Shown: piece by piece, positions 1 to 64,000 of the stretch | How positions within the stretch are numbered: position 1 is the first letter of the stretch | Layout: every line of letters starts with the position of its first letter | Assembly: GCA_021813145.1 (NCBI GenBank) | Contig: JAKALS010000001.1 | Location: 134,519-198,518, forward strand | Direction of reading: 5' to 3' | DNA length: 64,000 nucleotides | From: a bacterium | GTDB lineage: Bacteria > Patescibacteriota > Microgenomatia > Levybacterales > UBA12049 | Notes under the pieces: model-generated | Databases searched by the model: none | What the model saw: the letters and a program-made list of their open reading frames with translations, nothing else | What the model was told of the DNA's origin: nothing | Made by a program: the position numbers and the translations under genes

Positions 1-129
1 TTTGTTGACGGAAAACCTTGGGTTCATATGGATATAGCAGGTCCTGCCTTCGCCTCGAAACACAACGATTTTGGTCCGAAAGGAGGCACTGGACACGGAG
101 TAAGAACTGTCCTAAACTTATTATCATGA
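1..129 (+). CDS. Leucyl aminopeptidase (M17 family) C-terminal fragment; the 5' part lies outside the window
   Basis: Frame 1 translates to FVDGKPWVHMDIAGPAFASKHNDFGPKGGTGHGVRTVLNLLS*. This matches the M17 LAP C-terminus (WAHLDIAG...GATG...LL pattern recalled). Stop TGA at 127-129 overlaps the efp ATG as ATGA. Confidence 0.55.
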   Translation, partial: FVDGKPWVHMDIAGPAFASKHNDFGPKGGTGHGVRTVLNLLS

Positions 130-683
130 TAGGCGTAACGGAACTTAGAGCAGGCACAATTTTCGAAGATCAAGGAAATATTTATCAGGTCCTTTCTTAT
201 GAGCATATTAAGATGGGGAGGGGAAGTGCCAATATAAAGGTAAAAGTAAAAAATATAAAAAGCGGCTCTACAACCGACAAAAGCTTTATAAACGGAGCAA
301 GGGTAAATGAAGTTGAGGTAATAAAAAAAGACCTTCAGTACCTTTACAAGGATACCGACAAAACATATTTTATGAACCCTCAGACCTTTGAACAGATAGA
401 AGTGCCAATTAAGATGATCTTTTATGAGGCTCCATACCTAAAGGAGGGGGAAAGTTTTTCCATAAGCTTTCTTGGGGAAGAACCTCTTTCGATAAACCTT
501 CCGCCCAAAATGGACTTTGTTGTAGAGGAAACGGCGCCGGGCGTAAAAGGCAATTCTGCGACAAATGTTTTTAAAGATGCTGTTTTGGAAAACGGTTTAA
601 AAACAAAAGTCCCGCTTTTTGTTAAGACCGGAGACAAAATCCGCGTGGATACCAGAACCGGAGCCTACAGCGAAAAAGCTTAG
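126..683 (+). CDS. efp: Translation elongation factor P
   Basis: ATG at 126 gives MIGVTELRAGTIFEDQGNIYQV...; full-length EF-P-like sequence with the KOW-like N-domain and the loop IKMGRGSANIKV. The residue aligned to E. coli K34 is Arg. Confidence 0.9.
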   Translation: MIGVTELRAGTIFEDQGNIYQVLSYEHIKMGRGSANIKVKVKNIKSGSTTDKSFINGARVNEVEVIKKDLQYLYKDTDKTYFMNPQTFEQIEVPIKMIFYEAPYLKEGESFSISFLGEEPLSINLPPKMDFVVEETAPGVKGNSATNVFKDAVLENGLKTKVPLFVKTGDKIRVDTRTGAYSEKA

Positions 684-687
684 CTTT

Positions 688-1971
688 ATGAAGAATAATA
701 AAATCTTGCAAACGCTTGCGGTCCGCCCGTTTTTGTTCCTCCTTCTCTCCGAATTCTTTTGCCAGATAGGGATAAATATGTTTAACTTTGTCCTTGTCCT
801 TATTGCATTTGCAGTTTCCAATTCCAATACCGCGGTTTCGGGAGTTGTTATTGCCTTTATGCTCCCGTCGCTTCTCTTGGGGGTACTTGCCGGAGTTTAT
901 GTAGACAGACGAAATAAAAAAAATGTTCTCTTTGCAACAAATATTCTAAGAGCCCTTCTTATTGTGCCTTTAATTTTTCTTCATACGAACATTTTTATTA
1001 TTTACATATTAACCTTTCTCGTTGCCGTAATTACACAGTTTTATATACCTGCAGAAACTCCTATTATTCCCCATCTTGTAAAAAAAGAATTACTTCTTTC
1101 GGCAAACGCACTCTTCGGCATGGGGCTTTATGCTTCAATCTTCGTGGCATATGCACTTTCGGGGCCTATACTTTTGCTTTTGGGCAGGACAAATATTTTT
1201 ATTTTCCTCGTAATTATCTTTCTGATATCAGCCTTTTTCGCTTCGCTTATAGATTTTAAGGAAACCACTAAACGCGAAAACGTAAGGGAACTTATGGAGA
1301 ATTTAAACGTCGGAAAAGAAATAAGAACCGCGGTTTCAATAATGGCAAGGACAAAAGTAATTTATAGAGCCCTGATCCTTTTGACGCTTGCCCAGGTTAT
1401 AATTCTTGTTTTAGCAACAATCGGGCCGGGCTATGCGGAGCATATACTTAGAATTAGGGTAGAGAATTTCCCGGTACTTTTTGTAACGCCGGCCATAATA
1501 GGTATAGCCATAGGTGCAATAATATTAGGAAGTTTTTGGAACAATATTTCAAAAGAAAAACTTACAAGGGCAGGTCTTGTTGTCGTAGGACTTTCGATTC
1601 TTCTTTTGCCATATGGCTCAAGAGTCGAAAACCGCGAAATAGTGCATTTTATTAACTTATCACTTCCTCATTTATTAAGGATTACCAGTATGCACATCTT
1701 ATATGTACTCGCTTTTATTCTTGGATTTGGTGCGGCCCTTATTTTTATTCCGGCAAATACCATTTTACAGGAAGAGACCTCCGACGAATTCAGGGGTAAA
1801 GTTTATGGAGCATTAAGTACTCTTGTGGGATTTTCATCGATACTTCCGATAATTCTTGCCGGAAGCCTTGCGGATTTGATAGGAGTCAGAGGAGTATTGA
1901 CTATAATAGGTATAGCGGTATTATTAATAGCGGGTTATAGAATCTTTTTTGTCCGGGAAGAGGAATTATGA
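688..1971 (+). CDS. MFS-type multi-pass transporter
   Basis: ATG at 688 (MKNNKILQTLAVRPFLFLLLSEFF...). About 12 hydrophobic segments with a central basic loop, typical MFS architecture. Confidence 0.55.
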   Translation: MKNNKILQTLAVRPFLFLLLSEFFCQIGINMFNFVLVLIAFAVSNSNTAVSGVVIAFMLPSLLLGVLAGVYVDRRNKKNVLFATNILRALLIVPLIFLHTNIFIIYILTFLVAVITQFYIPAETPIIPHLVKKELLLSANALFGMGLYASIFVAYALSGPILLLLGRTNIFIFLVIIFLISAFFASLIDFKETTKRENVRELMENLNVGKEIRTAVSIMARTKVIYRALILLTLAQVIILVLATIGPGYAEHILRIRVENFPVLFVTPAIIGIAIGAIILGSFWNNISKEKLTRAGLVVVGLSILLLPYGSRVENREIVHFINLSLPHLLRITSMHILYVLAFILGFGAALIFIPANTILQEETSDEFRGKVYGALSTLVGFSSILPIILAGSLADLIGVRGVLTIIGIAVLLIAGYRIFFVREEEL

Positions 1972-2657
1972 TGCATTTGTTCTTTATAGTTATACTAGTA
2001 GGTTTTTTTATTTTTTTATTCACTTTGCATTATCTGTCTAATGACGATTTGATAATAATAAGAAAAGATATGCCCATGGAAAAAGTCTTTAATTCGGCTT
2101 TTTTGGCCGGATTGGTGGGTCTTCTGTTTTCCAGGATTTTCTATGTTATTATCCATCCCGAACCGGTTTTTCTTAATCCTTTAGGTTTCTTACTTTTTCC
2201 ATATTTTCCCGGACTTGCTTTATCGGGAGCCGTAATCGGAGGATTTATTTTTCTTGTTTTTTATGCAAGAAACCAAAAATTACCCGTAGGCAGACTTTTT
2301 GACTTCTTCTCTATAGCCATTTTGAGTTCGCTTCCTTTCGGATACCTGGGGCTTTTTCTTTTAGGCGGTATTTCCGTAATAGGTTTTATTTTTTCGTTTA
2401 TAGCGTACGGCATATTATTTTTTGCTTTCATAAAATTTTTATTGCCGATGTCTTTCAGGAATAAGATTAAGAACGGTTCTATTTTCGCTATTTTCCTTTT
2501 TTCTTTTGCGCTTGTAGCTTTTTTAACAAAAGTTCTGGAAGAGTATAAAAACATAAATATTATCAATCCCGAAAATTTTCTATTTTTGGGAATTTTTATT
2601 TTTTCTTTGGTAATTATTTTAAAGACAGAAATATTAGGGAAGAGAGTAAGAAAATGA
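1968..2657 (+). CDS. Lgt-like (prolipoprotein diacylglyceryl transferase family) membrane protein with a divergent active site
   Basis: The segment ...LALSGAVIGGFIFLVFYARNQKLPVGRLFDFFSIAILSSLPFGYLGLFLLGG parallels E. coli Lgt ...[47 protein letters not shown]. The H and the GRLGN signature are replaced (S, GYLGL). ATGATG overlap with the upstream gene. Confidence 0.45.
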   Translation: MMHLFFIVILVGFFIFLFTLHYLSNDDLIIIRKDMPMEKVFNSAFLAGLVGLLFSRIFYVIIHPEPVFLNPLGFLLFPYFPGLALSGAVIGGFIFLVFYARNQKLPVGRLFDFFSIAILSSLPFGYLGLFLLGGISVIGFIFSFIAYGILFFAFIKFLLPMSFRNKIKNGSIFAIFLFSFALVAFLTKVLEEYKNINIINPENFLFLGIFIFSLVIILKTEILGKRVRK

Positions 2658-3400
2658 GCGAAATTTCCATCATATACCAGGATGATGACCTTCTTGTCCT
2701 CGATAAGCCCGCGGGAATTACAGTAAACAGGTCCGATACAACAAGAAACGAAGAAACAGTGCAGGATTGGATAGAACGGCAGATTAAAGATTTCGGATTT
2801 CAGATTAGTGACGAAGACAGGGAAACGGATTTTTATAAAAGATCCGGCATAGTTCATCGGATAGATAAGGAGACTTCAGGAATACTTCTGGTGGCAAAAA
2901 ACAGGGAGTCTTTTATAGAGCTTCAGAGACAGTTTAAAGAAAGGATTGTTAAAAAAACTTATATGGCTCTTGTGCACGGAAAAGTAGTCCCTTCAGAAGG
3001 CGAAATAAACGTTCCGGTAGGCAGGCTTCCATGGAACAGAAAAAAATTCGGTATTCTTGCAGGGGGAAAACCTGCTATTACCAAATATAAAGTATTAAGT
3101 ATTATGTATTTAGCAATGGGGAAGAAAGAAGAACAGGTGACGCTTTTGGAGTTAAGTCCTTTAAGCGGCAGAACGCATCAAATAAGAGTCCACCTTAAAT
3201 ATTTTAACCACCCTATTTTTTCCGATTTTCTTTATGCGGGAAGAAAGACCTCAAGAGATGACAGGAAAATTTTGGAAAGAGTTTTCCTTCATGCGAATAA
3301 AATATCCTTTATGCATCCGGGAACAAGACTTCCGGTATCTTTCGAGTCCCCGTTGCCGGAGGAATTGAAAAAAATCATAAAAATGGGCCAAAAAGATTGA
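2654..3400 (+). CDS. RluA-family pseudouridine synthase
   Basis: HRIDKETSGILLVAKN (catalytic Asp motif HRLDxxTSG) plus the downstream RTHQIRVHL motif. ATGA overlap with the upstream gene. Confidence 0.85.
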   Translation: MSEISIIYQDDDLLVLDKPAGITVNRSDTTRNEETVQDWIERQIKDFGFQISDEDRETDFYKRSGIVHRIDKETSGILLVAKNRESFIELQRQFKERIVKKTYMALVHGKVVPSEGEINVPVGRLPWNRKKFGILAGGKPAITKYKVLSIMYLAMGKKEEQVTLLELSPLSGRTHQIRVHLKYFNHPIFSDFLYAGRKTSRDDRKILERVFLHANKISFMHPGTRLPVSFESPLPEELKKIIKMGQKD

Positions 3401-3444
3401 CAGGAAGACTCAAATGTTATTAATTATATTAGGGAGGTGATTTT

Positions 3445-3579
3445 ATGGGAAGCTTCGGAGGCTTCTATAAAGGAGAAAAGAAAAAACCAAAAAAAGACAA
3501 GGCTTCAAAGAGTTCGGCTTCAGGTTCTTACGCCACATTCCAGATGCCCGAGATAATATCCAAGAAAAAACCCGTTTAA
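3445..3579 (+). CDS. Small basic protein (44 aa) with a strong Shine-Dalgarno; below the ORF-track cutoff
   Basis: AGGGAGGTGA at 3431-3440, ATG at 3445. Translation is MGSFGGFYKGEKKKPKKDKASKSSASGSYATFQMPEIISKKKPV*. The antisense 87-aa track ORF 3443..3706 is judged spurious. Confidence 0.35.
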   Translation: MGSFGGFYKGEKKKPKKDKASKSSASGSYATFQMPEIISKKKPV

Positions 3580-3584
3580 CTTTG

Positions 3585-4382
3585 ATGAAGCATAAGAAAA
3601 AGGAGGGCGATAATTTAAGGTTTGCATTTCTGTTTTTTGCTGCTGTTATATTCCTTATAGCTGTTTCTTTTGCTATAAAGGCATTCCTGATCTTTAGGAA
3701 CAGCACTTATGACGGTAAACATAGATTTAACATAGCCGTTTACCAGAAAAATGTCTCGTCGGTTATTTCTTTTTCCCCCCAGAATAATTCGATAACGATT
3801 TTGAATTTAAAAGGCTATACAGGGAATAATCTCGAGAAATTTCTTTCGCTTCCGATTGACGGTTCGGTAAGGGCAAGCGGTCTTCCGGTAGACTCTAATC
3901 ATGTTGCTTCCGATCTTTCCGGAATATTATTCCATCATGACGGTACTTCGTCGACTTTAACAGTTCTGGATACCGCAAGGCTTTTGTTTTTTGCAAGGGG
4001 AGTTCCCAGAGATTCGGTTTCTGAAACGGATTTATCCGCAAAGGATGTCTTAAGCATAAATTCATTTACTTCCTCTTCTTTTATAGACCCCCAGGTTGCC
4101 AATGACAAGGTCACAATAGAGGTTGTTAACGGTACACAGGTTTACGGCTTGGGAAATAGGTTCGCAAATCTTCTGACAAATATGGGGGCCGATGTAGTCC
4201 TTGTTACAAGTTCAGACGAAGAACAGAAATATTCAAAAGTTACTTATACGGGAGATGTAAATTATACTATAAAAAAAATAGGGGAGATTTTGGGAGTAAG
4301 TCCCGAGCAGACTTCACAAAGGGACATTTCTGACGTAACTGTTATAATAGGGGATGACGCTATTCCGAAAATAAATTTTTAA
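3585..4382 (+). CDS. Membrane-anchored LytR_C-domain protein (LCP-like cell-envelope protein)
   Basis: N-terminal TM segment; C-terminal VTIEVVNGTQVYGLGNRFANLLTNMGADVVLVTSSDEEQ resembles the LytR C-terminal domain. Confidence 0.45.
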   Translation: MKHKKKEGDNLRFAFLFFAAVIFLIAVSFAIKAFLIFRNSTYDGKHRFNIAVYQKNVSSVISFSPQNNSITILNLKGYTGNNLEKFLSLPIDGSVRASGLPVDSNHVASDLSGILFHHDGTSSTLTVLDTARLLFFARGVPRDSVSETDLSAKDVLSINSFTSSSFIDPQVANDKVTIEVVNGTQVYGLGNRFANLLTNMGADVVLVTSSDEEQKYSKVTYTGDVNYTIKKIGEILGVSPEQTSQRDISDVTVIIGDDAIPKINF

Positions 4383-4534
4383 TCCGGACTCGATATGTTT
4401 TTTATAAAAATAGTTATTTTTCTTTTTATTGTTTCCTTTCTTCTTGCGGTAAAATCATTGAGGGGAGTAAATCAAAAACCCGATGTCCAAGCTTTAAAAA
4501 AGAAATTAAACAAAGGGAGAGTTATTTTTCAGAG

Positions 4535-5260
4535 TCATAAATCTTCGGATTCTTCGTAGTCTTCTTCCTCTTCCTTTTCTTTTTCTTCTTCCTCCTGTCT
4601 TCTTACAGAATTCTTTATTCTTCCGTTTTTATCAAATTCCAAAGAGTTTTCGCCGGGAGAAAGGAACGAAGGCTGGTCTTTATATCTTGAAGATCTTTTA
4701 ATCTCTTTAATGAATATTATTACATGATGGGGATTAGCTGATTTTACAAATGCTTCATATTTATTACCGCTTTTCAGGAATTTGATGAGTCTTCTTCCTA
4801 TATCATCGGGAAGAACTCCTATGTATTGATCCTGGTCAGCCAAAACAAAAATTCTGGACCTTTTTATTGATAGATAAACAAACTGTCCCGTTCTTAAGGT
4901 CTGGATAATTTTAGGTTGCGCGGTATTTACAAGTTCTATTACTTTTGTTTTCCCCGGTTCTTCTAAGAAATTATGGTTTATTGCTGTAGGTAAAGAAGGC
5001 TTTTTTGAGGAAAATCCCTTTTCCTTAAGTCGTTTTATGTTCTTTAAGGCGATAGGATTCAACGGGTCGATTTCAATTACTCTCTCATAGGTTTCTTTTG
5101 CATCCCTTATCTTACCCGATATCGCATAAGCGAGAGCAAGGCGGTTAAGGCTGTCTAAATCCTGAGGGTTTTCGTCGATAAGCTGTTTGTTAAGAAGAAT
5201 GGCGTTTTTCCAGTCGCCGCTTAATGCCGTTTGTATTGCTTGCAGTTTTAATGCTGTCAT
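4535..5260 (-). CDS. TPR-repeat protein with an acidic C-terminal tail
   Basis: TPR-like repeats (ALAYAISGKIRDAKETYERVIEIDPLNP...). The C-terminus is EEEEKEKEEEEDYEESEDL. Confidence 0.45.
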   Translation of the reverse strand: MTALKLQAIQTALSGDWKNAILLNKQLIDENPQDLDSLNRLALAYAISGKIRDAKETYERVIEIDPLNPIALKNIKRLKEKGFSSKKPSLPTAINHNFLEEPGKTKVIELVNTAQPKIIQTLRTGQFVYLSIKRSRIFVLADQDQYIGVLPDDIGRRLIKFLKSGNKYEAFVKSANPHHVIIFIKEIKRSSRYKDQPSFLSPGENSLEFDKNGRIKNSVRRQEEEEKEKEEEEDYEESEDL

Positions 5261-5389
5261 TTAGGAGATAAATTCTCGATAAATTCGATTGGAAAATTCT
5301 ACTATTATTGATTGCAATTGTCAAGATAGAAAAGGTATAATAGTCCTTGAGCAACTGCAACTAGCAGCTAGTAACTAGTTGCTATTTTT

Positions 5390-6121
5390 ATGAGTGGACA
5401 TTCAAAATGGGCACAAATTAAAAGACAAAAAGGCGTCAACGATAAAAAAAGAGGACAAACTTTTACCAAATTGGGCAATGCAATAACTATTGCCGTAAGA
5501 CAGGGCGGGGGAATAGGGGATCCTAATCAAAACTTCAGATTAAGACTCGCTATGGATGCCGCAAGGGCAGCCAACATGCCAAAGGAAAATATTGAAAGAG
5601 CAATTCAAAGGGCAATGGGAAAGCAGGCGGGGGATTTTGAGGAAGTAATCTATGAAGGATTTGCCCCCGGAGGAGTATCGGTAATCGTAGAAGCCGCCAC
5701 GGACAACCCCATGAGGACCACCTCGGAAATAAAAAACGTTTTTAACAAGGCAGGAGCCAGCTTCGGACAACCCGGGTCGGTTTCTTATCAGTTTAAGCAG
5801 ATGGGTGAAATTATAGTAAAAGGCGGAGGGAAGTCTTTTGATGATATTTTTTCCCTCGCTGTGGATGCGGGAGCGGAAGATGTCGAAGAAGCGGGGGATG
5901 AGGTATTTATTTATACGGATATGCAAGATTTAGCTAAAATAAGGGACAATCTTATACTGCAAAGTTTGGAAATCATCGAAGCCGGTCTGGTAAGAAGGCC
6001 GGTTGTGACAGTCCCGGTAACCGAACAGGAAAAATTCGATAAAATAGCAGGATTTCTCAATACTCTCGAGGAAATGGATGATGTTCAAAAAGTTTATTCT
6101 AATATGGAGTTAAACTTATGA
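5390..6121 (+). CDS. yebC: YebC/PmpR family transcriptional regulator
   Basis: MSGHSKWAQIKRQKGVNDKKRGQTFTKL... is the canonical YebC N-terminus; full length is about 243 aa. Confidence 0.9.
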   Translation: MSGHSKWAQIKRQKGVNDKKRGQTFTKLGNAITIAVRQGGGIGDPNQNFRLRLAMDAARAANMPKENIERAIQRAMGKQAGDFEEVIYEGFAPGGVSVIVEAATDNPMRTTSEIKNVFNKAGASFGQPGSVSYQFKQMGEIIVKGGGKSFDDIFSLAVDAGAEDVEEAGDEVFIYTDMQDLAKIRDNLILQSLEIIEAGLVRRPVVTVPVTEQEKFDKIAGFLNTLEEMDDVQKVYSNMELNL

Positions 6122-6963
6122 GCGACGGCAAAAACCTCTTTACATTCAACCGTAAACTAAATAGAACTAAAAGCCAAAGGCTCAATAAAATAAAATTCTT
6201 AAGTAAGAGACAAAAATTTATACTTTCTGTTGTTGTACTGTCGCTAGGGCTTTTTATAACAGAACATTTTTTCGGAAAATCGGCAATATATATAGTATTC
6301 GGAATTTCCATTTTAACCGACCTCTTGCTTTATCTTTCTATCAGAAAAGATCTCGAGGATAATTTCAATCCGCAGGTCTTTATACTTCCGTTCTTCTTTA
6401 GCCTCGCATTCGGACTTTTCTATCTGCTTATTCCGGCAAGGCTGATTACGAGATTTGCAATGACAGTAATTTATGCAATAGGTCTTTATTCTCTTTTTTT
6501 GAGCGAAAATATCTTTACGGTTTCCTCTATCCGTACGATAGCGCTTCTTTCAAGCGCGCGGACTGTTGCTTTTGTTCTTACGCTTTTGTCGTATTTTTTT
6601 CTTGCCAATGTAATATTTACTTTCCATATTAACGTATTTGTTACGTTGCTTCTTATATTTCTAGTCACGTTTCCTTTGGTAATGAACTCTATTTGGATTT
6701 ATACCCTTGAGAAAGACATAAGAAAAGATATCCTCTGGACTTTTTCGCTTGCCCTTTGTCTTTTTGAAGTAGCTATTCTTCTTTGGTTTTGGCCCAGTTC
6801 TCCTACGGTTATAGCCCTTTTTCTTACGGGTATTTTTTACAGCATTGTCGGCCTTACCCAGGCATGGTTTGAGAAAAGACTATTTAAGAGCGTAATAATC
6901 GAGTACGTTTGGGTAGCTTTTGTTGTATTTGTAGTCCTGGCCCTCTTTACTACGTGGGGATGA
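6118..6963 (+). CDS. Polytopic membrane protein of unknown function
   Basis: Multiple hydrophobic helices; ATGA overlap with yebC. Confidence 0.45.
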   Translation: MSDGKNLFTFNRKLNRTKSQRLNKIKFLSKRQKFILSVVVLSLGLFITEHFFGKSAIYIVFGISILTDLLLYLSIRKDLEDNFNPQVFILPFFFSLAFGLFYLLIPARLITRFAMTVIYAIGLYSLFLSENIFTVSSIRTIALLSSARTVAFVLTLLSYFFLANVIFTFHINVFVTLLLIFLVTFPLVMNSIWIYTLEKDIRKDILWTFSLALCLFEVAILLWFWPSSPTVIALFLTGIFYSIVGLTQAWFEKRLFKSVIIEYVWVAFVVFVVLALFTTWG

Positions 6964-7011
6964 TAATACTGGATGGTAGACAATAGAGGATTTTGGAATC
7001 CGGGCCAAATA

Positions 7012-7036
7012 GGGAAGTAGATTCCCGTTTTTTTTA
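7012..7036 (+). terminator. Putative intrinsic terminator after the membrane-protein gene
   Basis: GGGAA-gtaga-TTCCC stem-loop followed by GTTTTTTTT. An alternative GGAATC/GATTCC stem spans 6995-7025. Confidence 0.4.
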
Positions 7037-7968
7037 GCCACTTACTTTACAAACTTTGTAACTCATAACGTTAAAAAATTTTGGCCTCGGTTTAGCTTCT
7101 CATTTCGGGAAAAATTTTTGGGAAAGAAAAGCAGGGAAGAGAGGAGTGGTATAGGGAATAAAAAGGCCTATAATTTTATTGCATGATATAGTTTGATATA
7201 CTAACTATTTAAATTATTATAGGACTTTTCTTACAATACTTAGATTCAAAATGTGGATAACTTTACATTTTCACGTGGTTTTGCTCCACTTTTCACGACC
7301 AATCGTACTCGCTTCTTCAAGGAAGCGATATGCACATATAGAAAACAAAGGTACATTTAATACGAAAAAAATACGAATGCCTTAAGAAGGTCTTCTTCTC
7401 TCTGTAAGGATGCTCACATACAATTGCTAATCATAATTATTTCGAAGCTAAAATAGTATGTTTAGCTTGATTTAACGGCCAAAACGAAGGTCTTTGCGGG
7501 AAGTACGTGTACCGGTAGAGAAAGGAGCGGATCTAAACCGCTGTAATCGTTTATTTTGGGCTCTTTTTAAAATAGAGCAGTAAATAACTGTCAGTAAATA
7601 ATAGAAGTTTATTATATAATTCTCTCTGTTGGCGTCTCTTCAAAAAAATGGCATTATAAGCAGCCGGGTAAGGGTAATTGATTATGTCGCACAATAATAC
7701 TTTTACGACGCCACTCAGGCACGGTTTCCGGGGGAAGACCCCTTTTCGCTGCAGTTTTTTGCACGATATTTAATAAATATTTTCTTTTACTGTCTCCTTT
7801 TATCTAATTAAACCCCCATTTTTGTGCCGTTTGCCATGTCCCCTACTACAGGACTAATGGTGAAGATTTCTTTGAGGCTAAATGAAGCTAAAATTTCCAT
7901 TTCCCCGGCAAAAAATGACGGAGAATATGTCTTTTCATGGTTATTCTATGTCTTTTTGAGACTAAACC

Positions 7969-8445
7969 TTACTTAATGTGTCTTGAGACTCCAAGCTCAA
8001 GAATAGAGGCCATTCTAGCGCCTGTTTCGGCGTCTTGTCCCATTATTGCCGTAAGAAGTACCGGCAATCTTATATCGTGGGGAATCCTATCGCGTATGGC
8101 AATCCCAACGGCGGCTTTTCTTAAATACATATTTCTTTCCCAGCTTTCCCGTTTGGTCATTTCGGCAAGGTCTATAAGGTCTTCCGGGGGAAGAGTCAGG
8201 GAATCAGGTTCTGAAATCTGCTTTTGTAGTTCAAGCATAAGCATACGCATCTCATATTGCCTCGGATGTATTTTTGCAAGCATTTCGTAGTCATATCTGT
8301 TTTCCTGCGGAGGTAAAATCTTTATTTCTTCGTATCGGTTTGCATAAAGAATAGAACCTTCAATGGCTTTATGTGGGGCAAAATTGAGAGAATCCATCTT
8401 TTCAAGACTTTCTATAAGCTCCCTGAAGGGGTTTCTTTCTATCAT
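7969..8445 (-). CDS. Hypothetical cytoplasmic protein
   Basis: 158-aa ORF with normal composition; no recognisable motif. Confidence 0.4.
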   Translation of the reverse strand: MIERNPFRELIESLEKMDSLNFAPHKAIEGSILYANRYEEIKILPPQENRYDYEMLAKIHPRQYEMRMLMLELQKQISEPDSLTLPPEDLIDLAEMTKRESWERNMYLRKAAVGIAIRDRIPHDIRLPVLLTAIMGQDAETGARMASILELGVSRHIK

Positions 8446-8466
8446 AAAGGGGAATTATAGCACTTT

Positions 8467-9099
8467 CTAGTTTTGTTTTCCTCTATTGTCATGACAGCGG
8501 TTCTTCGGGTTAGAACAGGTATTCTGACAAGTGGGATCGTTTATAAAAACGTTCGGACACTGGCTCATTTGGGGATCCGCATATATTACGCAGGCTCCGC
8601 TTGGCGAACACGCGTATTTATTTTGCACTGTCTGGGGGCACCCGTCGTTTATTGCTATATTTGAGCTTGATATACCGTAGTTATAATTGCATTTTGTTCC
8701 GCATCCGTTGCCGCACCCGGATGCCTGTATACTTGGGTCGTTGCTCATTTTAAGATTTGTGAGAAGCTTATACCATGTAGGGCAAGAGGAACCGTCGGTC
8801 TGGTATTGATAGGGAGTTCCGTCGGAGTTGCACGGAAATGAATTAAAATAAACCTCGTCTCCTGACTTAAAAGTCTGTCCGCAGGCAGGAAGGCTCGTCG
8901 GAAAACAATGGTAGTCGTCGTAGTATTCGGTAAGCGAATTTCTTATTTGTATCATGTCTTCTTTTGTTTTTGCATCCTGGGCTTTAAGTAATTGCGGGGT
9001 AAGATAAACGAATAAAAGGCCACCAAGAACGCCTATTATTGCAAGTACCAGAAGAAGCTCAAGAAGAAGGAAACCTTTTTCCCCGTTGGCTTTGGCCAT
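8467..9099 (-). CDS. Orphan type IV pilin-like protein with a Cys-rich (14 Cys) C-terminal domain
   Basis: Prepilin N-terminus MAKANGEKG|FLLLELLLVLAIIGVLGG (Gly-1, Glu+5, hydrophobic helix). The C-terminal half is rich in Cys, Asn and Gly. Confidence 0.6.
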   Translation of the reverse strand: MAKANGEKGFLLLELLLVLAIIGVLGGLLFVYLTPQLLKAQDAKTKEDMIQIRNSLTEYYDDYHCFPTSLPACGQTFKSGDEVYFNSFPCNSDGTPYQYQTDGSSCPTWYKLLTNLKMSNDPSIQASGCGNGCGTKCNYNYGISSSNIAINDGCPQTVQNKYACSPSGACVIYADPQMSQCPNVFINDPTCQNTCSNPKNRCHDNRGKQN

Positions 9100-9170
9100 A
9101 TCATTATGTTCTCACCACCAAAAAAATATTGCAACCTCTCCCCTTCTAATATAAAATAATTTTCCAAGAC

Positions 9171-9752
9171 ATGTTTAAAAAATATTTTTTTGTAATTTTA
9201 ATTTTGCTTTTTGGTTTTTTTGTAAATTATTTTCAAAACAACAGACCCATGGCAGGTCCCGGTATAACGGCAAAGGCTACGCCCGCAGTTGTTTCAGCGG
9301 ACAATCCAGCAACTCAAAGCGCGGTTCTGGGGGCCCAGACAAAGACTTTTGACTGTGTTGCAAAAAACGGTCTGCCTGATCAGGCTTGTACGCCCGGGGC
9401 AGTATTTACGGATACCGTAAGAGGTCAAATTTGTGTTAGCGGATATTCTTCTTCGGTAAGAGATGTTTCTCAGTCTTTGAAAAATGAAGTTTATGCAGAA
9501 TACGGAATTTATCATCATGCAACGGGAGAATACGAGGTGGACCATCTTATAAGCTTGGAGCTGGGAGGCTCCAACGATATTTCAAACTTATGACCCGAAG
9601 CGGCAAACCCCAAGCCGGGTTTTCACGAAAAAGACATGGTGGAAAATTATCTGCACGAACAGGTTTGCAAAGGAGCAATAACTCTGCAGGAGGCCCAAAA
9701 AGAAATCTCTACCGACTGGCTTTCTGTTTACAAAATAATGCCTAAACAATAG
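9171..9752 (+). pseudogene. Secreted/membrane-anchored HNH (His-Me finger) nuclease interrupted by a single in-frame TGA at 9591-9593
   Basis: Signal anchor MFKKYFFVILILLFGFF; HNH core YEVDHLISLELGGSNDISNL-TGA-PEAANPKPGFHEKD... The reading frame stays open for 52 more codons to TAG at 9750. The TGA sits where a Trp (NLWPE-type motif, recalled) is expected. Confidence 0.5.
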
Positions 9753-10191
9753 AGATTATCTTAAGTACTCTTTTTCCTCCCGGGGCTTTTATTTCTACAC
9801 TCTCCCCTTTTTTTGAGTTCATTAAAGCTTTGCCCAATGGAGAGTTTGATGAAATTTTGTTTTCCGAAGGTTTTGCCTCTGTATCGCCTACAATATGAAA
9901 CTCTTTTTTCTTTCCGTCTTCGTCAACTGTTACCCTGGAGCCTATTCCTGTTCTTCCCGCCGGTTTGGCAGCCACCACCCCTTTATTGATATAATACCCA
10001 AGTTTTCTGAGTGTGCGGTCAATATTTCCGAGTTCAAATTTTGCAGCTTTATACAAACCGTTTTCCGAAAGGTCTCCCATTTCTCTTGCTCTTTTTAAAG
10101 TCTCTACCGCATCTTTTCTTTTTTCAAAGAGTTCTTTATATTCCTGTTTTACTTTGTCGAGGCCTTCTTTCGTGAAGAAAATATCAGCCAT
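9742..10191 (-). CDS. greA: Transcription elongation factor GreA
   Basis: Coiled-coil N-domain with ...GDLSENGLYKAAKFE..., and the C-terminal FKBP-like domain with ISSNSPLGKALMNSKKGESVEI. Confidence 0.9.
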   Translation of the reverse strand: MADIFFTKEGLDKVKQEYKELFEKRKDAVETLKRAREMGDLSENGLYKAAKFELGNIDRTLRKLGYYINKGVVAAKPAGRTGIGSRVTVDEDGKKKEFHIVGDTEAKPSENKISSNSPLGKALMNSKKGESVEIKAPGGKRVLKIISIV

Positions 10192-11027
10192 TAATGAGTT
10201 TGAGCCTGTTGGGGAGTAACTGTTACGACTCCTACGTCAAAAGCTCTGAAAATCTTATCCGAAGTCTGTGATTTATATCCTTCGGCTCCGGCGCTTATTA
10301 CTCCGACTGCAGGTCCGTCTACTTTTACAAAAGATTCTGTTGCAGGTCCCGTGGCGATAAACCCGGTCACCATTTTTTGCGGTTCACTTTTAATTCCAAA
10401 GCTCAATTCCAGCCAACCGGTTTTACTCCCATCCGAATAATTCATCGGGTTTTGTCCATAAGTTAAGGGAGGATCTTTGATTTTGAATTGAGTATCGTTT
10501 TCATTCCAGGGTTGTCCGTTGACACTTATTACATCGCTCCAGTTTATTTCAGGAACATCTGCATTTGCTCCTATATCCGTGTTCAAGTAGGATTGCTGGG
10601 GAAGCAGTCTTATATTTACCCCTTTATTTACGGTTGCTGATCCTTCTACGACTGCGTCTATCTGGTTGGGATTCAACTTGAGTTGTTCGGCAAGATCTTT
10701 CTGTTGCTTAAGATAAACGTCGGCCCTTTGTCCGGCGATCATTGTGCTTACTTCATTCCCGACTGCCGCCGCAAAATCTTCGGCAGGTTTTGCTACATAG
10801 TTATTTAAAGCCTGTGCTCCCGCGTCCACCCCAGCGCTTTCCACCAAATCCGCCGCCGCGCCCGTATTTAACGGCCCGTTTATATTATTATCTGCGTGAT
10901 GGACGATGCCCAAAACCCCGAGTAAGGCCATGGCTCCGCCTGCCAATTTTCTTCTTGCCGAAATTTGATTGTGTCTCGCAGCGGGTCTTTCGTGGGACTG
11001 TCCTATTGCATCCACATGTTCAGTCAT
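10191..11027 (-). CDS. Secreted protein of unknown function with a twin-arginine-like N-terminus
   Basis: SARRKLAGGAMALLGVLGIVHHA resembles a Tat signal. Codon usage is GC-rich at the 5' end. The stop and the greA start overlap as TAATG. Confidence 0.45.
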   Translation of the reverse strand: MTEHVDAIGQSHERPAARHNQISARRKLAGGAMALLGVLGIVHHADNNINGPLNTGAAADLVESAGVDAGAQALNNYVAKPAEDFAAAVGNEVSTMIAGQRADVYLKQQKDLAEQLKLNPNQIDAVVEGSATVNKGVNIRLLPQQSYLNTDIGANADVPEINWSDVISVNGQPWNENDTQFKIKDPPLTYGQNPMNYSDGSKTGWLELSFGIKSEPQKMVTGFIATGPATESFVKVDGPAVGVISAGAEGYKSQTSDKIFRAFDVGVVTVTPQQAQTH

Positions 11028-11062
11028 ACAATTAGATTAACATGTCAATTTAATCATGTCAA

Positions 11063-11656
11063 TCAGTGTCCTTGAGGGATAATTTTGTGCACCACGGTAT
11101 TTAATGCCGTGTTGTTTGCAAAAGCGCTTTGGTAAATTACTCTCTGTTCGGGTTGAGGTCTATTTATTACTATCCCATTCCATACTTCGGCAATGGGATT
11201 ATTGCTTCCTAGTTCCAAAAAATCCGTTTGTATTATAAACCTGCCGGTGTATTCTCCGGACCTTAACCTGTAAATATTGTTTATGGCCCTTACCATAGTG
11301 TTTTCATAGGGTTTCAGGCTACCCGGTACATTATGGGAGGGTCTTAAGATAACCATATTGTCGCGGTGCACGGGCACAGAACTTACTAACGCATGTCTAA
11401 AAATTGCCTCAAATTTTGAGTCGAGTCTTTCGTACGGCAAAAAATAACACCTTCTTTTATAAGGAAATATGATGGAATTTCCCCCGTTGGGATTTTTTGT
11501 CAAATCCGCCTGGAAGAGTACCCTAGAAGCCTCAAACTCCTGGAAAAGAAGATATTCTTTTCGGAAACGTTCGGTTTCCAAACCTCTTAAGGCTATTTCC
11601 TGCTCCAACGTTAAACTTTCGAACCTGGGGGTTCGCCTGCCGTTTTCCAAAGACAT
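11063..11656 (-). CDS. Hypothetical protein, paralog family F2 (with 12332..12874)
   Basis: Shares the MSLEN/MGLEN N-terminus and the C-terminal PIAEVWNG...PQPEQRVIY block with PLADVWYG...QEPQPRINY of 12332..12874. Confidence 0.45.
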   Translation of the reverse strand: MSLENGRRTPRFESLTLEQEIALRGLETERFRKEYLLFQEFEASRVLFQADLTKNPNGGNSIIFPYKRRCYFLPYERLDSKFEAIFRHALVSSVPVHRDNMVILRPSHNVPGSLKPYENTMVRAINNIYRLRSGEYTGRFIIQTDFLELGSNNPIAEVWNGIVINRPQPEQRVIYQSAFANNTALNTVVHKIIPQGH

Positions 11657-11702
11657 ACAAATTGCGATTATAACAAATATCTCCTAAGTGTCAATTAGCT
11701 TG

Positions 11703-12335
11703 TTAATTCTTGCTAAAGCCTAAATTGACAACAGGAATAAGATATCTGTCTTTTAAGGGGAAAGGGTAAGTTTTATCCGAAATCTCTTCGGAGGAAACGA
11801 CGGTATTTGCAAAAAGATTATCAGCTTCCATAGGTGATGCGTTTTCTTCATCAAGTGTCCAGCGCTCTGCAATCATTTTCATGGAATGGCTTCCGCTATA
11901 GTAAGTAGTTTGTGTAACATATTTTCCTTTTTCCCTAAGCTTATATCGGAAGGATATGGCAAGAACTTCCCTTCCCGTATACTCCGACATATTATCGGGA
12001 AATTCTTCTATGTCTTTTATGCGGTCAAGACTTAGATCTTTGCATACCAGTTGGACTTCGGTTTCGGGATCCACGTCATTTATAAACGTGGAAACCAGTT
12101 CTTCGTCAAGCCTTTGATAAGGAAGTAGGCTTTTTCCCCGGACTGTTTTAAGGGCAACTACTCGCGGCTCGGTCTCGGACGCAAGATTCCATTGCGCAAT
12201 TATTCCTCCGCCTTTTTGCTTTTTCAAAAAATTGTAGTTGTCTTCAAAAGAGTCTATTACATACTCTCTAGTTAAGTCTTGATGATACATCGATAGCTCT
12301 TCGGGGACATTCCCGCCTGTTTCTTTTTCTTTCAT
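11703..12335 (-). CDS. Hypothetical protein, paralog family F1 (with 15645..16385)
   Basis: Shares VPEELSMYHQDL and SFRYKLREKGKYVTQTTYYSGS with PPEEVQELDQEA and SFRYRVDEESESLIYHSSV of 15645..16385. Confidence 0.45.
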   Translation of the reverse strand: MKEKETGGNVPEELSMYHQDLTREYVIDSFEDNYNFLKKQKGGGIIAQWNLASETEPRVVALKTVRGKSLLPYQRLDEELVSTFINDVDPETEVQLVCKDLSLDRIKDIEEFPDNMSEYTGREVLAISFRYKLREKGKYVTQTTYYSGSHSMKMIAERWTLDEENASPMEADNLFANTVVSSEEISDKTYPFPLKDRYLIPVVNLGFSKN

Positions 12336-12874
12336 TTATAATTAATACGGGGTTGAGGTTCCTGTCCTTTCTTTTTTTTGGAATTAATAAACTTCATGCT
12401 TTTGCCGTACCAAACATCGGCAAGAGGGAAAGCGGAATCTTCGGGGGAAAAGTACCTCACGTATTCAATCTTTCTCAAGATTCCGTCTCCGTTTCTTTTT
12501 AAAGGATATGTCGTGATTTCCGCCGTGATTTCTCTTCCCGCAAAAGCTTGAAGTATTTGCGGAAGTTCTTCCGAAGGTCCTAAAAGCAGGTTTTCATTCT
12601 TTTTAGTAAAGTCATTTAAAGGCCTGTCGACGTAATCTCTTACTATTCTTCCAAATATAAAACCAAAATTACCGTATGGAACCTCAAGACTCTCCCCTCT
12701 TTTTTTATAATCAATAACAAGCGGAGTTATCTCCGGAATAAAACCCGCGGAAAAAATTACCATGTCTTCTCCACCGGCAAATTTTTTTACATTTTGGCGG
12801 AATTCAAGTTCGATTTCGCTTTTTGAAAGCTCTATTCTTTGCAGTTGAAGCTTTTCAACATTTTCCAAGCCCAT
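12332..12874 (-). CDS. Hypothetical protein, paralog family F2
   Basis: See 11063..11656; 4-nt overlap with the downstream gene. Confidence 0.45.
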   Translation of the reverse strand: MGLENVEKLQLQRIELSKSEIELEFRQNVKKFAGGEDMVIFSAGFIPEITPLVIDYKKRGESLEVPYGNFGFIFGRIVRDYVDRPLNDFTKKNENLLLGPSEELPQILQAFAGREITAEITTYPLKRNGDGILRKIEYVRYFSPEDSAFPLADVWYGKSMKFINSKKKKGQEPQPRINYK

Positions 12875-12978
12875 AAATAGGGATTATACCAAAAATATAA
12901 TATCCTTATCAATTCTATAGGATAGTTATTTGACAATGGGAATTCTATGTCGCAAAATAAAATTAAAGGTAGGAAAAT

Positions 12979-13932
12979 ATGGAAGAAGGAACTTCACGCG
13001 TTAAGACCGAACTTGAAAACCTTATAGACGAGTTTCTTGAGTATCTGGAAATCGAAAAAAACTGTTCCAAGCTGACAATTCGCGATTATAGGCACTACCT
13101 TGAGATTTTTAACAAATGGTTTTCAGAGACTCAAGCGGAAAAACAAATCAAAGATTTGGACCTTTCAACAGTTAGAAGATACAGGGTTTATCTGGCGAAT
13201 AAGGTTGATGACAAAGGTCTCACTCTTCAGCGTGTAACGCAAAATTACTACGTTATAGCCTTGCGTTCGTTTCTGCGGTTTCTCATAAAAAACGACCATG
13301 AAACACTTGAGCCTTCAAAAATAGATTTGCCCAAAGCCGAAAGCAAAAACCTTAAATTCTTAAATAAAGAACAGGTAGACAGGCTTGTCATGGCTGCCGA
13401 TACTTCCAAAGAGGAAGGCGTAAGGGACAGGACCATAATGGAGCTTCTCTTCTCCACAGGGCTTCGCGTTTCGGAACTGGTCGGGCTTAACAGGGATCAG
13501 ATAAATCTTGAAAGGCGGGAGTTTGGGGTAATAGGGAAAGGAAGAAAACAGAGGATAGTTTTTGTTTCCGACAGAGCCGCGGATTGGATTAAGAGGTATC
13601 TGGATATGAGGCAAGACAGGTTCAGGCCTTTATTTATCCGCTACTCCGGACAGGTCACCGAAGATAATAATGGTGAAAAAATGAGACTCACGGCCAGAAG
13701 TGTTGAAAGACTTGTTAAAAAATATGTAAGGGAAGCAAGAATTCCCGTAGACGCAACTGTCCACACATTAAGGCATTCCTTTGCAACAGATTTATTGTTT
13801 AACGGAGCCGATATAAGAAGCGTCCAGGAAATGTTAGGACATAAAAACATTGCAACAACGCAGATCTATACGCACGTAACCAACCCCCAACTTAAAAATG
13901 TTCATAAAAATTTCCATTCGGGCAATAAATAA
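12979..13932 (+). CDS. Tyrosine site-specific recombinase (XerC/XerD family)
   Basis: N-terminal core-binding helix region; the catalytic region has ...GLRVSELVGL...GKGRKQRIVFV...HTLRHSFATDLLFNGADIRSVQEMLGHKNIATTQIYTHV (R..HxxR..Y). Confidence 0.8.
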   Translation: MEEGTSRVKTELENLIDEFLEYLEIEKNCSKLTIRDYRHYLEIFNKWFSETQAEKQIKDLDLSTVRRYRVYLANKVDDKGLTLQRVTQNYYVIALRSFLRFLIKNDHETLEPSKIDLPKAESKNLKFLNKEQVDRLVMAADTSKEEGVRDRTIMELLFSTGLRVSELVGLNRDQINLERREFGVIGKGRKQRIVFVSDRAADWIKRYLDMRQDRFRPLFIRYSGQVTEDNNGEKMRLTARSVERLVKKYVREARIPVDATVHTLRHSFATDLLFNGADIRSVQEMLGHKNIATTQIYTHVTNPQLKNVHKNFHSGNK

Positions 13933-14008
13933 GGTATAATAAGAGACAGGAACCCCCCCATTGCTCAATTTCCGAGAACGTTTTACATGATAGGTATCTA
14001 GTTGTTAT

Positions 14009-14791
14009 ATGGAAAGAGAAAAAAGAATTTTAACACCAAGAAGAGTGGCGGCAGGATTAAGTGCGGTTGTTTTAATAGAAGCGGCTGCCGGTAATGTCGT
14101 GGGAAGAAGTCCCCAAACTCCCGACTATTCGGGAAATATCCGATATTTTAATGACACTACTCTTCTAAACCAAACCCCCGCTCAGCAAGCGTCTTCTTCT
14201 TACTTGCCGTCAAAAGAAGACGGGGTGACCATAGTTATCCCCAAGGCAAAAGATATTGAGGATTTTAACGGAAAAATTAAAAAACAGGAAAACCTTCAGC
14301 AGGAAATTATTGGCGTAATTAAAGAAAATAAAGGTCTTTTTAACAGCAAAAAAATGGAAGATTTTAAAATGTACTACCCTATTTATCAAGCAGTGTCGCA
14401 AAAGTATCCAGAAGTTGATTGGTATCTTTTATGGATAACCCATGAGGCGGAAACAGGTGCTTCAAACAGCAAAGTTGCTTTTAACGGAGGTTCTTATCCT
14501 TACTATGGAGGAATGCAAAGAAACGTCAATATCTGGCCCCAGTCTTATGTTAACGAATCTTTTAAAGGACTAGGCTTCTTAAGGGCTATTCCGACCCGGC
14601 ATAAAAGTGATGCTATGGAGATTGCCGCCGCCGCACATGAACTCAGCGACAATATTAAACGATACTTATCTTTGGGAAAAGACGAGGCTGTTTTTAGGGC
14701 TTTAAGTCTTTACACCGGAGGAGAGTATCTTGCGCAACAAAGATTTGGTCTTTGGGAAAAATATAAAAAAATCTTCTCCTCTATTTCTTAA
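14009..14791 (+). CDS. Secreted protein, possibly lytic-transglycosylase-like
   Basis: Signal-anchor N-terminus; ...WITHEAETGASNSKVAFNGGSYPYYGGMQ resembles the SLT catalytic Glu ... GLMQ spacing (weak). Confidence 0.35.
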   Translation: MEREKRILTPRRVAAGLSAVVLIEAAAGNVVGRSPQTPDYSGNIRYFNDTTLLNQTPAQQASSSYLPSKEDGVTIVIPKAKDIEDFNGKIKKQENLQQEIIGVIKENKGLFNSKKMEDFKMYYPIYQAVSQKYPEVDWYLLWITHEAETGASNSKVAFNGGSYPYYGGMQRNVNIWPQSYVNESFKGLGFLRAIPTRHKSDAMEIAAAAHELSDNIKRYLSLGKDEAVFRALSLYTGGEYLAQQRFGLWEKYKKIFSSIS

Positions 14792-15603
14792 TAAGTTTCA
14801 TACGACAGAGAAACGGTTAGAGAGACCGTGCTTTCTCCGGGAGTAACATTTGTAGGAGTGGGATTTGTATCGGTTGATGCTTTTCCCGCGTTCATAATTA
14901 GAGGTTGTGGAACTATTCCATTCGATTCTACGACATTAACAAGTTTTCCAAGGTGTATTCCTGAAAGGCTCGATAAACTTTGTGCTTTTGTTTTTGCTTC
15001 GTTTATGGCCTGGGCTCTGGCTTCGTTTTGAAGTTTGGTAAGTAATGTATCGCTGAAGGTAAAACTTACTCCTCCGATAAGGTTAGCTCCGTCTTTTGTT
15101 GCAGTGTCTATAACCTGATTTATTTTATCGGTTTGTTTCACATCTACCTCTATATTTTGGGTAACTGTATATCCTATTATCTGATTTTGCGAAGGAGGTC
15201 TTACGGGAATTACTGTACCTGTTACAGCGGGCGAAGGTGCTCCAAGAGGTTCGGCTGTGGAAGCATAATTTGGAGTAACAGAATAGTTTGTTGTTTTTAT
15301 GTCTTTGTCATCTAGTCCGAGTTTTTTAACATCGTTTATCAGCTTCTGGGCTACCGTATTTGTTTTATTTTGTGCGTCCGCAACTGTTTGGGATTGTTGC
15401 GTTACTCCTATATTTATTACTCCTTCGTCCGGCACCCCTGTTGCTTTTCCCGTTCCGTCAACGGTAAAAAGGTCGGATGCATTATTAATATTATTTACAT
15501 AAAAAGGGATGGGGCCCGCAAGTTTTGTATAAACAAAAAATGCCGCAAAAATAAGTATTACTGTTACTATTATTCCCTGGAACTTTTCCCAAAAAGCTTT
15601 CAC
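14788..15603 (-). CDS. SIMPL-domain (DUF541/YggE-like) secreted protein
   Basis: N-terminal TM; ...IIGYTVTQNIEVDVKQ...LIGGVSFTFSD...AKTKAQSLSSLSGIHLGKLVNVVE is typical of SIMPL family proteins. Confidence 0.6.
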   Translation of the reverse strand: MKAFWEKFQGIIVTVILIFAAFFVYTKLAGPIPFYVNNINNASDLFTVDGTGKATGVPDEGVINIGVTQQSQTVADAQNKTNTVAQKLINDVKKLGLDDKDIKTTNYSVTPNYASTAEPLGAPSPAVTGTVIPVRPPSQNQIIGYTVTQNIEVDVKQTDKINQVIDTATKDGANLIGGVSFTFSDTLLTKLQNEARAQAINEAKTKAQSLSSLSGIHLGKLVNVVESNGIVPQPLIMNAGKASTDTNPTPTNVTPGESTVSLTVSLSYETY

Positions 15604-15644
15604 AATAATTATGCTAACCGAAAATTTTACTGTTTGTCAAGCGA

Positions 15645-16385
15645 TTAGGACACAATATCCCGACTTTGCTCGCGCCTGGCGTATGAAATAAATCCTGCAA
15701 TATTTGATTCCACCCAATCTTTAAAAAGATTAGTTTCGAAATCTTGGGTTCCCTCTTTTTTTTCTATCGAGTGGTATGCACCGTATTCTTCTTCGCTATT
15801 AAGATTATAGGTAACACTCGTGCTTCTTGACCTTTCCGTATCCCAGATATCGAATATTCCTCCGAACTCGATCGTTTGGCCTATTTGTCTCCCTTTTTCA
15901 TCAGGATTTCTGCTGTGAAAAAGTGATAATGTTAATCTTTTTCGGTAGGATTCTTCGTAATCTTCTTCGTCTTCGTCTTCTGGTATTTCTTTTACTTCTC
16001 TGCCTTCATCATCTACCGGAAATGTGTCCAAGAGATCTCCTTCTATTTGGGCTATTAAAGTATAATAGTTTCTGTCTTGAGTTCTCCAAGAAAGAAGAAC
16101 CGATGAATGATAGATAAGGCTTTCGCTTTCTTCGTCTACGCGGTACCTGAATGAAGCTTCTTCTTTTACGCGTCCCCTGTTGTTAAGTAAATCCTGGTTA
16201 AATTCGAAAAGGGCAAGTCTTATCCCCGAATCTTCGAGAAATTTTCCCGCCGCGTCCATTTCCTCTTTTGCTTCCTGATCGAGCTCCTGAACTTCCTCCG
16301 GAGGAGAATATCTTTTTGCGTCGGGGAATCTCTGAGGTTTTTCTGCCTCATCCTGTAAATGAAGAATTTTTTCGGGGACTCCCAT
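15645..16385 (-). CDS. Hypothetical acidic protein, paralog family F1
   Basis: See 11703..12335. Confidence 0.45.
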   Translation of the reverse strand: MGVPEKILHLQDEAEKPQRFPDAKRYSPPEEVQELDQEAKEEMDAAGKFLEDSGIRLALFEFNQDLLNNRGRVKEEASFRYRVDEESESLIYHSSVLLSWRTQDRNYYTLIAQIEGDLLDTFPVDDEGREVKEIPEDEDEEDYEESYRKRLTLSLFHSRNPDEKGRQIGQTIEFGGIFDIWDTERSRSTSVTYNLNSEEEYGAYHSIEKKEGTQDFETNLFKDWVESNIAGFISYARREQSRDIVS

Positions 16386-16484
16386 AAATAGGAATTATAT
16401 TAAAATTATTGGATTTTACAATAGGTTTTTAAATTCATTTTCTATTCATATTATTTATATATATTTTTATTGATATAAAGCTTT

Positions 16485-16823
16485 ATGAAAACCCTTTCTT
16501 CGAACAGAATTGTTATTTTGGCTTTGGCTTTAGTAGTTGTTCTTCTTGTTGTGGGAGGTTTTGTCGCGTATAAAAAGATGAAATCGGGAAATCTTCTTTC
16601 CCAAAATTTCGTTCCTAAAGCTACCACCGCTCCCTCTTCCCTTGGCTCACAGAATAATTTGCCTTCCGCGACTCCTAATGCACAGAATTCAAGCAATTCC
16701 TCACTCGATAGCGAAAGTACACAGATAGATAACAGTCTTAATAACTTGAGCAACGACCTTAATAATGTAGATCAGAGCTTCAGCTCTCAGACAAGCGATA
16801 CAAATCCGGCACCCGTCCAATAG
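16485..16823 (+). CDS. Small membrane-anchored Ser/Asn-rich low-complexity protein
   Basis: TM helix ALALVVVLLVVGGFVAY, then an S/N/Q-rich tail. Confidence 0.35.
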   Translation: MKTLSSNRIVILALALVVVLLVVGGFVAYKKMKSGNLLSQNFVPKATTAPSSLGSQNNLPSATPNAQNSSNSSLDSESTQIDNSLNNLSNDLNNVDQSFSSQTSDTNPAPVQ

Positions 16824-16825
16824 CT

Positions 16826-17854
16826 TCAGGAGCTAAATAATATTTTAAATGTCGAGCCTTTACCCGGAGCACTTTTTACGATAATCTCAGCTTTGTGTGA
16901 ATCGGCAATCCATTTTGCTATAGAAAGTCCCAGACCTGCTCCGCCGCCAGATCTTGCTTTGTCTGCCTGATAAAAACGGTAAAAAATTTTCTTCTGTTCG
17001 TCTTTTGCTATTCCGATTCCTGAGTCTGTTATAGTAAAATAAGCCTTTCTTTTTCCGCCGGTTTTTACCTGTATTGTTCCTCCTCTTGGCGTATACTTTA
17101 TTGCATTGTCCATGATTATAAGAGCGAGCTGTTTTACTTTATGCATATCCCCTTTTGTTTTTGCTTTTTCCAAAGATATATTCTTAAGGTTCAGTTTTTT
17201 CGAAAGTAATAACGGTTTTGTTTCTTCTATTATTTCCCGAAGTATCTCGTCCAGTCTTACTTCGCCGATTGCGAATTTTGTCATCCCCGCGTCCGCTCTT
17301 GAAAGAGTAAGAAGCTCGTCTACCATACTCGCCATTCTCGAAGTTTCCTTATAGGTTTGTTCTATTACTTTTTTGTAATTCTCTTTAGTTTTGTTTTTAT
17401 TCCTTAACGCAACTTCGGAAGCGGTCTGAATAGCGGCAAGCGGCGTTCTTAGTTCATGCGAGGCGTCGGCTATAAATTCTTTTTGCCTTTGAAAGCTTTT
17501 CTGTATCGGCCGTAAGCTTATTCCTGCCAGGAAAAAACTCAAGCCCCCTCCGAAAAGAAGCACTATATCATCTACAAGGATAAGATCGATAATAAAAGAT
17601 TTTTTAACCTCGTTTATCTGAAGCATTATGTCCTCTTTCTCTTCATTTGTCAGGGTTTTCGGCAAATGATTTCCGTAATCCTGCAGAAGGACTATTCTTG
17701 TTACATCCTGGGTTTCGAGATTATAGATGAATACGGAAAAAACGATAAGAATTACAAAAAGAATAAAAGAATACCACAGGGAAAAGGTTATTTTAGTTTT
17801 CGTAAAAGGACTTATTTCAAGCTTTTTCATTTTGAACTCCCAGTCTATATCCAA
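16826..17854 (-). CDS. Sensor histidine kinase (two-component system)
   Basis: Two TM segments; H-box ADASHELRTPLAAIQTASE; G-boxes ...DSGIGIAKDEQKKIFYRFYQAD...GGAGLGLSIAKWIA... Confidence 0.85.
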   Translation of the reverse strand: MDIDWEFKMKKLEISPFTKTKITFSLWYSFILFVILIVFSVFIYNLETQDVTRIVLLQDYGNHLPKTLTNEEKEDIMLQINEVKKSFIIDLILVDDIVLLFGGGLSFFLAGISLRPIQKSFQRQKEFIADASHELRTPLAAIQTASEVALRNKNKTKENYKKVIEQTYKETSRMASMVDELLTLSRADAGMTKFAIGEVRLDEILREIIEETKPLLLSKKLNLKNISLEKAKTKGDMHKVKQLALIIMDNAIKYTPRGGTIQVKTGGKRKAYFTITDSGIGIAKDEQKKIFYRFYQADKARSGGGAGLGLSIAKWIADSHKAEIIVKSAPGKGSTFKILFSS

Positions 17855-18503
17855 GACCTCTTACGGTCGAAAATAGCGGTCTTTCGTCGGGAAAATCTCT
17901 GTCTATTTTATTCCTGAGTCTTCTTATCAGTACTTCTATTATATTGCTCATGGAATCATACGAATAATCCCACACGTGGTTTAATATCTGTTCCCTTGTG
18001 AGTATCTGGTTAGGATAATGCATAAAGTATTCCAAAAGGGAGTACTCTTTTCCGGTAAGGGATATTTCCCTGCCGTGTCTTTTTACAATATGTGATTCGG
18101 GGTCTAGCTCGAGATTGTCTACGGAAAGTTTTGTCCCTTTTATCGTAGAGCGGCGTATCAGCGCTCTAATTCGCGCCAGAAGCTCTTCAAATGAAAAAGG
18201 TTTTACAAGATAATCATCTGCACCGTGTTTAAAGCCTGATATTTTGTCGTCGAGAGTATCTTTTGCGGTAAGCATTAGTATGGGAGTCAGTACTTTTTCA
18301 TCTCTTAATTTTTCGCATATAGTTATCCCATCCATCTCCGGAAGCATGATGTCGAGGATTATTGCGTCGTAATTCTCGGTTGCGGCAATTTCGTATCCCT
18401 CCCTACCGTTTGCAACCGTATCGACCGCAAAATTTTCGTCGATAAGGCCCGTTTTTAAGTTATCGGCAAGCATCTTTTCGTCTTCTATCAAAAGGATTCT
18501 CAT
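17817..18503 (-). CDS. OmpR-family response regulator
   Basis: MRILLIEDEKMLADNL...ILDIMLPEMDG...; C-terminal winged-helix with ...RGLGYRL. Confidence 0.9.
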   Translation of the reverse strand: MRILLIEDEKMLADNLKTGLIDENFAVDTVANGREGYEIAATENYDAIILDIMLPEMDGITICEKLRDEKVLTPILMLTAKDTLDDKISGFKHGADDYLVKPFSFEELLARIRALIRRSTIKGTKLSVDNLELDPESHIVKRHGREISLTGKEYSLLEYFMHYPNQILTREQILNHVWDYSYDSMSNIIEVLIRRLRNKIDRDFPDERPLFSTVRGLGYRLGVQNEKA

Positions 18504-18531
18504 GTTGGAGTATTATACCATTTAATTAGTC

Positions 18532-18562
18532 AAAAGCCCCGTAAAAACGGGGCTTTTGTTTT
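18532..18562 (-). terminator. Rho-independent terminator downstream of the minus-strand gene 18580..19374
   Basis: GCCCCG-taaaaa-CGGGGC perfect stem with a flanking T/A run. Confidence 0.6.
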
Positions 18563-18579
18563 ACTACCGCACACTCTTT

Positions 18580-19374
18580 TTAGGGAGTAGCAGTAGGCGA
18601 AGGACTGGAGGTTATGCTCGTCCCCCCAAGTGATTTAAGTCCTTGCCTAATTTGTTTTGCGTCCGCAAAGCTAGCCCTTAAGTCCTGATACGCCGTTTTT
18701 AAGTCTGTCCTTGCGCTAATAAGTGCGGGATTGGATCCTGGATAGCTCGAAGGAGATAACGGGCTCACTAGATTTATGGCGTTTGTATACTGTGTTTTTG
18801 CGTCCGCTATTTTTGCGTTCATATCATTTAATAGTGAAACCAGATTAGCAGGGTTTCCCTGTGCGTTAATTCTGTATGCAAGTTTTGAAGAATAGTCATT
18901 AAATAAGTCTACAGTCGTAGCCGTTCTATCGGCAGCAGCCAGCAGTCTTACCTGCGGCATAAATACGGCGTAGACCCTGTATGAGGTAAATATGGATTTG
19001 ATATCGGAAATAAGAGTTGTAGGATTTGTATCCGCGTCGCATTTGGTTTTAAGGTTTGTAAGGTTTGTAATATCGGTTCGAATTTCGGTCTGGAACTGCA
19101 AAACCTGCGAAGGAGAGAGCTTTTTAAGTTGTCCTACAACATTGTTCAGATTATTTAAGTTTGTGAGTCTTGTACTTATTTCGGTATCGCATCTTTGGTG
19201 AAGCCTGGTCATTCTTTCATCCAACCTTTGCGTTTGCCTCGGGTTAAGAGACGGTGAGGGCGATGCGGTTTGTGCAAATATCACCGCAGGGTTTGCTATA
19301 AGCATAGCTGCTAGTCCAAAAAAAGTTATTAAAGCCTTAATATTTGCCATAGCAATGTTATTTATAAAATACAA
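18580..19374 (-). CDS. Secreted coiled-coil protein of unknown function
   Basis: Signal peptide MANIKALITFFGLAAMLIANPAVIFAQ; Ser/Pro/Thr-rich C-terminus. Confidence 0.45.
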   Translation of the reverse strand: MYFINNIAMANIKALITFFGLAAMLIANPAVIFAQTASPSPSLNPRQTQRLDERMTRLHQRCDTEISTRLTNLNNLNNVVGQLKKLSPSQVLQFQTEIRTDITNLTNLKTKCDADTNPTTLISDIKSIFTSYRVYAVFMPQVRLLAAADRTATTVDLFNDYSSKLAYRINAQGNPANLVSLLNDMNAKIADAKTQYTNAINLVSPLSPSSYPGSNPALISARTDLKTAYQDLRASFADAKQIRQGLKSLGGTSITSSPSPTATP

Positions 19375-19396
19375 AAATGAACTAAAAATGAACGGA

Positions 19397-19921
19397 TTAG
19401 TGTGCCGAACGTTTAAGAATTTCCCAGGGGGTTCTTAAGTCTTCGATTATTCTTTCAACTTCGGCCACTTCATCGGCGGTTATTTTTCTTAATTTTGTCT
19501 TTTCTCTCAATTGTTTCCTATACTCGGGGGCAGTTTTTTTAAGAGGTATTTTTTTGTCGGAGTCGTAAGCTAATACTCCCGATTGGCCCGTTGCCAAATC
19601 TATGACAATATCTCTTCGCGGTTCAGTTATTCCGTTAGAATCTTCGGCTATGGTCATAAAAGCAATGCCGTTTACATTCATTCGGCTTTTGTCGTCGAAA
19701 TCGAATCCAAGAGTTACTCTTGTATATTCCCTGCTAAGCCTCGGATTGAACTCAAGGGTAAATGGGTCGGAATCCGGATAATCATCAAGATAAACAACCT
19801 GGACTCTTCGTATCTCCATGGCTGTTTTCCTGATATCTCTTTTTGAGGCATAGTTAGGATTTTCATCCGAAAAGTTTCCTTCCCCTGCCCCGTTTATGGT
19901 TCTTCTTTCGGCAAGTGTCAT
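19397..19921 (-). CDS. Hypothetical protein
   Basis: 174-aa ORF; no motif recognised. Confidence 0.4.
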   Translation of the reverse strand: MTLAERRTINGAGEGNFSDENPNYASKRDIRKTAMEIRRVQVVYLDDYPDSDPFTLEFNPRLSREYTRVTLGFDFDDKSRMNVNGIAFMTIAEDSNGITEPRRDIVIDLATGQSGVLAYDSDKKIPLKKTAPEYRKQLREKTKLRKITADEVAEVERIIEDLRTPWEILKRSAH

Positions 19922-19972
19922 TTTAGAGAGGATATTATAACCTTTGAAGCTAAATAAGTCAAAAATGGAATT

Positions 19973-20518
19973 TTATTTAACGCTTAAAAGCTCGACCAGA
20001 AAAACAAGTGTAGAATTAGGCGGTATGGGACCCGCTCCCTGAGCTCCGTATCCCAAGGAAGGCGGAATTATGAGTTCCCTTTTTCCTCCGACTTTCATTC
20101 CGGGTATTCCTTCGTCCCAGCCTTTTATTACCTGCCCTACTCCGATTTGTGTCGTAAATGGCTGGTTTCTGTCATAAGAGCTGTCAAAAATCTGGCCGTT
20201 TGTAAGTTTTCCTACGTAATTAACGGTCACGGTGTCTCCCGCTTTTGCTTCCTGTCCGGTTCCTACCGTTAAATCCTGATATTGTAATCCGTCTGCCATA
20301 GTTATCATATTAGCACTTTGCGAACCGGTTTGTGCGGATGATGTACTTTGGGGCAGACCTGTTTGAGCCGGAACTTGAGTCGCGGGGGCTTGAGCTGTCG
20401 GAGAAGGAAACGTTACGTTGCCAATTGTTTTAGTATTCTTAGGCTGAGTTAAAAAAAGGTATCCGCCCAAAAGTATAACAACGACTATGAATACACCTAT
20501 AGCCAGATTTTTTGTCAT
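19973..20518 (-). CDS. FKBP-type peptidyl-prolyl cis-trans isomerase, membrane-anchored
   Basis: ...GQVIKGWDEGIPGMKVGGKRELIIPPSLGYGAQGAGPIPPNSTLVFLVELLSV is the canonical FKBP C-terminal signature. Confidence 0.85.
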   Translation of the reverse strand: MTKNLAIGVFIVVVILLGGYLFLTQPKNTKTIGNVTFPSPTAQAPATQVPAQTGLPQSTSSAQTGSQSANMITMADGLQYQDLTVGTGQEAKAGDTVTVNYVGKLTNGQIFDSSYDRNQPFTTQIGVGQVIKGWDEGIPGMKVGGKRELIIPPSLGYGAQGAGPIPPNSTLVFLVELLSVK

Positions 20519-20617
20519 GTGTAGTATTTTACAATAAAGAATGGAATAAATAAATGCCTGTTAAATAATTTGCTTTGCAAATTGACCTGGGGTCATTTAT
20601 CGGGGTAAAATCAATTA

Positions 20618-21481
20618 ATGGAACTTTTAGCAACAGAAGGATTTGGGGATTATTCCCTTTTGGACAGCGGAGACGGGAGAAGGCTTGAAAAGTTCGGGAA
20701 GTATATGATTTCAAGGCCCGATCCGCAGGCAATCTGGAGGCCCGAAAAATCCGCTGAAATTTGGCAAAAAGCGGATGCTGTTTATGTTTTTGACGGTAAT
20801 AAGGGCTATTGGAACAACAAGACAGAAATACCTTGGCGTTGGAGTTTAGAATATAAGGACCTTTCTTTTTACTGCAGGCTTACCCCTTTTAAACACACGG
20901 GGGTTTTCCCGGAGCAATCTCTAAATTGGGAATTTATGGAAAAGATTCTGGATAATTCAAAAAATCCCAATATTCTTAATCTTTTCGGTTATACCGGTGC
21001 GTCTACTCTTGTCGCTGCGGCAAAGGGAGCAAGGGTGACACACGTGGATGCCTCGAAGCCTTCCATTACCTGGGCAAGAGAAAATCAGGAAGCTTCGGGC
21101 CTTTCAGAAAAACCCATCCGCTGGATACCTGATGATGCGATAAAATTCGTACAGCGGGAAGTAAAAAGGGGGGTTTCATACGACGGAATAATAATGGATC
21201 CGCCCGTTTACGGACACGGACCCGAAGGCGAAATTTGGGATTTTTATTCCTCTTTTCCCAGACTTATTCAGCTTATAAGAAGTGTCCTGTCTCAAAATCC
21301 TTTGTTTGTTATTGTTAACGCGTACGCGGTTTCGGCTTCTTCGGTTATGCTCTTTAATATTTTGAAGGATTATCTTAAAGATTTAGGCGGAAAATTCGAA
21401 TACGGGGAATTGGCCCTTAAGCAAAAAGATTCCCAAAGATTAATCTCTACGGGAATTTTCTGCCGCTGGTCACACGAGTAA
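20618..21481 (+). CDS. Class I SAM-dependent methyltransferase (RlmI/RlmK-like catalytic domain without PUA)
   Basis: LNLFGYTGASTLVAAAKGARVTHVDAS... and DGIIMDPPVYG parallel RlmI LNLFSYTGGF... and DVIVMDPPKF. Confidence 0.6.
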   Translation: MELLATEGFGDYSLLDSGDGRRLEKFGKYMISRPDPQAIWRPEKSAEIWQKADAVYVFDGNKGYWNNKTEIPWRWSLEYKDLSFYCRLTPFKHTGVFPEQSLNWEFMEKILDNSKNPNILNLFGYTGASTLVAAAKGARVTHVDASKPSITWARENQEASGLSEKPIRWIPDDAIKFVQREVKRGVSYDGIIMDPPVYGHGPEGEIWDFYSSFPRLIQLIRSVLSQNPLFVIVNAYAVSASSVMLFNILKDYLKDLGGKFEYGELALKQKDSQRLISTGIFCRWSHE

Positions 21482-22396
21482 AGTTTCTTCTACTTCTATC
21501 CCCCTTTTCTCAGTCTTTAATAGTTTTAGCTTAAGAAGAATCTTTAAAAATATTATGGAAAATATGTAACCTATGAATGTACTCACCGAAAGTATCGTCT
21601 GGGTTATTATTCCAAGACCAAGCGATAATAATATAGGTAGCTGTCTTTTATATGAAAGAAAAACTTTTAATATGGAATTTTTTATGGAATCGTTTATAAG
21701 GGTTTCCATAGTATCGGAAAGCCGGACATTTTGGATACCCAGGATATAAAGAGTTTTATTTTCAAGATACGTTCTGGACTGTCCGGTTTCAAAAGACCTT
21801 CTGTAAAGGTAGTTTTGAAATGTTTCATTAATATCCTTTATGTTAAGGTCGTCAAAATACGCCCTCATAAGGGGCCTTAAGGTGGAGACAAAACCCTGGT
21901 TAGAAAGGACAACGTTTGCCTGCGAAAGAGTCCTTTGGTAAAAGCCGTAAAATGTAACGGCAACCGTAATGGAAATTATTATTGTCGCTCCGCTTAATGC
22001 AACATAAAATTGTCCCAAGTGAGATGTCTTGCCGTTTAGAATAATTCTTGATTTGTGGTAGCCGAAAAGAAAAGTAAATATAGAAACGGAAGTAATTATT
22101 TCCCCAAGGAGAGTTAAAAAGCTTACTCCTATTATAAAAGGGTAAAACATAAACGACAGAAGGCATACAATGAGCCAGATTATTCTGTTTTTTACAAATA
22201 TCGAAAAATATAAAATGCTTGGAAGGAACAAGCCGAAGACGATTATCGGGAGTACAAAGGTGAGCGCTATATAGACGGGAGAGTTGGTTAAAAGGTGTTG
22301 GGCCTTAATATCGTTGGCAAGAAGATACCAGAACAGATTGCCGAGGAATAGAGACAAGATCAGAAAAAAAACTCTTAATAAATTAATTTTCTCCAC
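21470..22396 (-). CDS. Polytopic membrane protein
   Basis: Multiple TM helices; no motif recognised. Confidence 0.45.
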   Translation of the reverse strand: MEKINLLRVFFLILSLFLGNLFWYLLANDIKAQHLLTNSPVYIALTFVLPIIVFGLFLPSILYFSIFVKNRIIWLIVCLLSFMFYPFIIGVSFLTLLGEIITSVSIFTFLFGYHKSRIILNGKTSHLGQFYVALSGATIIISITVAVTFYGFYQRTLSQANVVLSNQGFVSTLRPLMRAYFDDLNIKDINETFQNYLYRRSFETGQSRTYLENKTLYILGIQNVRLSDTMETLINDSIKNSILKVFLSYKRQLPILLSLGLGIITQTILSVSTFIGYIFSIIFLKILLKLKLLKTEKRGIEVEETLLV

Positions 22397-22436
22397 TTAT
22401 TAAAAGTTAGTCTTATTTCTTAAAGCTGTCAATAGT

Positions 22437-22688
22437 TTACTTTTTAGGCTTATCTTTAGAGTCAAATTCCACCCTAACTTGAGAGCCTGTTTTTCTTTCG
22501 CGGGATTGATAGATTACTGTTCCAAAAAGCGCACCTTCGGTTGTGCCCGCCAGGCCGACTCCCGCCAAACGCTCTGCGGCACCGTCGCCATGGCTTATTA
22601 GATAAGCTCCGGCCGCGCCGGTTGCCAAAGCAGTTCCTATGGCCAGTCCTACCGCAGCCCTGTGAAAAATCTCGTTCCTTGAACTCAT
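22437..22688 (-). CDS. Small Gly/Ala-rich (glycine-zipper-like) membrane protein
   Basis: AVGLAIGTALATGAAGAYL...GVGLAGTTEGALFG. Co-oriented with flanking minus-strand genes; the + strand overlapping ORF is judged less likely. Confidence 0.3.
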   Translation of the reverse strand: MSSRNEIFHRAAVGLAIGTALATGAAGAYLISHGDGAAERLAGVGLAGTTEGALFGTVIYQSRERKTGSQVRVEFDSKDKPKK

Positions 22689-22719
22689 GTGGGGATTTTA
22701 CCTTGTGTTTAGCTTTAAG

Positions 22720-23562
22720 TCAAGGTTGTGCGGCAGAAACGAGGTTTCTTAAAAGCATCGCAACGTTTACGGGGCCTACTCCCCCTGGGACCGGGGTATA
22801 AAAAGAAGCCGTCCCTTTTATATCATCTTCGTCGTAGTCTCCGTGGAATTTCTTGTCTTCTCCCCTATGCATTCCTACTCCTATTAATATTGCGCCTTTT
22901 TTTATTTCGGATTTATTTATAACTTTTTCTTTTCCTACTGCCGATATAACAATGTCGCTTTCTTTTATTATTTTTTTCGGATCTCGTGTTTTACTTGAAA
23001 TTATTTCAGGTTGTATTCCCAGTTTTTTGAACGAACGTATAATGGGTCCTCCTGCCGTAAGGCCTTTTCCCACCACCGTTACTTTTTTAGTTTTTAGCCA
23101 ATTTTCCAATTCCAAATTTCCAATTCCAAATTTCAAATTCGAAATTTTTCTCAGTATTTCCAATACTGCCATTGCGACGGGGGTCTGGAATTCTGAAGTC
23201 GGATTAAATCCGTCTACGTCCTTTTCCGGTGCCACCGTTTTCTCTATTTTTTCTTCGTCAAGGTGTTTAGGCATAGGTCTTTGAACAATTATTCCGTGCA
23301 CGGAATAATCTTTATTCAGTTTGTTTATTTTTGAAATAAGCTCTTCTGTTGAAATTTCCGGGTCTGCTTTTTCAAGAGTTATTTTTACGCCTATTTCTTC
23401 CCCCCTTAATTGTTTCTGTTTAACATAAGAAGCTGAAGATTCATCGTTGGAAAGAAGAATAATATAAAGGTTTGGAATAATTCCCTTTTCTTTGAGGTTT
23501 TGAACTTTTATTTTAAGTTCATTAAAAATTTCCGATGCGATTTGTTTGCCGTCAATTAACAT
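22720..23562 (-). CDS. folD: Bifunctional methylene-THF dehydrogenase/cyclohydrolase FolD
   Basis: MLIDGKQIASEI...YVKQKQ...PEKDVDGF...VVGKG...GDYDEDDIK...TPVPGGVGPVNVAMLL. Confidence 0.9.
   Translation of the reverse strand: MLIDGKQIASEIFNELKIKVQNLKEKGIIPNLYIILLSNDESSASYVKQKQLRGEEIGVKITLEKADPEISTEELISKINKLNKDYSVHGIIVQRPMPKHLDEEKIEKTVAPEKDVDGFNPTSEFQTPVAMAVLEILRKISNLKFGIGNLELENWLKTKKVTVVGKGLTAGGPIIRSFKKLGIQPEIISSKTRDPKKIIKESDIVISAVGKEKVINKSEIKKGAILIGVGMHRGEDKKFHGDYDEDDIKGTASFYTPVPGGVGPVNVAMLLRNLVSAAQP
23096..23150. repeat. Imperfect tandem repeat (ccaattccaaattt x3) inside the folD coding sequence
   Basis: The units ccaattccaaattt / ccaattccaaattt / caaattcgaaattt are visible on the + strand. 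They encode the in-frame peptide ...LKFGIGNLELENW... between the FolD domains. Confidence 0.6.
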
Positions 23563-23623
23563 ATTATTAACGAATTAATTATAGTTCCATAATTCTTTAA
23601 TGCTTTAATCCGTGAATGGATAT

Positions 23624-26095
23624 CTATTCTTTTACAATGCAAGTTACGGAAGCGACTTTATCGTCGGGTTTACCGAATCTCATCAGTATTACCCCTTGTG
23701 TGGCGCGCGAAAGCCTGGGAATGGATTCTATCTCGATTTTTACAATCTGCCCCTTTTTGGATGTCATTATAAGCTCGGATGCGGCGTGGGGAATAATCTG
23801 TGCTGCTGCAATTTTTCCCGTTTTTGCCGTAATTTCGGCTACCTTGACTCCCTGTCCTCCCCTTCCCTGCGGGGGGAACTGATCAATTGACGTTTTCTTT
23901 CCCAAGCCGTTTTCCATAATTGTTAAAAGATCTGTTTTGTCTCCTTTAGTGATAACATCCATCTGTATTACCTCGTCATCGGCGGCTATCCTTATTCCCC
24001 TAACTCCCATCGTGTTTCTTCCCATCGGCCTCACCGATTTTTCGTTAAATCTTATTGCTTTTCCGTTTCTTGTAGTTATTAATATTTCGTTTTCGCCCGT
24101 TGTAAAGTTGCTCCAAACAAGCTCATCTTTTTTGTCCATTTTAATTGCCAATATTCCGCTTCTTCTTATGTTGTCAAATTCCGCAATTCTGGATTTTTTT
24201 ACTGTTCCGTTTCTTGTCGTAAGAAATACGAAAGCTCCCTTTGCGTCCTTATGGTACGTTATGAAAGACTCTACCCTCTCTCCAGCTTCTATGTTTAACA
24301 GATTCACTATTGCGGTACCTTTGCTTGTTCTTTGAGATTCGTCTATTTCGTAGGCCCTTAACTGGTAGGCTTTTCCTTTATTTGTAAAGAATAATAGGTT
24401 GTCGTGTGTTTCCGCGTATCTTATGGAAAGTATTCCGTCTTCTTCCTTGGTTGTCATTCCTATTATTCCCTTACCGCCTCTTTGCTGGGTTTTAAAGCTT
24501 AGAAGGCTTTGTCTTTTTATATAGCCGGTGTCCGTAAGAGTTAATACGGTAGGTTCGTTAGGGATAAGATCTTCTTCCGAGAATTCCCCTACTTTACTCT
24601 TGTAGACTTTTGTTCTTCTGGGGTCGTCGTATTTTTTCTTAAGGTTATCAAGTTCGTCTTTTACTACTCCCAATATTTTTGCGGGATGTGCAAGAAGGTC
24701 TTCAAGGTAGGCTATCGTTTCTTTTACCATCTGGTACTCGTCTTCGATTTTTTGCCTTTCCAAAGCGGCGAGTCGTCTTAACTGCATATCCAAAATTGCG
24801 GTTGCCTGAATATCCGAAAGTTTGAATTTGGCCATTAAATTTGTTTTTGCTTCTTCCTGTGTTTTGCTTTCTCTTATCGTCTTGATGACCGCGTCTATAT
24901 TTTCTACGGCGATCTTTAATCCTTCAAGAATATGAAGTCTCGCTTTGGCCTGTTTAAGTTCGAATTCGCTTCTTCTTTTTACAACAAGATATCTGTGTTT
25001 TAAGTATTCCTCTACTATTGTTATAAGGTTTAGCGTCTGGGGCGTTCCGTCTACAAGGGCGACCATGTTCGCAGGGAATGTTGTCTGCAAAGCAGTATAT
25101 TTCCAGAGATTATTCAAAACTTTCTTAGGCGATGCGTCCCTTTTAAGCTCTACTACGATTCTTATTCCGTGTCTGTCGGACTCGTCGCGCAAGTCGGATA
25201 TTCCCTCTATTTTTTTCTCTTTTGCAAGGTCCGCTATTCTCGCAACAAGCAAAGCTTTATTTACCTGGTAAGGAATTTCGGTGATTATTATTGCGCTTTT
25301 TCCCTGTCCTATTTCTTCTATGTCAGCTTTTCCTCTTATTAATATTCTTCCCTTTCCCGTTGTATAAACATTTTTTATTTCCGACCAGTCGTATATTGCA
25401 CCTGCCGTCGGGAAATCGGGACCTTTAATAAATTCCAAAAGTTCGTCCACTGTTACTTCGCTTTTTATGGAGAATGCCGGTTCGGTCGTAATTTTTGTTT
25501 TTCCTATCGCATAAATTGCAGCCTCTACCACTTCCCCCAAATTATGCGGAGGTATTTTCGTTGCCATTCCTACCGCGATGCCTTCGCTCCCCATTAAAAG
25601 AAGGTTTGGCAAAAGGCTCGGGAGAAAAACAGGCTCTTTAAGGGTGGAGTCAAAGTTATCAAGATAGTCTACCGTTTCTTTTTCCATGTCCAGAAGCATC
25701 TCATTTGAAATGGCCGCCATCCTTGCTTCGGTATAACGCATTGCAGCGGGAGGATCACCGTCCATAGAGCCGAAATTTCCCTGCCCGTCTATCAGGGGGT
25801 ATCTCATTGAAAAGTCCTGCGCAAGGCGGACAAGAGAGTCATAAATAGGAACGTCTCCGTGGGGATGGTATTTTCCCATTACTTCTCCGACGATTTTTGC
25901 GCTTTTTGAATACTTCGCGCTGTGGGTTAAGTTCATCTCGTGCATAGCAAAAAGTATTCTTCTATGCACCGGTTTTAATCCGTCGCGTACATCCGGAAGT
26001 GCCCTTGATACGATAACAGACATCGCGTAATCAAGGTAAGCCCGCTTCATCTCCGAGGATATTTCTGTTCTTAAAAGTTTTCCGATTTCAGCCAT
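23624..26095 (-). CDS. gyrA: DNA gyrase subunit A
   Basis: Full-length 823 aa; ...[25 protein letters not shown]... with the active-site region; C-terminal beta-pinwheel repeats. Confidence 0.95.
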
Positions 26096-26135
26096 AGTTT
26101 AATTTTCAATTATCAATTCTCAATTTTCAATAAAC
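26096..26135 (-). promoter_or_regulatory. AT-rich promoter module directly abutting the gyrA start codon (leaderless geometry)
   Basis: On the minus strand it reads TTGAAAATTGAGAATTGATAATTGAAAATTAAACT-ATG. It is nearly identical to the element before pilT at 44824-44858. Confidence 0.4.
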
Positions 26136-26194
26136 TTTTAACGATTCATTGAACAAATCAACGTAAACTGGAAATTGAAAATTGTAAATTGTAT

Positions 26195-28234
26195 TTAGAT
26201 AAGGAAGGATGCAATTAAGAGAGCGACGATGTTTAGGACCTTAATCATAGGATTTATGGCAGGTCCTGCGGTATCTTTGTAAGGGTCACCGACCGTGTCT
26301 CCCGTAACAGCGCTCTGGTGCGCAAAGCTTCCTTTGCCTCCAAAGTTGCCTTCTTCTATATATTTTTTAGTGTTATCCCAGGCAGCTCCTCCTGTTGTCA
26401 TAGATACTGCAACAAAAAGTCCCGTTACTATGCTTCCGATTAAGAGTCCTCCAAGTGCCCTTGGTCCAAGCAAAAAGCCTACGACTATCGGGGCAAGTAC
26501 GGTTATTACTGTAGGCAAAATCATTTCTTTTATAGCCGCTTTTGTAACAATGTCTACGGCTTTTCCGTATTCGGGCTTCGCTTTCCCGGCCATTAAGCCT
26601 TTTATTTCTTTAAACTGCCTTCTTACCTCGTCAACTATGGAGACGCTCGCTTTTCCAACAGCTTCCATTGCAAGGGCTGCAAAAAAGTAAGGAAGAGCTC
26701 CTCCTATAAACAGTCCCACAATTACGCTTGGGTCCGAAAGAGAAAATGCTCCGCCCACAAAACTTGCATGCTGTGATTTTGCAAGTTCCTGTGTATAGCT
26801 TGCAAAAAGAACGAGTGCGGCAAGTCCGGCAGAGCCTATTGCGTAAGCCTTTGTAACGGCTTTAGTCGTATTTCCTACGGCATCAAGTGGATCCGTAATA
26901 TCCCTGACCTTTTGAGGAAGTCCTGCCATCTCGGCTATTCCTCCTGCGTTATCGGTAATAGGTCCGAATGCGTCTATGGCAACTATAATTCCTGCCAAAG
27001 AAAGCATACTCATTGCGGCCAAGGCAACTCCGTAGAGTCCTGCAAAATAAAACGAAACCCAAATAGCAGCGGCAATCAAAAGAATAGGTGCCATTGTTGC
27101 TTTCATGGAAACCGCAAGCCCTGCGATTATATTTGTTCCGTGTCCGGTTGTAGAAGCATTTGCGATTGTTCTAACAGGGCCGAATTTTTTGGATGTAAAG
27201 TACTCGGTAATAACAACCATTCCCAATGTTACCAAAAGCCCTACTATCAAAGGATAGAAGAGATTAAGATAAGGAATAGTATCTATTCCATGAGGAAATA
27301 CTCCCAAAGTCAAAATATAAAATCCTATTAGAGATACGACAACCGCTGCGATAAGTCCCTGGTATAAGGCTTTCATTACGGAGTTTCCCCTAAGCCTTAC
27401 AAACCACGTTCCCACGATGCTTGCCACTATGGAAATTGCTCCTATTAACAAAGGATAAAAAACAACGGCCGGATTATTCGGGAATGAAAGGTGTCCTAGA
27501 ATCATTGCCGCAACGGCCGTTATTACGTATGTCTCGAAAAGGTCCGCAGCCATTCCGGCATCGTCCCCTACGTTATCTCCTACCAAATCGGCTATGACTC
27601 CGGGATTTCTCGGGTCGTCTTCGGGTATTCCTTTTTCTATTTTACCTACCATGTCGGTTCCGACATCTGCGGATTTGGTAAATATCCCTCCTCCAAGCCT
27701 TGCAAAAACCGAAATAAGAGAGCCTCCAAAGCCTAATGCTACCATAGGTTGCAGGTTGCTGTTCATAAACTTTTCCAAATACCAGTAGAATCCCGTCACC
27801 GAAACCAAAGCAAGTCCCGCGACCATAAGCCCGGTTACCGCTCCCCCTTCGAATGCAAGCGAAAATGCGGCGGAAAGTCCTTTTTTGGCCGCTTCGGCAG
27901 TTCTTATGTTGCTTCTTACCGCTACGTTCATCCCTACAATTCCAGCGATTGCCGAGAATATTGCTCCAAGGGCAAAACCCAACGCTGTTACGAGTCCGAA
28001 TGCAAAGTAAAGGACAATAAAGATAAGAAGACCGATAACGGCAACAACGGTATACTGCCTTTTCATATAGGCTGCTGCTCCTTCGGCAATTGCGTCCGAG
28101 ATGTCATTCATTTTCTTGTCGCCTCTTGCTTTGCTTAAGACTCTGTATGTGAGGAAAAATCCGTAGAGTATGGAAAGAAGACCCGCAACAAACGGGATGA
28201 TTAATTTGTGAATAAAGAGCACAGATAAATCCAT
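26195..28234 (-). CDS. hppA: Membrane-bound proton/sodium-translocating pyrophosphatase
   Basis: 679 aa with about 15 TM helices; [28 protein letters not shown] and the AxGxTT-type motifs. Confidence 0.9.
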
Positions 28235-28342
28235 ACCAACCTACATATTATAAGGAAAACTTATTGCTATTTCAAGAAGAAAATGTCACCAGAGGACTTC
28301 TCATTGATATCTTAATTTGAAAATTAAACAACAATAAAAATG

Positions 28343-28639
28343 TTATTTGGCAACTTTTATTATTCTTTTACTTACTGTTCCCGGTATTAAAATAAAAGCC
28401 GGACGGTTCTCTTTTTCGTAAACTCCAAAATTTCCCAAAACCTTACTGCATTTACCACAGACTAATCTCTTCTCCGGATTTCGCAAATTTTGAATTCTGT
28501 CTATGTATAGTCTTTTTAAAATTCCGGGTCCGTCTTTTTGGTAATTAAAGAGAAATGAATTGCAATTGGAACAAGTTAATTCCAATAATCTCGAATACCC
28601 TCCCCTTGCCTTCCTATATCTGTCATTCTTCAGTTTCAT
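28343..28639 (-). CDS. Small zinc-ribbon protein
   Basis: CSNCNS...CGKCSK form two CxxC pairs. Confidence 0.4.
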   Translation of the reverse strand: MKLKNDRYRKARGGYSRLLELTCSNCNSFLFNYQKDGPGILKRLYIDRIQNLRNPEKRLVCGKCSKVLGNFGVYEKENRPAFILIPGTVSKRIIKVAK

Positions 28640-28682
28640 TGGATAAAGTATACAGCAATAATTAAAACTTATTCCGCACTAA

Positions 28683-29282
28683 CTATATATTGGGTTTATT
28701 GTCCAATGATTGCCAGAGGTACCAACAGGCAATCGACCGGTTGGGTTTCCAGTTTTCACTCAACTGTAGTATCTCTTTTTCGTCGGTTATCCCGTAAAGG
28801 ATTTTTATTGCGCGTCTTAGTCCGAAATCTCCAAGCGAAAAAACATCCGGTCTTTTTAGATTGAATATTAATATCATTTCCGCGGTCCACTTCCCTACGC
28901 CCCTAAGTTTTACAAGTTCCACCACTATCTCTTCATCTTTCATCTTTTTTAATTTTTCTTCATTAATCAGCCCTTTGTCAAAAGCATTCGCAATATCTTT
29001 TATGTATTCTATTTTCCTGTAAGAAATTCCCGCTTTTCTTATTTTCTCCTTGTCCATTTTCAGTATCTGTTTGGGAGTCGGAAATCCGTGGTGGGGTTTG
29101 ATATTAAATAATTCCAGAAACCTGTTATATATAGTACCTGCCGCTTTTACCGAAAGCTGCTGGGAAATAATCGAATCAATAAGCCCTTCAAACAGCGGTT
29201 CATCCCTTTTTAAAAAAGTAGGCTCACCGTACTTTTTCACCAACTCATTAATCTTCCTGTCTTTAAAGGTAATATTCTTCAT
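28683..29282 (-). CDS. HhH-GPD DNA glycosylase (3-methyladenine glycosylase II / AlkA-like)
   Basis: ...ISQQLSVKAAGTIYNRF... and the helix-hairpin-helix LRGVGKWTAEMILIFNLKRPDVFSLGDFGLRRA with the catalytic Asp. Confidence 0.75.
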   Translation of the reverse strand: MKNITFKDRKINELVKKYGEPTFLKRDEPLFEGLIDSIISQQLSVKAAGTIYNRFLELFNIKPHHGFPTPKQILKMDKEKIRKAGISYRKIEYIKDIANAFDKGLINEEKLKKMKDEEIVVELVKLRGVGKWTAEMILIFNLKRPDVFSLGDFGLRRAIKILYGITDEKEILQLSENWKPNRSIACWYLWQSLDNKPNI

Positions 29283-29338
29283 GAAGAAATTTTACCACAG
29301 AAGAGCTGTGCTTGATGCTTGGAGGTATAATATAATAA

Positions 29339-30205
29339 ATGGAATCTAATTACTCTGCCACGGCAGGTGATTTTGAGGCTATAGAAGAGGCCCTGAACTT
29401 CGTTTTCGACCCCGCGTTGCATCACATTTTTAAAAACAGAAAATATTTAAAAAAAATTTCGGTAATATCTTTTGACAATAAATTTTTGTATATCTGGTCC
29501 TTCAAAAAAATAAAAAATTCCAAGCCATGGAAAAAATTACCCCAAAAATGTTTTATGTACAGGATTTACCATAACATCGAAATTACAAAAACCGACAGAT
29601 CCGGTTGGAAAGCCGGAGTTTGGCCGGAATTAATATATGAATACTTACCAAAAGAACTTCTTGGGAACGATTTTGATTATCCTAAGATTTCAGGAAGCCT
29701 ATTAGGAGATTTCCTGAATAATCAGAAAAAAATATATGGAGAAACAGACAACCCTTATGCAATTAAAGAAGGTTATTTGGCGACAATCGTACATGAATAC
29801 GGACATTTGTACTATCAATTGCATAAAAATTGGTGGTTTTCGAATAAAAAATATAATTTGGATTTATTAAAAAGTTCCCTATTCCTTTATGTAAACAAAA
29901 AAACAAGAGTTAGGCCCGATTTATGTATCCCATCTCCATTTTTCTTCTCGGAAATTTTTGCTTTTTGCTGTGAATACGAGGCGGGCAGACTTTTTCTTGC
30001 AGAGTTCAAAAAGATGCTGGATAGATACGTGGCAATAGATCTTAAGGAGGCTATTAATCAAGAAAAGAAAAAAAACTTGGAGTCCGAGGACTCAGTTTTA
30101 AATCAAAATACAACAAACATAATAGCCTTTGTTTGGGGGAAAATTTTGGTAGAAAAATTCCCCAGAACTTGGCCCTCAAAGCTTTTGGAGAAAATAAAAA
30201 TTTAA
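29339..30205 (+). CDS. Hypothetical HExxH-motif protein (putative zinc metallopeptidase-like)
   Basis: TIVHEYGHLYY carries an HExxH motif; otherwise unrecognised. Confidence 0.4.
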   Translation: MESNYSATAGDFEAIEEALNFVFDPALHHIFKNRKYLKKISVISFDNKFLYIWSFKKIKNSKPWKKLPQKCFMYRIYHNIEITKTDRSGWKAGVWPELIYEYLPKELLGNDFDYPKISGSLLGDFLNNQKKIYGETDNPYAIKEGYLATIVHEYGHLYYQLHKNWWFSNKKYNLDLLKSSLFLYVNKKTRVRPDLCIPSPFFFSEIFAFCCEYEAGRLFLAEFKKMLDRYVAIDLKEAINQEKKKNLESEDSVLNQNTTNIIAFVWGKILVEKFPRTWPSKLLEKIKI

Positions 30206-30212
30206 TTGATTT

Positions 30213-30368
30213 TTACCATCCCCCTGACGGTCTTCCTCCCGGTCCCGGTCCCATTGGTCCTCCCGGTCCTCCTGATCTTGGTGGGCAAGATTGAAATTCA
30301 GGGGAACAGCCGGGTATGGGTATGACTTTACGAGCCGGATTGCAAGGCGCTCCTTCAGTTTGAGGCAT
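30213..30368 (-). CDS. Candidate small Cys/Pro/Gly-rich ORF (51 aa) in a GC-rich islet downstream of gyrB
   Basis: AAGGA before the ATG. Translation is MPQTEGAPCNPARKVIPIPGCSPEFQSCPPRSGGPGGPMGPGPGGRPSGGW*. Low-complexity GGACCG repeats could equally mean non-coding DNA. Confidence 0.2.
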   Translation of the reverse strand: MPQTEGAPCNPARKVIPIPGCSPEFQSCPPRSGGPGGPMGPGPGGRPSGGW

Positions 30369-30462
30369 ACATATAATCCTTGGCTCACAATATCCTGTAT
30401 TTGGAGTACATGGATAAGGAGTTCTTGGACTCCTGTATTAAATCACTGTCAAATTATTGGGG

Positions 30463-32418
<1,956 letters not shown>

Positions 32419-32626
32419 TTACAAAATATATCTTAATAAGTTTGGGCTGTCAATTCCAGTCATTTGTAGTTTATCCTGAGTGGAATCGAAGAACCATAAC
32501 AACTGAGTATATTTTACCATTTTCCGAAAGTCAATTAAAGAGTCAAAAAGTCAAGCTATGCTTTTTCAGGCAGTATGATCTCAAGAAAATTTTCCTGACT
32601 TCGGCTCCAAATTTTCTGAGCCGGGT

Positions 32627-33142
32627 TTACCGTTTGAGATATTTTTTAAATTCTTTTTGTCTTTCTTCTTTTGTCATTGAAAGTGCCCGATCCCAAGCAA
32701 TCCAATGAGGGTTTATTGGATCATTACTAATGGATTTTTCAAATTCTACTTCTTTCTTTGCAAATTTTTCTCCGTAAAGTTGTGTCCAAATTTCATATAA
32801 AATTAAGTAGACCAATTTGTGTGCTTCAAGGTCAAAATTTTTTTCGGTTATTCTTCCTTTGAGCTTTATGTTGTTACCTACCAACAACCGGTGACAGAGT
32901 TCGTGAACAATAGTTCCCCTCTTATCCTCTAAAGAGAGATTTGATTGAAACCTTAAGGGTCCTGAAAATGAAATTCCTCCGTATGTTACAGCATTTATAA
33001 TTTTTTCCTTGAATTTTAAACCACTTATTTTTTCGATTGTTTTTACAATCCTCTCTCCTTCTTCTTTCCAAATTCCGGCATATTCTTTAGCGGCCTCTTC
33101 ATATTCAGGCATATCATAAGAGGGGTAAAAGTTAATTTGCAT
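32627..33142 (-). CDS. Small HExxH-motif protein
   Basis: GTIVHELCHRLL carries an HExxH motif; the local motif resembles that of 29339..30205. Confidence 0.4.
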   Translation of the reverse strand: MQINFYPSYDMPEYEEAAKEYAGIWKEEGERIVKTIEKISGLKFKEKIINAVTYGGISFSGPLRFQSNLSLEDKRGTIVHELCHRLLVGNNIKLKGRITEKNFDLEAHKLVYLILYEIWTQLYGEKFAKKEVEFEKSISNDPINPHWIAWDRALSMTKEERQKEFKKYLKR

Positions 33143-33251
33143 AAGCTGAGTATATCACTTAAGAGAAATCACAAGTGCTCTAATGATTCGAATCATAGTG
33201 TCACATTTTTAAAAGGGGTTTTGATAAGCATTAACCGGAGTTGTTTTTGTT

Positions 33252-33551
33252 TTAAGTTTTTGAGGCGTTTATCTTTTTTATTTCTGTCATTGCTCCGCGT
33301 ACTATAAACTGGCCCGTATGAATTGTCTCTACAGGATGTTCAGACATAATAACCCCTGTTTGGGTAATTGCTACTCCGTCTTCTCCTTCAAAGTCGAGTC
33401 TTCCCCAGCTTTTTACAATAACAGCCGATGTTGCCGGCTTTTCTCCCTGATATGCAAAATGGTCGCGCCAAGTAACCTCCACGATGTCTCCGGGGACCGG
33501 TCTTAAGGCAGAAATTCTTCTTTCACGAAATGCTTCTTGTTGAATAGCCAT
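33252..33551 (-). CDS. Hypothetical protein
   Basis: 99-aa ORF; no motif recognised. Confidence 0.35.
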   Translation of the reverse strand: MAIQQEAFRERRISALRPVPGDIVEVTWRDHFAYQGEKPATSAVIVKSWGRLDFEGEDGVAITQTGVIMSEHPVETIHTGQFIVRGAMTEIKKINASKT

Positions 33552-33672
33552 TAGCGTAGAGGGATAGAAGGATTATATTAGAAAGATATTTTAAGTGCAA
33601 TAGTTATAAGCTTTGTTAATTCTTACTCTTTTTTCATAATAAAAAGTTATTATTGTCGGGAAAGGAGAAAAT

Positions 33673-33834
33673 ATGCAGGAACATAAACCCGAATATGAAA
33701 AAGGAAAACCTCCTCCGCCTCCCCCGCGGGAAGTTCCTTCTTATATAATGAAGGAGCTTTTGGAGATAAGAGAAAAACTGGGAAGGCTCGAAGGCATGGT
33801 AGAGGTTTTGCTGAAGATAAGTAAAGAGCAATGA
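33673..33834 (+). CDS. Small protein (53 aa) with a hexaproline run, translationally coupled to the downstream methyltransferase
   Basis: AAAGGAG at 33661-33667, ATG at 33673. Translation is MQEHKPEYEKGKPPPPPPREVPSYIMKELLEIREKLGRLEGMVEVLLKISKEQ*. The stop overlaps the next ATG (ATGA). The antisense track ORF 33634..33831 is judged spurious. Confidence 0.45.
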   Translation: MQEHKPEYEKGKPPPPPPREVPSYIMKELLEIREKLGRLEGMVEVLLKISKEQ

Positions 33835-34277
33835 AAAAGTATTTGCAAGAGCCGCCTACTCTTTTTGTTTCGACTTTTATAATTGAGGTTTTTCTCCATT
33901 TTTATTTTCCTATCGCAAGAATAATTCCTTTGCAGTTTAAAGATACAGGAATTATTGTTGTTTTGTTTGCCGTTGTTCTTTCTCTTTGGCAGTTTTTTAC
34001 GATGAACGGGAAAACCCCTATTCCCTACTGGAATAAACCCAGAAAGCTGATTACTTCGGGACCCTTCCGTTTTACAAGAAACGCCTTTTACTTAAGTATT
34101 GTGCTTATTAATTTTGGAGTTGCGGTTTATCTTACTTCCCTGTCTCCGTTTATAGCGGTAGTTATAGCATTCATCATTTTTAATAATTATTTTATTCCTA
34201 AAGAAGAAAAAGTCCTCGAGAACACATTAGGTAAAAACTATCTGGATTATAAAAAGAGAGTCCGCAGATGGATTTAA
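33831..34277 (+). CDS. ICMT/PEMT-family membrane methyltransferase
   Basis: ...LITSGPFRFTRNAFYLS... is the typical isoprenylcysteine carboxyl methyltransferase family motif. Confidence 0.6.
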   Translation: MKKYLQEPPTLFVSTFIIEVFLHFYFPIARIIPLQFKDTGIIVVLFAVVLSLWQFFTMNGKTPIPYWNKPRKLITSGPFRFTRNAFYLSIVLINFGVAVYLTSLSPFIAVVIAFIIFNNYFIPKEEKVLENTLGKNYLDYKKRVRRWI

Positions 34278-34873
34278 TAATCGAGATCGTGTCCGTGTTT
34301 GGGGCTTGCAGAATGAATTTTTACTCCCGATGCTTCTCCAACTTTTTCTAGTTTTTGGGGCCTTCGTCTTATCAGGGAAGTTGTCGGATTTACGTTTCCT
34401 TCCCTTGATATTCCTACAGGCATGAAGAATTCTTCACCCTGTTTATTTGCAATTAAGGCTAAGCCTTGAAGAAAACTTTTTGCATCAATGCTGCTTCCTC
34501 CAATTCCTTCTATGGCTACAAGCAGACCCTCGCGTACAGGAGAATTGTCCAATTGGACTCTTAAGGTTCTATTTTTTTCAATAACCTCATCCAATATTCC
34601 TTTGCCTTGTCCTGCAATAGCAACCCCAAATTCAATCATGCCTGCTACGACCGTATCTCCGTGTTCTTCCATTGAAATTGCCGTGTTTATGTCAAAATCG
34701 GAATCGTGGGGAAAAGTTTGTAATAAATAATGTGCGGCAATAGCGAGCCTCCTCTTATTTGCCGCAATTTCGGTTTCCCTTTCCACCGGCCTGACTGCAG
34801 GATTTTTTTTATCTGGAAATTTTTCTACTAATGACATAGGCGCGATACTACTCTTGTTGGGGGTGAAAGTCAA
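34274..34873 (-). CDS. Hypothetical protein
   Basis: 199-aa ORF; no motif recognised. Confidence 0.4.
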   Translation of the reverse strand: MTFTPNKSSIAPMSLVEKFPDKKNPAVRPVERETEIAANKRRLAIAAHYLLQTFPHDSDFDINTAISMEEHGDTVVAGMIEFGVAIAGQGKGILDEVIEKNRTLRVQLDNSPVREGLLVAIEGIGGSSIDAKSFLQGLALIANKQGEEFFMPVGISREGNVNPTTSLIRRRPQKLEKVGEASGVKIHSASPKHGHDLDY

Positions 34874-35026
34874 CTATAGGGCGTATGTATTCCCTTTACT
34901 TTATAAACGTTGTGTTTTTCATCCTCCGACTTCACACCCCTCCCAGGCGTTATGGCCTCATACCTAGTCGCTTAGGGTCTAGCTTTATGAACCTTACAAA
35001 CTATATAACTTTATAAACTATCCTAG

Positions 35027-35383
35027 TTACCTTTTTGCCCTTTGAGGAAGAGTGGGTTCCCACCTTAATTTATACGTGCTGTTTATTTCATATTTTTTCC
35101 CGAATTCCGTTATTTCCCTTTTATGTAATTCTCTTTCCGAAATCGTTTTTCCCAAACGGTCTTTTTGTGTTACCTTAACTTTATCCTCAGAGGTTACTCT
35201 TAAAGTTGCAGGTATAGGATAAGGCAGTGGGAGTGTCCCATTCTCTAGGGCTGAATAAAATTGCTCATCCGTCATCCTTTCCTGATAATGTATATTTTCT
35301 TCTGTCCCGGGTTCTAAAACTATTCCTCTTCTTACATTTCCAAAAACGGGAACATGGACTTCGTAAATATATTTAACTGTCAT
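35027..35383 (-). CDS. Hypothetical protein
   Basis: 118-aa ORF. Confidence 0.35.
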   Translation of the reverse strand: MTVKYIYEVHVPVFGNVRRGIVLEPGTEENIHYQERMTDEQFYSALENGTLPLPYPIPATLRVTSEDKVKVTQKDRLGKTISERELHKREITEFGKKYEINSTYKLRWEPTLPQRAKR

Positions 35384-35598
35384 AGTGGCCTATTATACCA
35401 TTACAGGCTAAATTAGCCTTTTCTTGCGGCTTTTGAATGTAATGAAGGGCGGACTGAGTCGTAGGCCTCTTTGAGTTCTTCTTTTACAATAGTCGGACTC
35501 CAACTATTGCGAAGGAATAAGAACAATGGGAAAACCCGTGCTTTTTGGCAAAATCTTTTATAAAGAAGCCTTAATAGTGCAGGAACCTTTGAACAAAT

Positions 35599-35934
35599 TT
35601 AGGCGACATCATCAGGGTCGGCTGTTTCTGTTTTTCTATAAAGAAATATTCTATGCGGTTTGCTGCTCCCCCTTTTTTCTATCAGGGCTGTCCTACAGCG
35701 GATATCACCATTTCTTTCCATCTGTATAAGACTCAGGTAAATGATTTCAGGTTCCAGGGCTTTTTCGGCAAGGCCTAACGGATAAAGCTCCGTAACTCTT
35801 TTTCTTATTTCATAACCCGTTACTTCGGTTCTTCCCTCCCCGCTTAGAGATTCAATGGCATCCAGAACTTTAGGTCTTATCTGTTGGGTTGATTTTTGTA
35901 CCATGCTTTCAAGGTTTCTTATAAGCCGTTCCAC
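35599..35934 (-). CDS. Small winged-helix-like protein, paralog family A (copy 1 of 3)
   Basis: RPKVLDAIESL...IIYLSLIQMERNGDI...KPHRIFLYRKTE aligns with copies at 37068..37391 and 39644..39952. Confidence 0.45.
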   Translation of the reverse strand: MERLIRNLESMVQKSTQQIRPKVLDAIESLSGEGRTEVTGYEIRKRVTELYPLGLAEKALEPEIIYLSLIQMERNGDIRCRTALIEKRGSSKPHRIFLYRKTETADPDDVA

Positions 35935-35986
35935 ATCTTAATTATAGCATTGAACAAAGCTCTATAGCTTGCTATAATCCCAAATT

Positions 35987-36313
35987 ATGGCGATTGAGAG
36001 CAGGCCGGAACAAGCTTCGAACGAGGCTTTTGAGAAGGCACCGCTTAAACTGGGCGCGGGTGTAATTCTCATGGAAGGGGTAGGGGGAGAGGCTTACTCC
36101 GTATATCTTGCCTGGAAAGCAGCGAAAGAAGTAAATCAGGCTACCTATTCTCTGGTTCAAGGAAGAGAACATGCATTTGACGCTTCGCTTGCACAGGTAA
36201 AAAAAGATGCGACAAGCGCTTTTGTGGGAGGAGCTCTTCTCAGTCCTTCGTTTGTTATTTTGGGGCTTGCAATTTTAAACAAGTTGACTGCTTCTTCGAG
36301 AAGAAATTCTTAA
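35987..36313 (+). CDS. Hypothetical Ala-rich protein with a C-terminal hydrophobic segment
   Basis: 108-aa ORF; converges on and overlaps 36310..36579 by 4 nt. Confidence 0.3.
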   Translation: MAIESRPEQASNEAFEKAPLKLGAGVILMEGVGGEAYSVYLAWKAAKEVNQATYSLVQGREHAFDASLAQVKKDATSAFVGGALLSPSFVILGLAILNKLTASSRRNS

Positions 36314-36579
36314 GTTCTTCTTTTTTTGAGTTTCTCTCTTTTTTCTACAGGTAATCTTTCTACCCTACCTGTTAGATGATACTCCAGAAGTTCGGATGCA
36401 TGATATACCGCTTCCTTTTCATTTATTCCCATAAGCTTGTGGTTAAGAAGAGCGTTAAGTCCAGAGCACAATGCTTCCCTTCTTAATTCCTGCTGTTCCT
36501 TGGTTAAAGCATTAAATTCCGGGGTTCCCCTCTCCATTGATTCAAGATTTTTCATTGGGCGGATTATACCACCTATCAT
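36310..36579 (-). CDS. Small protein, family B (shares the C-terminal ..YHLTGRVE with 39952..40188 ..KHLTGER)
   Basis: MIGGIIRPMKNLESMERG... N-terminus also resembles 40458..40778 MSSGMFINIIPSMEILRG. Confidence 0.35.
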   Translation of the reverse strand: MIGGIIRPMKNLESMERGTPEFNALTKEQQELRREALCSGLNALLNHKLMGINEKEAVYHASELLEYHLTGRVERLPVEKREKLKKRRT

Positions 36580-36633
36580 TTCAGAATTTAAGTTATTGAT
36601 TTTTACTTTTTTTGTGTGATATAAACCGAACTT

Positions 36634-37071
36634 ATGGGAGAAAGATTATCTTCTGCCCGATTCGAACAAGATCCGGAAATCCAAAGAGAAATTCAACTTC
36701 ATGAAGTCCTGCAAAAAAGAGGACTAGCTATTTGCTCTTCAGAAGAACATTCCTGTGACAGTCCTATTTCCCTTTCAGATGCCGTTCTTATTTTTGAAAG
36801 GGAAGTTTTTCCTCAGAATTATAAAAATCCTGAGAATTTGGAAAGAACAAGGTTTGAGGTTCTTTGCCCCAAACATGCAAGACTTGAGGATCAGTATCTA
36901 AAACCGACGGGTACGCCATGGTATGGAGACAATGTAAGAAGCGAAGTTATTGAAGTTGAAGGAAGGTTTGTAAGAAAAATAGACGGAAAAATCGTACGCG
37001 GAACGCCTGTTCAAGGAAAACCTTCGGAAGAACTTTTTAACAGATTCGGAATTTCTCCTGCTGTCCATTAA
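36634..37071 (+). CDS. Hypothetical protein
   Basis: 145-aa ORF with protein-like composition; the antisense 72-aa ORF is judged spurious. Confidence 0.3.
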   Translation: MGERLSSARFEQDPEIQREIQLHEVLQKRGLAICSSEEHSCDSPISLSDAVLIFEREVFPQNYKNPENLERTRFEVLCPKHARLEDQYLKPTGTPWYGDNVRSEVIEVEGRFVRKIDGKIVRGTPVQGKPSEELFNRFGISPAVH

Positions 37072-37391
37072 CTCTCCCTGTCCTCGGGATTGCTTCTTTG
37101 GTACCTGTAAAACCATCTTCCAGTTGGGTCTTCAAGGTTAGGCCTGTAAATCCCTTTTAGTGCTCCCGATTCCCTCATTCTTTCCAGTGCAATATAAACT
37201 TTATATTCCGGAACATTAATTATTTTGGGATCAAGGGACTTCATGGCTTCCAATATTAGATTGGGTGTTGTAGGTAAATCTCTTGCATTTAAAGCATCTA
37301 TTGCATCAAGTACTCCCGGCTTAAGAGCGTCTACCCCATTTAGTCTGTCCGATAGTTTTTGCGACAAATTATTCAGTCTTTCGTTAAACAT
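37068..37391 (-). CDS. Small winged-helix-like protein, paralog family A (copy 2)
   Basis: KPGVLDAIDALNARDLPTTPNLILEAMKSLDPK...YKVYIALERMRESGAL...RWFYRYQ. Confidence 0.45.
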   Translation of the reverse strand: MFNERLNNLSQKLSDRLNGVDALKPGVLDAIDALNARDLPTTPNLILEAMKSLDPKIINVPEYKVYIALERMRESGALKGIYRPNLEDPTGRWFYRYQRSNPEDRES

Positions 37392-37459
37392 GAAGAGGAA
37401 TTATAGCACACAAGCTTTATGTTTGCTTTTAAAATAGGTTTAGTGTATAAGAAAATTTA

Positions 37460-38200
37460 ATGGGCAAGAAAATAATTGCTGTAATGCCTGCCTATAATGC
37501 AGAGAAAACTCTGGAAAAAACCTACAAAGATGTCCCCAAAGGTCTGATTTCCGAATTTATCCTTGCAGACGATAAAAGCTCCGATAGAACAGTGGAAATA
37601 GCAAAAAAACTTGGGCTTACCGTTATTTCACATAAAAATAATACGGGGTACGGCGGAAATCAGAAGACTTGTTATAAAGAAGCTTTAAAAAGAAACGCTG
37701 ATATCATTGTAATGATACATCCCGACTACCAGTATGACAGTTCCCTTACGCAGGATTTAGTGTCTCCCATAGAAAAAGGAAGATTTGACATAATGTTCGG
37801 AAGCAGAATAAGAACAAGACGCGAAGCTTTAGACGGAGGTATGCCTTATATAAAATACCTTATAAACAGGATCATGGCTTTGGTTGAAAATTTAATTCTT
37901 GGTGTAAACTTTACGGAACATTTCAGCGGATTTAGAGCATACTCGGCTGAGGTTTTAAAAATCCTTCCCTTTAATGATTTCAGTGACGATTTTGTTTTTG
38001 ATCAGGAATTAATGATTTCGGCGATTGCCTATGGCTTTAAAATAAGTGAATATCCTGTTCCCGTAAGGTATTTTTCCGAGAGTTCTTCTATACAATTTTT
38101 AGCCGGGAGTAAATTTTTACTTGAAACCATACGTACTCTCTTTTTATTTATACTTTTAAAGCTTAGAATATATAAAAGCAGGATATTTAATTTTAAGTAA
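37460..38200 (+). CDS. GT2 glycosyltransferase (polyprenol-phosphate sugar synthase, Dpm1/ArnC-like)
   Basis: IIAVMPAYNAEKTLEKT...ILADDKSSDRT...; the DxD-containing GT-A fold. Confidence 0.8.
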   Translation: MGKKIIAVMPAYNAEKTLEKTYKDVPKGLISEFILADDKSSDRTVEIAKKLGLTVISHKNNTGYGGNQKTCYKEALKRNADIIVMIHPDYQYDSSLTQDLVSPIEKGRFDIMFGSRIRTRREALDGGMPYIKYLINRIMALVENLILGVNFTEHFSGFRAYSAEVLKILPFNDFSDDFVFDQELMISAIAYGFKISEYPVPVRYFSESSSIQFLAGSKFLLETIRTLFLFILLKLRIYKSRIFNFK

Positions 38201-39417
38201 TGAAATTTATTATAAAAAACTCAAGGCTCATAATTTTTTTGGGCCTTTTGATATTCTCCGTAATTTCATCGGTCCTGATAATGTCTGTTGCCAACAGGCA
38301 TGTCTATGACTATCACCTTTCGCTTCTCGCTTATCAGTTCTCAAGACTGCATTTGGCCATACCGCCATTGGATGTGCCTTACGGAGATGTAGTAAATTTC
38401 CATAGCACTTTTTATCTTTATTTCGGACCGCTTGCTTCCATAATCCTTGCGCCTTTTACAGTAATTTTCGGGAAATATTTTCCCCAAGTTCTTCTGGGAA
38501 TCGGCTCGATGATAGCTTCCTTTTTCATTGTTTACTCTATTTCAAAAGCTTATAAGTTTAAAAAAGAAGATTCTTTACTCCTTGGTCTTTTCTTTGTTTT
38601 TTCAACCGTATTATTCGGAGTAGGGATAATAAATATAAGCGCCTACCAGGTTCAGGCTCTTGGAGTTCCTTTTGTCCTTTTGGCAATAAGGGAATATCTT
38701 TTAAAAAAAAGACCTTTACTGATAGGAATTTTTATAGCACTTGCAATACTGACACGAGTGACTCTTTTGTTATCCGTAGTTTTTTTCTTTATCGAATTTT
38801 TATACAAGAGAATTTCATTAAAGAACTTTGTATTGATTATGATTCCAATTGTTATCTCCGGTATGATATTGGCAGGTTACAACTATAGAAGATTTCATTC
38901 TTTTACCGAAACCGGGTATGCCTACAATCAAACATTAAATACATTCCCAATGTCTTCAAATTTAAAAGCAGGTTTTTTCAGCGTTGCCCACGTTCCTGCA
39001 AATTTATACAGTTTTTTGATTATGCCACCGGATCCTGTTGTAAGAGGTGGCGGTGGTTTTGTATTAGATTTTCCCTATCTTAAGGCGAATCCCTGGGGAA
39101 TGGCAATCTGGTTTACTTCCCCGCTCTTTTTATTATTATTGTTTAAATTCAAAAAGGATAAATTTTCGGTTTCTGCAGCTTTGGCCGCCTTTGCTCTTGC
39201 AATTCCGTCTTTTATTTATTTTGGAGTAGGGTTTTCCCAGTATGGGTACAGATATGCTTTGGATTTCCTCCCTTTCCTTTTTATGCTTCTTCTCTCATCT
39301 CTTTCGCCAAAACTTTCTAAAACTGCAGTAACTTTAATAGCGATAGGAGTGATCTTTAATTGCCTTTATATGGCAAGCCTTTGGAACAGTTATCCTATTT
39401 TCGGAATTTTTAGATAA
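38200..39417 (+). CDS. GT-C membrane glycosyltransferase (PMT/ArnT-like, GT39/83 family)
   Basis: 405 aa, about 11 TM helices, immediately after and overlapping the GT2 gene (ATGA). Confidence 0.5.
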   Translation: MKFIIKNSRLIIFLGLLIFSVISSVLIMSVANRHVYDYHLSLLAYQFSRLHLAIPPLDVPYGDVVNFHSTFYLYFGPLASIILAPFTVIFGKYFPQVLLGIGSMIASFFIVYSISKAYKFKKEDSLLLGLFFVFSTVLFGVGIINISAYQVQALGVPFVLLAIREYLLKKRPLLIGIFIALAILTRVTLLLSVVFFFIEFLYKRISLKNFVLIMIPIVISGMILAGYNYRRFHSFTETGYAYNQTLNTFPMSSNLKAGFFSVAHVPANLYSFLIMPPDPVVRGGGGFVLDFPYLKANPWGMAIWFTSPLFLLLLFKFKKDKFSVSAALAAFALAIPSFIYFGVGFSQYGYRYALDFLPFLFMLLLSSLSPKLSKTAVTLIAIGVIFNCLYMASLWNSYPIFGIFR

Positions 39418-39419
39418 TT

Positions 39420-39647
39420 TTAGCTGGGGATTACATTTTTGTTGGCTCTTCCGAAATGGCCCGATTTCTGGAACAACCAGACCGCAATTTCCGTATCTCT
39501 TAGTTCTCTCGAGCTTAAATTCTTTTTAAGTCCGTTCCTGAATGGGTGGTCCATAAGTATTCTTGAAAGCGCAAATCCGAAATGCCGAGCGTCTTTTTCA
39601 CTCACATCTCTTAATGTAACCTGTCTCGGGTTTTCAATCCATGTCAT
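39420..39647 (-). CDS. Small protein downstream of family A copy 3
   Basis: 75-aa ORF overlapping the upstream gene by 4 nt. Confidence 0.3.
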   Translation of the reverse strand: MTWIENPRQVTLRDVSEKDARHFGFALSRILMDHPFRNGLKKNLSSRELRDTEIAVWLFQKSGHFGRANKNVIPS

Positions 39648-39952
39648 ATTTGCTTCTCCAATGGAGCCCTTCTATAAACATATTGATTTCTTTCTTTACC
39701 AGGCTGGTGAATTTCTTCGCTTCTTAAGACACCGTTTTCCTCCAGTCTTTCAAGAGCTATTTCTATTGCTAAAGGCTGAACATGACCCATATCCGGATTT
39801 AAACTTTTGACTGCTTCGGTAACTATATTGCAGGTTGTAGGAAGTCCGATTCGGGAAAGCTCATCTACTGCCTGTAATACCTCGGGTTTTAATTTATCTA
39901 TTCCGCTTACTCTGTCTACAAAGGAATCTGCGAGTTTATAAAGCCTTTCCAT
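39644..39952 (-). CDS. Small winged-helix-like protein, paralog family A (copy 3)
   Basis: KPEVLQAVDELSRIGLPTTCNIVTEAVKSLNPD...AIEIALERLEENGVLRSEE...YVYRR. Confidence 0.45.
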   Translation of the reverse strand: MERLYKLADSFVDRVSGIDKLKPEVLQAVDELSRIGLPTTCNIVTEAVKSLNPDMGHVQPLAIEIALERLEENGVLRSEEIHQPGKERNQYVYRRAPLEKQI

Positions 39953-40188
39953 TATCTTTCTCCCGTTAGATGTTTTATAGCAAGTCTTTGCATGTCATAT
40001 TCCGAATAGCTTCGGATAATGTCGAAGATTACTATTTCCTGTTGATACTGTTTCCTATATTTATGATTTTGCAAGTCTATTGAAGATAAGGCGATGTGGA
40101 TAGAATTCTCTCTTTGCAGTTTTGCTCTTTTTTGCCATACGTAATGTTCGCTCCTTAAAAGTCCGTAAGCCCTTAATTTTTCCATCAT
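39952..40188 (-). CDS. Small protein, family B
   Basis: 78 aa ending ...AIKHLTGER; 1-nt overlap with the downstream A copy. Confidence 0.35.
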   Translation of the reverse strand: MMEKLRAYGLLRSEHYVWQKRAKLQRENSIHIALSSIDLQNHKYRKQYQQEIVIFDIIRSYSEYDMQRLAIKHLTGER

Positions 40189-40216
40189 GCGATTATATCA
40201 AAATTATAATTTTGTC

Positions 40217-40420
40217 TCATTTTCTAAAAAGTTCTCTTACGTTTCTTTGAGAAAGAGCCCCATCCTCTCCCCATCCCGGATTCATTGCGTCTTCTATTGT
40301 AAAACTATAAATAACTTCACCTGTTCCTCCGTCAAGAATATCCTGTTCGGCTGCTGTTTTTTGCATAAGTTGCCTATTTTCCTCCCATATTACAAGATGA
40401 CTGTTTAAATTTTCCTTCAT
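40217..40420 (-). CDS. Small hypothetical protein
   Basis: 67-aa ORF in the same minus-strand operon. Confidence 0.3.
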   Translation of the reverse strand: MKENLNSHLVIWEENRQLMQKTAAEQDILDGGTGEVIYSFTIEDAMNPGWGEDGALSQRNVRELFRK

Positions 40421-40457
40421 ATTTTAATCGGTAAACCTTTTTTATTGCAGAGGAAAT

Positions 40458-40778
40458 TTATTCCTGTCTTTGTGCGGGAGGTACGAGGAGTTCGCTTAAC
40501 CTCTGCGCGTCGAATATGTCCTCTTCTCTTTGACTTTTTAGTTGAATTAGTTCGAGTTGCCCTTCTACGAATTGAGCCGAGAGTTGCGTTCTCATGCCGT
40601 CAGTGATTTCCTGAGGAACAGTTTCCGCTCCGTCCAAAAGCCTGAGGCCCAGTCTTGCCAGTCTGGTTTTCGATCTTGCCATTCTCATCCTTTCGTCAAT
40701 TATCTGCCGCTCTATACTTTTAGCCCCTCTTAGAATTTCCATTGAAGGGATTATATTTATAAACATACCGCTTGACAA
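40458..40778 (-). CDS. Hypothetical protein (first gene of the minus-strand small-gene operon)
   Basis: 106-aa ORF. Confidence 0.35.
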   Translation of the reverse strand: MSSGMFINIIPSMEILRGAKSIERQIIDERMRMARSKTRLARLGLRLLDGAETVPQEITDGMRTQLSAQFVEGQLELIQLKSQREEDIFDAQRLSELLVPPAQRQE

Positions 40779-40799
40779 TATATCGCCAAGTGATATAAT
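40772..40799 (+). promoter_or_regulatory. Consensus sigma70-like promoter for padR with leaderless geometry
   Basis: TTGACA (40772-77), a 16-nt spacer, TATAAT (40794-99), then ATG at 40806. Confidence 0.5.
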
Positions 40800-40805
40800 T
40801 CGCGT

Positions 40806-41171
40806 ATGAACAGTAAAACAATAGAAACTATTTCTCCTCAGGTACTTTATATTCTTTTAGCCCTAGCGGTAAAAGAAAGACACGGTTACGAAATAATGAA
40901 GCAGGTTAAAGCGGATTCGGACGGAAAAGTTATTATGGGTCCCGGGACTTTATACGGCGCAATTAAAAGAATGCTTAAGAACGGCTGGATTAAAGAGGCC
41001 GGAGAAAAAGACAGAAGAAAATATTATTCGCTTACTGAACTTGGAAGGAAAAATCTCTCGGTAGAACTTCAAAGGTACGAGGAAATGCTTGAAAAAGCCA
41101 GAAAGAAAAATCTTTTGGGGAATCCGGTAACGGCCAAGTTTGCATTTTCATATGTTAGAAAATCTTTATAA
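40806..41171 (+). CDS. PadR-family transcriptional regulator
   Basis: ...QVLYILLALAVKERHGYEIMKQV...GPGTLYGAIKRMLKNGWIKE...RRKYYSLTELG. Confidence 0.8.
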   Translation: MNSKTIETISPQVLYILLALAVKERHGYEIMKQVKADSDGKVIMGPGTLYGAIKRMLKNGWIKEAGEKDRRKYYSLTELGRKNLSVELQRYEEMLEKARKKNLLGNPVTAKFAFSYVRKSL

Positions 41172-41787
41172 AAAGCTTCTTTCTTGTTATCCCCTTAACT
41201 ATAAGAGAAAATTCGGGAAAGAAATGCTTTTAATCATAAACGATTTAAAACGTGATGAGCTTAGGGAAAAAGGAAGGATAAAGTTCTCTTTCTGGGCATT
41301 CCAATATAGTGATGTTTCCAAAAGCCTTTTTTCGGAACATATAGATTTCCTTAATAAAAGCGGTTTTAGAAAGTATTTTAAACTCAATAACTTTAATATT
41401 ATCGGAGGCGTTTTAATGCTTCCCGCTTTCACCGTTTTTATGATTGATATTTTAGGAAGAATTGCTCAGGGTGACCTTACGCACTACAATAGGGGAATTT
41501 ATAATTTTCTTTCCCACACTCCCCTATACTGGACGCCTGTTTTATTTACCTGGATAATTGCTTTTCCCGCAATTGCCATCATTTTGAATATAATCTCCGT
41601 CCTTAAAAACAGAAATAACAGGGTTTTTGTCAGAAAGAATTATGCTTCTTTTTTAATTCTTTTTTTTGGTTTGTTTTTGCTTTTTCTTGTAAAGTTCCAC
41701 GATTTTGCACCGTGCTTTGTCCACGGACTTTTTCTAAAAGGCTTCGGAAATCTTAATTTGATAATCGGTGTGTGCTCCAAAGCATGA
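41140..41787 (+). CDS. PadR-associated membrane protein
   Basis: Four or five TM helices; overlaps the padR 3' end, a typical PadR operon partner. Confidence 0.45.
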   Translation: MHFHMLENLYKKLLSCYPLNYKRKFGKEMLLIINDLKRDELREKGRIKFSFWAFQYSDVSKSLFSEHIDFLNKSGFRKYFKLNNFNIIGGVLMLPAFTVFMIDILGRIAQGDLTHYNRGIYNFLSHTPLYWTPVLFTWIIAFPAIAIILNIISVLKNRNNRVFVRKNYASFLILFFGLFLLFLVKFHDFAPCFVHGLFLKGFGNLNLIIGVCSKA

Positions 41788-42291
41788 TTGAAATTTTTAG
41801 CCTCTCCGGTTATAATCTTGCGAATAATGGAACGAGGAAAATCAAGAGAAGAAAAAGCTAAAGAGTACGCACAACTGTCGGGAATTATTTCTAAAATAAT
41901 ACGGGAGAGTTTGTCGCAGTCTCTTGCCGGATTAAATGGATTAAGGATGCAGCATATTCCACTTGGAGACAAGATGATTACCGAAAGCTTTTCCCCCTCG
42001 AATAATCATGTAACGCTTGGAGCCTGGTTTATGGAGGAAGGCAGCCAACAGGCAATGACTTACCATTTAAACGGGACTGCGGATGTTCTAAAAGGAGGAG
42101 TCATATACGACTTAAGCGATGAAGCCACGATTGTTATTTTTGACAACAACAGACAATCCAAAGAAGGGCAGACGGTTAAGCCCATGATACGGGTAGATCT
42201 TGAGGAATTGAGGATATTAGCAAAAATCGCCGAAAACCCCGCGGAGAATAAAGAGCTTTTGGATAAACTTAAAAAACTTCCCCTAAATTGA
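41788..42291 (+). CDS. Hypothetical protein
   Basis: 167-aa ORF. Confidence 0.35.
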   Translation: MKFLASPVIILRIMERGKSREEKAKEYAQLSGIISKIIRESLSQSLAGLNGLRMQHIPLGDKMITESFSPSNNHVTLGAWFMEEGSQQAMTYHLNGTADVLKGGVIYDLSDEATIVIFDNNRQSKEGQTVKPMIRVDLEELRILAKIAENPAENKELLDKLKKLPLN

Positions 42292-42921
42292 AAGAAGCAA
42301 ATTTTCAAGAAGAAGCCTTAAATTTATGTTCGTGCTATTTACTTCCCCGTAAGCCTTGTTAAAAGCATTTATTTTTTTCACAGAACTTTTTTTGGGCATT
42401 TCTTCTAAAAGTTTCTGTGATACCAGAAGCATAGATTTTAAAAACTCCAGTGCAATTTGCCGGTCTTTTGAATAATCCTGAGCAATTTTTAGTTTCTCCC
42501 CTATTTTTTTGTTATTTAAAGACACGAGAAGTTTTTCGTATTTTGATAAATCTGTTTTATTACCTTCTTCTTTTATATTTATTAATTTACATCTTGAGAT
42601 TATCGTGGGCAAAAAATCATTGTTGTTTTTCCCAAGAATAATAATTAAGGTATTTGACGGAGGCTCTTCAAGTACTTTAAGGAGGGCATTCTGTGCCTCT
42701 ATCGTTATGCCTTCTTCCGCTACAAGTGTTACCGCTTTTTTGTCGCTTTTGTAGGGTTTTAGATAAATTTTTTTCTGAAATTCACGTATCTGAGAAATTC
42801 CGACGGCCTTTTCGGACTCGATTATTGTGATATCAAATTTATCTACTCTTTCTTTTTTTAAAAACTCAAAAGTATATTCCTTCGCTTTTTGTATAGGACC
42901 GGTGATTAGAAAAGAATCCAT
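42283..42921 (-). CDS. holB: DNA polymerase III delta-prime-like clamp-loader subunit
   Basis: ...AQNALLKVLEEPPSNTLIIIL...TIISRC... (SRC motif); AAA+ fold without an intact Walker A motif. Confidence 0.6.
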   Translation of the reverse strand: MDSFLITGPIQKAKEYTFEFLKKERVDKFDITIIESEKAVGISQIREFQKKIYLKPYKSDKKAVTLVAEEGITIEAQNALLKVLEEPPSNTLIIILGKNNNDFLPTIISRCKLINIKEEGNKTDLSKYEKLLVSLNNKKIGEKLKIAQDYSKDRQIALEFLKSMLLVSQKLLEEMPKKSSVKKINAFNKAYGEVNSTNINLRLLLENLLLSI

Positions 42922-43066
42922 ACTAAATATTTATCATCTTCCATTTTCCATTCATTTTTAATTTCCGATTTATCAATAAATAAATCAATGGAGAATAATA
43001 AATGTTAAATGGAAAATAAGATATTTTCCTTGACATTATAACTCATATTTGAATACTATAATAGTA

Positions 43067-44791
43067 ATGCCCAGTGATTTTCAGGCTCCCGCCAAGAACC
43101 AGACTCTAAGCGATATACTTTTTGAAGAAAAGCTCATTACCCAGGAGCAGTATAACGATATCAAGGTAAAAAGTGCCGCGCAAAATCTTTCCGAGGAAAC
43201 TCTTGTTTCGGGGATAAAAACGATAACAGAGGCACAGCTGGCTGAAGCAAAAGCAAAAATGCTTAATATCCCCTACATTGCTTTAGAAGAAACCTCCTTT
43301 TCGCCCCAGGCTTTGGAATATATATCAAGGGCAGTCGCCGAAAGATTTTTACTTATTCCTTTTATGTACGACGATAAGACAAAAATCCTTTCGGTTGCCA
43401 TGAGTAATCCCGTTGATCTTGACGCAATCTCTTTTGTCCAGCAAAAAACAGGTCTTACGATAAAGACCTTTGCAGCCACGCCTTCCGAAGTAACAAGAGC
43501 TATAGATACGCAATACCGTCAGGAAATTGTAGGCGAAGTAGGACAGGCAGTAAAGGAAACAGAAGAGTTTTCAAAAACTAAAACTGTAGATAGTAAAGAT
43601 ATTGCACAAATAATAAAAGAGGCTCCTGTCGCGAAGATAGTTTCGACAATCCTTGAATATGCGGTAAACAGCCGTGCTTCGGATGTTCATATAGAACCAC
43701 AAGAAGACAGAGTGAGGGTCAGATACAGGATAGACGGCATCCTATACGACAGGTTAAGCCTTCCAAAAAGCGTACAGGAAGCTTTAATTTCAAGGATTAA
43801 GATTCTTTCTGATATGAAAATAGATGAGCACAGGACTCCTCAGGATGGTAGGTTTAACTTCAGAGTTGACAATAATGAAGTTGATCTGCGTATCTCGGTT
43901 CTTCCTACGGTTTTCGGAGAAAAAATCGTAATGAGGCTTTTAAGAAAGTCCGGGGGTATTCCAAGTCTCGGGGAGCTTGGTCTTACGGGTACCTCGCTTA
44001 AAAATCTTGAAACCGCGATGTTAAGACCTCATGGAATAATAATAGTAGTAGGGCCTACAGGCTCGGGAAAAACGACAACTCTTTATTCCGTTCTTGCGAA
44101 ATTAAATACAACAAGGGTGAATATTATGACTCTCGAAGACCCTGTTGAGTACCAGATAGCCGGAATAAACCAAGTGCAGATAAACCCTGCAGTGGGTCTT
44201 ACTTTTGCGGATGGATTAAGATCGTTTCTACGCCAGGACCCCAACATAATACTTGTAGGAGAAATCCGTGATAACGAAACAACAGAGTTGGCTATTCAGG
44301 CAGCCCTTACCGGACATTTGGTATTTTCTACGCTTCATACGTCAAACGCTGCCGGTGCCCTTCCCCGTCTTGTAGATCTGGGAGCGGAAAGGTTTTTACT
44401 TGCCTCCACAATGACTGCGGTTTTAGGGCAAAGAATAGTAAGAAAGATCTGCGATAACTGTAAGACTTCATATACTCCCCTTCCCCAGATAGTAGATGAA
44501 ATAAAAAATGTTTTGGGAAGCCTTTATCCGGCGGAAGGAGTAACAAAACTTTATAAAGGTAACGGATGCGATCAATGCGGGTCGTCCGGATATCTTGGAA
44601 GAATAGGAATTTTTGAGTGCCTTCCGGTTACCGATAAAATCACAAAACTTGTCCTTTCCAATCCCGATAGTTCATCAATAGAAAGAGAAGCAATAGCGGA
44701 AGGCATGATTACTATGAAACAGGATGGATACTTAAAAGTTTTGCAGGGAATAACAACGGTTGAAGAAGTTTTAAGAGTAGCACAGGAATAA
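43067..44791 (+). CDS. pilB: Type IV pilus assembly ATPase PilB (GspE family)
   Basis: N-terminal T2SSE_N domains; Walker A VGPTGSGKTTTLYSVL; the tetracysteine motif CDNC...CDQCG. The ATG at 43067 is preferred over the TTG at 43049. Confidence 0.9.
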   Translation: MPSDFQAPAKNQTLSDILFEEKLITQEQYNDIKVKSAAQNLSEETLVSGIKTITEAQLAEAKAKMLNIPYIALEETSFSPQALEYISRAVAERFLLIPFMYDDKTKILSVAMSNPVDLDAISFVQQKTGLTIKTFAATPSEVTRAIDTQYRQEIVGEVGQAVKETEEFSKTKTVDSKDIAQIIKEAPVAKIVSTILEYAVNSRASDVHIEPQEDRVRVRYRIDGILYDRLSLPKSVQEALISRIKILSDMKIDEHRTPQDGRFNFRVDNNEVDLRISVLPTVFGEKIVMRLLRKSGGIPSLGELGLTGTSLKNLETAMLRPHGIIIVVGPTGSGKTTTLYSVLAKLNTTRVNIMTLEDPVEYQIAGINQVQINPAVGLTFADGLRSFLRQDPNIILVGEIRDNETTELAIQAALTGHLVFSTLHTSNAAGALPRLVDLGAERFLLASTMTAVLGQRIVRKICDNCKTSYTPLPQIVDEIKNVLGSLYPAEGVTKLYKGNGCDQCGSSGYLGRIGIFECLPVTDKITKLVLSNPDSSSIEREAIAEGMITMKQDGYLKVLQGITTVEEVLRVAQE

Positions 44792-44823
44792 TTTTTATTT
44801 CATTTTGCAATTCACATTAGCGG

Positions 44824-44858
44824 TTGAAAATTGATAATTGATAATTAATAATTGAATT
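44824..44858 (+). promoter_or_regulatory. AT-rich promoter module directly abutting the pilT start codon
   Basis: TTGAAAATTGATAATTGATAATTAATAATTGAATT-ATG; nearly identical to the gyrA upstream element. Confidence 0.4.
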
Positions 44859-45926
44859 ATGGATATACACGAATTATTAAATTTAACGGTAAAAAATAAT
44901 GCATCCGATTTACATCTTCTAGCGGGAATACCTCCCGTAATAAGAATAGACGGTTCGCTGCGTTATCTTACCAGCTACTCTGCTCTCTCTCATGAGATGG
45001 TGGAAAATCTCGTATTTTCGCTTTTAAACCCTCAGCAGAAAGAATACGTAGTAAATAACAAGGAGCTGGATTTTTCGTTCGGTTTCGGCGGTGGAGATTA
45101 CGGAAACCTGGGAAGGTTCAGGGCAAATGTTTATTACCAAAGAGGCTTTTTAAGCGCAGCCTTTAGATTTCTTCTTCCCAATATAAGGACTATAGAAGAA
45201 CTTAATCTTCCAAAGGTTCTGCACGGCTACGCAGACATGAAACAGGGGTTTGTTCTTGTAACGGGACCTACGGGACACGGAAAATCTACAACAATAGCAT
45301 CAATAATAAATGAAATTAATCTAAAAAGGGCTACGCATATATTAACGATAGAAGATCCCATAGAATATGTCTATCCTGCCGGCAAAAGCATAATTTCCCA
45401 GAGAGAAATGGATATAGACAGCCATTCATGGGCCATGGCATTGAGGTCGGCTTTAAGAGAAGATCCTGATGTTGTTTTGGTAGGAGAAATGAGGGACCCC
45501 GAAACAATGGCAGCGGCAATAACAATTGCAGAGACGGGACATTTGGTGTTTTCCACCCTTCATACAAATTCGGCAGCACAGACGATAGACAGGATAATAG
45601 ATTCTTTCCCCCCAAGTCAGCAAAGCCAGATAAGAACGCAACTTGCATCCACTTTGCGGGGCGTAGTGTCACAAAGACTTTTGCCGATGATTAACGGAGG
45701 AAGGATTCCCGCAGTGGAGGTTCTCATGGGTACCGCTGCTATTGCAAGCAACATAAGGGAAGGAAAAACTCATCTTATAGATTCTGTTATCCAGACTTCC
45801 CAGGATGCGGGAATGATAACGCTTGAGTCCTCCCTTGCTTCGCTTGTTCTCGCCGGAAACATAAGCCTTGAAATGGCAAAAAGCTATGCTCTTCGTCCCG
45901 ATGACTTATTAAGGCTTGTAGGCTGA
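44859..45926 (+). CDS. pilT: Twitching-motility/retraction ATPase PilT
   Basis: ...VTGPTGHGKSTT... Walker A, and the AIRNLIRE-like IASNIREGK region. Confidence 0.9.
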   Translation: MDIHELLNLTVKNNASDLHLLAGIPPVIRIDGSLRYLTSYSALSHEMVENLVFSLLNPQQKEYVVNNKELDFSFGFGGGDYGNLGRFRANVYYQRGFLSAAFRFLLPNIRTIEELNLPKVLHGYADMKQGFVLVTGPTGHGKSTTIASIINEINLKRATHILTIEDPIEYVYPAGKSIISQREMDIDSHSWAMALRSALREDPDVVLVGEMRDPETMAAAITIAETGHLVFSTLHTNSAAQTIDRIIDSFPPSQQSQIRTQLASTLRGVVSQRLLPMINGGRIPAVEVLMGTAAIASNIREGKTHLIDSVIQTSQDAGMITLESSLASLVLAGNISLEMAKSYALRPDDLLRLVG

Positions 45927-45930
45927 TTTT

Positions 45931-47136
45931 ATGAGACTTCAATATAAGGCTGCCACAAAAGAGGGAAAAATAGAACAAGGGGTAATAGATGCCTCCGACA
46001 TAAACGAGGCCGCCCAATATTTAAGAAGCAAAGATTTAACCCCAATTCACATCATCAAAGAAGAAGACAACCCCATGGCAAAGATATTTCCAATGACAAA
46101 AAAAGTAAAAACTAACGACCTTGTCCTTTTTACAAGACAACTTTCTTCCATGCTTGCTTCGGGGCTGACATTAATGAAGGCTCTTTCCATTCTTAAGGAC
46201 CAGATGCAGAATGCAGCAATGGTGGAGGTCGTGAATAGTTTGATAAATGATGTAGAGGAAGGAAAAACTCTTTCAACCTCGATGGCCAAGTATCCTAAGG
46301 TATTTTCGCCCATTTATGTATCCTTAATAAAAGCCGGAGAGGTTTCAGGTCTTTTGGATAAAGTATTGTTAAGACTCGCAGATAATCTTGAAAAACAGCA
46401 AAAACTGAGAGGAACTATAAAAGGGGCTCTTATGTATCCCGTCATAGTAGTGGTTCTTATGGGCGCTGTAATGGGGGTAATGATGATTTTCGTTATTCCT
46501 CAGCTTACGTCTCTTTATCAAAATCTTAATGTTCCTCTTCCGTTTACCACGCAGGTGGTTATAGGCATCTCCAATTTTATGAGTTCTTTCTGGTTTATTA
46601 TTATTCTCGCGATTGCCGGAATTATTTATTTTTTCCGACGATGGAAAAAAACAGAAGAAGGAGAACTTATAATGGACAGTATAATGCTTAAACTTCCTAT
46701 TTTCGGAAGACTTATACAACAGACTATCCTTGCCGAATTTTCGAGGACTCTCGGACTTTTGGTTGGAACCGGCACTCTTGTCGTCGATGCACTTTTGCAA
46801 ACTGCGGATACGGCAAATAACGTCCATTATAGGAATGCGATAAAGCAGGTTTCAAAAGAGGTTGAAAAAGGGGTATCGATGGGAGACGCTATGTCTATTT
46901 ATCCTCTTTTTCCGCCCCTGCTTATTCAACTTGTAAAAATCGGAGAACAGACCGGAAAAATAGACGATTCGCTGACAAGGGCTTCGGAATACTATGAAAG
47001 AGAGGTAGACCAGACAGTAAAAGCTCTTACGACCGCTATGGAGCCGTTTATTATGGTTGTTCTGGGTATAGGAGTAGCTTTCCTTATTATGTCTGTCATT
47101 ACCCCAATTTATAGTTTGATATCCTCGATACAGTAA
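45931..47136 (+). CDS. pilC: Type IV pilus platform protein PilC (GspF family)
   Basis: Two GspF repeats with three TM helices; about 400 aa. Confidence 0.9.
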   Translation: MRLQYKAATKEGKIEQGVIDASDINEAAQYLRSKDLTPIHIIKEEDNPMAKIFPMTKKVKTNDLVLFTRQLSSMLASGLTLMKALSILKDQMQNAAMVEVVNSLINDVEEGKTLSTSMAKYPKVFSPIYVSLIKAGEVSGLLDKVLLRLADNLEKQQKLRGTIKGALMYPVIVVVLMGAVMGVMMIFVIPQLTSLYQNLNVPLPFTTQVVIGISNFMSSFWFIIILAIAGIIYFFRRWKKTEEGELIMDSIMLKLPIFGRLIQQTILAEFSRTLGLLVGTGTLVVDALLQTADTANNVHYRNAIKQVSKEVEKGVSMGDAMSIYPLFPPLLIQLVKIGEQTGKIDDSLTRASEYYEREVDQTVKALTTAMEPFIMVVLGIGVAFLIMSVITPIYSLISSIQ

Positions 47137-47266
47137 TGTATTTGATAATTACTACTTGTTCTTTAAGGTTACCCTAATCTCTAACTATAAACTTTAGCTA
47201 CCAATATTTTGGCTTCAAAATACCCCTTGACAAGCAATTTAAGTTATGGTTACTATTAATATATAA

Positions 47267-47827
47267 ATGAAAAAACTGGTAGATAGACTTAAGAAATTAT
47301 TAGGCTTATCCAAAAAATCCGCAGGATTTACCCTCATAGAGCTTTTAGTCGTAATCGGAATTTTAGGTATTTTGGCAGCAGCGCTTGTCGCAACTATTAA
47401 TCCTTTCGAGCAGCTTAACAAGGCTCAGGATGCGAATGTACAAAATACTTTGGTCGAATATATTGACGCAAACGTCAGGTATTATACAACTCACAGCGCG
47501 ATGCCTTGGAATGATACCGCAAACACGAATGCGGCAAATTGTACGTCTTTCGCAGGAGCCATAAGCGCGGGTGGAGCTAATCTTGGCACAATGACGGGCT
47601 GCGTAGATGCATTGATAGCAGATGGTGAGTTAAAATCCAGCTTCACTTCGGTCGCAAACATTCTTTCACAGATTGTGGTAACGGGAGGCTCGACAAGCGT
47701 TATTTCCTGCTATGCTCCAAAATCACAATCACAGAGGAACAACCCAAATACACAATACAATTCGACGGGCGGTTTAGATACCGCCAATTGCCCGGGATCC
47801 GCAGGATGCTATTGGTGCAGCCAATAA
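47267..47827 (+). CDS. pilA: Major type IV pilin
   Basis: ...KKSAG|FTLIELLVVIGILGILAAALV...; C-terminal Cys-rich domain with 7 Cys. A TTGACA at 47227-32 lies upstream. Confidence 0.75.
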   Translation: MKKLVDRLKKLLGLSKKSAGFTLIELLVVIGILGILAAALVATINPFEQLNKAQDANVQNTLVEYIDANVRYYTTHSAMPWNDTANTNAANCTSFAGAISAGGANLGTMTGCVDALIADGELKSSFTSVANILSQIVVTGGSTSVISCYAPKSQSQRNNPNTQYNSTGGLDTANCPGSAGCYWCSQ

Positions 47828-47832
47828 AGTAG

Positions 47833-49851
47833 ATGTCCTCTGTAAAGAAATTTTATCTGCCGTTATTAATTTTTTTTGGTGTCCTTTTTCTGTATATACA
47901 TAATCTTTCGCGTGGCACCTACGGAGGCGACGTGGGAGATTTACTCTCGGCTTCTTTAGTAATGGGGGTTGCCCACCCACCCGGATATCCTCTTTTTACC
48001 ATATTGGGATTTTTACTTTCAAGGATTAACCTTGTCACACCGGCTTTCATGGTTGGGCTTATTTCCGCTTTTTCAGGAGCATTGGGAGTTTTAATTTTTT
48101 ATTTTACGTCCTTAGAACTAACAAAAAGCAGAGTTATAAGTCTTATTTCTTCAATTCTTCTTGCTTTTTCTTATTACTTCTGGCTTTACAGTGAAGTAGC
48201 AGAAGTGTTTGCCTTAAATAATTTTTTTGTAATTTTACTTTTCTATCTGGCTTTGATGTACTCGTTGAAAAAGGACATAAAATATCTTTTCCTTACGTCT
48301 TTTTTTACAGGGTTGTCAATGACAAATCATCAGACTATAATTTTTATTTTTCCTTCCCTCTTGATACTTTCTTTGCCTAATTTATTAAGGGATTTAAGGA
48401 ATTATAAGAATATTATTTATTGTATCCTTTTGGGGCTTTTAGGTTTTTCCCCTTACTTATATGTTTTTTATGCCGCTGCACATAATCCACCAATAAATTG
48501 GGACCATGTAAAAGATATTAATTCTTTTTTGCATTTATTCTTAAGGCAGGACTACGGTACCTTGAGTATTGGTCAAGTGTCCCCTCCCACCGTTTCACAA
48601 AGAATTGCAAGTTTTAAAATTTATTTTTTTGATATTCTCGTGCAGGCGACGATCCCCGCGATAATTATTATTATTCTAGGTATCTTATATTCTATTAAAC
48701 GTAAGCTGAAATATTTCCTGGCACTTTTTTTTGCATTTATATTGTCTGGCCCGGTATTTATAGTTTATGCAGGATTTCCCCTTTTTAGCTCTTTTAATGT
48801 CGGTGTCTATGAACGTTTTATAATTATGTCTTTTGTAATTTTGCTTATGTTTTTCCCATTGGGATTATTGACCTTAAGAGATTTGTTTGACAAGATTTTT
48901 ACAAAAAAAGAATTAAGCATTTTAGTTATCGGGATATTTATTATTATACCTTTTTCTCTTTTTAGGTTTAATTATCCAAAGACAAATTTAAGTAATTTTA
49001 CCGCTGGAAACGATGTTGCCTATGATTTGTTAGAACCGCTTCCGAAAAATTCGGTCCTGATACTTTCCGGAGATACGCTTTTGTTTAATACATGGTATGT
49101 GCACTATGGCTTGGGCTACAGAAAAGATGTACAGGTTCTTAATCTGAGCGGGCTTACAGGAAGCTCTTATTTTGCAAAGAAACTTGATAATTATCTAAAA
49201 AGTAATCCCGGACAAAAAGAAAGCCCCGACCTTGTGGCCAATGTAATCATGGAGATAGCAAAAACCAATCCGGTTTTTTCCATTCTTAATATAGAAAAAA
49301 CAAAGGGCCAAAAACTTGTTTGGGTGCCCTATGGGTTAAGCTCAAAACTTGTGCTAAATGGAAAAATTCCTCAAAAACAAAATTATGAAAAAGATGCGGC
49401 TGTTGTTTGGGGTAGTTATAAAATTCCTTATAAAACAACTAACGATCTTGTTTTAGGAAATCTTACAGCTTCCGATATTCCTCTTTTTTACTCTAATAGG
49501 CTTATTACAACAGCGAACTTTATAGTCAAAAATTATAACGATAAACCATTATCGTTTTATTATTTTAAAAAATCTTACGAAGTCGACAGTGCCAATCCTG
49601 CAGTTTCACAGGTCTTGGGTAATTATTACATACAACAAAAGGAATGCTTTATAGCGGAGAAATATCTTAAGTCATCAATAGGAAGCTTCCCATATGAGCC
49701 TCTTTCTTACTTTTTGCTATATTATGACTATATGGATTGTTTCAAATCTGTATCAGGAGCTGAAAATGTCATAAAAGAATACAGCAATCAATTCCATACC
49801 GATTTTTATAGTGATATTAAAAAAACATTTAAGCAAAACAATAATGGTTAA
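47833..49851 (+). CDS. Large GT-C-like membrane protein (DUF2723 / protein O-mannosyltransferase-like) embedded in the pilus locus
   Basis: N-terminal ...GDVGDLLSASLVMGVAHPPGYPLFTILGFLL... and 11+ TM helices, with a large extracytoplasmic C-terminal domain. Confidence 0.5.
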   Translation: MSSVKKFYLPLLIFFGVLFLYIHNLSRGTYGGDVGDLLSASLVMGVAHPPGYPLFTILGFLLSRINLVTPAFMVGLISAFSGALGVLIFYFTSLELTKSRVISLISSILLAFSYYFWLYSEVAEVFALNNFFVILLFYLALMYSLKKDIKYLFLTSFFTGLSMTNHQTIIFIFPSLLILSLPNLLRDLRNYKNIIYCILLGLLGFSPYLYVFYAAAHNPPINWDHVKDINSFLHLFLRQDYGTLSIGQVSPPTVSQRIASFKIYFFDILVQATIPAIIIIILGILYSIKRKLKYFLALFFAFILSGPVFIVYAGFPLFSSFNVGVYERFIIMSFVILLMFFPLGLLTLRDLFDKIFTKKELSILVIGIFIIIPFSLFRFNYPKTNLSNFTAGNDVAYDLLEPLPKNSVLILSGDTLLFNTWYVHYGLGYRKDVQVLNLSGLTGSSYFAKKLDNYLKSNPGQKESPDLVANVIMEIAKTNPVFSILNIEKTKGQKLVWVPYGLSSKLVLNGKIPQKQNYEKDAAVVWGSYKIPYKTTNDLVLGNLTASDIPLFYSNRLITTANFIVKNYNDKPLSFYYFKKSYEVDSANPAVSQVLGNYYIQQKECFIAEKYLKSSIGSFPYEPLSYFLLYYDYMDCFKSVSGAENVIKEYSNQFHTDFYSDIKKTFKQNNNG

Positions 49852-50965
49852 GAAAGTAGTATTAACTGCGATTTTTATAAAACTTGTAATTTTTATTCTT
49901 ATTGTAATTGCTTTTAATCTTTTACCTTTTTCCGTAAATACTTATTATGCGAATTTCCATTATCCTTTCAATTCAAGGATAACATTACAAACCGCTTTTT
50001 CTACCTGGGATGCGCAACACTATCTTTTTCTGGGCAGGTACGGTTACCACCCCGGGCTTGAATCCGACAGGTTCTACCCCCTTTTGCCCGGACTTATAGG
50101 CATACTTACGCCTATTTTCGGTGCTTTTTTCTCGGGAATGCTTTTTGCCAATGTAATCTCCATAATAGGTTTTGTTTATTTTTATCTTTTTGTAAAAGAG
50201 CTTACAAAAAATGAAAAAACCGCTTACCTTTCATTCCTGCTTTTAATTTCCTTTCCAACAGCATTTTATTTTTCGCTTATTTACTCGGAAGCAATATTTT
50301 TGGGAATTATAATGCCATTATTCTATTACCTTTATAAAAGAAGATTCCTGTTGGTATTTGTCCTCTCGGTACTATTGCCTCTCTTGCGCCCGACCGGAAT
50401 TTTTATTCTTTTTCCCTTATTTGTATTTATAGTTTATGATTATCTGAAAGATAAAAAATTTTCTTTTAAGCCGTCAACTCTTTTACTATTGGCCCCTTTT
50501 ATCGGATTCGGCCTGGACCTTATTGTAATTTATCACTCAACCGGAAATTTCTTTACGCAGTTTATAGGCGATGCTTCGGTCGTTGGTGGTTGGAGTGTCG
50601 GCGCAATTTTCCACCCCAACATATTTATTCAAAGTCTTATACCGGCCCATCCTGCGATACACGGATTTACAAATTCTATTATCGACAGACTCTTTTTTGT
50701 TTTATTCCTGGTTCTTCTTCCGCTTGTTTTTAAAAAGACAGACAAAGTACTTTTTATATATACTCTTGCTATGGGAATAGTGCCCGTTTTCGGAAGCTTT
50801 ATGTCATATACCCGCTATCTTCTTCTTGCCTTTCCTATTTTTATTGCCATGGCAGTGTTTTTTTCCGCAAAAAAAGAAAAATATGTATTTCCTTACTTTT
50901 ATATTTCTTTACTTTTTCAGGCTTTATTTATAATTTTGCACTCGCTTAACTATTGGGTATCGTGA
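49811..50965 (+). CDS. GT-C membrane mannosyltransferase (PIG-V/Mannosyl_trans2-like)
   Basis: ...WDAQHYLFLGRYGY...FYPLLPGLIG... resembles the PIG-V family WDAEHF...FFPLYP motif. Confidence 0.45.
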   Translation: MILKKHLSKTIMVKKVVLTAIFIKLVIFILIVIAFNLLPFSVNTYYANFHYPFNSRITLQTAFSTWDAQHYLFLGRYGYHPGLESDRFYPLLPGLIGILTPIFGAFFSGMLFANVISIIGFVYFYLFVKELTKNEKTAYLSFLLLISFPTAFYFSLIYSEAIFLGIIMPLFYYLYKRRFLLVFVLSVLLPLLRPTGIFILFPLFVFIVYDYLKDKKFSFKPSTLLLLAPFIGFGLDLIVIYHSTGNFFTQFIGDASVVGGWSVGAIFHPNIFIQSLIPAHPAIHGFTNSIIDRLFFVLFLVLLPLVFKKTDKVLFIYTLAMGIVPVFGSFMSYTRYLLLAFPIFIAMAVFFSAKKEKYVFPYFYISLLFQALFIILHSLNYWVS

Positions 50966-50978
50966 TATTATTCAATTA

Positions 50979-51791
50979 ATGGTTCTCTCTTTTTTCCTTG
51001 CCGGATTTATCCTCTTTTTTATTGGCACTTTCTTCGGCTCTTTTTTTAATGTTGTAGCAGACAGACTAAAAAACGGGGAAAGTATAATATTGGGAAGGTC
51101 GCACTGCGAATATTGCAAAAAAGAACTTGAATGGGAAGATCTTATTCCCCTGATCTCTTTTATAATCTTAAAAGGAAGATGCAGATACTGTCATAAAAAG
51201 TTAAGCTTTTTTTATCCGGTTTCCGAGATAATAACCGGAATCTTGTTTGCCTGCGTATTTGTTTTCGTTTTTTATCCCGGTCAGGCCGGATTTTCCGATG
51301 CGCCTTATTTTAAGATAGCATCTTTTCTTTATTATATTTTTATTGTAAGTTCATTTATAATAATCTTCCTGGAGGATTTAAAATATGGAATAATCCCCGA
51401 TAAAGTTCTTTTTCCCGCTATACTTATAAGCCTTATTTATCTTTACATAAACCCACAGTTTATGATTTTGAATGTTATTTCAGGATTAGGCGCATTCATG
51501 TTTTTCCTTCTGCTTTTTGTATTTACGGGCGGAAAGGGAATGGGCTTTGGCGATGTCAAACTTGCCTTTCTTCTTGGACTGGTGCTTGGTTTTCCGAAAA
51601 TTCTTCTTTCGCTTTATCTGGCTTTCTTGACAGGAGCAATTATTGGTCTCATACTAATTCTATGGAGAAAAAAAGCATCAATAAAAGATGCAATTCCTTT
51701 CGCTCCTTTTCTTATTACCGGAAGTGTCATTACCCTCTTTTTAGGGGATTTAATAATTACAAAGATAATGGTTTATCTGGGTTTACTTTAG
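50979..51791 (+). CDS. pilD: Prepilin peptidase PilD (A24 family)
   Basis: The cytoplasmic Zn motif CEYC...CRYC; the catalytic region ...[20 protein letters not shown]. Confidence 0.85.
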
Positions 51792-52567
51792 TAGAGCTTC
51801 TTATAGTCATAATAATACTTTCTACGCTTATTACTATGGCGTTTGTTGCATTAAATCCTGTTCGCCAGATTGAAAAAGCAAAAGATGCAAGGAGACAGCA
51901 TGATCTGACTCAAATAAGAAGTTCTTTAGATTCCTACCTTTCGGACAGAAACTGCTACCCGGATTCGATTACCATGGGGGGAACATTGTCCCGAGGTTCT
52001 ACCGTTTATATGCAGACTATACCTCAGGATCCGGATTATTCGGGAGGAGGAGCTTCTTATTTATATGAAACAGACGGAAGCAGTTGTCCCCAGTGGAACG
52101 TACTTTTTGCAAAGCTATCAACATCAGAAAATCTTCAGACATCGTGTGCACTTGCCCAACTTAGTAACTGTCTGCCTACTAATTACACAGCCTTAGGCTA
52201 TAACTACTGTGTTGTTTCGGGAGATGTTAATTGTTCTTATATCTCAACAAATCCTCTGCCAAATCCCGTTACGGGTTCGGCAACTCCCATGCCTACCCCT
52301 TCGGCTTCGGCTACACCTCTCCCCACCCCTTCTTCTTCGCCGACTCCTTCGGCTTCACCTACGCCCTCTCCTTCGCCGACCTCTTCGCCCACTCCCGCGC
52401 CCAGTCCTACACCTCCTCCTTTTAATTGTTCGCCTAATTATTATGCGGTTTCCAGCGGTAGATGTAATATAGTTGTACCAAGCCAGTGTTATATATACGG
52501 AGGAACTCTTACCTGTTATTCGGGTCCGGGAACAACAACTTGTACGGGTCAATTATGCACTCAATAA
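51662..52567 (+). CDS. Pilin-like protein with a Pro/Ser/Thr-rich linker and Cys-rich C-domain; the start lies inside the pilD 3' end
   Basis: ...NGLSG|[21 protein letters not shown]... The only in-frame ATG is at 51662 (47-aa leader), overlapping pilD by 130 nt. The PT-rich region is [46 protein letters not shown]. Confidence 0.5.
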
Positions 52568-53076
52568 TCAAAAATCAAAGAGGATTTACATTGGTAGAGC
52601 TTATTGTTGTAATAGGGATACTTTCCATTTTAGCCGTTGCCACTATGATGGCAATAAACCCTGTTGCGCAGTTCCAAAAAGCCAATGATTCAAAAAGGAA
52701 ATCCGATCTTGCCCAGATTCAAAGGGCGCTTGAAACTTATTATCAAGATAACGGGAAATATCCCGCATCATCCACTTCGGGCCCCGCATACAGAATCGTA
52801 AGAAGCGACCTCACGGTTGCAGACTGGGGAACCGAGTGGAAACCGTATATGGATATTCTTCCCAAAGATCCCAGCTCTTCGGATTATTACGTGTACTATT
52901 CAACTGGACAATCTTATTATCTGTATGCTACTCTGGATAGAGGAAGCAGCGACCCGCAGGTTTGCAAAAATATGGTAAATAACGAATGCGCGAGTATTTC
53001 GACTAATGGAATACCGGCCGATTCCTGCGGAGGACCGTGTGACTTCGGACTTACCAGTCCGAATGTCACTCCCTAA
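52555..53076 (+). CDS. GspG/PulG-like pseudopilin
   Basis: [10 protein letters not shown]|[17 protein letters not shown]...[29 protein letters not shown]. The ATG at 52555 is preferred over the track start at 52486. Confidence 0.65.
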
Positions 53077-53100
53077 TTGTAGATTAAGGATTGTAGATTA

Positions 53101-53589
53101 ATGATTAAAGACTTTACCGGTAATCGTAAATTCTGCCAAACGGCAACAATCAGCAAGCGTAAATCTGCGGGATTTACGTTGATAGAACTTTTGATCGTAA
53201 TTGCAATAATTGGAGTATTGGCAACGCTTCTAATGGTGAATTTTGTAGGCGTAAGACAAAGGGCAAGGGACGCACAAAGAAAATCCGATTTGCGCCAGAT
53301 CCAGTCGGCTCTTGAACTTTATAGAGCAGACCAGGGGTCTTATCCGTCTTCGCTGCCTTCATGTAACGGTTCTGCTTTTTCCGCAAACGGAACTACTTAT
53401 ATGCAGACAATCCCCTGCGATCCGTTAACGGGAACAAATTATCTTTATTCAACAACTGCTTCGGGAGGGTATACTCTTGTAGCCTGTTTAGAGAATCTCA
53501 ATGACAGTCAGAAGGATTCTTCAAATAATTCTTTTTGCTCTGCTCCAACATATCCAAATACAGCATCTTATACAGTTACAAATCCGTAA
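53101..53589 (+). CDS. GspG/PulG-like pseudopilin (second copy)
   Basis: ...KSAG|FTLIELLIVIAIIGVLA...RARDAQRKSDLRQIQSALELYRADQGSYP. Confidence 0.65.
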   Translation: MIKDFTGNRKFCQTATISKRKSAGFTLIELLIVIAIIGVLATLLMVNFVGVRQRARDAQRKSDLRQIQSALELYRADQGSYPSSLPSCNGSAFSANGTTYMQTIPCDPLTGTNYLYSTTASGGYTLVACLENLNDSQKDSSNNSFCSAPTYPNTASYTVTNP

Positions 53590-53592
53590 TTT

Positions 53593-54093
53593 ATGATTAA
53601 CTGTCCGCGTCATAACTCCAAAGTCAGGCGTTTTAGGTCTGAGAAGGGCTTCACTCTTTTAGAGCTTATTGTTGTTTTTACGATTATAGCTATACTTTCT
53701 ACGATGGGGATTGCGTCTTTTATGACTTATAGCCGGAATCAGACTTTAGTGCAAGCTGCCCAATCATTAGAAAATACTATTCATCTGGCAAGGTCCGATG
53801 CCCTTTCGCAGGTTAAACCTTCAGTTTGCACCGGTCAGGTGTTGAACGGTTATCAGATAGATATAAATACACTTAACAATACCTATTCTTTAAGTGTTGT
53901 ATGCAACGGAACCCATGTCGTTTCCCAAACCACGCTCCCTACGACTATAAGTTTCAGTTCCCAGACTACTGCCACGTCAATTTTTTACCCTATAATTTCG
54001 AGCGGTGCCACAGGTGGAAATACAAAGATAGTCCTGACCGGTTATGGAAATAACTTTACTATAAATATAGATAATAATGGGAATCTTTATTAA
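53593..54093 (+). CDS. GspH/FimT-like minor pseudopilin
   Basis: ...EKG|FTLLELIVVFTIIAILSTMG... Confidence 0.5.
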   Translation: MINCPRHNSKVRRFRSEKGFTLLELIVVFTIIAILSTMGIASFMTYSRNQTLVQAAQSLENTIHLARSDALSQVKPSVCTGQVLNGYQIDINTLNNTYSLSVVCNGTHVVSQTTLPTTISFSSQTTATSIFYPIISSGATGGNTKIVLTGYGNNFTINIDNNGNLY

Positions 54094-54568
54094 AGGAAAA
54101 CAAAGAGGGCAAACACTGATAGAGGCTCTTGTGGCATTGGGAGCTGCTTCTTTGGTAGTATCGGCAATAACGGTAACGGTCATCACTGCCTTAAATAATG
54201 TCCAGTACACAAAAAATCAGAATCTTGCAGGCCAATATGCCCAGCAGGCTTTGGAGGCAATGAGGCAATTAAGCCTTTCAAACTGGACTTTATTTTCATC
54301 TTACAGCGGTAAGTACTGCATGGACGGAGGAACAACAAGTCTTAGAACTCCAGATCCCGCTTCCGGCGACTGTGGACTGAACTATGGAACTTTCAAGAGA
54401 GAAGTTAGTATTACACAGAACTCGACTTCCTGTTCCAATGCCACTCTTACAACTGCCGTGGTTTCCTGGGGCGACAGTAAATGTCCGTCTACTAATCTTT
54501 ATTGCCATAATGTCACTTTAAGTTCGTGTTACACTAATGTAAACGGAAATATTTTCAGCACGCCATGA
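54077..54568 (+). CDS. Minor pilin (PilV/GspI-like)
   Basis: MGIFIKGKQRG|QTLIEALVALGAASLVV... Confidence 0.5.
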   Translation: MGIFIKGKQRGQTLIEALVALGAASLVVSAITVTVITALNNVQYTKNQNLAGQYAQQALEAMRQLSLSNWTLFSSYSGKYCMDGGTTSLRTPDPASGDCGLNYGTFKREVSITQNSTSCSNATLTTAVVSWGDSKCPSTNLYCHNVTLSSCYTNVNGNIFSTP

Positions 54569-55203
54569 AAATAATTAAAAATTTAAAATTAAGAATTAAA
54601 AATTCTCAACAGGGTTATACGCTGGTGGAGCTCTTAACGGTAATTGTGATAATGGTTGTTGTAGGTTTGATTGTTACAAGTATTATTGTTTCCTCTCTTA
54701 GGGGAACCGGTAAATCTACGGTCTTGGATAACGTAAGAGAGAATGGGAATTACGCAATTTTGCAGATGTCCAAGATGCTTATTTTTGCCCGTGTGTTTAA
54801 CGGTGTAAGCACTGACGGTGTTAATTATACCCCAAACTGCGTTCCCTCCCCGACTCCCGTTCCTTCTCCGTCTTCAACACCTATACCCACTGGGACTCCC
54901 GTTCCCTATAAATACGTAAAGATTACTTCTTTTGATGGAGGAACAACTGTTTTTGGATGTAACGGTTCTACGGATAGTCCGCCCAATACTCTTGCTTCCA
55001 ACTCTTCTTCTTTAATAGATACTACCACAATATCTTTTGACCCTTCTCTTTGCTATTTCACCTGTTTCCAAAATACTTATACCGAACCGCCTACAATAGG
55101 AATAAACTTTACGCTCTCCCAGCTTACCACCAGTAAATTTACGGAAAAGAATGCAACTCTACCGTTTTCTACTTCTGTTACGCTTAGAAATATAGGTTAT
55201 TAG
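54565..55203 (+). CDS. Minor pilin (PilW/GspJ-like) with a PT-rich segment
   Basis: ...SQQG|YTLVELLTVIVIMVVVGL...; the PT-rich segment is PSPTPVPSPSSTPIPTGTPVP. Confidence 0.5.
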   Translation: MKIIKNLKLRIKNSQQGYTLVELLTVIVIMVVVGLIVTSIIVSSLRGTGKSTVLDNVRENGNYAILQMSKMLIFARVFNGVSTDGVNYTPNCVPSPTPVPSPSSTPIPTGTPVPYKYVKITSFDGGTTVFGCNGSTDSPPNTLASNSSSLIDTTTISFDPSLCYFTCFQNTYTEPPTIGINFTLSQLTTSKFTEKNATLPFSTSVTLRNIGY

Positions 55204-55251
55204 CTTGACAGGGGTATAAATGATTGATACTCTATATTTGGTAGCTTAAAT

Positions 55252-56073
55252 ATGCTTAATAATGGCTTTTTTAATAAGCTAAAATCGGAAAAGGGTCAGT
55301 CTCTTCTTATAGTAGTTCTTGTAATGGTTATAGCTTTGACCGTAGGACTATCTATTGCAACAAGAAGCATCACAAGTTTTAAAAATTCCAATGAACAGGC
55401 AAATTCGCAAAAAGCACTTTCCGCGGCTGAAGCGGGTGTAGAACAGGCAATAAAATCGAGCGCTTCGGTTGCAAACTCAAATTTTTCAGGAGGAACAGGT
55501 TTTACTACAACCTATACCCAGATTTCCGGAACCTCTTTTCTTTTTAACGGGGGAAATCCTATTTCGCAGGATGACGGAATAGATCTATGGCTTACAGCCT
55601 ATAATTCCGATTCTTCCCTCCTCTATCAAAATCCCTGGAACGGAAGTTTTACTATTTATTGGGGTGACAACTCAGGTCCTTGTAATAATGCGGCATTGGA
55701 AATAGTAGTTATATCCGGTTCCAAAGCAAGCCCTACTATTCAAAGATATGCTTTTGACCCATGCTCAACAAGACTTACGGGTCCGAGCGGAAACGGATTT
55801 ACGCAGGCCGTAGCTGCGCAGTCCACGGTTGCCGGGAAGACCTTTTATTACCAGACGCAAACGATTCCCGTGACTAACGGTCTTATAGCAAGAATAATCC
55901 CGCTTTATACAAATGCCTCGGCCGGAATAATAGGAACTGCAGCCTTTCCTTCTCAGGGATCGGTTATTAGCTCCCTAGGTACTTCGGGCTCGACCGCCCG
56001 AAAGGTTTCTGTCTTCCAGGGATATCCGGAATTGCCCTCCGAATATTTTCTTTACAATCTATTTTCACCCTAA
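55252..56073 (+). CDS. Minor pilin lacking Glu+5 (PilX/GspK-like)
   Basis: ...SEKG|QSLLIVVLVMVIALTVGL... Confidence 0.45.
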   Translation: MLNNGFFNKLKSEKGQSLLIVVLVMVIALTVGLSIATRSITSFKNSNEQANSQKALSAAEAGVEQAIKSSASVANSNFSGGTGFTTTYTQISGTSFLFNGGNPISQDDGIDLWLTAYNSDSSLLYQNPWNGSFTIYWGDNSGPCNNAALEIVVISGSKASPTIQRYAFDPCSTRLTGPSGNGFTQAVAAQSTVAGKTFYYQTQTIPVTNGLIARIIPLYTNASAGIIGTAAFPSQGSVISSLGTSGSTARKVSVFQGYPELPSEYFLYNLFSP

Positions 56074-56079
56074 TTTACA

Positions 56080-57114
56080 ATGAACAAAAGACCCTTTGGT
56101 TTGGATATTGGTGCTACCACTATAAAAATCGTGCTTTTGGACGGACAGAAGGGAGGATTTATTTTTAAATCTTCCATAATTGCCCCTGCTCCTCCTAAGG
56201 GAATGATGTCGGAATCTCCTTTGGACGAGGAGGAAATGGCACAGGCGATAAGAAAAGCGGTAAACGATGCGGGGATAAGTACAAAGTATGTTAATGTAGC
56301 GTTGGCAGAAAATCAGGTATACACAAAGGTTTTGGAGATGCCTGTTCTTTCGGACAGGGAGCTTGCTTCGGCAATTTACTGGGAGGCCGAACAGTATATT
56401 CCCGTTCCTCTTACGAATATTACACTTACCTGGAATGTTTTAAAAAGGCCCGAGCATCCTACCTCTACCGATAAAATGGAAGTTCTCATGGTAGGTGCTC
56501 CCACGATGCTCATAAGGAAATATCAAAAAATTATATCAATGGCGGGATTCTCCATTTCATCAATGGAGACCGAGATACTTTCGACCATAAGAGCTCTTGT
56601 CCTGGGTGAAACATTTCCCCCCACTTTAATAATAAATATAGGAGCAATAAGTACCTCTTTTGCGATTGTCAGAAACGGTATTATGGTTTTCACTTACTCC
56701 ATGTCGGTAGGAGGAGCGGCTATAAATAGGGCTATAGCTACGGATTTCGGACTTACTCCTCAGCAAGCCGAAGAATATAAAAAAGTTTACGGAGTTTCAG
56801 GAAAAAGTCTGGGGGGAAAAATTGGACAAGCAACGGAACCTATCCTTAATTCTGTTCTTACAGAAGCTAAAAAGGCATTGGCCTTTTATTCTCAAAAATA
56901 TAAGGAGGAAACCCCGGTCCGTCAAATACTTTTAGCGGGCGGAACGGCAAAACTTCCGGGAATCGATATTTATTTTGCAAACAACTCGGGCATAGAAACC
57001 GCAATTGCAAATCCGTGGAAAGTGTTGGCCAGCCAGACTATTCCCAAAGAGGTCCTGGACAATGCTTCCGATTATACTATTGCTGTAGGCCTTGCCATGA
57101 GAGACTATGAATAA
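56080..57114 (+). CDS. pilM: Type IV pilus assembly protein PilM (actin-like ATPase)
   Basis: ...FGLDIGATTIKIV... N-terminus and the actin/HSP70-like fold; about 344 aa. Confidence 0.85.
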   Translation: MNKRPFGLDIGATTIKIVLLDGQKGGFIFKSSIIAPAPPKGMMSESPLDEEEMAQAIRKAVNDAGISTKYVNVALAENQVYTKVLEMPVLSDRELASAIYWEAEQYIPVPLTNITLTWNVLKRPEHPTSTDKMEVLMVGAPTMLIRKYQKIISMAGFSISSMETEILSTIRALVLGETFPPTLIINIGAISTSFAIVRNGIMVFTYSMSVGGAAINRAIATDFGLTPQQAEEYKKVYGVSGKSLGGKIGQATEPILNSVLTEAKKALAFYSQKYKEETPVRQILLAGGTAKLPGIDIYFANNSGIETAIANPWKVLASQTIPKEVLDNASDYTIAVGLAMRDYE

Positions 57115-57643
57115 TGACATTAATCTTGTAGGAAATCAGCAACAGGAGTCTTTAAAAGAAAAGAAAAGACTAAAGACCGTAAGAATAGCGGCAGTAGTTT
57201 CCCTTATTGTCATAAGCCTTATGTCGCTTATTATATTTATTCTTTATAGCAGTCTTTCTTTAGGCTCGATTAAGAATGATCAGAACTCCACCCTTAACAG
57301 CATTTCCTATTTACACAGTAAAGCTGCACAACTTGCAATAGTGAACAACAGGCTCGTAGATATCTCGAATGTATTAAGTAAAAGAAAAAATTATACAAAT
57401 TCGATAAATATCTTAAAACAACAAATGCCTCCGGGAGTAACAACTTCCCAGCTTTCAATCAGCAACGGGAATGTAACTTTTGTAGTATCGTCGCAATCCC
57501 TAGATTCCTTAAATACATTTCTTAACAACATTATTTCTCTTGCACAAAAACAACAGACTATAGATAAAATATATATAGAAAGCCTTGTGATAAACACAAA
57601 GACAGGTTCTTATTCTCTGTCTATAAAGGCGAGTTTATTATGA
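57107..57643 (+). CDS. pilN: PilN
   Basis: MNNDINLVGN... then a single TM, coiled-coil and periplasmic domain; overlaps pilM. Confidence 0.6.
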   Translation: MNNDINLVGNQQQESLKEKKRLKTVRIAAVVSLIVISLMSLIIFILYSSLSLGSIKNDQNSTLNSISYLHSKAAQLAIVNNRLVDISNVLSKRKNYTNSINILKQQMPPGVTTSQLSISNGNVTFVVSSQSLDSLNTFLNNIISLAQKQQTIDKIYIESLVINTKTGSYSLSIKASLL

Positions 57644-58410
57644 ACAAAAAAGTTAATATAGACGCGGCTACTCTGAGATTTTTATATATAAAATATAAAC
57701 AATACCTCCTTCCGGGAGGTGTTATAGCCGCTTGCGTTCTTCTGTTTATTTTTGTGATTATCCCCCAGTTTCAGAATCTTTTAAGCGCCCAGGAGGAAGC
57801 AAAAATAGAAACAAACAAATTAAATGTTCTTAAGAATAATTTGAATTTGCTCACAAATCTGGATCCGGGACAACTCAATTCTCAGCTCCAGACCGTTTCT
57901 GCGGTATTGCCGGCAGATAAGGATTTTGCGGGTATTCTTTATGCAGTTTCGGCTGCTGCAGATAGAGCAGGAGTCTCTTTGGGTGATTATCAGTTTCAAG
58001 TCGGAGATATAACAAAGCCCGAAACACAGGGAATAAATTCCCTTCCTTATCTACAGTTGGTTCTATCGATAAACGGGGGCACGTCCGACGTTACCAGATT
58101 CATGCAGGAGCTTTATAAGACTGCACCTATCTCCGAAGTCACGGACGTTGAAATAGGCCCTGCGGTTTCGAGAATTACAGCTTATTTTTATTACAGGCCT
58201 TTCCCCCCTCTCGGTTACAACGACAGTACACCTATTACAGTAGTATCTCCAGAAGGGCTTAATACGATTTCAAATTTATCATCGTGGACAAATGTAAACG
58301 GGGTATCTAATGTATCTAATCAGCCTACTGCTACTCCTTCTCCCTCCCCGGCTTCTGCAGCTTCCGCATCTCCTGCCGCTTCCCAATCGGCAACTACTCC
58401 TTTTCAATAA
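57640..58410 (+). CDS. pilO: PilO-like protein with a Ser/Thr/Pro/Ala-rich C-terminal tail
   Basis: Single TM plus coiled coil; the tail is ...NQPTATPSPSPASAASASPAASQSATTPFQ. Confidence 0.5.
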   Translation: MNKKVNIDAATLRFLYIKYKQYLLPGGVIAACVLLFIFVIIPQFQNLLSAQEEAKIETNKLNVLKNNLNLLTNLDPGQLNSQLQTVSAVLPADKDFAGILYAVSAAADRAGVSLGDYQFQVGDITKPETQGINSLPYLQLVLSINGGTSDVTRFMQELYKTAPISEVTDVEIGPAVSRITAYFYYRPFPPLGYNDSTPITVVSPEGLNTISNLSSWTNVNGVSNVSNQPTATPSPSPASAASASPAASQSATTPFQ

Positions 58411-59074
58411 GGTCCGGCCTTAATTTTTTTGTTATCTTTAAGGATTCATTTTTGCGCCAATCCTCTATTTTTTTGTGGTCTCCCGAAAGAAGGACCCCGG
58501 GAACTGTTAAATTTTTGAATTTCTGGGGTTTCGTGTACTGCGGATATTCAAGATATGGGGAGAAAGATTCGGTATCTAGGGACCCTTCGCTTATAGTTCC
58601 CTTTAAGAGTCTGGTTACGCTGTCCGCTATAAGCATTGCGGGAATTTCGCCTCCTGTCAGTATAAAATCTCCTACCGAAACCTCTTCGTCTATAAATTCT
58701 TTTATCCTTTCATCAAATCCCTCGTAATGTCCGCAGATTATTATCAGGTGTTTTAATTTTGAGTATTTTTGTGCTGCTTTCTGATTGTAGGTTTTTCCGT
58801 GGGCGCCCATTAGTATAACTTTTTCTTCCCGAGACGAGAGTTTTTTATCGCGGGTTTTTTCTATTGCTTTTTCCAGTACGTCTACTTTTAAAACCATACC
58901 TTTACCTCCTCCGTAAGGGGTATCGTCTACCTGTTTATGCTTGCCTATCCCAAAGTCTCTTATATTTACAAAAGAAATTTCCACTATCTTGCGTTCCTTA
59001 GCCCGTTTTATTATTGATTCATTAAAGGGGCCCTCAAACATTTCGGGGAAAAGCGTAAGTATTGAAATTTTCAT
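58394..59074 (-). CDS. trmD: tRNA (guanine37-N1)-methyltransferase
   Basis: MKISILTLFPEMFEGP...YGGGKGMVLKVDVL...; trefoil-knot SPOUT signature. Confidence 0.9.
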   Translation of the reverse strand: MKISILTLFPEMFEGPFNESIIKRAKERKIVEISFVNIRDFGIGKHKQVDDTPYGGGKGMVLKVDVLEKAIEKTRDKKLSSREEKVILMGAHGKTYNQKAAQKYSKLKHLIIICGHYEGFDERIKEFIDEEVSVGDFILTGGEIPAMLIADSVTRLLKGTISEGSLDTESFSPYLEYPQYTKPQKFKNLTVPGVLLSGDHKKIEDWRKNESLKITKKLRPDLIEKE

Positions 59075-59088
59075 ACTTAATCTACTTT

Positions 59089-59331
59089 TTATTCCTGCGG
59101 GGTTTCTGCGAGTGAAATATAAATTTTTCTGCCTTGTTTAATGGCCGGAATTTTAACTACATTTCTTATTGCTTTTATAACTTTTCCGTTTTTGCCTATT
59201 ATTTTTCCCATGTCGTCTTTGGCTACTTTAACCGTAAAATTAAGAACTCCCTCATTATCCTCTTCGGTTACTTCCACTTCTTTCGGATTGTCTACTATTG
59301 AGGTTACGATGTAAGTTAAAGCATCTTTCAT
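59089..59331 (-). CDS. KH-domain RNA-binding protein (YlqC/UPF0109)
   Basis: ...GKIIGKNGKVIKAIRNVVK...; conserved position between rpsP and trmD. Confidence 0.6.
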   Translation of the reverse strand: MKDALTYIVTSIVDNPKEVEVTEEDNEGVLNFTVKVAKDDMGKIIGKNGKVIKAIRNVVKIPAIKQGRKIYISLAETPQE

Positions 59332-59332
59332 A

Positions 59333-59557
59333 TTACTCCATTAATTTAGAAACCGTAGGGCTTGGCTGTGCTCCGACTGAAAGCCAATACTTGTATCTTT
59401 CTTTGTTGATTTCTTTCTTTCCGTTTTTGCCTTTTTCATAGTAACCTAAAAGCTCTATTGAATCGCCTTCTCTTCTGGATCTTTTTTCTTTAACTACTAC
59501 ACGGAATTTTCTTTCGCCTTTTTTTCCAGTTCTAGATAATCTTATTACTACAGACAT
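59333..59557 (-). CDS. rpsP: 30S ribosomal protein S16
   Basis: MSVVIRLSRTGKKGERKFRVVV... Confidence 0.9.
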   Translation of the reverse strand: MSVVIRLSRTGKKGERKFRVVVKEKRSRREGDSIELLGYYEKGKNGKKEINKERYKYWLSVGAQPSPTVSKLME

Positions 59558-59574
59558 AGTTAATTATTTTACCA

Positions 59575-60258
59575 TTATTTGTTTTTCTTCTCAAGCCTGA
59601 TTTTGCCTAAGGCTTCTTTTGCCGCGTTTTCCTCGGCTTCCTGTTTTGATTTTCCGTAACCTTTTCCCATCAACTTTTCGTTTACATATGCACCAACGGT
59701 AAATATTTTCGCGTGAGCCGGTCCCTCTTCATTTATTACCCTGTAAACGGGAGATGCCTGCTTTTGTGCCTGTATTTTCTCCTGGAGAAGGCTTTTGGGA
59801 TCTTTGAATGCCCTGTTTTTTACATATAACTCTGCTTTTGGCAAAATAACTTCGCCCAGGAATTTTTTTACAGCTTCTATTCCGCTATCAATAAAAAGCG
59901 CTCCGACAAAGGCCTCAAAGCTGTCGGCAAGTAGACTCTGATTTTGCCTTCCCCTGGATTCTTCTTCTCCTTTTGAAAGTTTAAGATATTTTCCGAAATC
60001 CAATTCTCTTGCTGCCTGAGCAAGACTTTTTGTATTAACAAGCAGTGACCTTAAGTTAGTCAATATTCCTTCGTTAAAATCGGGGTATTTGGAATAAAGA
60101 TATTGGGAAACGACAAAAGATAAAACGCTATCGCCCAAAAACTCGAGCCTTTCGTTTGACGAAACTTTTTTCTTTGTCTCATTCAGATAAGAGCGGTGTA
60201 TAAAAGATTGTTCAAAAAGTTCTTTATTTTTAAATTCAGGAATTTTTACCATAATCAA
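59575..60258 (-). CDS. rnc: Ribonuclease III
   Basis: [11 protein letters not shown] is the RNase III signature; C-terminal dsRBD. Confidence 0.9.
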
Positions 60259-60595
60259 TAATATTGCCTAAAACCCCGTTTATAAAAGCGGGACTTGTAT
60301 CTCCTCCGTATTCCTTTGCCAGCTCTACGGCTTCGTCTACAATTACTTTGGGCGGATTTATTTTCTCAATCAATAGTTCGTAAACGGCAAGCCGTAAAAT
60401 TGCCAAATCGACTCTATTTATTTTTTCTATCGGAAACTCCGGAGCAGATTTTTCAATACTTTTGTCGATAAAGTCCTTATTTTCAATAATAAGCTTTGTT
60501 TCGTTTGAAACTCTTTGCCTATGAAATTCGACTTTAAAAAGGTCCTCTACTAATTTTTGCCTCTTTTTGTGTCGCGGGTCAAGAGGATTTTTCAT
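60236..60595 (-). CDS. nusB: Transcription antitermination factor NusB
   Basis: Small helical protein with ...[15 protein letters not shown]...[24 protein letters not shown]. Confidence 0.75.
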
Positions 60596-60819
60596 GCCGT
60601 ATTCTCTTCAGATTTTATTTTCTCTTTTTTATCTCTCCTTTTTGTCATGTTGATTACCTCTTTTCCTTTATAGAATCCGCAATTTCTGCAGATTGTATGA
60701 GGTAAAACAGGAGTTCCGCAATTTGAGCAAAGCACGGTTTCTCTCACAGATAGTCGTATTGCGGCTCTTCTTTTCCCCTGCCTTGCTCTTGAATGACGTT
60801 TTTTAGGTTCTTGTGGCAT
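60592..60819 (-). CDS. rpmF: 50S ribosomal protein L32 (zinc-ribbon type)
   Basis: ...[41 protein letters not shown] parallels B. subtilis L32 [40 protein letters not shown]. Confidence 0.75.
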
Positions 60820-60906
60820 AATTCAGTTCTTGGTTCCTTCTAATCAGGAAACAAAGAACGTTAACTCCTATATTTTACTTTATTTAGCCTTTGCTTGCAA
60901 TACTTT

Positions 60907-62931
60907 TTAGTCGGGTGATATGTGTTTTGAGGATTCAGCTTCAATTTTTTCATTAAGAATCGGATACTTATCAAGATTTTCAAACATATCTTTTGCCTCA
61001 TTTCTGGCTTTTTCTATAAGTGAAATATCCGAAAAATCGGCAATCTTAAGACTATATCTTCCGTGCTGGTTTGTTCCGGTTATTTCTCCGGGTCCCCGCA
61101 GTTTCAGGTCCAGCTCTGCAAGCTCTGCTCCTATGAATATTGTTTCCATCGACTTGAGTCTTCTTATGGTTTTTTCGTTCTTTGCCTCTGTAAATAGCAA
61201 GCAATAAGACTGTTTTTCTCCTCTCCCGACCCTCCCTCTTAACTGATGAAGCTGGGCAAGTCCGAATCTCTCCGAGGCTTCTATCATTATTATCGTTGCG
61301 TTAGGAAAATCTATTCCGACCTCTACAACAGGAGTAGCTACAAGAATATCCACCTTTTTATCTTCGAAATCTTTCAGAATTTTTTCTTTTTCGTCTTTCT
61401 TCATCTTTCCATGCAAAAGACCCAGATTAAGACTTCCAAATATTTCTTTAAGTCTTTCAAATTCTTTTGTTGCCGCTTTAACGGTTGTCATATTTTCCGA
61501 TTCCTCTATAAAAGGGCAGATTATAAAAGCTTGGCTGTTGTTTAGTTTTATTTCTTTTTCTATCCATCCGTAGGCTCCGTCCCGTTTTTGGGGAGGCACG
61601 AGCCAGGTTTTTACTTTTTTTCTTCCCACAGGCATTTCATCCAAAAGAGTAAGGTCTAAATCTCCGTAAACGGTAAGGGCAACAGTTCTTGGAATCGGGG
61701 TTGCGGTCATGGATAAAAGATGGGGATTTTTTCCTTTGTTTCTTATTGCACTTCTCTGCTCAACTCCGAATCTTTGCTGCTCGTCTATTACAACCAGCCC
61801 AAGATTTTTGAATTTTATTTTAGGAGAAATTATGGCATGAGTCCCAATCAATAAATCTGTATTCCATTTTCCATTTTCGCTTGATCTAGTTGAGGAAGTT
61901 ACTAATCCTATTTTGAGTCCCAGCGGCGAAAGAAGCTTCGAGAGTGTTTTGTAGTGTTGTTGTGCAAGAATCTCTGTAGGGGCCATGAACGCCGATTGAT
62001 AACCGTTAAGATAGGTAAGGTAAATTGCTGCCGCTGCTACAACAGTCTTACCGCTTCCTACTTCCCCCTCCAAAAGCCTGTTCATTGCTTTTCCGCAGGA
62101 CATATCACCGAAAATTTCTTTTATGGCTTTTTTCTGCGCATTTGTCAACTCAAAAGGCAATGATTTTATAAAGTTCTCCATCGCCGTTCTATGTTTTTCG
62201 GCTTCGAACTTATTTCCCGGACCTGTTTCTTCCCATTCCCGTCTTTTTTTAAGGGTTGTCAGTTGGAGCAGAAAAAGTTCATCAAAAGATAATCTTCTTC
62301 GCGCATTCTCTGCCTGCTCTATAGAATCAGGAAAATGTATCTTATCTATTGCTTCTTCAAGGTCCATAAGATTTTCCCGTTTCCGAATCTCTTCCGGCAA
62401 GAATTCTTCAAACTGTCCTTTTTTTTCTTCAAGAATTTTATATACCTGACGCCTTAGCCATTTTGAAGAAACACCTCTTGTTTCCGGGTAAACAGGCACA
62501 AGCCTTCCAGTATGAATCGTTTTGTTTTGGAAGACTATTTCATAATCCGGGGAAATGAGAGTAAGTTTATTTCCGAAAAAATCCGCTTTTCCGGATAAAG
62601 AAACTTCATCTCCTTTTTTAATAGTATTTAGTATAAAGGGCTGATTAAACCATATTGCATTTATTTCACCCGTGTCGTCTCCTATTTTTGCTTTTTGAAT
62701 TCTTTTCCTGTTTCTTGTATATTCGTTTTTGATATCCAAAACCTCACCTCTTACCGTTACTTTTTCACCTGCCTGAACAACTCCTATTTTAGAGACGAGT
62801 GAATAGTCATCGTATCTGAAGGGTACGTGGAATAAAAAATCTTCTATTTTATAGATTTCAAGATTTTCAAGCCTTGAAGCATACATTTTGTAAGACCTTG
62901 AGGCCTCTCTTATCGGTGTTTGTAAATTCAT
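60907..62931 (-). CDS. recG: ATP-dependent DNA helicase RecG
   Basis: Wedge domain plus SF2 helicase; ...LLEGEVGSGKTVVAAAAI... Walker A, VIDEQQRFGV (DEQH), and the ...LHQLRGRVGRG motif VI. Confidence 0.9.
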   Translation of the reverse strand: MNLQTPIREASRSYKMYASRLENLEIYKIEDFLFHVPFRYDDYSLVSKIGVVQAGEKVTVRGEVLDIKNEYTRNRKRIQKAKIGDDTGEINAIWFNQPFILNTIKKGDEVSLSGKADFFGNKLTLISPDYEIVFQNKTIHTGRLVPVYPETRGVSSKWLRRQVYKILEEKKGQFEEFLPEEIRKRENLMDLEEAIDKIHFPDSIEQAENARRRLSFDELFLLQLTTLKKRREWEETGPGNKFEAEKHRTAMENFIKSLPFELTNAQKKAIKEIFGDMSCGKAMNRLLEGEVGSGKTVVAAAAIYLTYLNGYQSAFMAPTEILAQQHYKTLSKLLSPLGLKIGLVTSSTRSSENGKWNTDLLIGTHAIISPKIKFKNLGLVVIDEQQRFGVEQRSAIRNKGKNPHLLSMTATPIPRTVALTVYGDLDLTLLDEMPVGRKKVKTWLVPPQKRDGAYGWIEKEIKLNNSQAFIICPFIEESENMTTVKAATKEFERLKEIFGSLNLGLLHGKMKKDEKEKILKDFEDKKVDILVATPVVEVGIDFPNATIIMIEASERFGLAQLHQLRGRVGRGEKQSYCLLFTEAKNEKTIRRLKSMETIFIGAELAELDLKLRGPGEITGTNQHGRYSLKIADFSDISLIEKARNEAKDMFENLDKYPILNEKIEAESSKHISPD

Positions 62932-62940
62932 ATTTTTATT

Positions 62941-63048
62941 TTATTGCGGAGTAGGAAGAAAAGCGAGAACAGATGTTGCAATAAGGGCCAAAGAAGCTAC
63001 GATTACTATTACTTTCCAAATCCACTGATGTTTTCTAAACAAATCCAT
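62941..63048 (-). CDS. Candidate 35-aa single-TM peptide between recG and tyrS
   Basis: MDLFRKHQWIWKVIVIVASLALIATSVLAFLPTPQ*; no clear SD. Confidence 0.25.
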   Translation of the reverse strand: MDLFRKHQWIWKVIVIVASLALIATSVLAFLPTPQ

Positions 63049-63060
63049 AAATTTATTTTA

Positions 63061-64000
63061 TTATTTTGAAGTTATTTTGACAACCCTTCTTTTACCTACT
63101 TTTAAGAAGAGTACTTTATCGAGTTTAATAAAATCGGCTGAATTTTCTATGAGTTTGTCGTTAATGCTGACTCCCCCCTGTTCTATCAATCTTTTAGCAT
63201 GGGAATTGCTATTTGCCATTTTCGTTTTTGTTAAAAGTTCTATTATCGGAAGTTCGCTTATATCAAAAGTAAAAAGCTCCGACTCTTGAGGTGTTTCTTT
63301 ATTTTGTACGGTTCTTTCAAACTTACCCTGTGCTTCATTTGCATCTTTTTCAGAATACAACTCTTTTACTATTTCAAATGCGAGGATTTTCTTTATATTA
63401 ATCGGGTTTTCGTTTTTCAGTCTTTCTTCGTATTCCTCTATTTTTCCTGCAGGAACATAGGTTACCAGGAGAAAATAAGTAATTATTAATCTGTCTTCAA
63501 TGGCCATAACTTTTGCGTAAATATCATCGGGTGTATCCTCCAGCCAAATCGCGTTTCCGTATGATTTGCTCATTTTCCTCCCGTCCGGGCCTTCAAGGAT
63601 AGGTGTTGTAAGAACAAATGACTCTTTATTCCGCAGGTCTTTTTGAAGAGTTCTCCCTGCCTGCATATTAAAGGTCTGGTCTGTTCCGCCCACTTGGATG
63701 TCGGTATCCATAAAATAGCTGTCGTATCCCTGCATAACCGGATACATAAATTCGTGAAGTCCAACTTTTTTTCCTTCACTAAGCCTTTTTTTAACAAGTT
63801 CTCTGCTTGTAAAATCTCCGGCAGAGAAATGCTGTGTGAGTTTTACTATATCTTCAAAAGAAAGTTTTTTAAGCCACTCGCTGTTAAACTTTACTTGTAC
63901 CTTTGAAAAATCCAAAATTTTTTCCGCCTGTTTTCTATATGTTCTAAAGTTTTCTTCTATTTCTTCTTTGCTCAAGCTTGGCCTTTCGGAATCCTTGTCG
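63061..64000 (-). CDS. tyrS: Tyrosine--tRNA ligase (C-terminal approximately 310 aa; N-terminus beyond the window)
   Basis: ...PVMQGYDSYFMDTDIQVGGTDQTFNMQAGRTL..., the KMSKS motif (GRKMSKSYGNAIWL), and the C-terminal S4-like domain ...HAKRLIEQGGVSINDKLI... The reading frame is open to the window edge. Confidence 0.8.
   Translation of the reverse strand, partial: DKDSERPSLSKEEIEENFRTYRKQAEKILDFSKVQVKFNSEWLKKLSFEDIVKLTQHFSAGDFTSRELVKKRLSEGKKVGLHEFMYPVMQGYDSYFMDTDIQVGGTDQTFNMQAGRTLQKDLRNKESFVLTTPILEGPDGRKMSKSYGNAIWLEDTPDDIYAKVMAIEDRLIITYFLLVTYVPAGKIEEYEERLKNENPINIKKILAFEIVKELYSEKDANEAQGKFERTVQNKETPQESELFTFDISELPIIELLTKTKMANSNSHAKRLIEQGGVSINDKLIENSADFIKLDKVLFLKVGKRRVVKITSK

Follow-up and report, generated by a model that had tools for sequence, protein, structure and literature searches.

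The window, the whole 64,000-nucleotide stretch of Levybacteria (CPR) DNA analysed here, contains two loci at which a short AT-rich sequence directly abuts a start codon. At the first, hppA and gyrA are transcribed leftwards with 99 nt 5′ of gyrA; at the second, a pilB-type gene and pilT are transcribed rightwards with 67 nt 5′ of pilT. The features at these loci are as follows.

23624–26095, minus strand: gyrA, 823 aa, with Pfam domains DNA_topoisoIV and DNA_gyraseA_C
26096–26132, minus strand: gyrA-proximal array TTGAAAA TTGAGAA TTGATAA TTGAAAA TTAAACT, with the gyrA ATG (26095) directly 3′
26133–26162, minus strand: non-repetitive centre, predicted to form a hairpin loop with a small internal hairpin
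26163–26193, plus strand: inverted array AACTGG AAATTGA AAATTGT AAATTGT, reading GGAAATTGAAAATTGTAAATTG, one base off the hppA stop codon (26195–26197)
26195–28234, minus strand: hppA, membrane H+/Na+-pyrophosphatase, 679 aa, lying 5′ of gyrA in the same orientation
43049–44791, plus strand: pilB-type assembly ATPase (MshEN and T2SSE domains), upstream of pilT on the same strand
44822–44858, plus strand: pilT-proximal array (GG)TTGAAAA TTGATAA TTGATAA TTAATAA TTGAATT, with the pilT ATG (44859) directly 3′
44859–45926, plus strand: pilT, 355 aa, of the T2SSE retraction-ATPase type (T2SSE domain)

The minus strand from 26130 to 26096 reads TTGAAAATTGAGAATTGATAATTGAAAATTAAACT and runs into the gyrA ATG, and the plus strand from 44824 to 44858 reads TTGAAAATTGATAATTGATAATTAATAATTGAATT and runs into the pilT ATG. 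These are exactly the sequences quoted in a first-pass annotation of this DNA, which had described a conserved module set against both start codons with an inverted copy at the hppA 3′ end; the two copies are identical at 30 of 35 positions, the placement is confirmed by the sequence at both loci, and the inverted copy is present. A motif check of the window finds TTGAAAATTGAKAATTGATAATT, with up to three mismatches, at these two loci only, and none of 100 shuffled sequences contains a match.

All three copies are tandem arrays of one heptamer, (TTGANAA)4–5, a repeat structure that the first-pass annotation had missed. TRF reports period-7 repeats at 26101–26131, 26163–26193 and 44824–44855 (4.4–4.6 copies, 83–88% matches), and the pattern AATTGWNAATTGWNAATTG has eight matches in the window where 0.25 are expected. 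The gyrA, hppA-end and pilT arrays thus each have the 7-nt unit, head-to-tail arrangement and above-chance occurrence of a simple-sequence repeat (SSR). Every unit carries TGA, so three units place a stop codon in each sense frame; in-frame stops (TAA and TGA) lie two codons 5′ of each ATG and rule out a translated upstream extension of gyrA or pilT. An Rfam scan of the whole window gives no matches at gathering score and hence no known structured RNA family. Both start-proximal arrays are imperfect, and the gyrA array is the same in two independent samples and the pilT array in three, with no strain-level copy-number change found among them.

The promoter geometry proposed in the first-pass annotation (a −35 TTGAAA, a 17-bp spacer and a −10) is recovered by a consensus scan, which finds TTGAAA-17-GAAAAT at gyrA and TTGAAA-17-AATAAT at pilT. 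At both genes the −10-like hexamer stops 6 nt short of the ATG (at 26102 for gyrA), so that both have hexamers 16–18 bp apart and a −10 positioned 6–8 nt before the start, as in leaderless promoters. The hexamers score 9/12 at gyrA and 10/12 at pilT and have no TG extension; typical promoters in this genome are TTGACA/TGnTATAAT. Matches to TATAAT at five or more of six positions end 6–8 nt before the start in 18 of 68 genes, compared with 2 of 204 control points, with eight genes at 6 nt (the mode), three at 7 and seven at 8, and an SD-like motif is found at 6 of 68 genes. The gaps upstream of gyrA and pilT contain no SD-like motif and no other good promoter in motif and consensus scans. A leaderless reading fits what the sequence of this genome suggests. 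The apparently conserved spacer, which had been presented as needing explanation, does not need one: it is kept only through the 7-nt repeat, and any (TTGANAA)n array reads TTGANA-N17-GANAAT because 3×7+2 = 6+17.

The large imperfect palindrome proposed to span the gyrA–hppA intergenic region is real, with arms of 32 nt at 75% complementarity, or of 18 nt at 89%. The region is predicted to form an RNA hairpin of −21.9 kcal/mol (z = −3.0); the inverted array is antisense to hppA and gyrA and supplies the 5′ arm on the hppA–gyrA transcript strand. A terminator scan of 25900–26400 identifies no terminator-like sites. AAAAUUAAACU comes after the A/U-rich stem; lacking both a GC stem and a U-run, the structure was rejected as an intrinsic hppA terminator. 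Neither the window nor ~2 Mb of fetched loci contains a second copy of the 40-nt centre, which so lacks the recurrence of a MITE/REP-like element. The pilT array region lacks a partner and shows no structure (z = 0.16).

Three further heptad arrays are located in or beside coding regions of the window.

23099–23147, minus strand: 7/14-nt repeat GAATTTGAAATTTGGAATTGGAAATTTGGAATTGGAAAATTGG inside folD, in frame and encoding SNLKFGIGNLELENW
53076–53117, plus strand: heptads ATTGTAG ATTAAGG ATTGTAG ATTAATG ATTAAAG ACTTTAC, spanning the start of a prepilin gene (53101–53589)
54573–54604, plus strand: AATTAAA-type heptad array of 4.6 copies, encoding the leader MKIIKNLKLRIKNSQQG, followed by YTLVE, of a minor pilin (54565–55203)

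The folD repeat falls in a loop that is hypervariable within the clade, and lacks an in-frame stop because most of its units have TGG instead of TGA. The ATG of the prepilin gene lies within the fourth heptad unit. The AATTGAN unit type makes up three separate arrays in this genome and sister genomes have other units at the same sites, for which plain local slippage is insufficient.

Conservation upstream of gyrA and pilT orthologues, which a shared regulatory module would lead one to expect, was checked and not found, the array being absent or built of another heptad unit. The hppA–gyrA gap is only 12 nt in the closest gyrA relative (93% identity) and 48 nt, without an array, in a 90% relative; other gyrA orthologues have heptads (TAACTAA or AGAAATT) or a palindromic element. 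An ATG-proximal AAAATTAACTT is common to the gyrA copy and L140 and L128. At the pilT site, L206 has (AAATTAG)4.7 and L212 has matching flanks with 2.7 units, a copy-number difference of 14 nt; L207 and L211 have a degenerate AATTAGN array, L209 has (TAAATAG)6.7, and the array is absent from L208 and L210. A promoter scan of the L206 pilT array finds no promoter-like sites, and the sole such site in the L209 pilT region sits upstream of the array. The preferred units in L206 and L207 are AAATTAG, AAATTTC and AAATTAA, compared with AATTGAN here. The promoter elements are thus not conserved at the orthologous position, given the 12-nt gap at gyrA and heptads at pilT that are not promoter-like. 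From this comparison the gyrA and pilT arrays are evidently lineage-specific insertions or expansions and not conserved regulatory modules; at the pilT site an array is retained across relatives and changes in both unit and copy number. What stands of the proposed leaderless promoter is its geometry, its placement at the starts and its fit to the genome pattern; the conserved cassette and the site for a common regulator are not supported.

Start-codon clustering is nonetheless clear within the lineage. Levybacteria DNA totalling 372 kb has 24 period-7 arrays, of which 13 are no more than 9 nt from a start codon, at about six independent sites; these start-proximal arrays are in sense orientation, and several follow the ATG and form part of the pilin leader codons. 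Arrays are concentrated in the type IV pilus cluster, where they are found upstream of pilB and pilT and in three pilin leaders in L206, and relatives have perfect arrays of 4.6–6.7 copies, some of them in pilin 5′ coding regions. Pilin leader lengths among 96 homologues are quantised at ~10, 17, 25 and 32 aa, each 7-aa step corresponding to three heptads. Heptad arrays of several unit types cluster within ~10 nt of starts, both before and after the ATG, and above all among the type IV pilus genes. Predicted folding of array-plus-start regions is −0.7 to −4.2 kcal/mol over 54–71 nt; this is no weaker than in composition-matched shuffles, which disposes of a specially unstructured RNA, and by this folding model "unstructured" may mean nothing beyond AT-richness.

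The same unit is found well outside the lineage. Among the matches listed for the pattern TTGANAATTGANAATTGANAATT in GTDB genomes are Bacteroidota, Cyanobacteria, Acidobacteriota, several CPR phyla, Planctomycetes, Chloroflexi and others, and (TTGANAA)n arrays are, by this search, apparently widespread across phyla. Compared with listed arrays from other phyla, the gyrA 35-mer has a median identity of 28/35, 20 of the 141 reaching at least 30/35, and arrays in Prevotella, cyanobacteria, Acidobacteria and others are as close to the gyrA copy as the pilT copy is. Because other phyla match equally well, the likeness of the gyrA and pilT copies comes from the shared 7-nt unit and not from a shared module, and both a conserved module and a homologous duplication were discarded. 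None of the cross-phylum arrays among the matches listed (n = 135) is in sense inside an ORF and 26 are antisense; between tandem genes 34 of those listed are sense and 25 antisense, and 12 lie between convergent genes. The first-pass annotation had staked the motif on a positional bias to start codons, and the outcome is divided: across phyla the arrays among the matches listed occupy every intergenic context with weak start bias, whereas within the lineage the concentration at start codons is clear. Inverted TTGANAA/TTNTCAA pairs in other phyla flank terminator-like GC hairpins, and the A-rich arm comes first in 11 of 11 such pairs among the matches listed, whereas the T-rich arm comes first here. 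Outside the search seed, 82 of 240 between-unit mismatches fall at unit position 5, the only position at which the seed allowed N; this concentration hints at constraint on AATTGA, with possible ascertainment bias.

We consider it probable that the three copies are heptanucleotide SSRs, (TTGANAA)4–5, start-adjacent in this Levybacteria lineage, and not a promoter cassette. Replication slippage would create and alter such repeats, which belong to a fast-changing class. At starts they would be tolerated, perhaps mildly favoured, in providing an A/U-rich, weakly structured and Shine-Dalgarno-free initiation region of a kind that suits a genome that hardly uses SD (6/68 genes), and stops in all three sense frames would keep them out of gene bodies. 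The TTGANAA unit would in this genome re-create a sigma-70 promoter, TTGANA-N17-GANAAT, and with a −10-like hexamer 6 nt from the ATGs the arrays may also drive leaderless transcription of gyrA and pilT; promoter activity, if any, is regarded as a likely by-product of the unit sequence and not as their reason for existing. In any read-through hppA–gyrA transcript, the inverted pair would make a long A/U hairpin. A point against slippage is that the window's own arrays are imperfect and identical across samples, so that ongoing slippage is not seen.

That the array is instead a cassette acting as the sigma-70 promoter of gyrA and pilT, with transcription from the A of the ATG, is a tentative possibility. 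The geometry is present at both genes, the 6-nt distance from −10 to ATG is the genome mode, the 99- and 67-nt gaps offer no SD and no other good promoter, and AAAATTAACTT recurs next to the ATG in L140 and L128. However, this geometry is inherent in any TTGANAA array and recurs every 7 nt, with a ~18% chance of hitting the 6–8-nt window twice, and the hexamers (9/12 and 10/12, no TG extension) are weak beside TTGACA/TGnTATAAT. The 12-nt gap in the 93% gyrA relative leaves no room for such a promoter and the heptads of pilT relatives do not resemble one; like arrays are also antisense at the hppA 3′ end, within folD and within pilin coding regions, and the cross-phylum orientation bias is small (34 sense to 25 antisense in tandem pairs and 12 convergent, among the matches listed). 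A site for a trans-acting factor that tunes initiation, either on DNA (a common regulator or nucleoid protein) or on RNA (ribosomal protein S1 or a cold-shock protein), appears unlikely. It would account for six of seven unit positions being held while position 5 varies, outside the search seed too, for the genome-specific unit preference (AATTGAN three times here; AAATTAG, AAATTTC and AAATTAA in L206 and L207) and for the start-proximal, sense arrays of the lineage, and a like proposal has been made for TAACTGA repeats (PMC4679880). No candidate factor was identified, however; no common regulation of gyrA and pilT is obvious, orthologous sites have other units or none, arrays among the matches listed occur across phyla in every context and orientation, and the position-5 result is biased by a seed with N only there. 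A Fur-box-like reading as GATAAT repeats was set aside: the repeats here are direct, with 7-nt instead of 6-nt spacing and without an inverted half-site.

The repeats could also form a contingency locus, in which copy number alters promoter or 5′-UTR length (pilT, gyrA) or pilin-leader frame and so switches pili in episymbiotic CPR bacteria; this we regard as improbable. The concentration of arrays in the type IV pilus cluster (pilB, pilT and three L206 pilin leaders), the 14-nt difference between L206 and L212, the perfect arrays of 4.6–6.7 copies in relatives and the 7-aa quantised pilin leaders are all in its favour. Neisseria opa, with its CTCTT repeat within signal-peptide codons, is an analogue. 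Another is the (ATCTTTC)n 5′-UTR repeat of H. influenzae hmw with its RNase III-processed hairpin (PMC12721329). Nevertheless, the gyrA and pilT arrays are imperfect, have four to five units and are invariant across independent samples, gyrA is an essential housekeeping gene, out-of-frame pilin alleles were not observed, and the known heptamer switch has at least 11 units (PMC12721329). More broadly, the start-codon heptads may be a mutable expression switch for the CPR type IV pilus (pilT, pilB and minor-pilin leaders) that yields phase- or antigenically variable pili, with the preferred unit implying a trans factor or copying mechanism beyond slippage; one unit gained or lost in a cleaved minor-pilin leader shifts the frame. 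We view this as speculative and rather doubtful; such a process might also account for how TAACTGA/TAATTGA-type repeats come to be spread across phyla. It is very improbable that the sequence between hppA and gyrA is a small MITE/REP-like element (mobile or hairpin), or an intrinsic hppA terminator, with arms that are heptad arrays by chance: the block, of ~87 nt, is an indel in comparison with the 93% relative, the inverted arms form a stable predicted hairpin, and inverted pairs flank terminator-like GC hairpins in other phyla, but the centre has no match elsewhere in the DNA fetched, a terminator-like site is lacking (no GC stem or U-run), the arm order is opposite to that of 11 of 11 pairs among the matches listed from other phyla, and the pilT copy has neither partner nor structure (z = 0.16).

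The SSR interpretation corrects the earlier reading, in that there is no new promoter cassette and no regulon-wide operator, since a 7-nt repeat alone makes the spacer look conserved and gives the promoter geometry. In this apparently largely leaderless, SD-poor genome the arrays sit where promoter and ribosome entry overlap. If the pilus-cluster arrays are length-variable within populations, they would give a first sign that SSR-based phase variation occurs in CPR bacteria, whose pili mediate host attachment. Literature searches for the exact repeat strings returned unrelated C. elegans papers only, and nothing of relevance came up on leaderless transcription in CPR or on SSR phase variation in Patescibacteria.

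In leaderless promoters of the Actinobacteria and Deinococcus type the −10 box lies about 6–8 nt before the start codon. The arrays share this position (a −10-like hexamer 6 nt before the ATG), the absence of SD and a pattern seen genome-wide in the window, but their hexamers are repeat-borne, weak and not conserved in orthologues. Cyanobacterial STRR heptamers, reportedly described by Mazel et al. in 1990, are of the long-SSR kind. Among prokaryotic long SSRs with 5–11-nt units heptanucleotides are commonest, and they are mostly intergenic, slippage-ascribed and phylogenetically patchy (Mrazek et al. 2007, as summarised in PMC4679880). The Mrazek and STRR surveys are not known to describe start-codon adjacency, this unit or CPR genomes, whereas all three are found here. 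In H. influenzae hmw1A and hmw2A the heptad SSR (ATCTTTC)n lies between promoter and start of a surface-structure gene, is transcribed, supplying one arm of a long 5′-UTR hairpin, and expression varies with copy number (PMC12721329). The hmw repeat has at least 11 perfect units and experimentally established function, whereas the arrays here have four to five imperfect units and at most a putative function; the second arm is a G-rich region in hmw and the inverted array in the hppA–gyrA hairpin.

The nearest known counterpart is the set of TAACTGA heptamer repeats found close to start codons in marine Beggiatoaceae, Cyanobacteria and Bacteroidetes (MacGregor 2015, PMC4679880). Those occur intergenically as two to six or more tandem copies, mostly forward and a few nt before the start without SD, with stops in all forward frames, an open reverse strand and occasional in-frame ORF copies; they are sporadically distributed and show 7-nt indels between strains (PMC4679880). 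The arrays here similarly abut the gyrA and pilT ATGs, are forward and SD-less, and have stops in all three sense frames with the reverse strand open (0 sense and 26 antisense in ORFs among the cross-phylum matches listed). TAATTGA (= TTGATAA) is one base off TAACTGA, and mixed TAACTGA/TAATTGA arrays are present in L065 and L083, although in the Beggiatoa genome TAATTGA forms doublets only (PMC4679880). The arrays differ in that their units are TTGAAAA, TTGAGAA and TTGATAA, i.e. (A/G/T)AATTGA with the fifth position free, which makes this a sibling repeat; that the unit mimics a sigma-70 promoter amid many apparently leaderless genes; that one array has an inverted partner; and that the host is a Levybacteria member of the CPR, a group absent from that report (PMC4679880). 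Start-proximal heptamer repeats are thereby extended to CPR bacteria, with a new unit.

The window is part of a 248-kb metagenomic contig (ENA ERZ27237541, k141_1100656), and its GyrA and PilT proteins are nearest in sequence comparison to those of Candidatus Levybacteria (Microgenomates, CPR/Patescibacteria). The genes and the 7-nt tandem repeats next to them are arranged as follows.

26195..28234, minus strand: hppA, first in the order hppA-gyrA-folD
99 nt, minus strand: hppA-gyrA gap
23624..26095, minus strand: gyrA, between hppA and folD; array TTGAAAA TTGAGAA TTGATAA TTGAAAA TTAAACT
After gyrA, minus strand: folD
Third copy at the hppA end, plus strand: AAATTGA AAATTGT AAATTGT
43049..44791, plus strand: pilB, first in the order pilB-pilT-pilC
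67 nt, plus strand: pilB-pilT gap
44859..45926, plus strand: pilT, between pilB and pilC; array TTGAAAA TTGATAA TTGATAA TTAATAA TTGAATT
After pilT, plus strand: pilC

All three copies have a period of 7 (Tandem Repeats Finder). The sequences that the first-pass annotation quoted at gyrA and pilT read as given, abut their ATGs and are identical at 30/35 positions, and a motif search of the window (≤3 mismatches) matches the gyrA and pilT loci only, with none from shuffles. The inverted copy adjoins the hppA stop codon, with arms of 32 nt at 75% complementarity, or 18 nt at 89%. Conservation of the spacer had been taken as the mark of a special module, but it is explained by the repeat, since the TTGANAA unit fixes 6/7 positions of the array. 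When the gyrA 35-mer was compared in its best register with 141 TTGANAA arrays from unrelated phyla, among the matches listed, the median identity was 28/35, and 20/141 reached at least 30/35; over the first four units gyrA and pilT agree at 25/28, the mode for the unrelated arrays listed. These match the gyrA copy as well as pilT does, so the gyrA-pilT likeness is no evidence for a shared module, and a common module is unsupported.

A scan with TTGANAATTGANAATTGANAATT of one genome per GTDB species gives, among the matches listed, arrays in Bacteroidota (many Prevotella, Bacteroidales), Cyanobacteria, Acidobacteriota, Saccharibacteria, Parcubacteria, Moranbacteria, Gribaldobacteria, Absconditabacteria and Peribacteria, and also in Planctomycetes, Ignavibacteria, Chloroflexi and a few Firmicutes. 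Those listed contain 3–14 units, often start at a stop codon (..TAA TTGA..) and in some instances have an ATG directly at the array end (..GAGAATT ATG). Among the same matches, 34 sense and 25 antisense arrays occur at same-strand gene pairs, 12 at convergent and 6 at divergent pairs, and none lies in sense inside an ORF, as expected because every unit contains TGA. An ATG is ≤3 nt from the array end in 10 sense vs 3 antisense arrays, and a start is within 10 nt in only 13% of the arrays listed. Across phyla (TTGANAA)n is an intergenic simple repeat whose tie to starts is at most weak. The proposed bias towards start codons, weak at best on this scale, does appear in Levybacteria: 13/24 period-7 arrays found by Tandem Repeats Finder in 372 kb (about six independent sites) are ≤9 nt from a start codon, and about 6% would be expected if placed randomly relative to true gene starts.

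The window array is kept upstream of neither the gyrA nor the pilT orthologues. In the closest relative (L203, GyrA 93%) only 12 nt separate the hppA stop from the gyrA ATG, so the ~87-nt block of two arrays and a unique centre is an indel of the window genome. Other relatives have 48 nt without an array (L140, GyrA 90%), degenerate AGAAATT heptads (L142, 88%), two or three TAACTAA units before the ATG (L204 and L205, 87%) or a region ending aaattgaaaattaactt ATG (L128, 76%). Further relatives carry a palindromic gtcatcctgaa... element at the position of the heptad arrays, which marks the gyrA upstream site as a hot spot for repeats of more than one class. Palindromes of the type tgtcatcctgaa...ttcaggatgaca / gtcattccgagcg...cgggatgac are found there in several Levybacteria (L125 ~9700-9797, L130 ~2080-2157, L132 ~150-262). 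Upstream of pilT are a perfect (AAATTAG)4.7 in L206 (PilT 95%), 2.7 units between the same flanks in L212 (93%), a degenerate AATTAGN array in L207 and L211 (93%), a perfect (TAAATAG)6.7 in L209 (89%) and no array in L208 and L210. A heptad array thus persists at pilT with turnover of both the unit and the number of copies, which is the behaviour of a slippage-driven repeat and not of a sequence-specific element. The window arrays themselves are identical between independent samples (gyrA in two, pilT in three).

The promoter geometry is present as described: the scan gives TTGAAA-17-GAAAAT at gyrA and TTGAAA-17-AATAAT at pilT, with 6 nt between the second hexamer and the ATG in both cases. 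A leaderless reading is reasonable given the genome pattern. TATAAT matches of at least 5/6 end 6–8 nt before the start in 18/68 genes vs 2/204 internal control points (e.g. 7969-8445, 12332-12874, 15645-16385, 17817-18503 and 35027-35383, minus strand; 40806-41171, plus strand), often as TGnTATAAT and in many genes with TTGACA 17 nt upstream, and only 6/68 window genes have a Shine-Dalgarno (SD)-like motif; the window genome thus gives the impression of being mostly leaderless with few SD sequences, a pattern for which we found no paper on CPR/Microgenomates. Three divergent gene pairs 52–68 nt apart (window 35934-35987, 37391-37460 and 29282-29339) have two face-to-face promoter-like sites, with TATAAT 6–8 nt before each start, and look like bidirectional leaderless promoter regions of very small size.

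That the arrays are the actual leaderless promoters of gyrA and pilT is nonetheless unlikely. The -10-like hexamer 6 nt from both ATGs agrees with the genome-wide spacing, but the geometry is inherent to the repeat: every TTGANAA array reads TTGANA-N17-GANAAT, recurring each 7 nt, because 3×7+2 = 6+17, and the probability that the final -10 lies 6–8 nt ahead of the start codon in gyrA and pilT alike comes to about (3/7)^2 = 18%. The relatives' heptad arrays do not resemble promoters: the promoter scan finds no site in the L206 pilT array, and in L209 the sole site is upstream of the array. The orthologue data speak against promoter function as the reason for the arrays' presence.

Several Levybacteria arrays lie downstream of the ATG, within prepilin leader codons, and an array within a coding region cannot be its own gene's leaderless promoter. 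Prepilin leader regions with arrays just after or across the ATG are:

Window 54565-54615: array at 54573-54604 encodes MKIIKNLKLRIKNSQQG|YTLVE
Window 53076-53117: array spans the ATG itself
L206 16496-16560: array at 16515-16546, (AAATTTC)4.6, encodes MNKISNFKFQISNKEKG|FTLVE
L206 17050-17100: further array at 17057
L206 18506-18545: further array at 18512
L207 17504-17560
L207 18487-18530: further array at 18491

The common factor of the start-proximal arrays is the translation-initiation region. Predicted folds of RNAs spanning array and start are weak (-0.7 to -4.2 kcal/mol over 54–71 nt), and not weaker than those of composition-matched shuffles. Leaders in 96 proteins homologous to the window's minor pilin cluster at 9–11, 16–19, 24–26 and 32–33 aa, with modes near 10, 17, 25 and 32 aa; these 7-aa steps equal three heptads (e.g. 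MKIKNSEKG vs MKIKNLGLRIKNPQKG; MRKRILNFQSG vs MKKRIFNFQFSIFNSESG). Such steps are consistent with slippage by heptamers that has passed a reading-frame filter, and suggest that frame-shift switching of minor pilins is possible. In the close relative L206, five heptad arrays lie within about 11 kb of the pilus cluster, and two of the five, (TTTTGAA)3 and (ATTTAGG)4.9, are in the divergent holB-pilB gap (8066-8124). The concentration of arrays at the pilus cluster, together with the leader quantisation, makes a contingency-locus role worth testing.

In window folD (23099-23147, minus strand) a 7/14-nt repeat, SNLKFGIGNLELENW, encodes the loop between ..AVLEIL and WL..KK.VV.GKG. Loop length varies widely in the clade (L129, L132, L154), and the L132 and L129 loops include apparent in-frame copies of palindromic elements otherwise found between genes (e.g. 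NEMSEAISGIAASPSAPRND). On this reading the protein loop would absorb repeat DNA.

We propose that A/T-rich heptads arise by slippage and are tolerated at the few places acceptable to a compact genome, perhaps with a mild advantage at initiation regions that lack an SD; effects on expression, if any, would be secondary. One unit occurs in three separate window arrays, and sister genomes use other units at those sites. By genome, the units are AATTGAN (three times) in the window, AAATTAG, AAATTTC, AAATTAA and ATTAAGG in L206/L207, TAAATAG in L209 and TAACTAA in L204/L205. Several loci of a genome thus seem to share a preferred unit that differs from genome to genome, orthologous sites included, although a single sample (ERZ27237541) contains three of the genomes. 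Where adjacent units differ, they do so mainly at unit position 5, subject to ascertainment by the search seed. Simple local slippage does not explain the genome-specific sharing and the position-5 variation.

On the transcript strand the hppA-gyrA palindrome reads T-rich arm, 39–40-nt centre, A-rich arm. The predicted hairpin (-21.9 kcal/mol, z = -3.0) stops roughly 13 nt short of the gyrA AUG, with no U-run after it and no terminator predicted. Inverted (TTGANAA)n pairs are frequent in Acidobacteriota, Bacteroidota and others (L056 4883-4990, L115 111-200, L118, L063, L094, L038, L044), and several surround a GC-rich hairpin, resembling array-extended bidirectional terminators. Their arm order is the opposite of that in the window, being A-rich first in 11 vs 0 among the matches listed. 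For the predicted hppA-gyrA hairpin, the nearest studied analogue is the H. influenzae hmw 5′-UTR, where a hairpin processed by RNase III has a heptamer repeat as one of its arms (PMC12721329).

No paper was found that describes AATTGAN arrays, AATTGAN/TAACTGA-type repeats in CPR or simple-sequence-repeat phase variation in CPR. The closest description of the window arrays is that of the TAACTGA direct repeats of Beggiatoaceae, Cyanobacteria and Bacteroidetes, which in most cases precede a start codon by a few nt in SD-poor surroundings, contain forward-frame stops, occur now and then inside ORFs and show 7-nt indels between strains (MacGregor 2015, PMC4679880). By the summary of Mrazek et al. 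2007 given in PMC4679880, heptamers outnumber every other class of long simple repeat in prokaryotes, and polymerase slippage is named as their origin. TAATTGA (the window unit as TTGATAA) is one base from TAACTGA, and mixed TAACTGA/TAATTGA arrays occur in loci of other phyla (L065, L083). With this precedent, and no prior report of AATTGAN arrays, the window arrays are a further case within the known heptamer repeats.

Follow-up and report, generated by a model that had tools for sequence, protein, structure and literature searches.

The region between positions 34874 and 40805 of the window (the whole 64,000-nt stretch of bacterial DNA analysed here) is, with a probability of roughly 55%, a species-restricted cluster of small genes rather than a multi-component system with fixed partners. 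The best reading is one of species-restricted genes, ordinary for Patescibacteria, that include a locally duplicated PadR-like family; the cluster bears no mark of a new system for defence or addiction. Across both strands, it holds 11 small ORFs (67-145 aa), a glycosyltransferase (GT2) gene and a gene for a 405-aa membrane protein. An initial annotation of this DNA had given about 14 small ORFs, in this size range and on both strands. The genes and sequence signals of the region and its edges are:

34274..34837, minus strand: 187-aa orphan; the ORF reaches TTG 34873, the likely start is ATG 34837
34898-34908 and 35008-35018, no strand: direct repeat ACTTTATAAAC, two copies, upstream of the 187-aa gene
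35027..35383, minus strand: 118-aa orphan, own leaderless transcription unit (TGGTATAAT + 8 nt + ATG)
35405..35419, no strand: perfect palindrome (7-1-7) AGGCTAAATTAGCCT; the extended -10 of the 118-aa gene lies 4 nt downstream of it
35599..35934, minus strand: A1, predicted winged-helix protein of 111 aa, remotely paralogous to A2 and A3; starts with GTG behind a leaderless promoter
35941..35978: back-to-back extended -10s of A1 (35949..35941, minus) and the 108-aa gene (35970-35978, plus), 20 bp apart
35987..36313, plus strand: 108-aa orphan, divergent from A1; TGCTATAAT-N8-ATG; codon score 0.37
36310..36555, minus strand: B1, 81-aa orphan, not related to B2; the ORF reaches 36579
36634..37071, plus strand: 145-aa orphan, convergent with A2, stops overlapping by 4 nt; codon score 0.27
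37068..37391, minus strand: A2, predicted winged-helix protein of 107 aa; monocistronic and leaderless, transcribed away from the GT2 operon
37460..38200, plus strand: GT2, glycosyltransferase of the polyprenyl-phosphate-sugar-synthase type; conserved, outside the orphan set
38200..39417, plus strand: multi-pass membrane protein of 405 aa, in one transcription unit with GT2 (the two share ATGA 38197-38200)
39420..39647, minus strand: 75-aa orphan, last gene of the B2-A3-75 operon; basic, pI 10.5
39644..39952, minus strand: A3, predicted winged-helix protein of 102 aa, middle of the B2-A3-75 operon
39952..40185, minus strand: B2, 77-aa orphan, first gene of the B2-A3-75 operon; leaderless
40199..40214, no strand: CAAAATTATAATTTTG, 16 bp, perfectly palindromic, sharing bases with the extended -10 of the B2-A3-75 promoter
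40217..40420, minus strand: 67-aa orphan, acidic (pI 4.6); follows the 94-aa gene in the 94-67 unit; codon score 0.31
40458..40742, minus strand: 94-aa orphan, divergent from padR; the ORF reaches 40778 (106 aa); codon score 0.14
40771..40790, no strand: imperfect palindrome CTTGACAATATATCGCCAAG, from one base before the padR -35 to just before its extended -10
40806..41171, plus strand: padR, canonical PadR-family regulator, plausibly leaderless; marks the cluster's right edge

The small ORFs are real genes under constraint, not frame artefacts. Public gene callers call every ORF of the set, and by codon usage each called island ORF ranks top among its six frames. Codon scores lie between 0.20 and 0.37 in eight of the 11 small ORFs (training mean 0.29), including the 118-aa gene (0.21, rank 1). 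Lower scores are found for B2 (0.02, the weakest in the island, yet its best frame), the 75-aa gene (0.07, weak, yet again the best frame) and the 106-aa ORF (0.14). The 187-aa gene, also 187 aa long in public records, scores 0.26, the best of six frames. Comparison with a divergent strain (contig L109) shows purifying selection on A2 (dS 0.82, dN 0.038, dN/dS 0.05) and on the 145-aa gene. In the latter, a strain recombination breakpoint lies near 36900; codons 1-89 are almost identical, and codons 90-145 give dS 0.78 and dN 0.16 (ratio 0.21). The 108-aa gene carries two synonymous and zero non-synonymous strain SNPs. On the refuting point named in the initial annotation, that the partner ORFs might lack conservation or look like frame artefacts, the answer is mixed: relatives in other genomes are missing, but the partners are real, constrained genes.

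The expression signals are compact. Seven perfect extended -10 promoters lie in the island, 6-8 nt ahead of start codons, and these are of the same type as those of housekeeping genes elsewhere in the window. The motif TGNTATAAT occurs 14 times against 2.9 expected; 11 of these lie ahead of the starts of ORFs 77 aa or longer, seven of them within the island, and TGNTATAAT-N8-ATG is found six times against 0.02 expected. The A1 promoter reads TGCTATAAT + 6 nt + GTG. The B1 start at 36555 is promoter-supported (TGGTATAAT + 7 nt + ATG; codon score 0.22), and B2 starts at its second ATG (40185; TGATATAAT + 6 nt + ATG). The 94-aa gene has a TTGTCA-17-TATAAT promoter that ends 7 nt ahead of ATG 40742, and a promoter-like TTGACT-17-TAGTAT ends 7 nt ahead of ATG 34837 of the 187-aa gene. 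A1 and A2 are monocistronic, each with a promoter to itself; among the A genes only A3 sits in an operon, where 1 nt is common to the B2 stop and the A3 start, and 4 nt to the A3 stop and the 75-aa start. Of the 3'-end overlaps reported earlier, those at 36310-36313 and 37068-37071 are 4-nt overlaps of convergent stops; at 39417-39420 there is instead a 2-nt gap.

The 11-bp direct repeat described at the left edge is present in exactly two copies (0.06 expected), each with the palindrome TTTATAAA inside it. The spacer carrying them has an ordinary RNA fold (z +0.4) and no match in Rfam. Three further palindromes may be operators, judged from their sequence and position. AGGCTAAATTAGCCT, which was additionally picked up as a terminator-like plus-strand hairpin, is a candidate operator; CAAAATTATAATTTTG, with a single exact copy in the window and near-matches at chance level, is a candidate autoregulatory operator; and CTTGACAATATATCGCCAAG, which shares bases with the -35 of the divergent 94-aa promoter as well, is a candidate PadR operator. 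No operator motif common to the three A promoters emerged; the palindromes are single occurrences, and the short motifs tried were defined post hoc.

A1-A3 form a locally duplicated, highly divergent family. The three had been described as clear paralogs, which holds for A2 and A3 (43% identity, E 6e-24; dN/dS about 0.28, with dS saturated); A1 is only a distant third member. Its pairwise BLASTP matches reach E 0.001 only, it ranks third among 742 window ORFs with an A2+A3 HMM (E 8e-4), and Smith-Waterman scores against shuffles give z 8.2 (with A3) and 5.6 (with A2). An N-terminal 'ERL' motif is common to all three. In structure models, built on alignments of two to three sequences, the family fold is a winged helix; the AF2 model of A1 (pLDDT 79) has the topology H-H-H-hairpin, and its best Foldseek matches include PadR, RTP and BlaI. 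The proposed local expansion of a winged-helix-like module is therefore borne out, the fold being seen on two A models with Foldseek.

Among bacterial structural matches, PadR-family repressors recur most, and the winged helix-turn-helix of the A models superposes on solved PadR structures. In hhalign, of 14 neighbours none but the PadR protein of the window aligns with the A family: 60 columns are in register at P 0.0025, with a probability of only 12%, and the other 13 give P of at least 0.069. The match spans helix 1 (P-x-VL) and the recognition helix (Y-x-AL-x-R-M/L-x-x-x-G). None of A1, A2 and A3 matches a PadR profile at Pfam E <= 1 or NCBIfam E <= 0.1. On these models and alignments, the PadR family appears to be the nearest structural and local sequence relative, with a weak sequence link. 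Whether the family belongs to a well-known regulator class, a point on which the initial annotation made its proposal depend, thus receives a mixed answer: it maps to the winged-helix/PadR kind at fold level only.

The recurring partner families did not materialise. B1 and B2, proposed as copies of one 'family B', give no BLASTP alignment at E <= 100 and a shuffle z of 0.6; for the 106-aa protein (40458..40778), whose N-terminus had been likened to theirs, z is 0.2 with B1 and 0.8 with B2. HLTGR, taken for the C-terminus of B1, is followed by 18 more residues. Outside the A family, no two island proteins are related, though the eight small proteins concerned may still act jointly. An A-B-C triad cannot be recognised, as the partners are dissimilar and the neighbourhoods of A1, A2 and A3 differ, nor can an addiction or defence architecture be built on fixed partners when partner families do not exist and A1 and A2 stand alone. 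None of the 11 small proteins matched a family in Pfam, NCBIfam, PHROGs (sub-threshold matches only) or PADLOC, the 118-, 75- and 67-aa proteins included, and family databases likewise gave no match for the 187-aa protein. The 108-aa protein is probably membrane-anchored, judging by a C-terminal hydrophobic segment (19-residue hydropathy maximum of 2.17 at residue 79).

The conserved genes fared as follows. The GT2 assignment is confirmed (PF00535, E 5e-20); NCBIfam places the protein near AglJ, dolichyl-phosphate hexose transferase and PpgS-like models, all under cut-off, and relatives 49-76% identical occur in 80 genomes of many phyla. The 405-aa protein had been called PMT-like, for which searches of Pfam, NCBIfam and PDB sequences gave no match. 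Its orthologues (44-45% identical) adjoin GT2 in two Patescibacteria genomes (L015 and L068), and it is probably the glycosyl-transfer partner of GT2. The padR product matches PF03551 (E 4.8e-17). Its divergent position, as annotated, is confirmed, and leaderless expression is plausible because a 12/12 sigma-70 promoter with TG ends 6 nt before its ATG.

In the proposed mode of action, nearly every island gene would be its own transcription unit, with a leaderless mRNA made from a consensus extended -10 promoter 6-8 nt ahead of the start codon. The PadR-like A family probably regulates adjacent promoters; dimers of A proteins would bind at sites overlapping these compact promoters and so cause repression or autoregulation. 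A2 would act on the back-to-back promoters of A2 and the GT2-membrane-protein operon, that is, on envelope glycosylation. A1 may act on the back-to-back promoters it shares with the 108-aa membrane-protein gene, and perhaps also on the palindrome ahead of the 118-aa gene. The target of A3 would be the 16-bp palindrome overlapping its own B2-A3-75 promoter.

Several other explanations have to be weighed. It is hardly credible that the small ORFs are non-coding clutter, chance frames or gene-caller artefacts. All of them lack homologues, and coding scores are low in B2, the 75-aa and the 94/106-aa gene, but every small ORF scores above its five alternative frames, consensus promoters are placed exactly at the starts, selection or synonymous-only SNPs mark A2, the 145-aa and the 108-aa gene, and protein-level conservation spans the old A2/A3 duplication; for A1-A3 and the 108-, 118- and 145-aa genes this reading is already refuted. 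A decayed mobile element, prophage or horizontally acquired genomic island is very unlikely and largely refuted, even if dense small genes lacking known function on both strands, the direct repeat at the left edge and the breakpoint between strains might suggest one. The repeat copies are merely 110 bp apart, within one spacer; no integrase or recombinase, tRNA or flanking long repeats were found at the island; its promoters resemble those of housekeeping genes of the window; and a contrast in composition is absent, GC (0.38-0.41) being that of the flanks and codon usage native. IMG/VR, GenBank phages and plasmids hold no relatives of the small genes, and PHROGs matches are sub-threshold. Searches elsewhere were similarly empty. 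An A2+A3 profile run against 1.84 billion (1.84e9) representative proteins recovered A2 and A3 alone, A2 and A1 matched nothing but themselves in word-index searches, and each 90% cluster consists of copies or near-identical variants from this one population. No homologues of the small ORFs occur in 80 GT2-anchored genome loci or 24 holB-anchored metagenome loci, and no A-B-C sets co-occur in other genomes, the small genes being found nowhere else sampled.

A novel toxin-antitoxin or abortive-infection cassette, with B2-A3-75 as an autoregulated addiction or defence module, is improbable, though less so. A3 would then be the DNA-binding antitoxin or regulator, the basic 75-aa protein or B2 the effector, and A1 and A2 related orphan regulators or immunity factors. 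The translationally coupled three-gene operon (1-nt and 4-nt overlaps), the perfect palindrome over its promoter, the basic 75-aa protein (pI 10.5) and B2 (pI 9.7) beside an acidic A3, and the mosaic strain-level divergence inside the cluster would fit. Such cassettes normally spread horizontally, however, and homologues are absent from other genomes, phages and plasmids; codon usage and GC are native, the partners are not repeated beside A1 or A2, and the weakest coding scores are those of B2 and the 75-aa gene. Pfam (E <= 1) revealed no RelE/ParE, MazF, PIN, HicA, Doc, GNAT, Fic or other known toxin family among the small ORFs, PADLOC-DB v2 (searched at E <= 0.1) gave chance-level matches only (E >= 0.019) and no core defence component, and PHROGs (E <= 0.1) added none; no component matches a defence or toxin model. 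A slightly better, still doubtful, case can be made for A proteins as winged-helix modules other than sequence-specific repressors, for example as adaptors between proteins or as small chromatin- or nucleoid-type binders like linker-histone winged helices. Their neutral to acidic pI and the lack of a detected common operator favour this, against which stand the recurrence of PadR repressors among bacterial structural matches, the in-register match to the local PadR alone, and the compact divergent or palindrome-bearing promoters at all three A genes.

Species-restricted genes with a PadR-like family remain the preferred reading, and the cluster can be set beside several known systems. PadR-family structures (VanR, Pex, CdPadR, Listeria and Brachyspira PadR) recur among the best structural matches of the A family, which has in common with PadR proteins the size of the short subfamily (PF03551; about 100-110 aa), a winged helix in which a beta-hairpin wing comes after a long recognition helix, and a location at divergent or autoregulated promoters. 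It differs in that its helical extension is N-terminal (residues 2-36 of the A2 model), the C-terminal dimerisation helix is missing from both models, where the chain stops a few residues past wing strand two, its members have a neutral to acidic pI (7.8, 6.3 and 5.4, against 9.9 for the local PadR), and relatives are confined to its own population. MarR, BlaI/MecI, the Fur DNA-binding domain, RTP, linker histone H5 and the SAMD1/KAT6A winged helix are unrelated in sequence and have effector or dimerisation domains of their own that A proteins lack. Like type II toxin-antitoxin modules, B2-A3-75 is small and translationally coupled, with a DNA-binding-type protein and a palindrome over its promoter; unlike them, it has three genes rather than two, matches no toxin or antitoxin family, is neither mobile nor widespread, and its arrangement is absent at A1 and A2. 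Genomic islands and prophages are recognised by a recombinase, tRNA/att repeats, compositional contrast or viral relatives, and the cluster shows none of these.

The host is probably a member of the Patescibacteria (CPR) with a Microgenomates-type chromosome, as judged solely from how the nearest relatives of GT2 and of the membrane protein are labelled. In this phylum, gene clusters of unknown function that are lineage-specific at species level dominate (45,788 of 54,343; PMC9132574) and make up the commonest class of unknown gene. The island genes resemble these in being small, unannotated, chromosomal and confined to one species-level lineage; what the island adds is expression signals, evidence of selection and, for three genes, a predicted fold.

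The interval 34874-40805 contains 11 small ORFs and a two-gene glycosylation operon. Independent public gene calls for the same contig (a 248-kb metagenome assembly) include all of the island genes.

Gene order in the island, from left to right, with strand in brackets.
Left block: 187-aa gene (-)
Left block: 118-aa gene (-)
Left block: A1, 35599..35934 (-), winged-helix paralog of 111 aa
Next block: 108-aa gene (+)
Next block: B1, 36310..36555 (-), small orphan
Next block: 145-aa gene (+)
Next block: A2, 37068..37391 (-), winged-helix paralog of 107 aa
Glycosylation pair: GT2, 37460..38200 (+), glycosyltransferase
Glycosylation pair: 38200-39417 (+), 405-aa membrane protein
Right block: 75-aa gene (-)
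Right block: A3, 39644..39952 (-), winged-helix paralog of 102 aa
Right block: B2, 39952..40185 (-), small orphan
Right block: 67-aa gene (-)
Right block: 94/106-aa gene (-)
Right edge: padR, 40806..41171 (+), divergent, PadR regulator

The density of small genes noted in the initial annotation is present, as is the 11-bp repeat ACTTTATAAAC (two copies against 0.06 expected); the copies lie 110 bp apart, both in the spacer upstream of the 187-aa gene. The reported overlaps of 3' ends hold in part: the convergent stops of 108-aa/B1 and 145-aa/A2 overlap by 4 nt, whereas 39417-39420 is a 2-nt gap. Genes without family assignment continue on both sides, at 32627-34277 (171, 99 and 53 aa) and at 41140-42291 (a 215-aa membrane protein after padR, and 154/167 aa), so that the borders of the ‘island’ are arbitrary. 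The sole break in this extended run is a PEMT-type methyltransferase.

The small ORFs are real genes; codon usage, promoter placement and selection between strains agree on this independently. A codon model built from 40 long window ORFs (training mean 0.29) scores each called small ORF above its five alternative frames, and eight of the 11 reach 0.20-0.37. The three lowest scores are 0.02 for B2, 0.07 for the 75-aa gene and 0.14 for the 94/106-aa gene; eight of the 11 shadow ORFs tested rank second or third, and none exceeds 0.05. Constraint is also visible in L109, a 787-bp contig from another sample that is near-identical to the window until ~36900 and ~19% divergent thereafter. For the final 62 codons of A2, dS is 0.82 and dN 0.038 (ratio 0.05); for codons 90-145 of the 145-aa gene, dS is 0.78 and dN 0.16 (ratio 0.21). 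In L107, another sequence compared with the window, three of four SNPs are synonymous and one is intergenic. The alternative that the short frames are non-coding clutter is effectively refuted.

The exact extended −10 element TGNTATAAT occurs 14 times in the window (2.9 expected), and 11 of them stand just ahead of an ORF of 77 aa or longer, with 6-10 nt between the element and the start codon. Of these 11, seven belong to the island, at the 118-aa gene, A1, the 108-aa gene, B1, A2, B2 and padR (sites 35392-35400, 35941-35949, 35970-35978, 36563-36571, 37400-37408, 40192-40200 and 40791-40799). The stricter form TGNTATAAT-N8-ATG is found six times in the window against 0.02 expected, and distinct −35 boxes are mostly absent. 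The same arrangement precedes genes elsewhere in the window (8445-8462, 12874-12891, 18503-18520 and 11656-11675, all (-)); it is therefore the organism's normal promoter architecture, apparently leaderless. The source genome appears to use leaderless mRNAs widely. For the padR gene, annotated from the outset as leaderless, this label is plausible: its promoter is a perfect 12/12 sigma-70 match (TTGACA-16-TATAAT with TG) ending 6 nt before the ATG. Back-to-back with it (40743-40806) is the 11/12 promoter of the 94-aa gene, and the two −35 hexamers overlap. Promoter position also refines the starts of B1 (36555, 81 aa), B2 (40185, 77 aa) and the ‘106-aa’ gene (40742, 94 aa). This leaderless extended −10 signature is the most reusable result of the analysis; with its consensus boxes 6-8 nt ahead of the start codons, it offers a way to assign starts in related genomes and to tell real small genes from shadow ORFs there.

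Promoter positions and overlaps indicate putative monocistronic units for A1, A2, B1 and the 118-, 187-, 108- and 145-aa genes, together with four predicted operons (GT2-membrane protein, 94-67, B2-A3-75 and padR-215-aa). From this layout, the three A genes have three different contexts. A1 is back-to-back with the divergent promoter of the 108-aa membrane-anchored protein, A2 is back-to-back with the divergent promoter of the GT2 operon, and A3 lies second in a set of three translationally coupled genes.

Comparing 17 local proteins all against all groups A1, A2 and A3 and reveals no other relationship. A2 and A3 share 43% identity (BLASTP E 6e-24); their synonymous sites are saturated (pS 0.70), with pN 0.41 and dN/dS about 0.28, and the pair reads as an old duplication held under protein-level constraint. 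A1 is far more distant, yet it belongs to the same family. An HMM of A2 and A3 places it third among 742 window ORFs (E 8e-4; the next ORF has E 0.65), its Smith-Waterman z values of 8.2 and 5.6 against A3 and A2 lie above all 200 shuffles, and the N-terminal M/V-ERL motif and the P-x-VLDA motif are common to all three proteins. The three paralogs are thus real. ‘Family B’ dissolves under the same treatment: BLASTP aligns no part of B1 with B2 at E <= 100, their Smith-Waterman z is 0.6, and the supposed resemblance of the 106-aa protein to B comes to z 0.2 and 0.8 against B1 and B2. As no related pair exists outside the A family, the premise of fixed recurring partners fails, and the proposed A-B-C system is set aside.

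The AlphaFold models of A1 (pLDDT 79) and A2 (pLDDT 81) agree. In each, one or two helices at the N-terminus lead into a helix, a long helix and a β-hairpin, which is the winged-helix fold anticipated in the initial annotation. Foldseek with the A1 model retrieves PadR-family structures, RTP, BlaI and Pex at E 0.002-0.1. A Foldseek search of viral structures yields only generic winged-helix matches (E at least 1.8e-3). Sequence searches with A1-A3 give no match beyond chance level in Pfam at E <= 1, or in NCBIfam, PHROGs or PADLOC at E <= 0.1, and a PDB profile search with the family returns nothing meaningful; for the small ORFs generally, searches of Pfam, PHROGs, PADLOC, NCBIfam and PDB sequences gave nothing usable. 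Overall, the paralogs, their fold, the gene density, the repeat and the leaderless padR stand; family B and recurring partners are missing, and an undescribed multi-component system is not supported. The suggestive ‘island’ becomes a defined, mostly ordinary object, consisting of real, constrained, independently transcribed orphan genes.

The distribution of these genes is very narrow. Against 1.84 billion representative proteins, an A2+A3 profile recovers only A2 and A3 as true members; three extra matches (E < 1e-3) are DUF4116-repeat or low-complexity proteins and were rejected as relatives. Word-index searches with A1 and A2 return only themselves. Clustered at 90% identity, the 11 small proteins and nine neighbouring genes are joined only by copies, alternative-start calls and near-identical strain variants of the same population. 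No homologue of any small ORF occurs in 80 GT2-anchored GTDB loci, and a holB-anchored metagenome scan found no syntenic relative, only a 1.5-kb contig (47% identity) and unrelated gut contigs. Four viral-contig scans and a tblastn search of A1 against GenBank phages and plasmids were equally negative. The island shows no GC or codon-usage contrast with its flanks, and no tRNA, integrase or bounding repeats. With neither outside relatives nor compositional or mobile marks, the genes are therefore native and restricted to a species or genus, and their reading as a mobile-element remnant is effectively refuted. Native genes of this kind are the commonest class of unknown genes in Patescibacteria, where 45,788 of 54,343 lineage-specific unknown clusters are found at species level (PMC9132574).

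The glycosylation pair is distributed differently. With GT2 as anchor, the nearest labelled relatives are Patescibacteria, Gottesman-, Beckwith- and Curtissbacteria and Microgenomates; the best GT2 anchor match (76%, L003) has a gene context different from that of the window. This L003 locus comes from a MAG labelled ‘Gammaproteobacteria’ with Patescibacteria-like flanks. GT2 also has 49-62% identity to proteins of Planctomycetota, Elusimicrobiota, Bacteroidota and other phyla. Very strong conservation of the enzyme, its transfer or a mislabelling of bins could each account for these matches. Across the 80 loci, the 405-aa protein is the only island gene that recurs beside GT2. This multi-pass membrane protein has no Pfam, NCBIfam or PDB sequence match, and orthologues of 44-45% identity adjoin GT2 in one Curtissbacteria and one other Patescibacteria genome (L015, 10744-11964; L068, 10742-11905). 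It probably represents an unclassified GT-C-like transferase family.

Strain comparisons reveal a mosaic. The shift in identity of L109 at ~36900 places a recombination breakpoint inside the 145-aa gene; over the compared region (window ~36900-37258), L109 also carries a 4-nt insertion that abolishes the 145/A2 stop overlap. In L110/L111 (window 37312-38464), GT2 differs at 23 sites (14 synonymous, nine non-synonymous), with no change from the window in the A2 N-terminus or the A2/GT2 spacer. Over the island, the 8-kb contig L002 has the same sequence as the window. Beyond ~7890 (window 32020-32083, gyrB) it has 20 mismatches in its last 60 aligned bases and then diverges fully; at this conserved gene, the assembly has joined sequence from different strains or species. 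Its SNPs, all in the chimeric end inside gyrB, were discarded as island strain variation.

The most likely function of the A proteins, to which we assign a probability of roughly 0.5, would be that of small dimers that repress or autoregulate the promoters next to them. Four sites are candidates for such binding.

Candidate A sites.
B2-A3-75 promoter: perfect 16-bp palindrome CAAAATTATAATTTTG, overlapping the extended −10
118-aa gene: 7-1-7 palindrome AGGCTAAATTAGCCT, just upstream of the −10
A1/108-aa gene: 20-bp interval between the two −10 boxes
A2/GT2: 32-bp interval between the two −10 boxes

The CAAAATTATAATTTTG site is the only exact copy in the window, and no motif common to the A promoters could be demonstrated. 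The padR promoter core holds the imperfect palindrome CTTGACAATATATCGCCAAG (40771-40790), the likely PadR operator, which shares bases with the −35 of the divergent 94-aa gene. Two further motifs were rejected as evidence of a shared operator, being post hoc and mostly inside genes: GTTTATAAA, with eight copies in the window against 2.4 expected (34900, 35010, 39934, 40756 and four elsewhere; half in or near the island), and AAGCTYTATR, with eight against 1.25 (35957, 37412 and six elsewhere in the window). The spacers have no Rfam match even at E <= 1, and their folding z values against shuffles are −2.25 (35384-35598) and +0.4 (34874-35026). A hairpin at ~35483-35507 (-), with an 11-bp stem CAAUAGUUGG...CCGACUAUUG ~100 nt 3' of the A1 stop and no U-tract, may be a non-canonical terminator. 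What remains is a short list of testable promoter-regulator pairs. If A proteins control the GT2/membrane-protein operon, this would constitute a lineage-specific switch of envelope glycosylation in an organism that is probably host-attached.

Other roles are less probable. The pI values of A1, A2 and A3 (7.8, 6.3 and 5.4) are low for DNA-binding proteins and call for caution, and the winged helix could have a non-DNA-binding role, although this is unlikely. Slightly more doubtful still is the idea that B2-A3-75 forms the core of a novel toxin-antitoxin or defence cassette. The coupling of these three genes, the palindrome at their promoter, the basic nature of the small partners and the strain mosaicism are all consistent with it, but positive family evidence and horizontal spread are both absent. 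Just as improbable is the broader proposal that the cluster is a fast-evolving, lineage-private conflict or host-interaction locus, in which the autoregulated B2-A3-75 genes would use a new winged-helix family in an unrecognised module of toxin-antitoxin or abortive-infection type and the other small genes would be effectors or immunity proteins. Were it true, such a role for these other leaderless, strongly promoted genes would explain the mosaic recombination between strains.

The regulatory reading of the A proteins draws its comparison from PadR. When the A family is aligned by hhalign with 14 neighbouring proteins, only the padR product aligns, at a low hhalign probability (60 columns, P 0.0025); helix 1 and the recognition helix fall in register, and the best of the others has P 0.069, over at most 16 columns. 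The label ‘PadR-like’ is used because the models are winged-helix and only PadR aligns among the neighbours. The A family adds a new member, restricted to this lineage, to the winged-helix regulators, and it is set among ordinary orphan genes. Unlike PadR, it has no PadR profile match and lacks the C-terminal dimerisation helix. The most fitting description is a PadR-like winged-helix family of very high divergence, which would act in the manner of a PadR-type regulator and is not classed as a PadR member.
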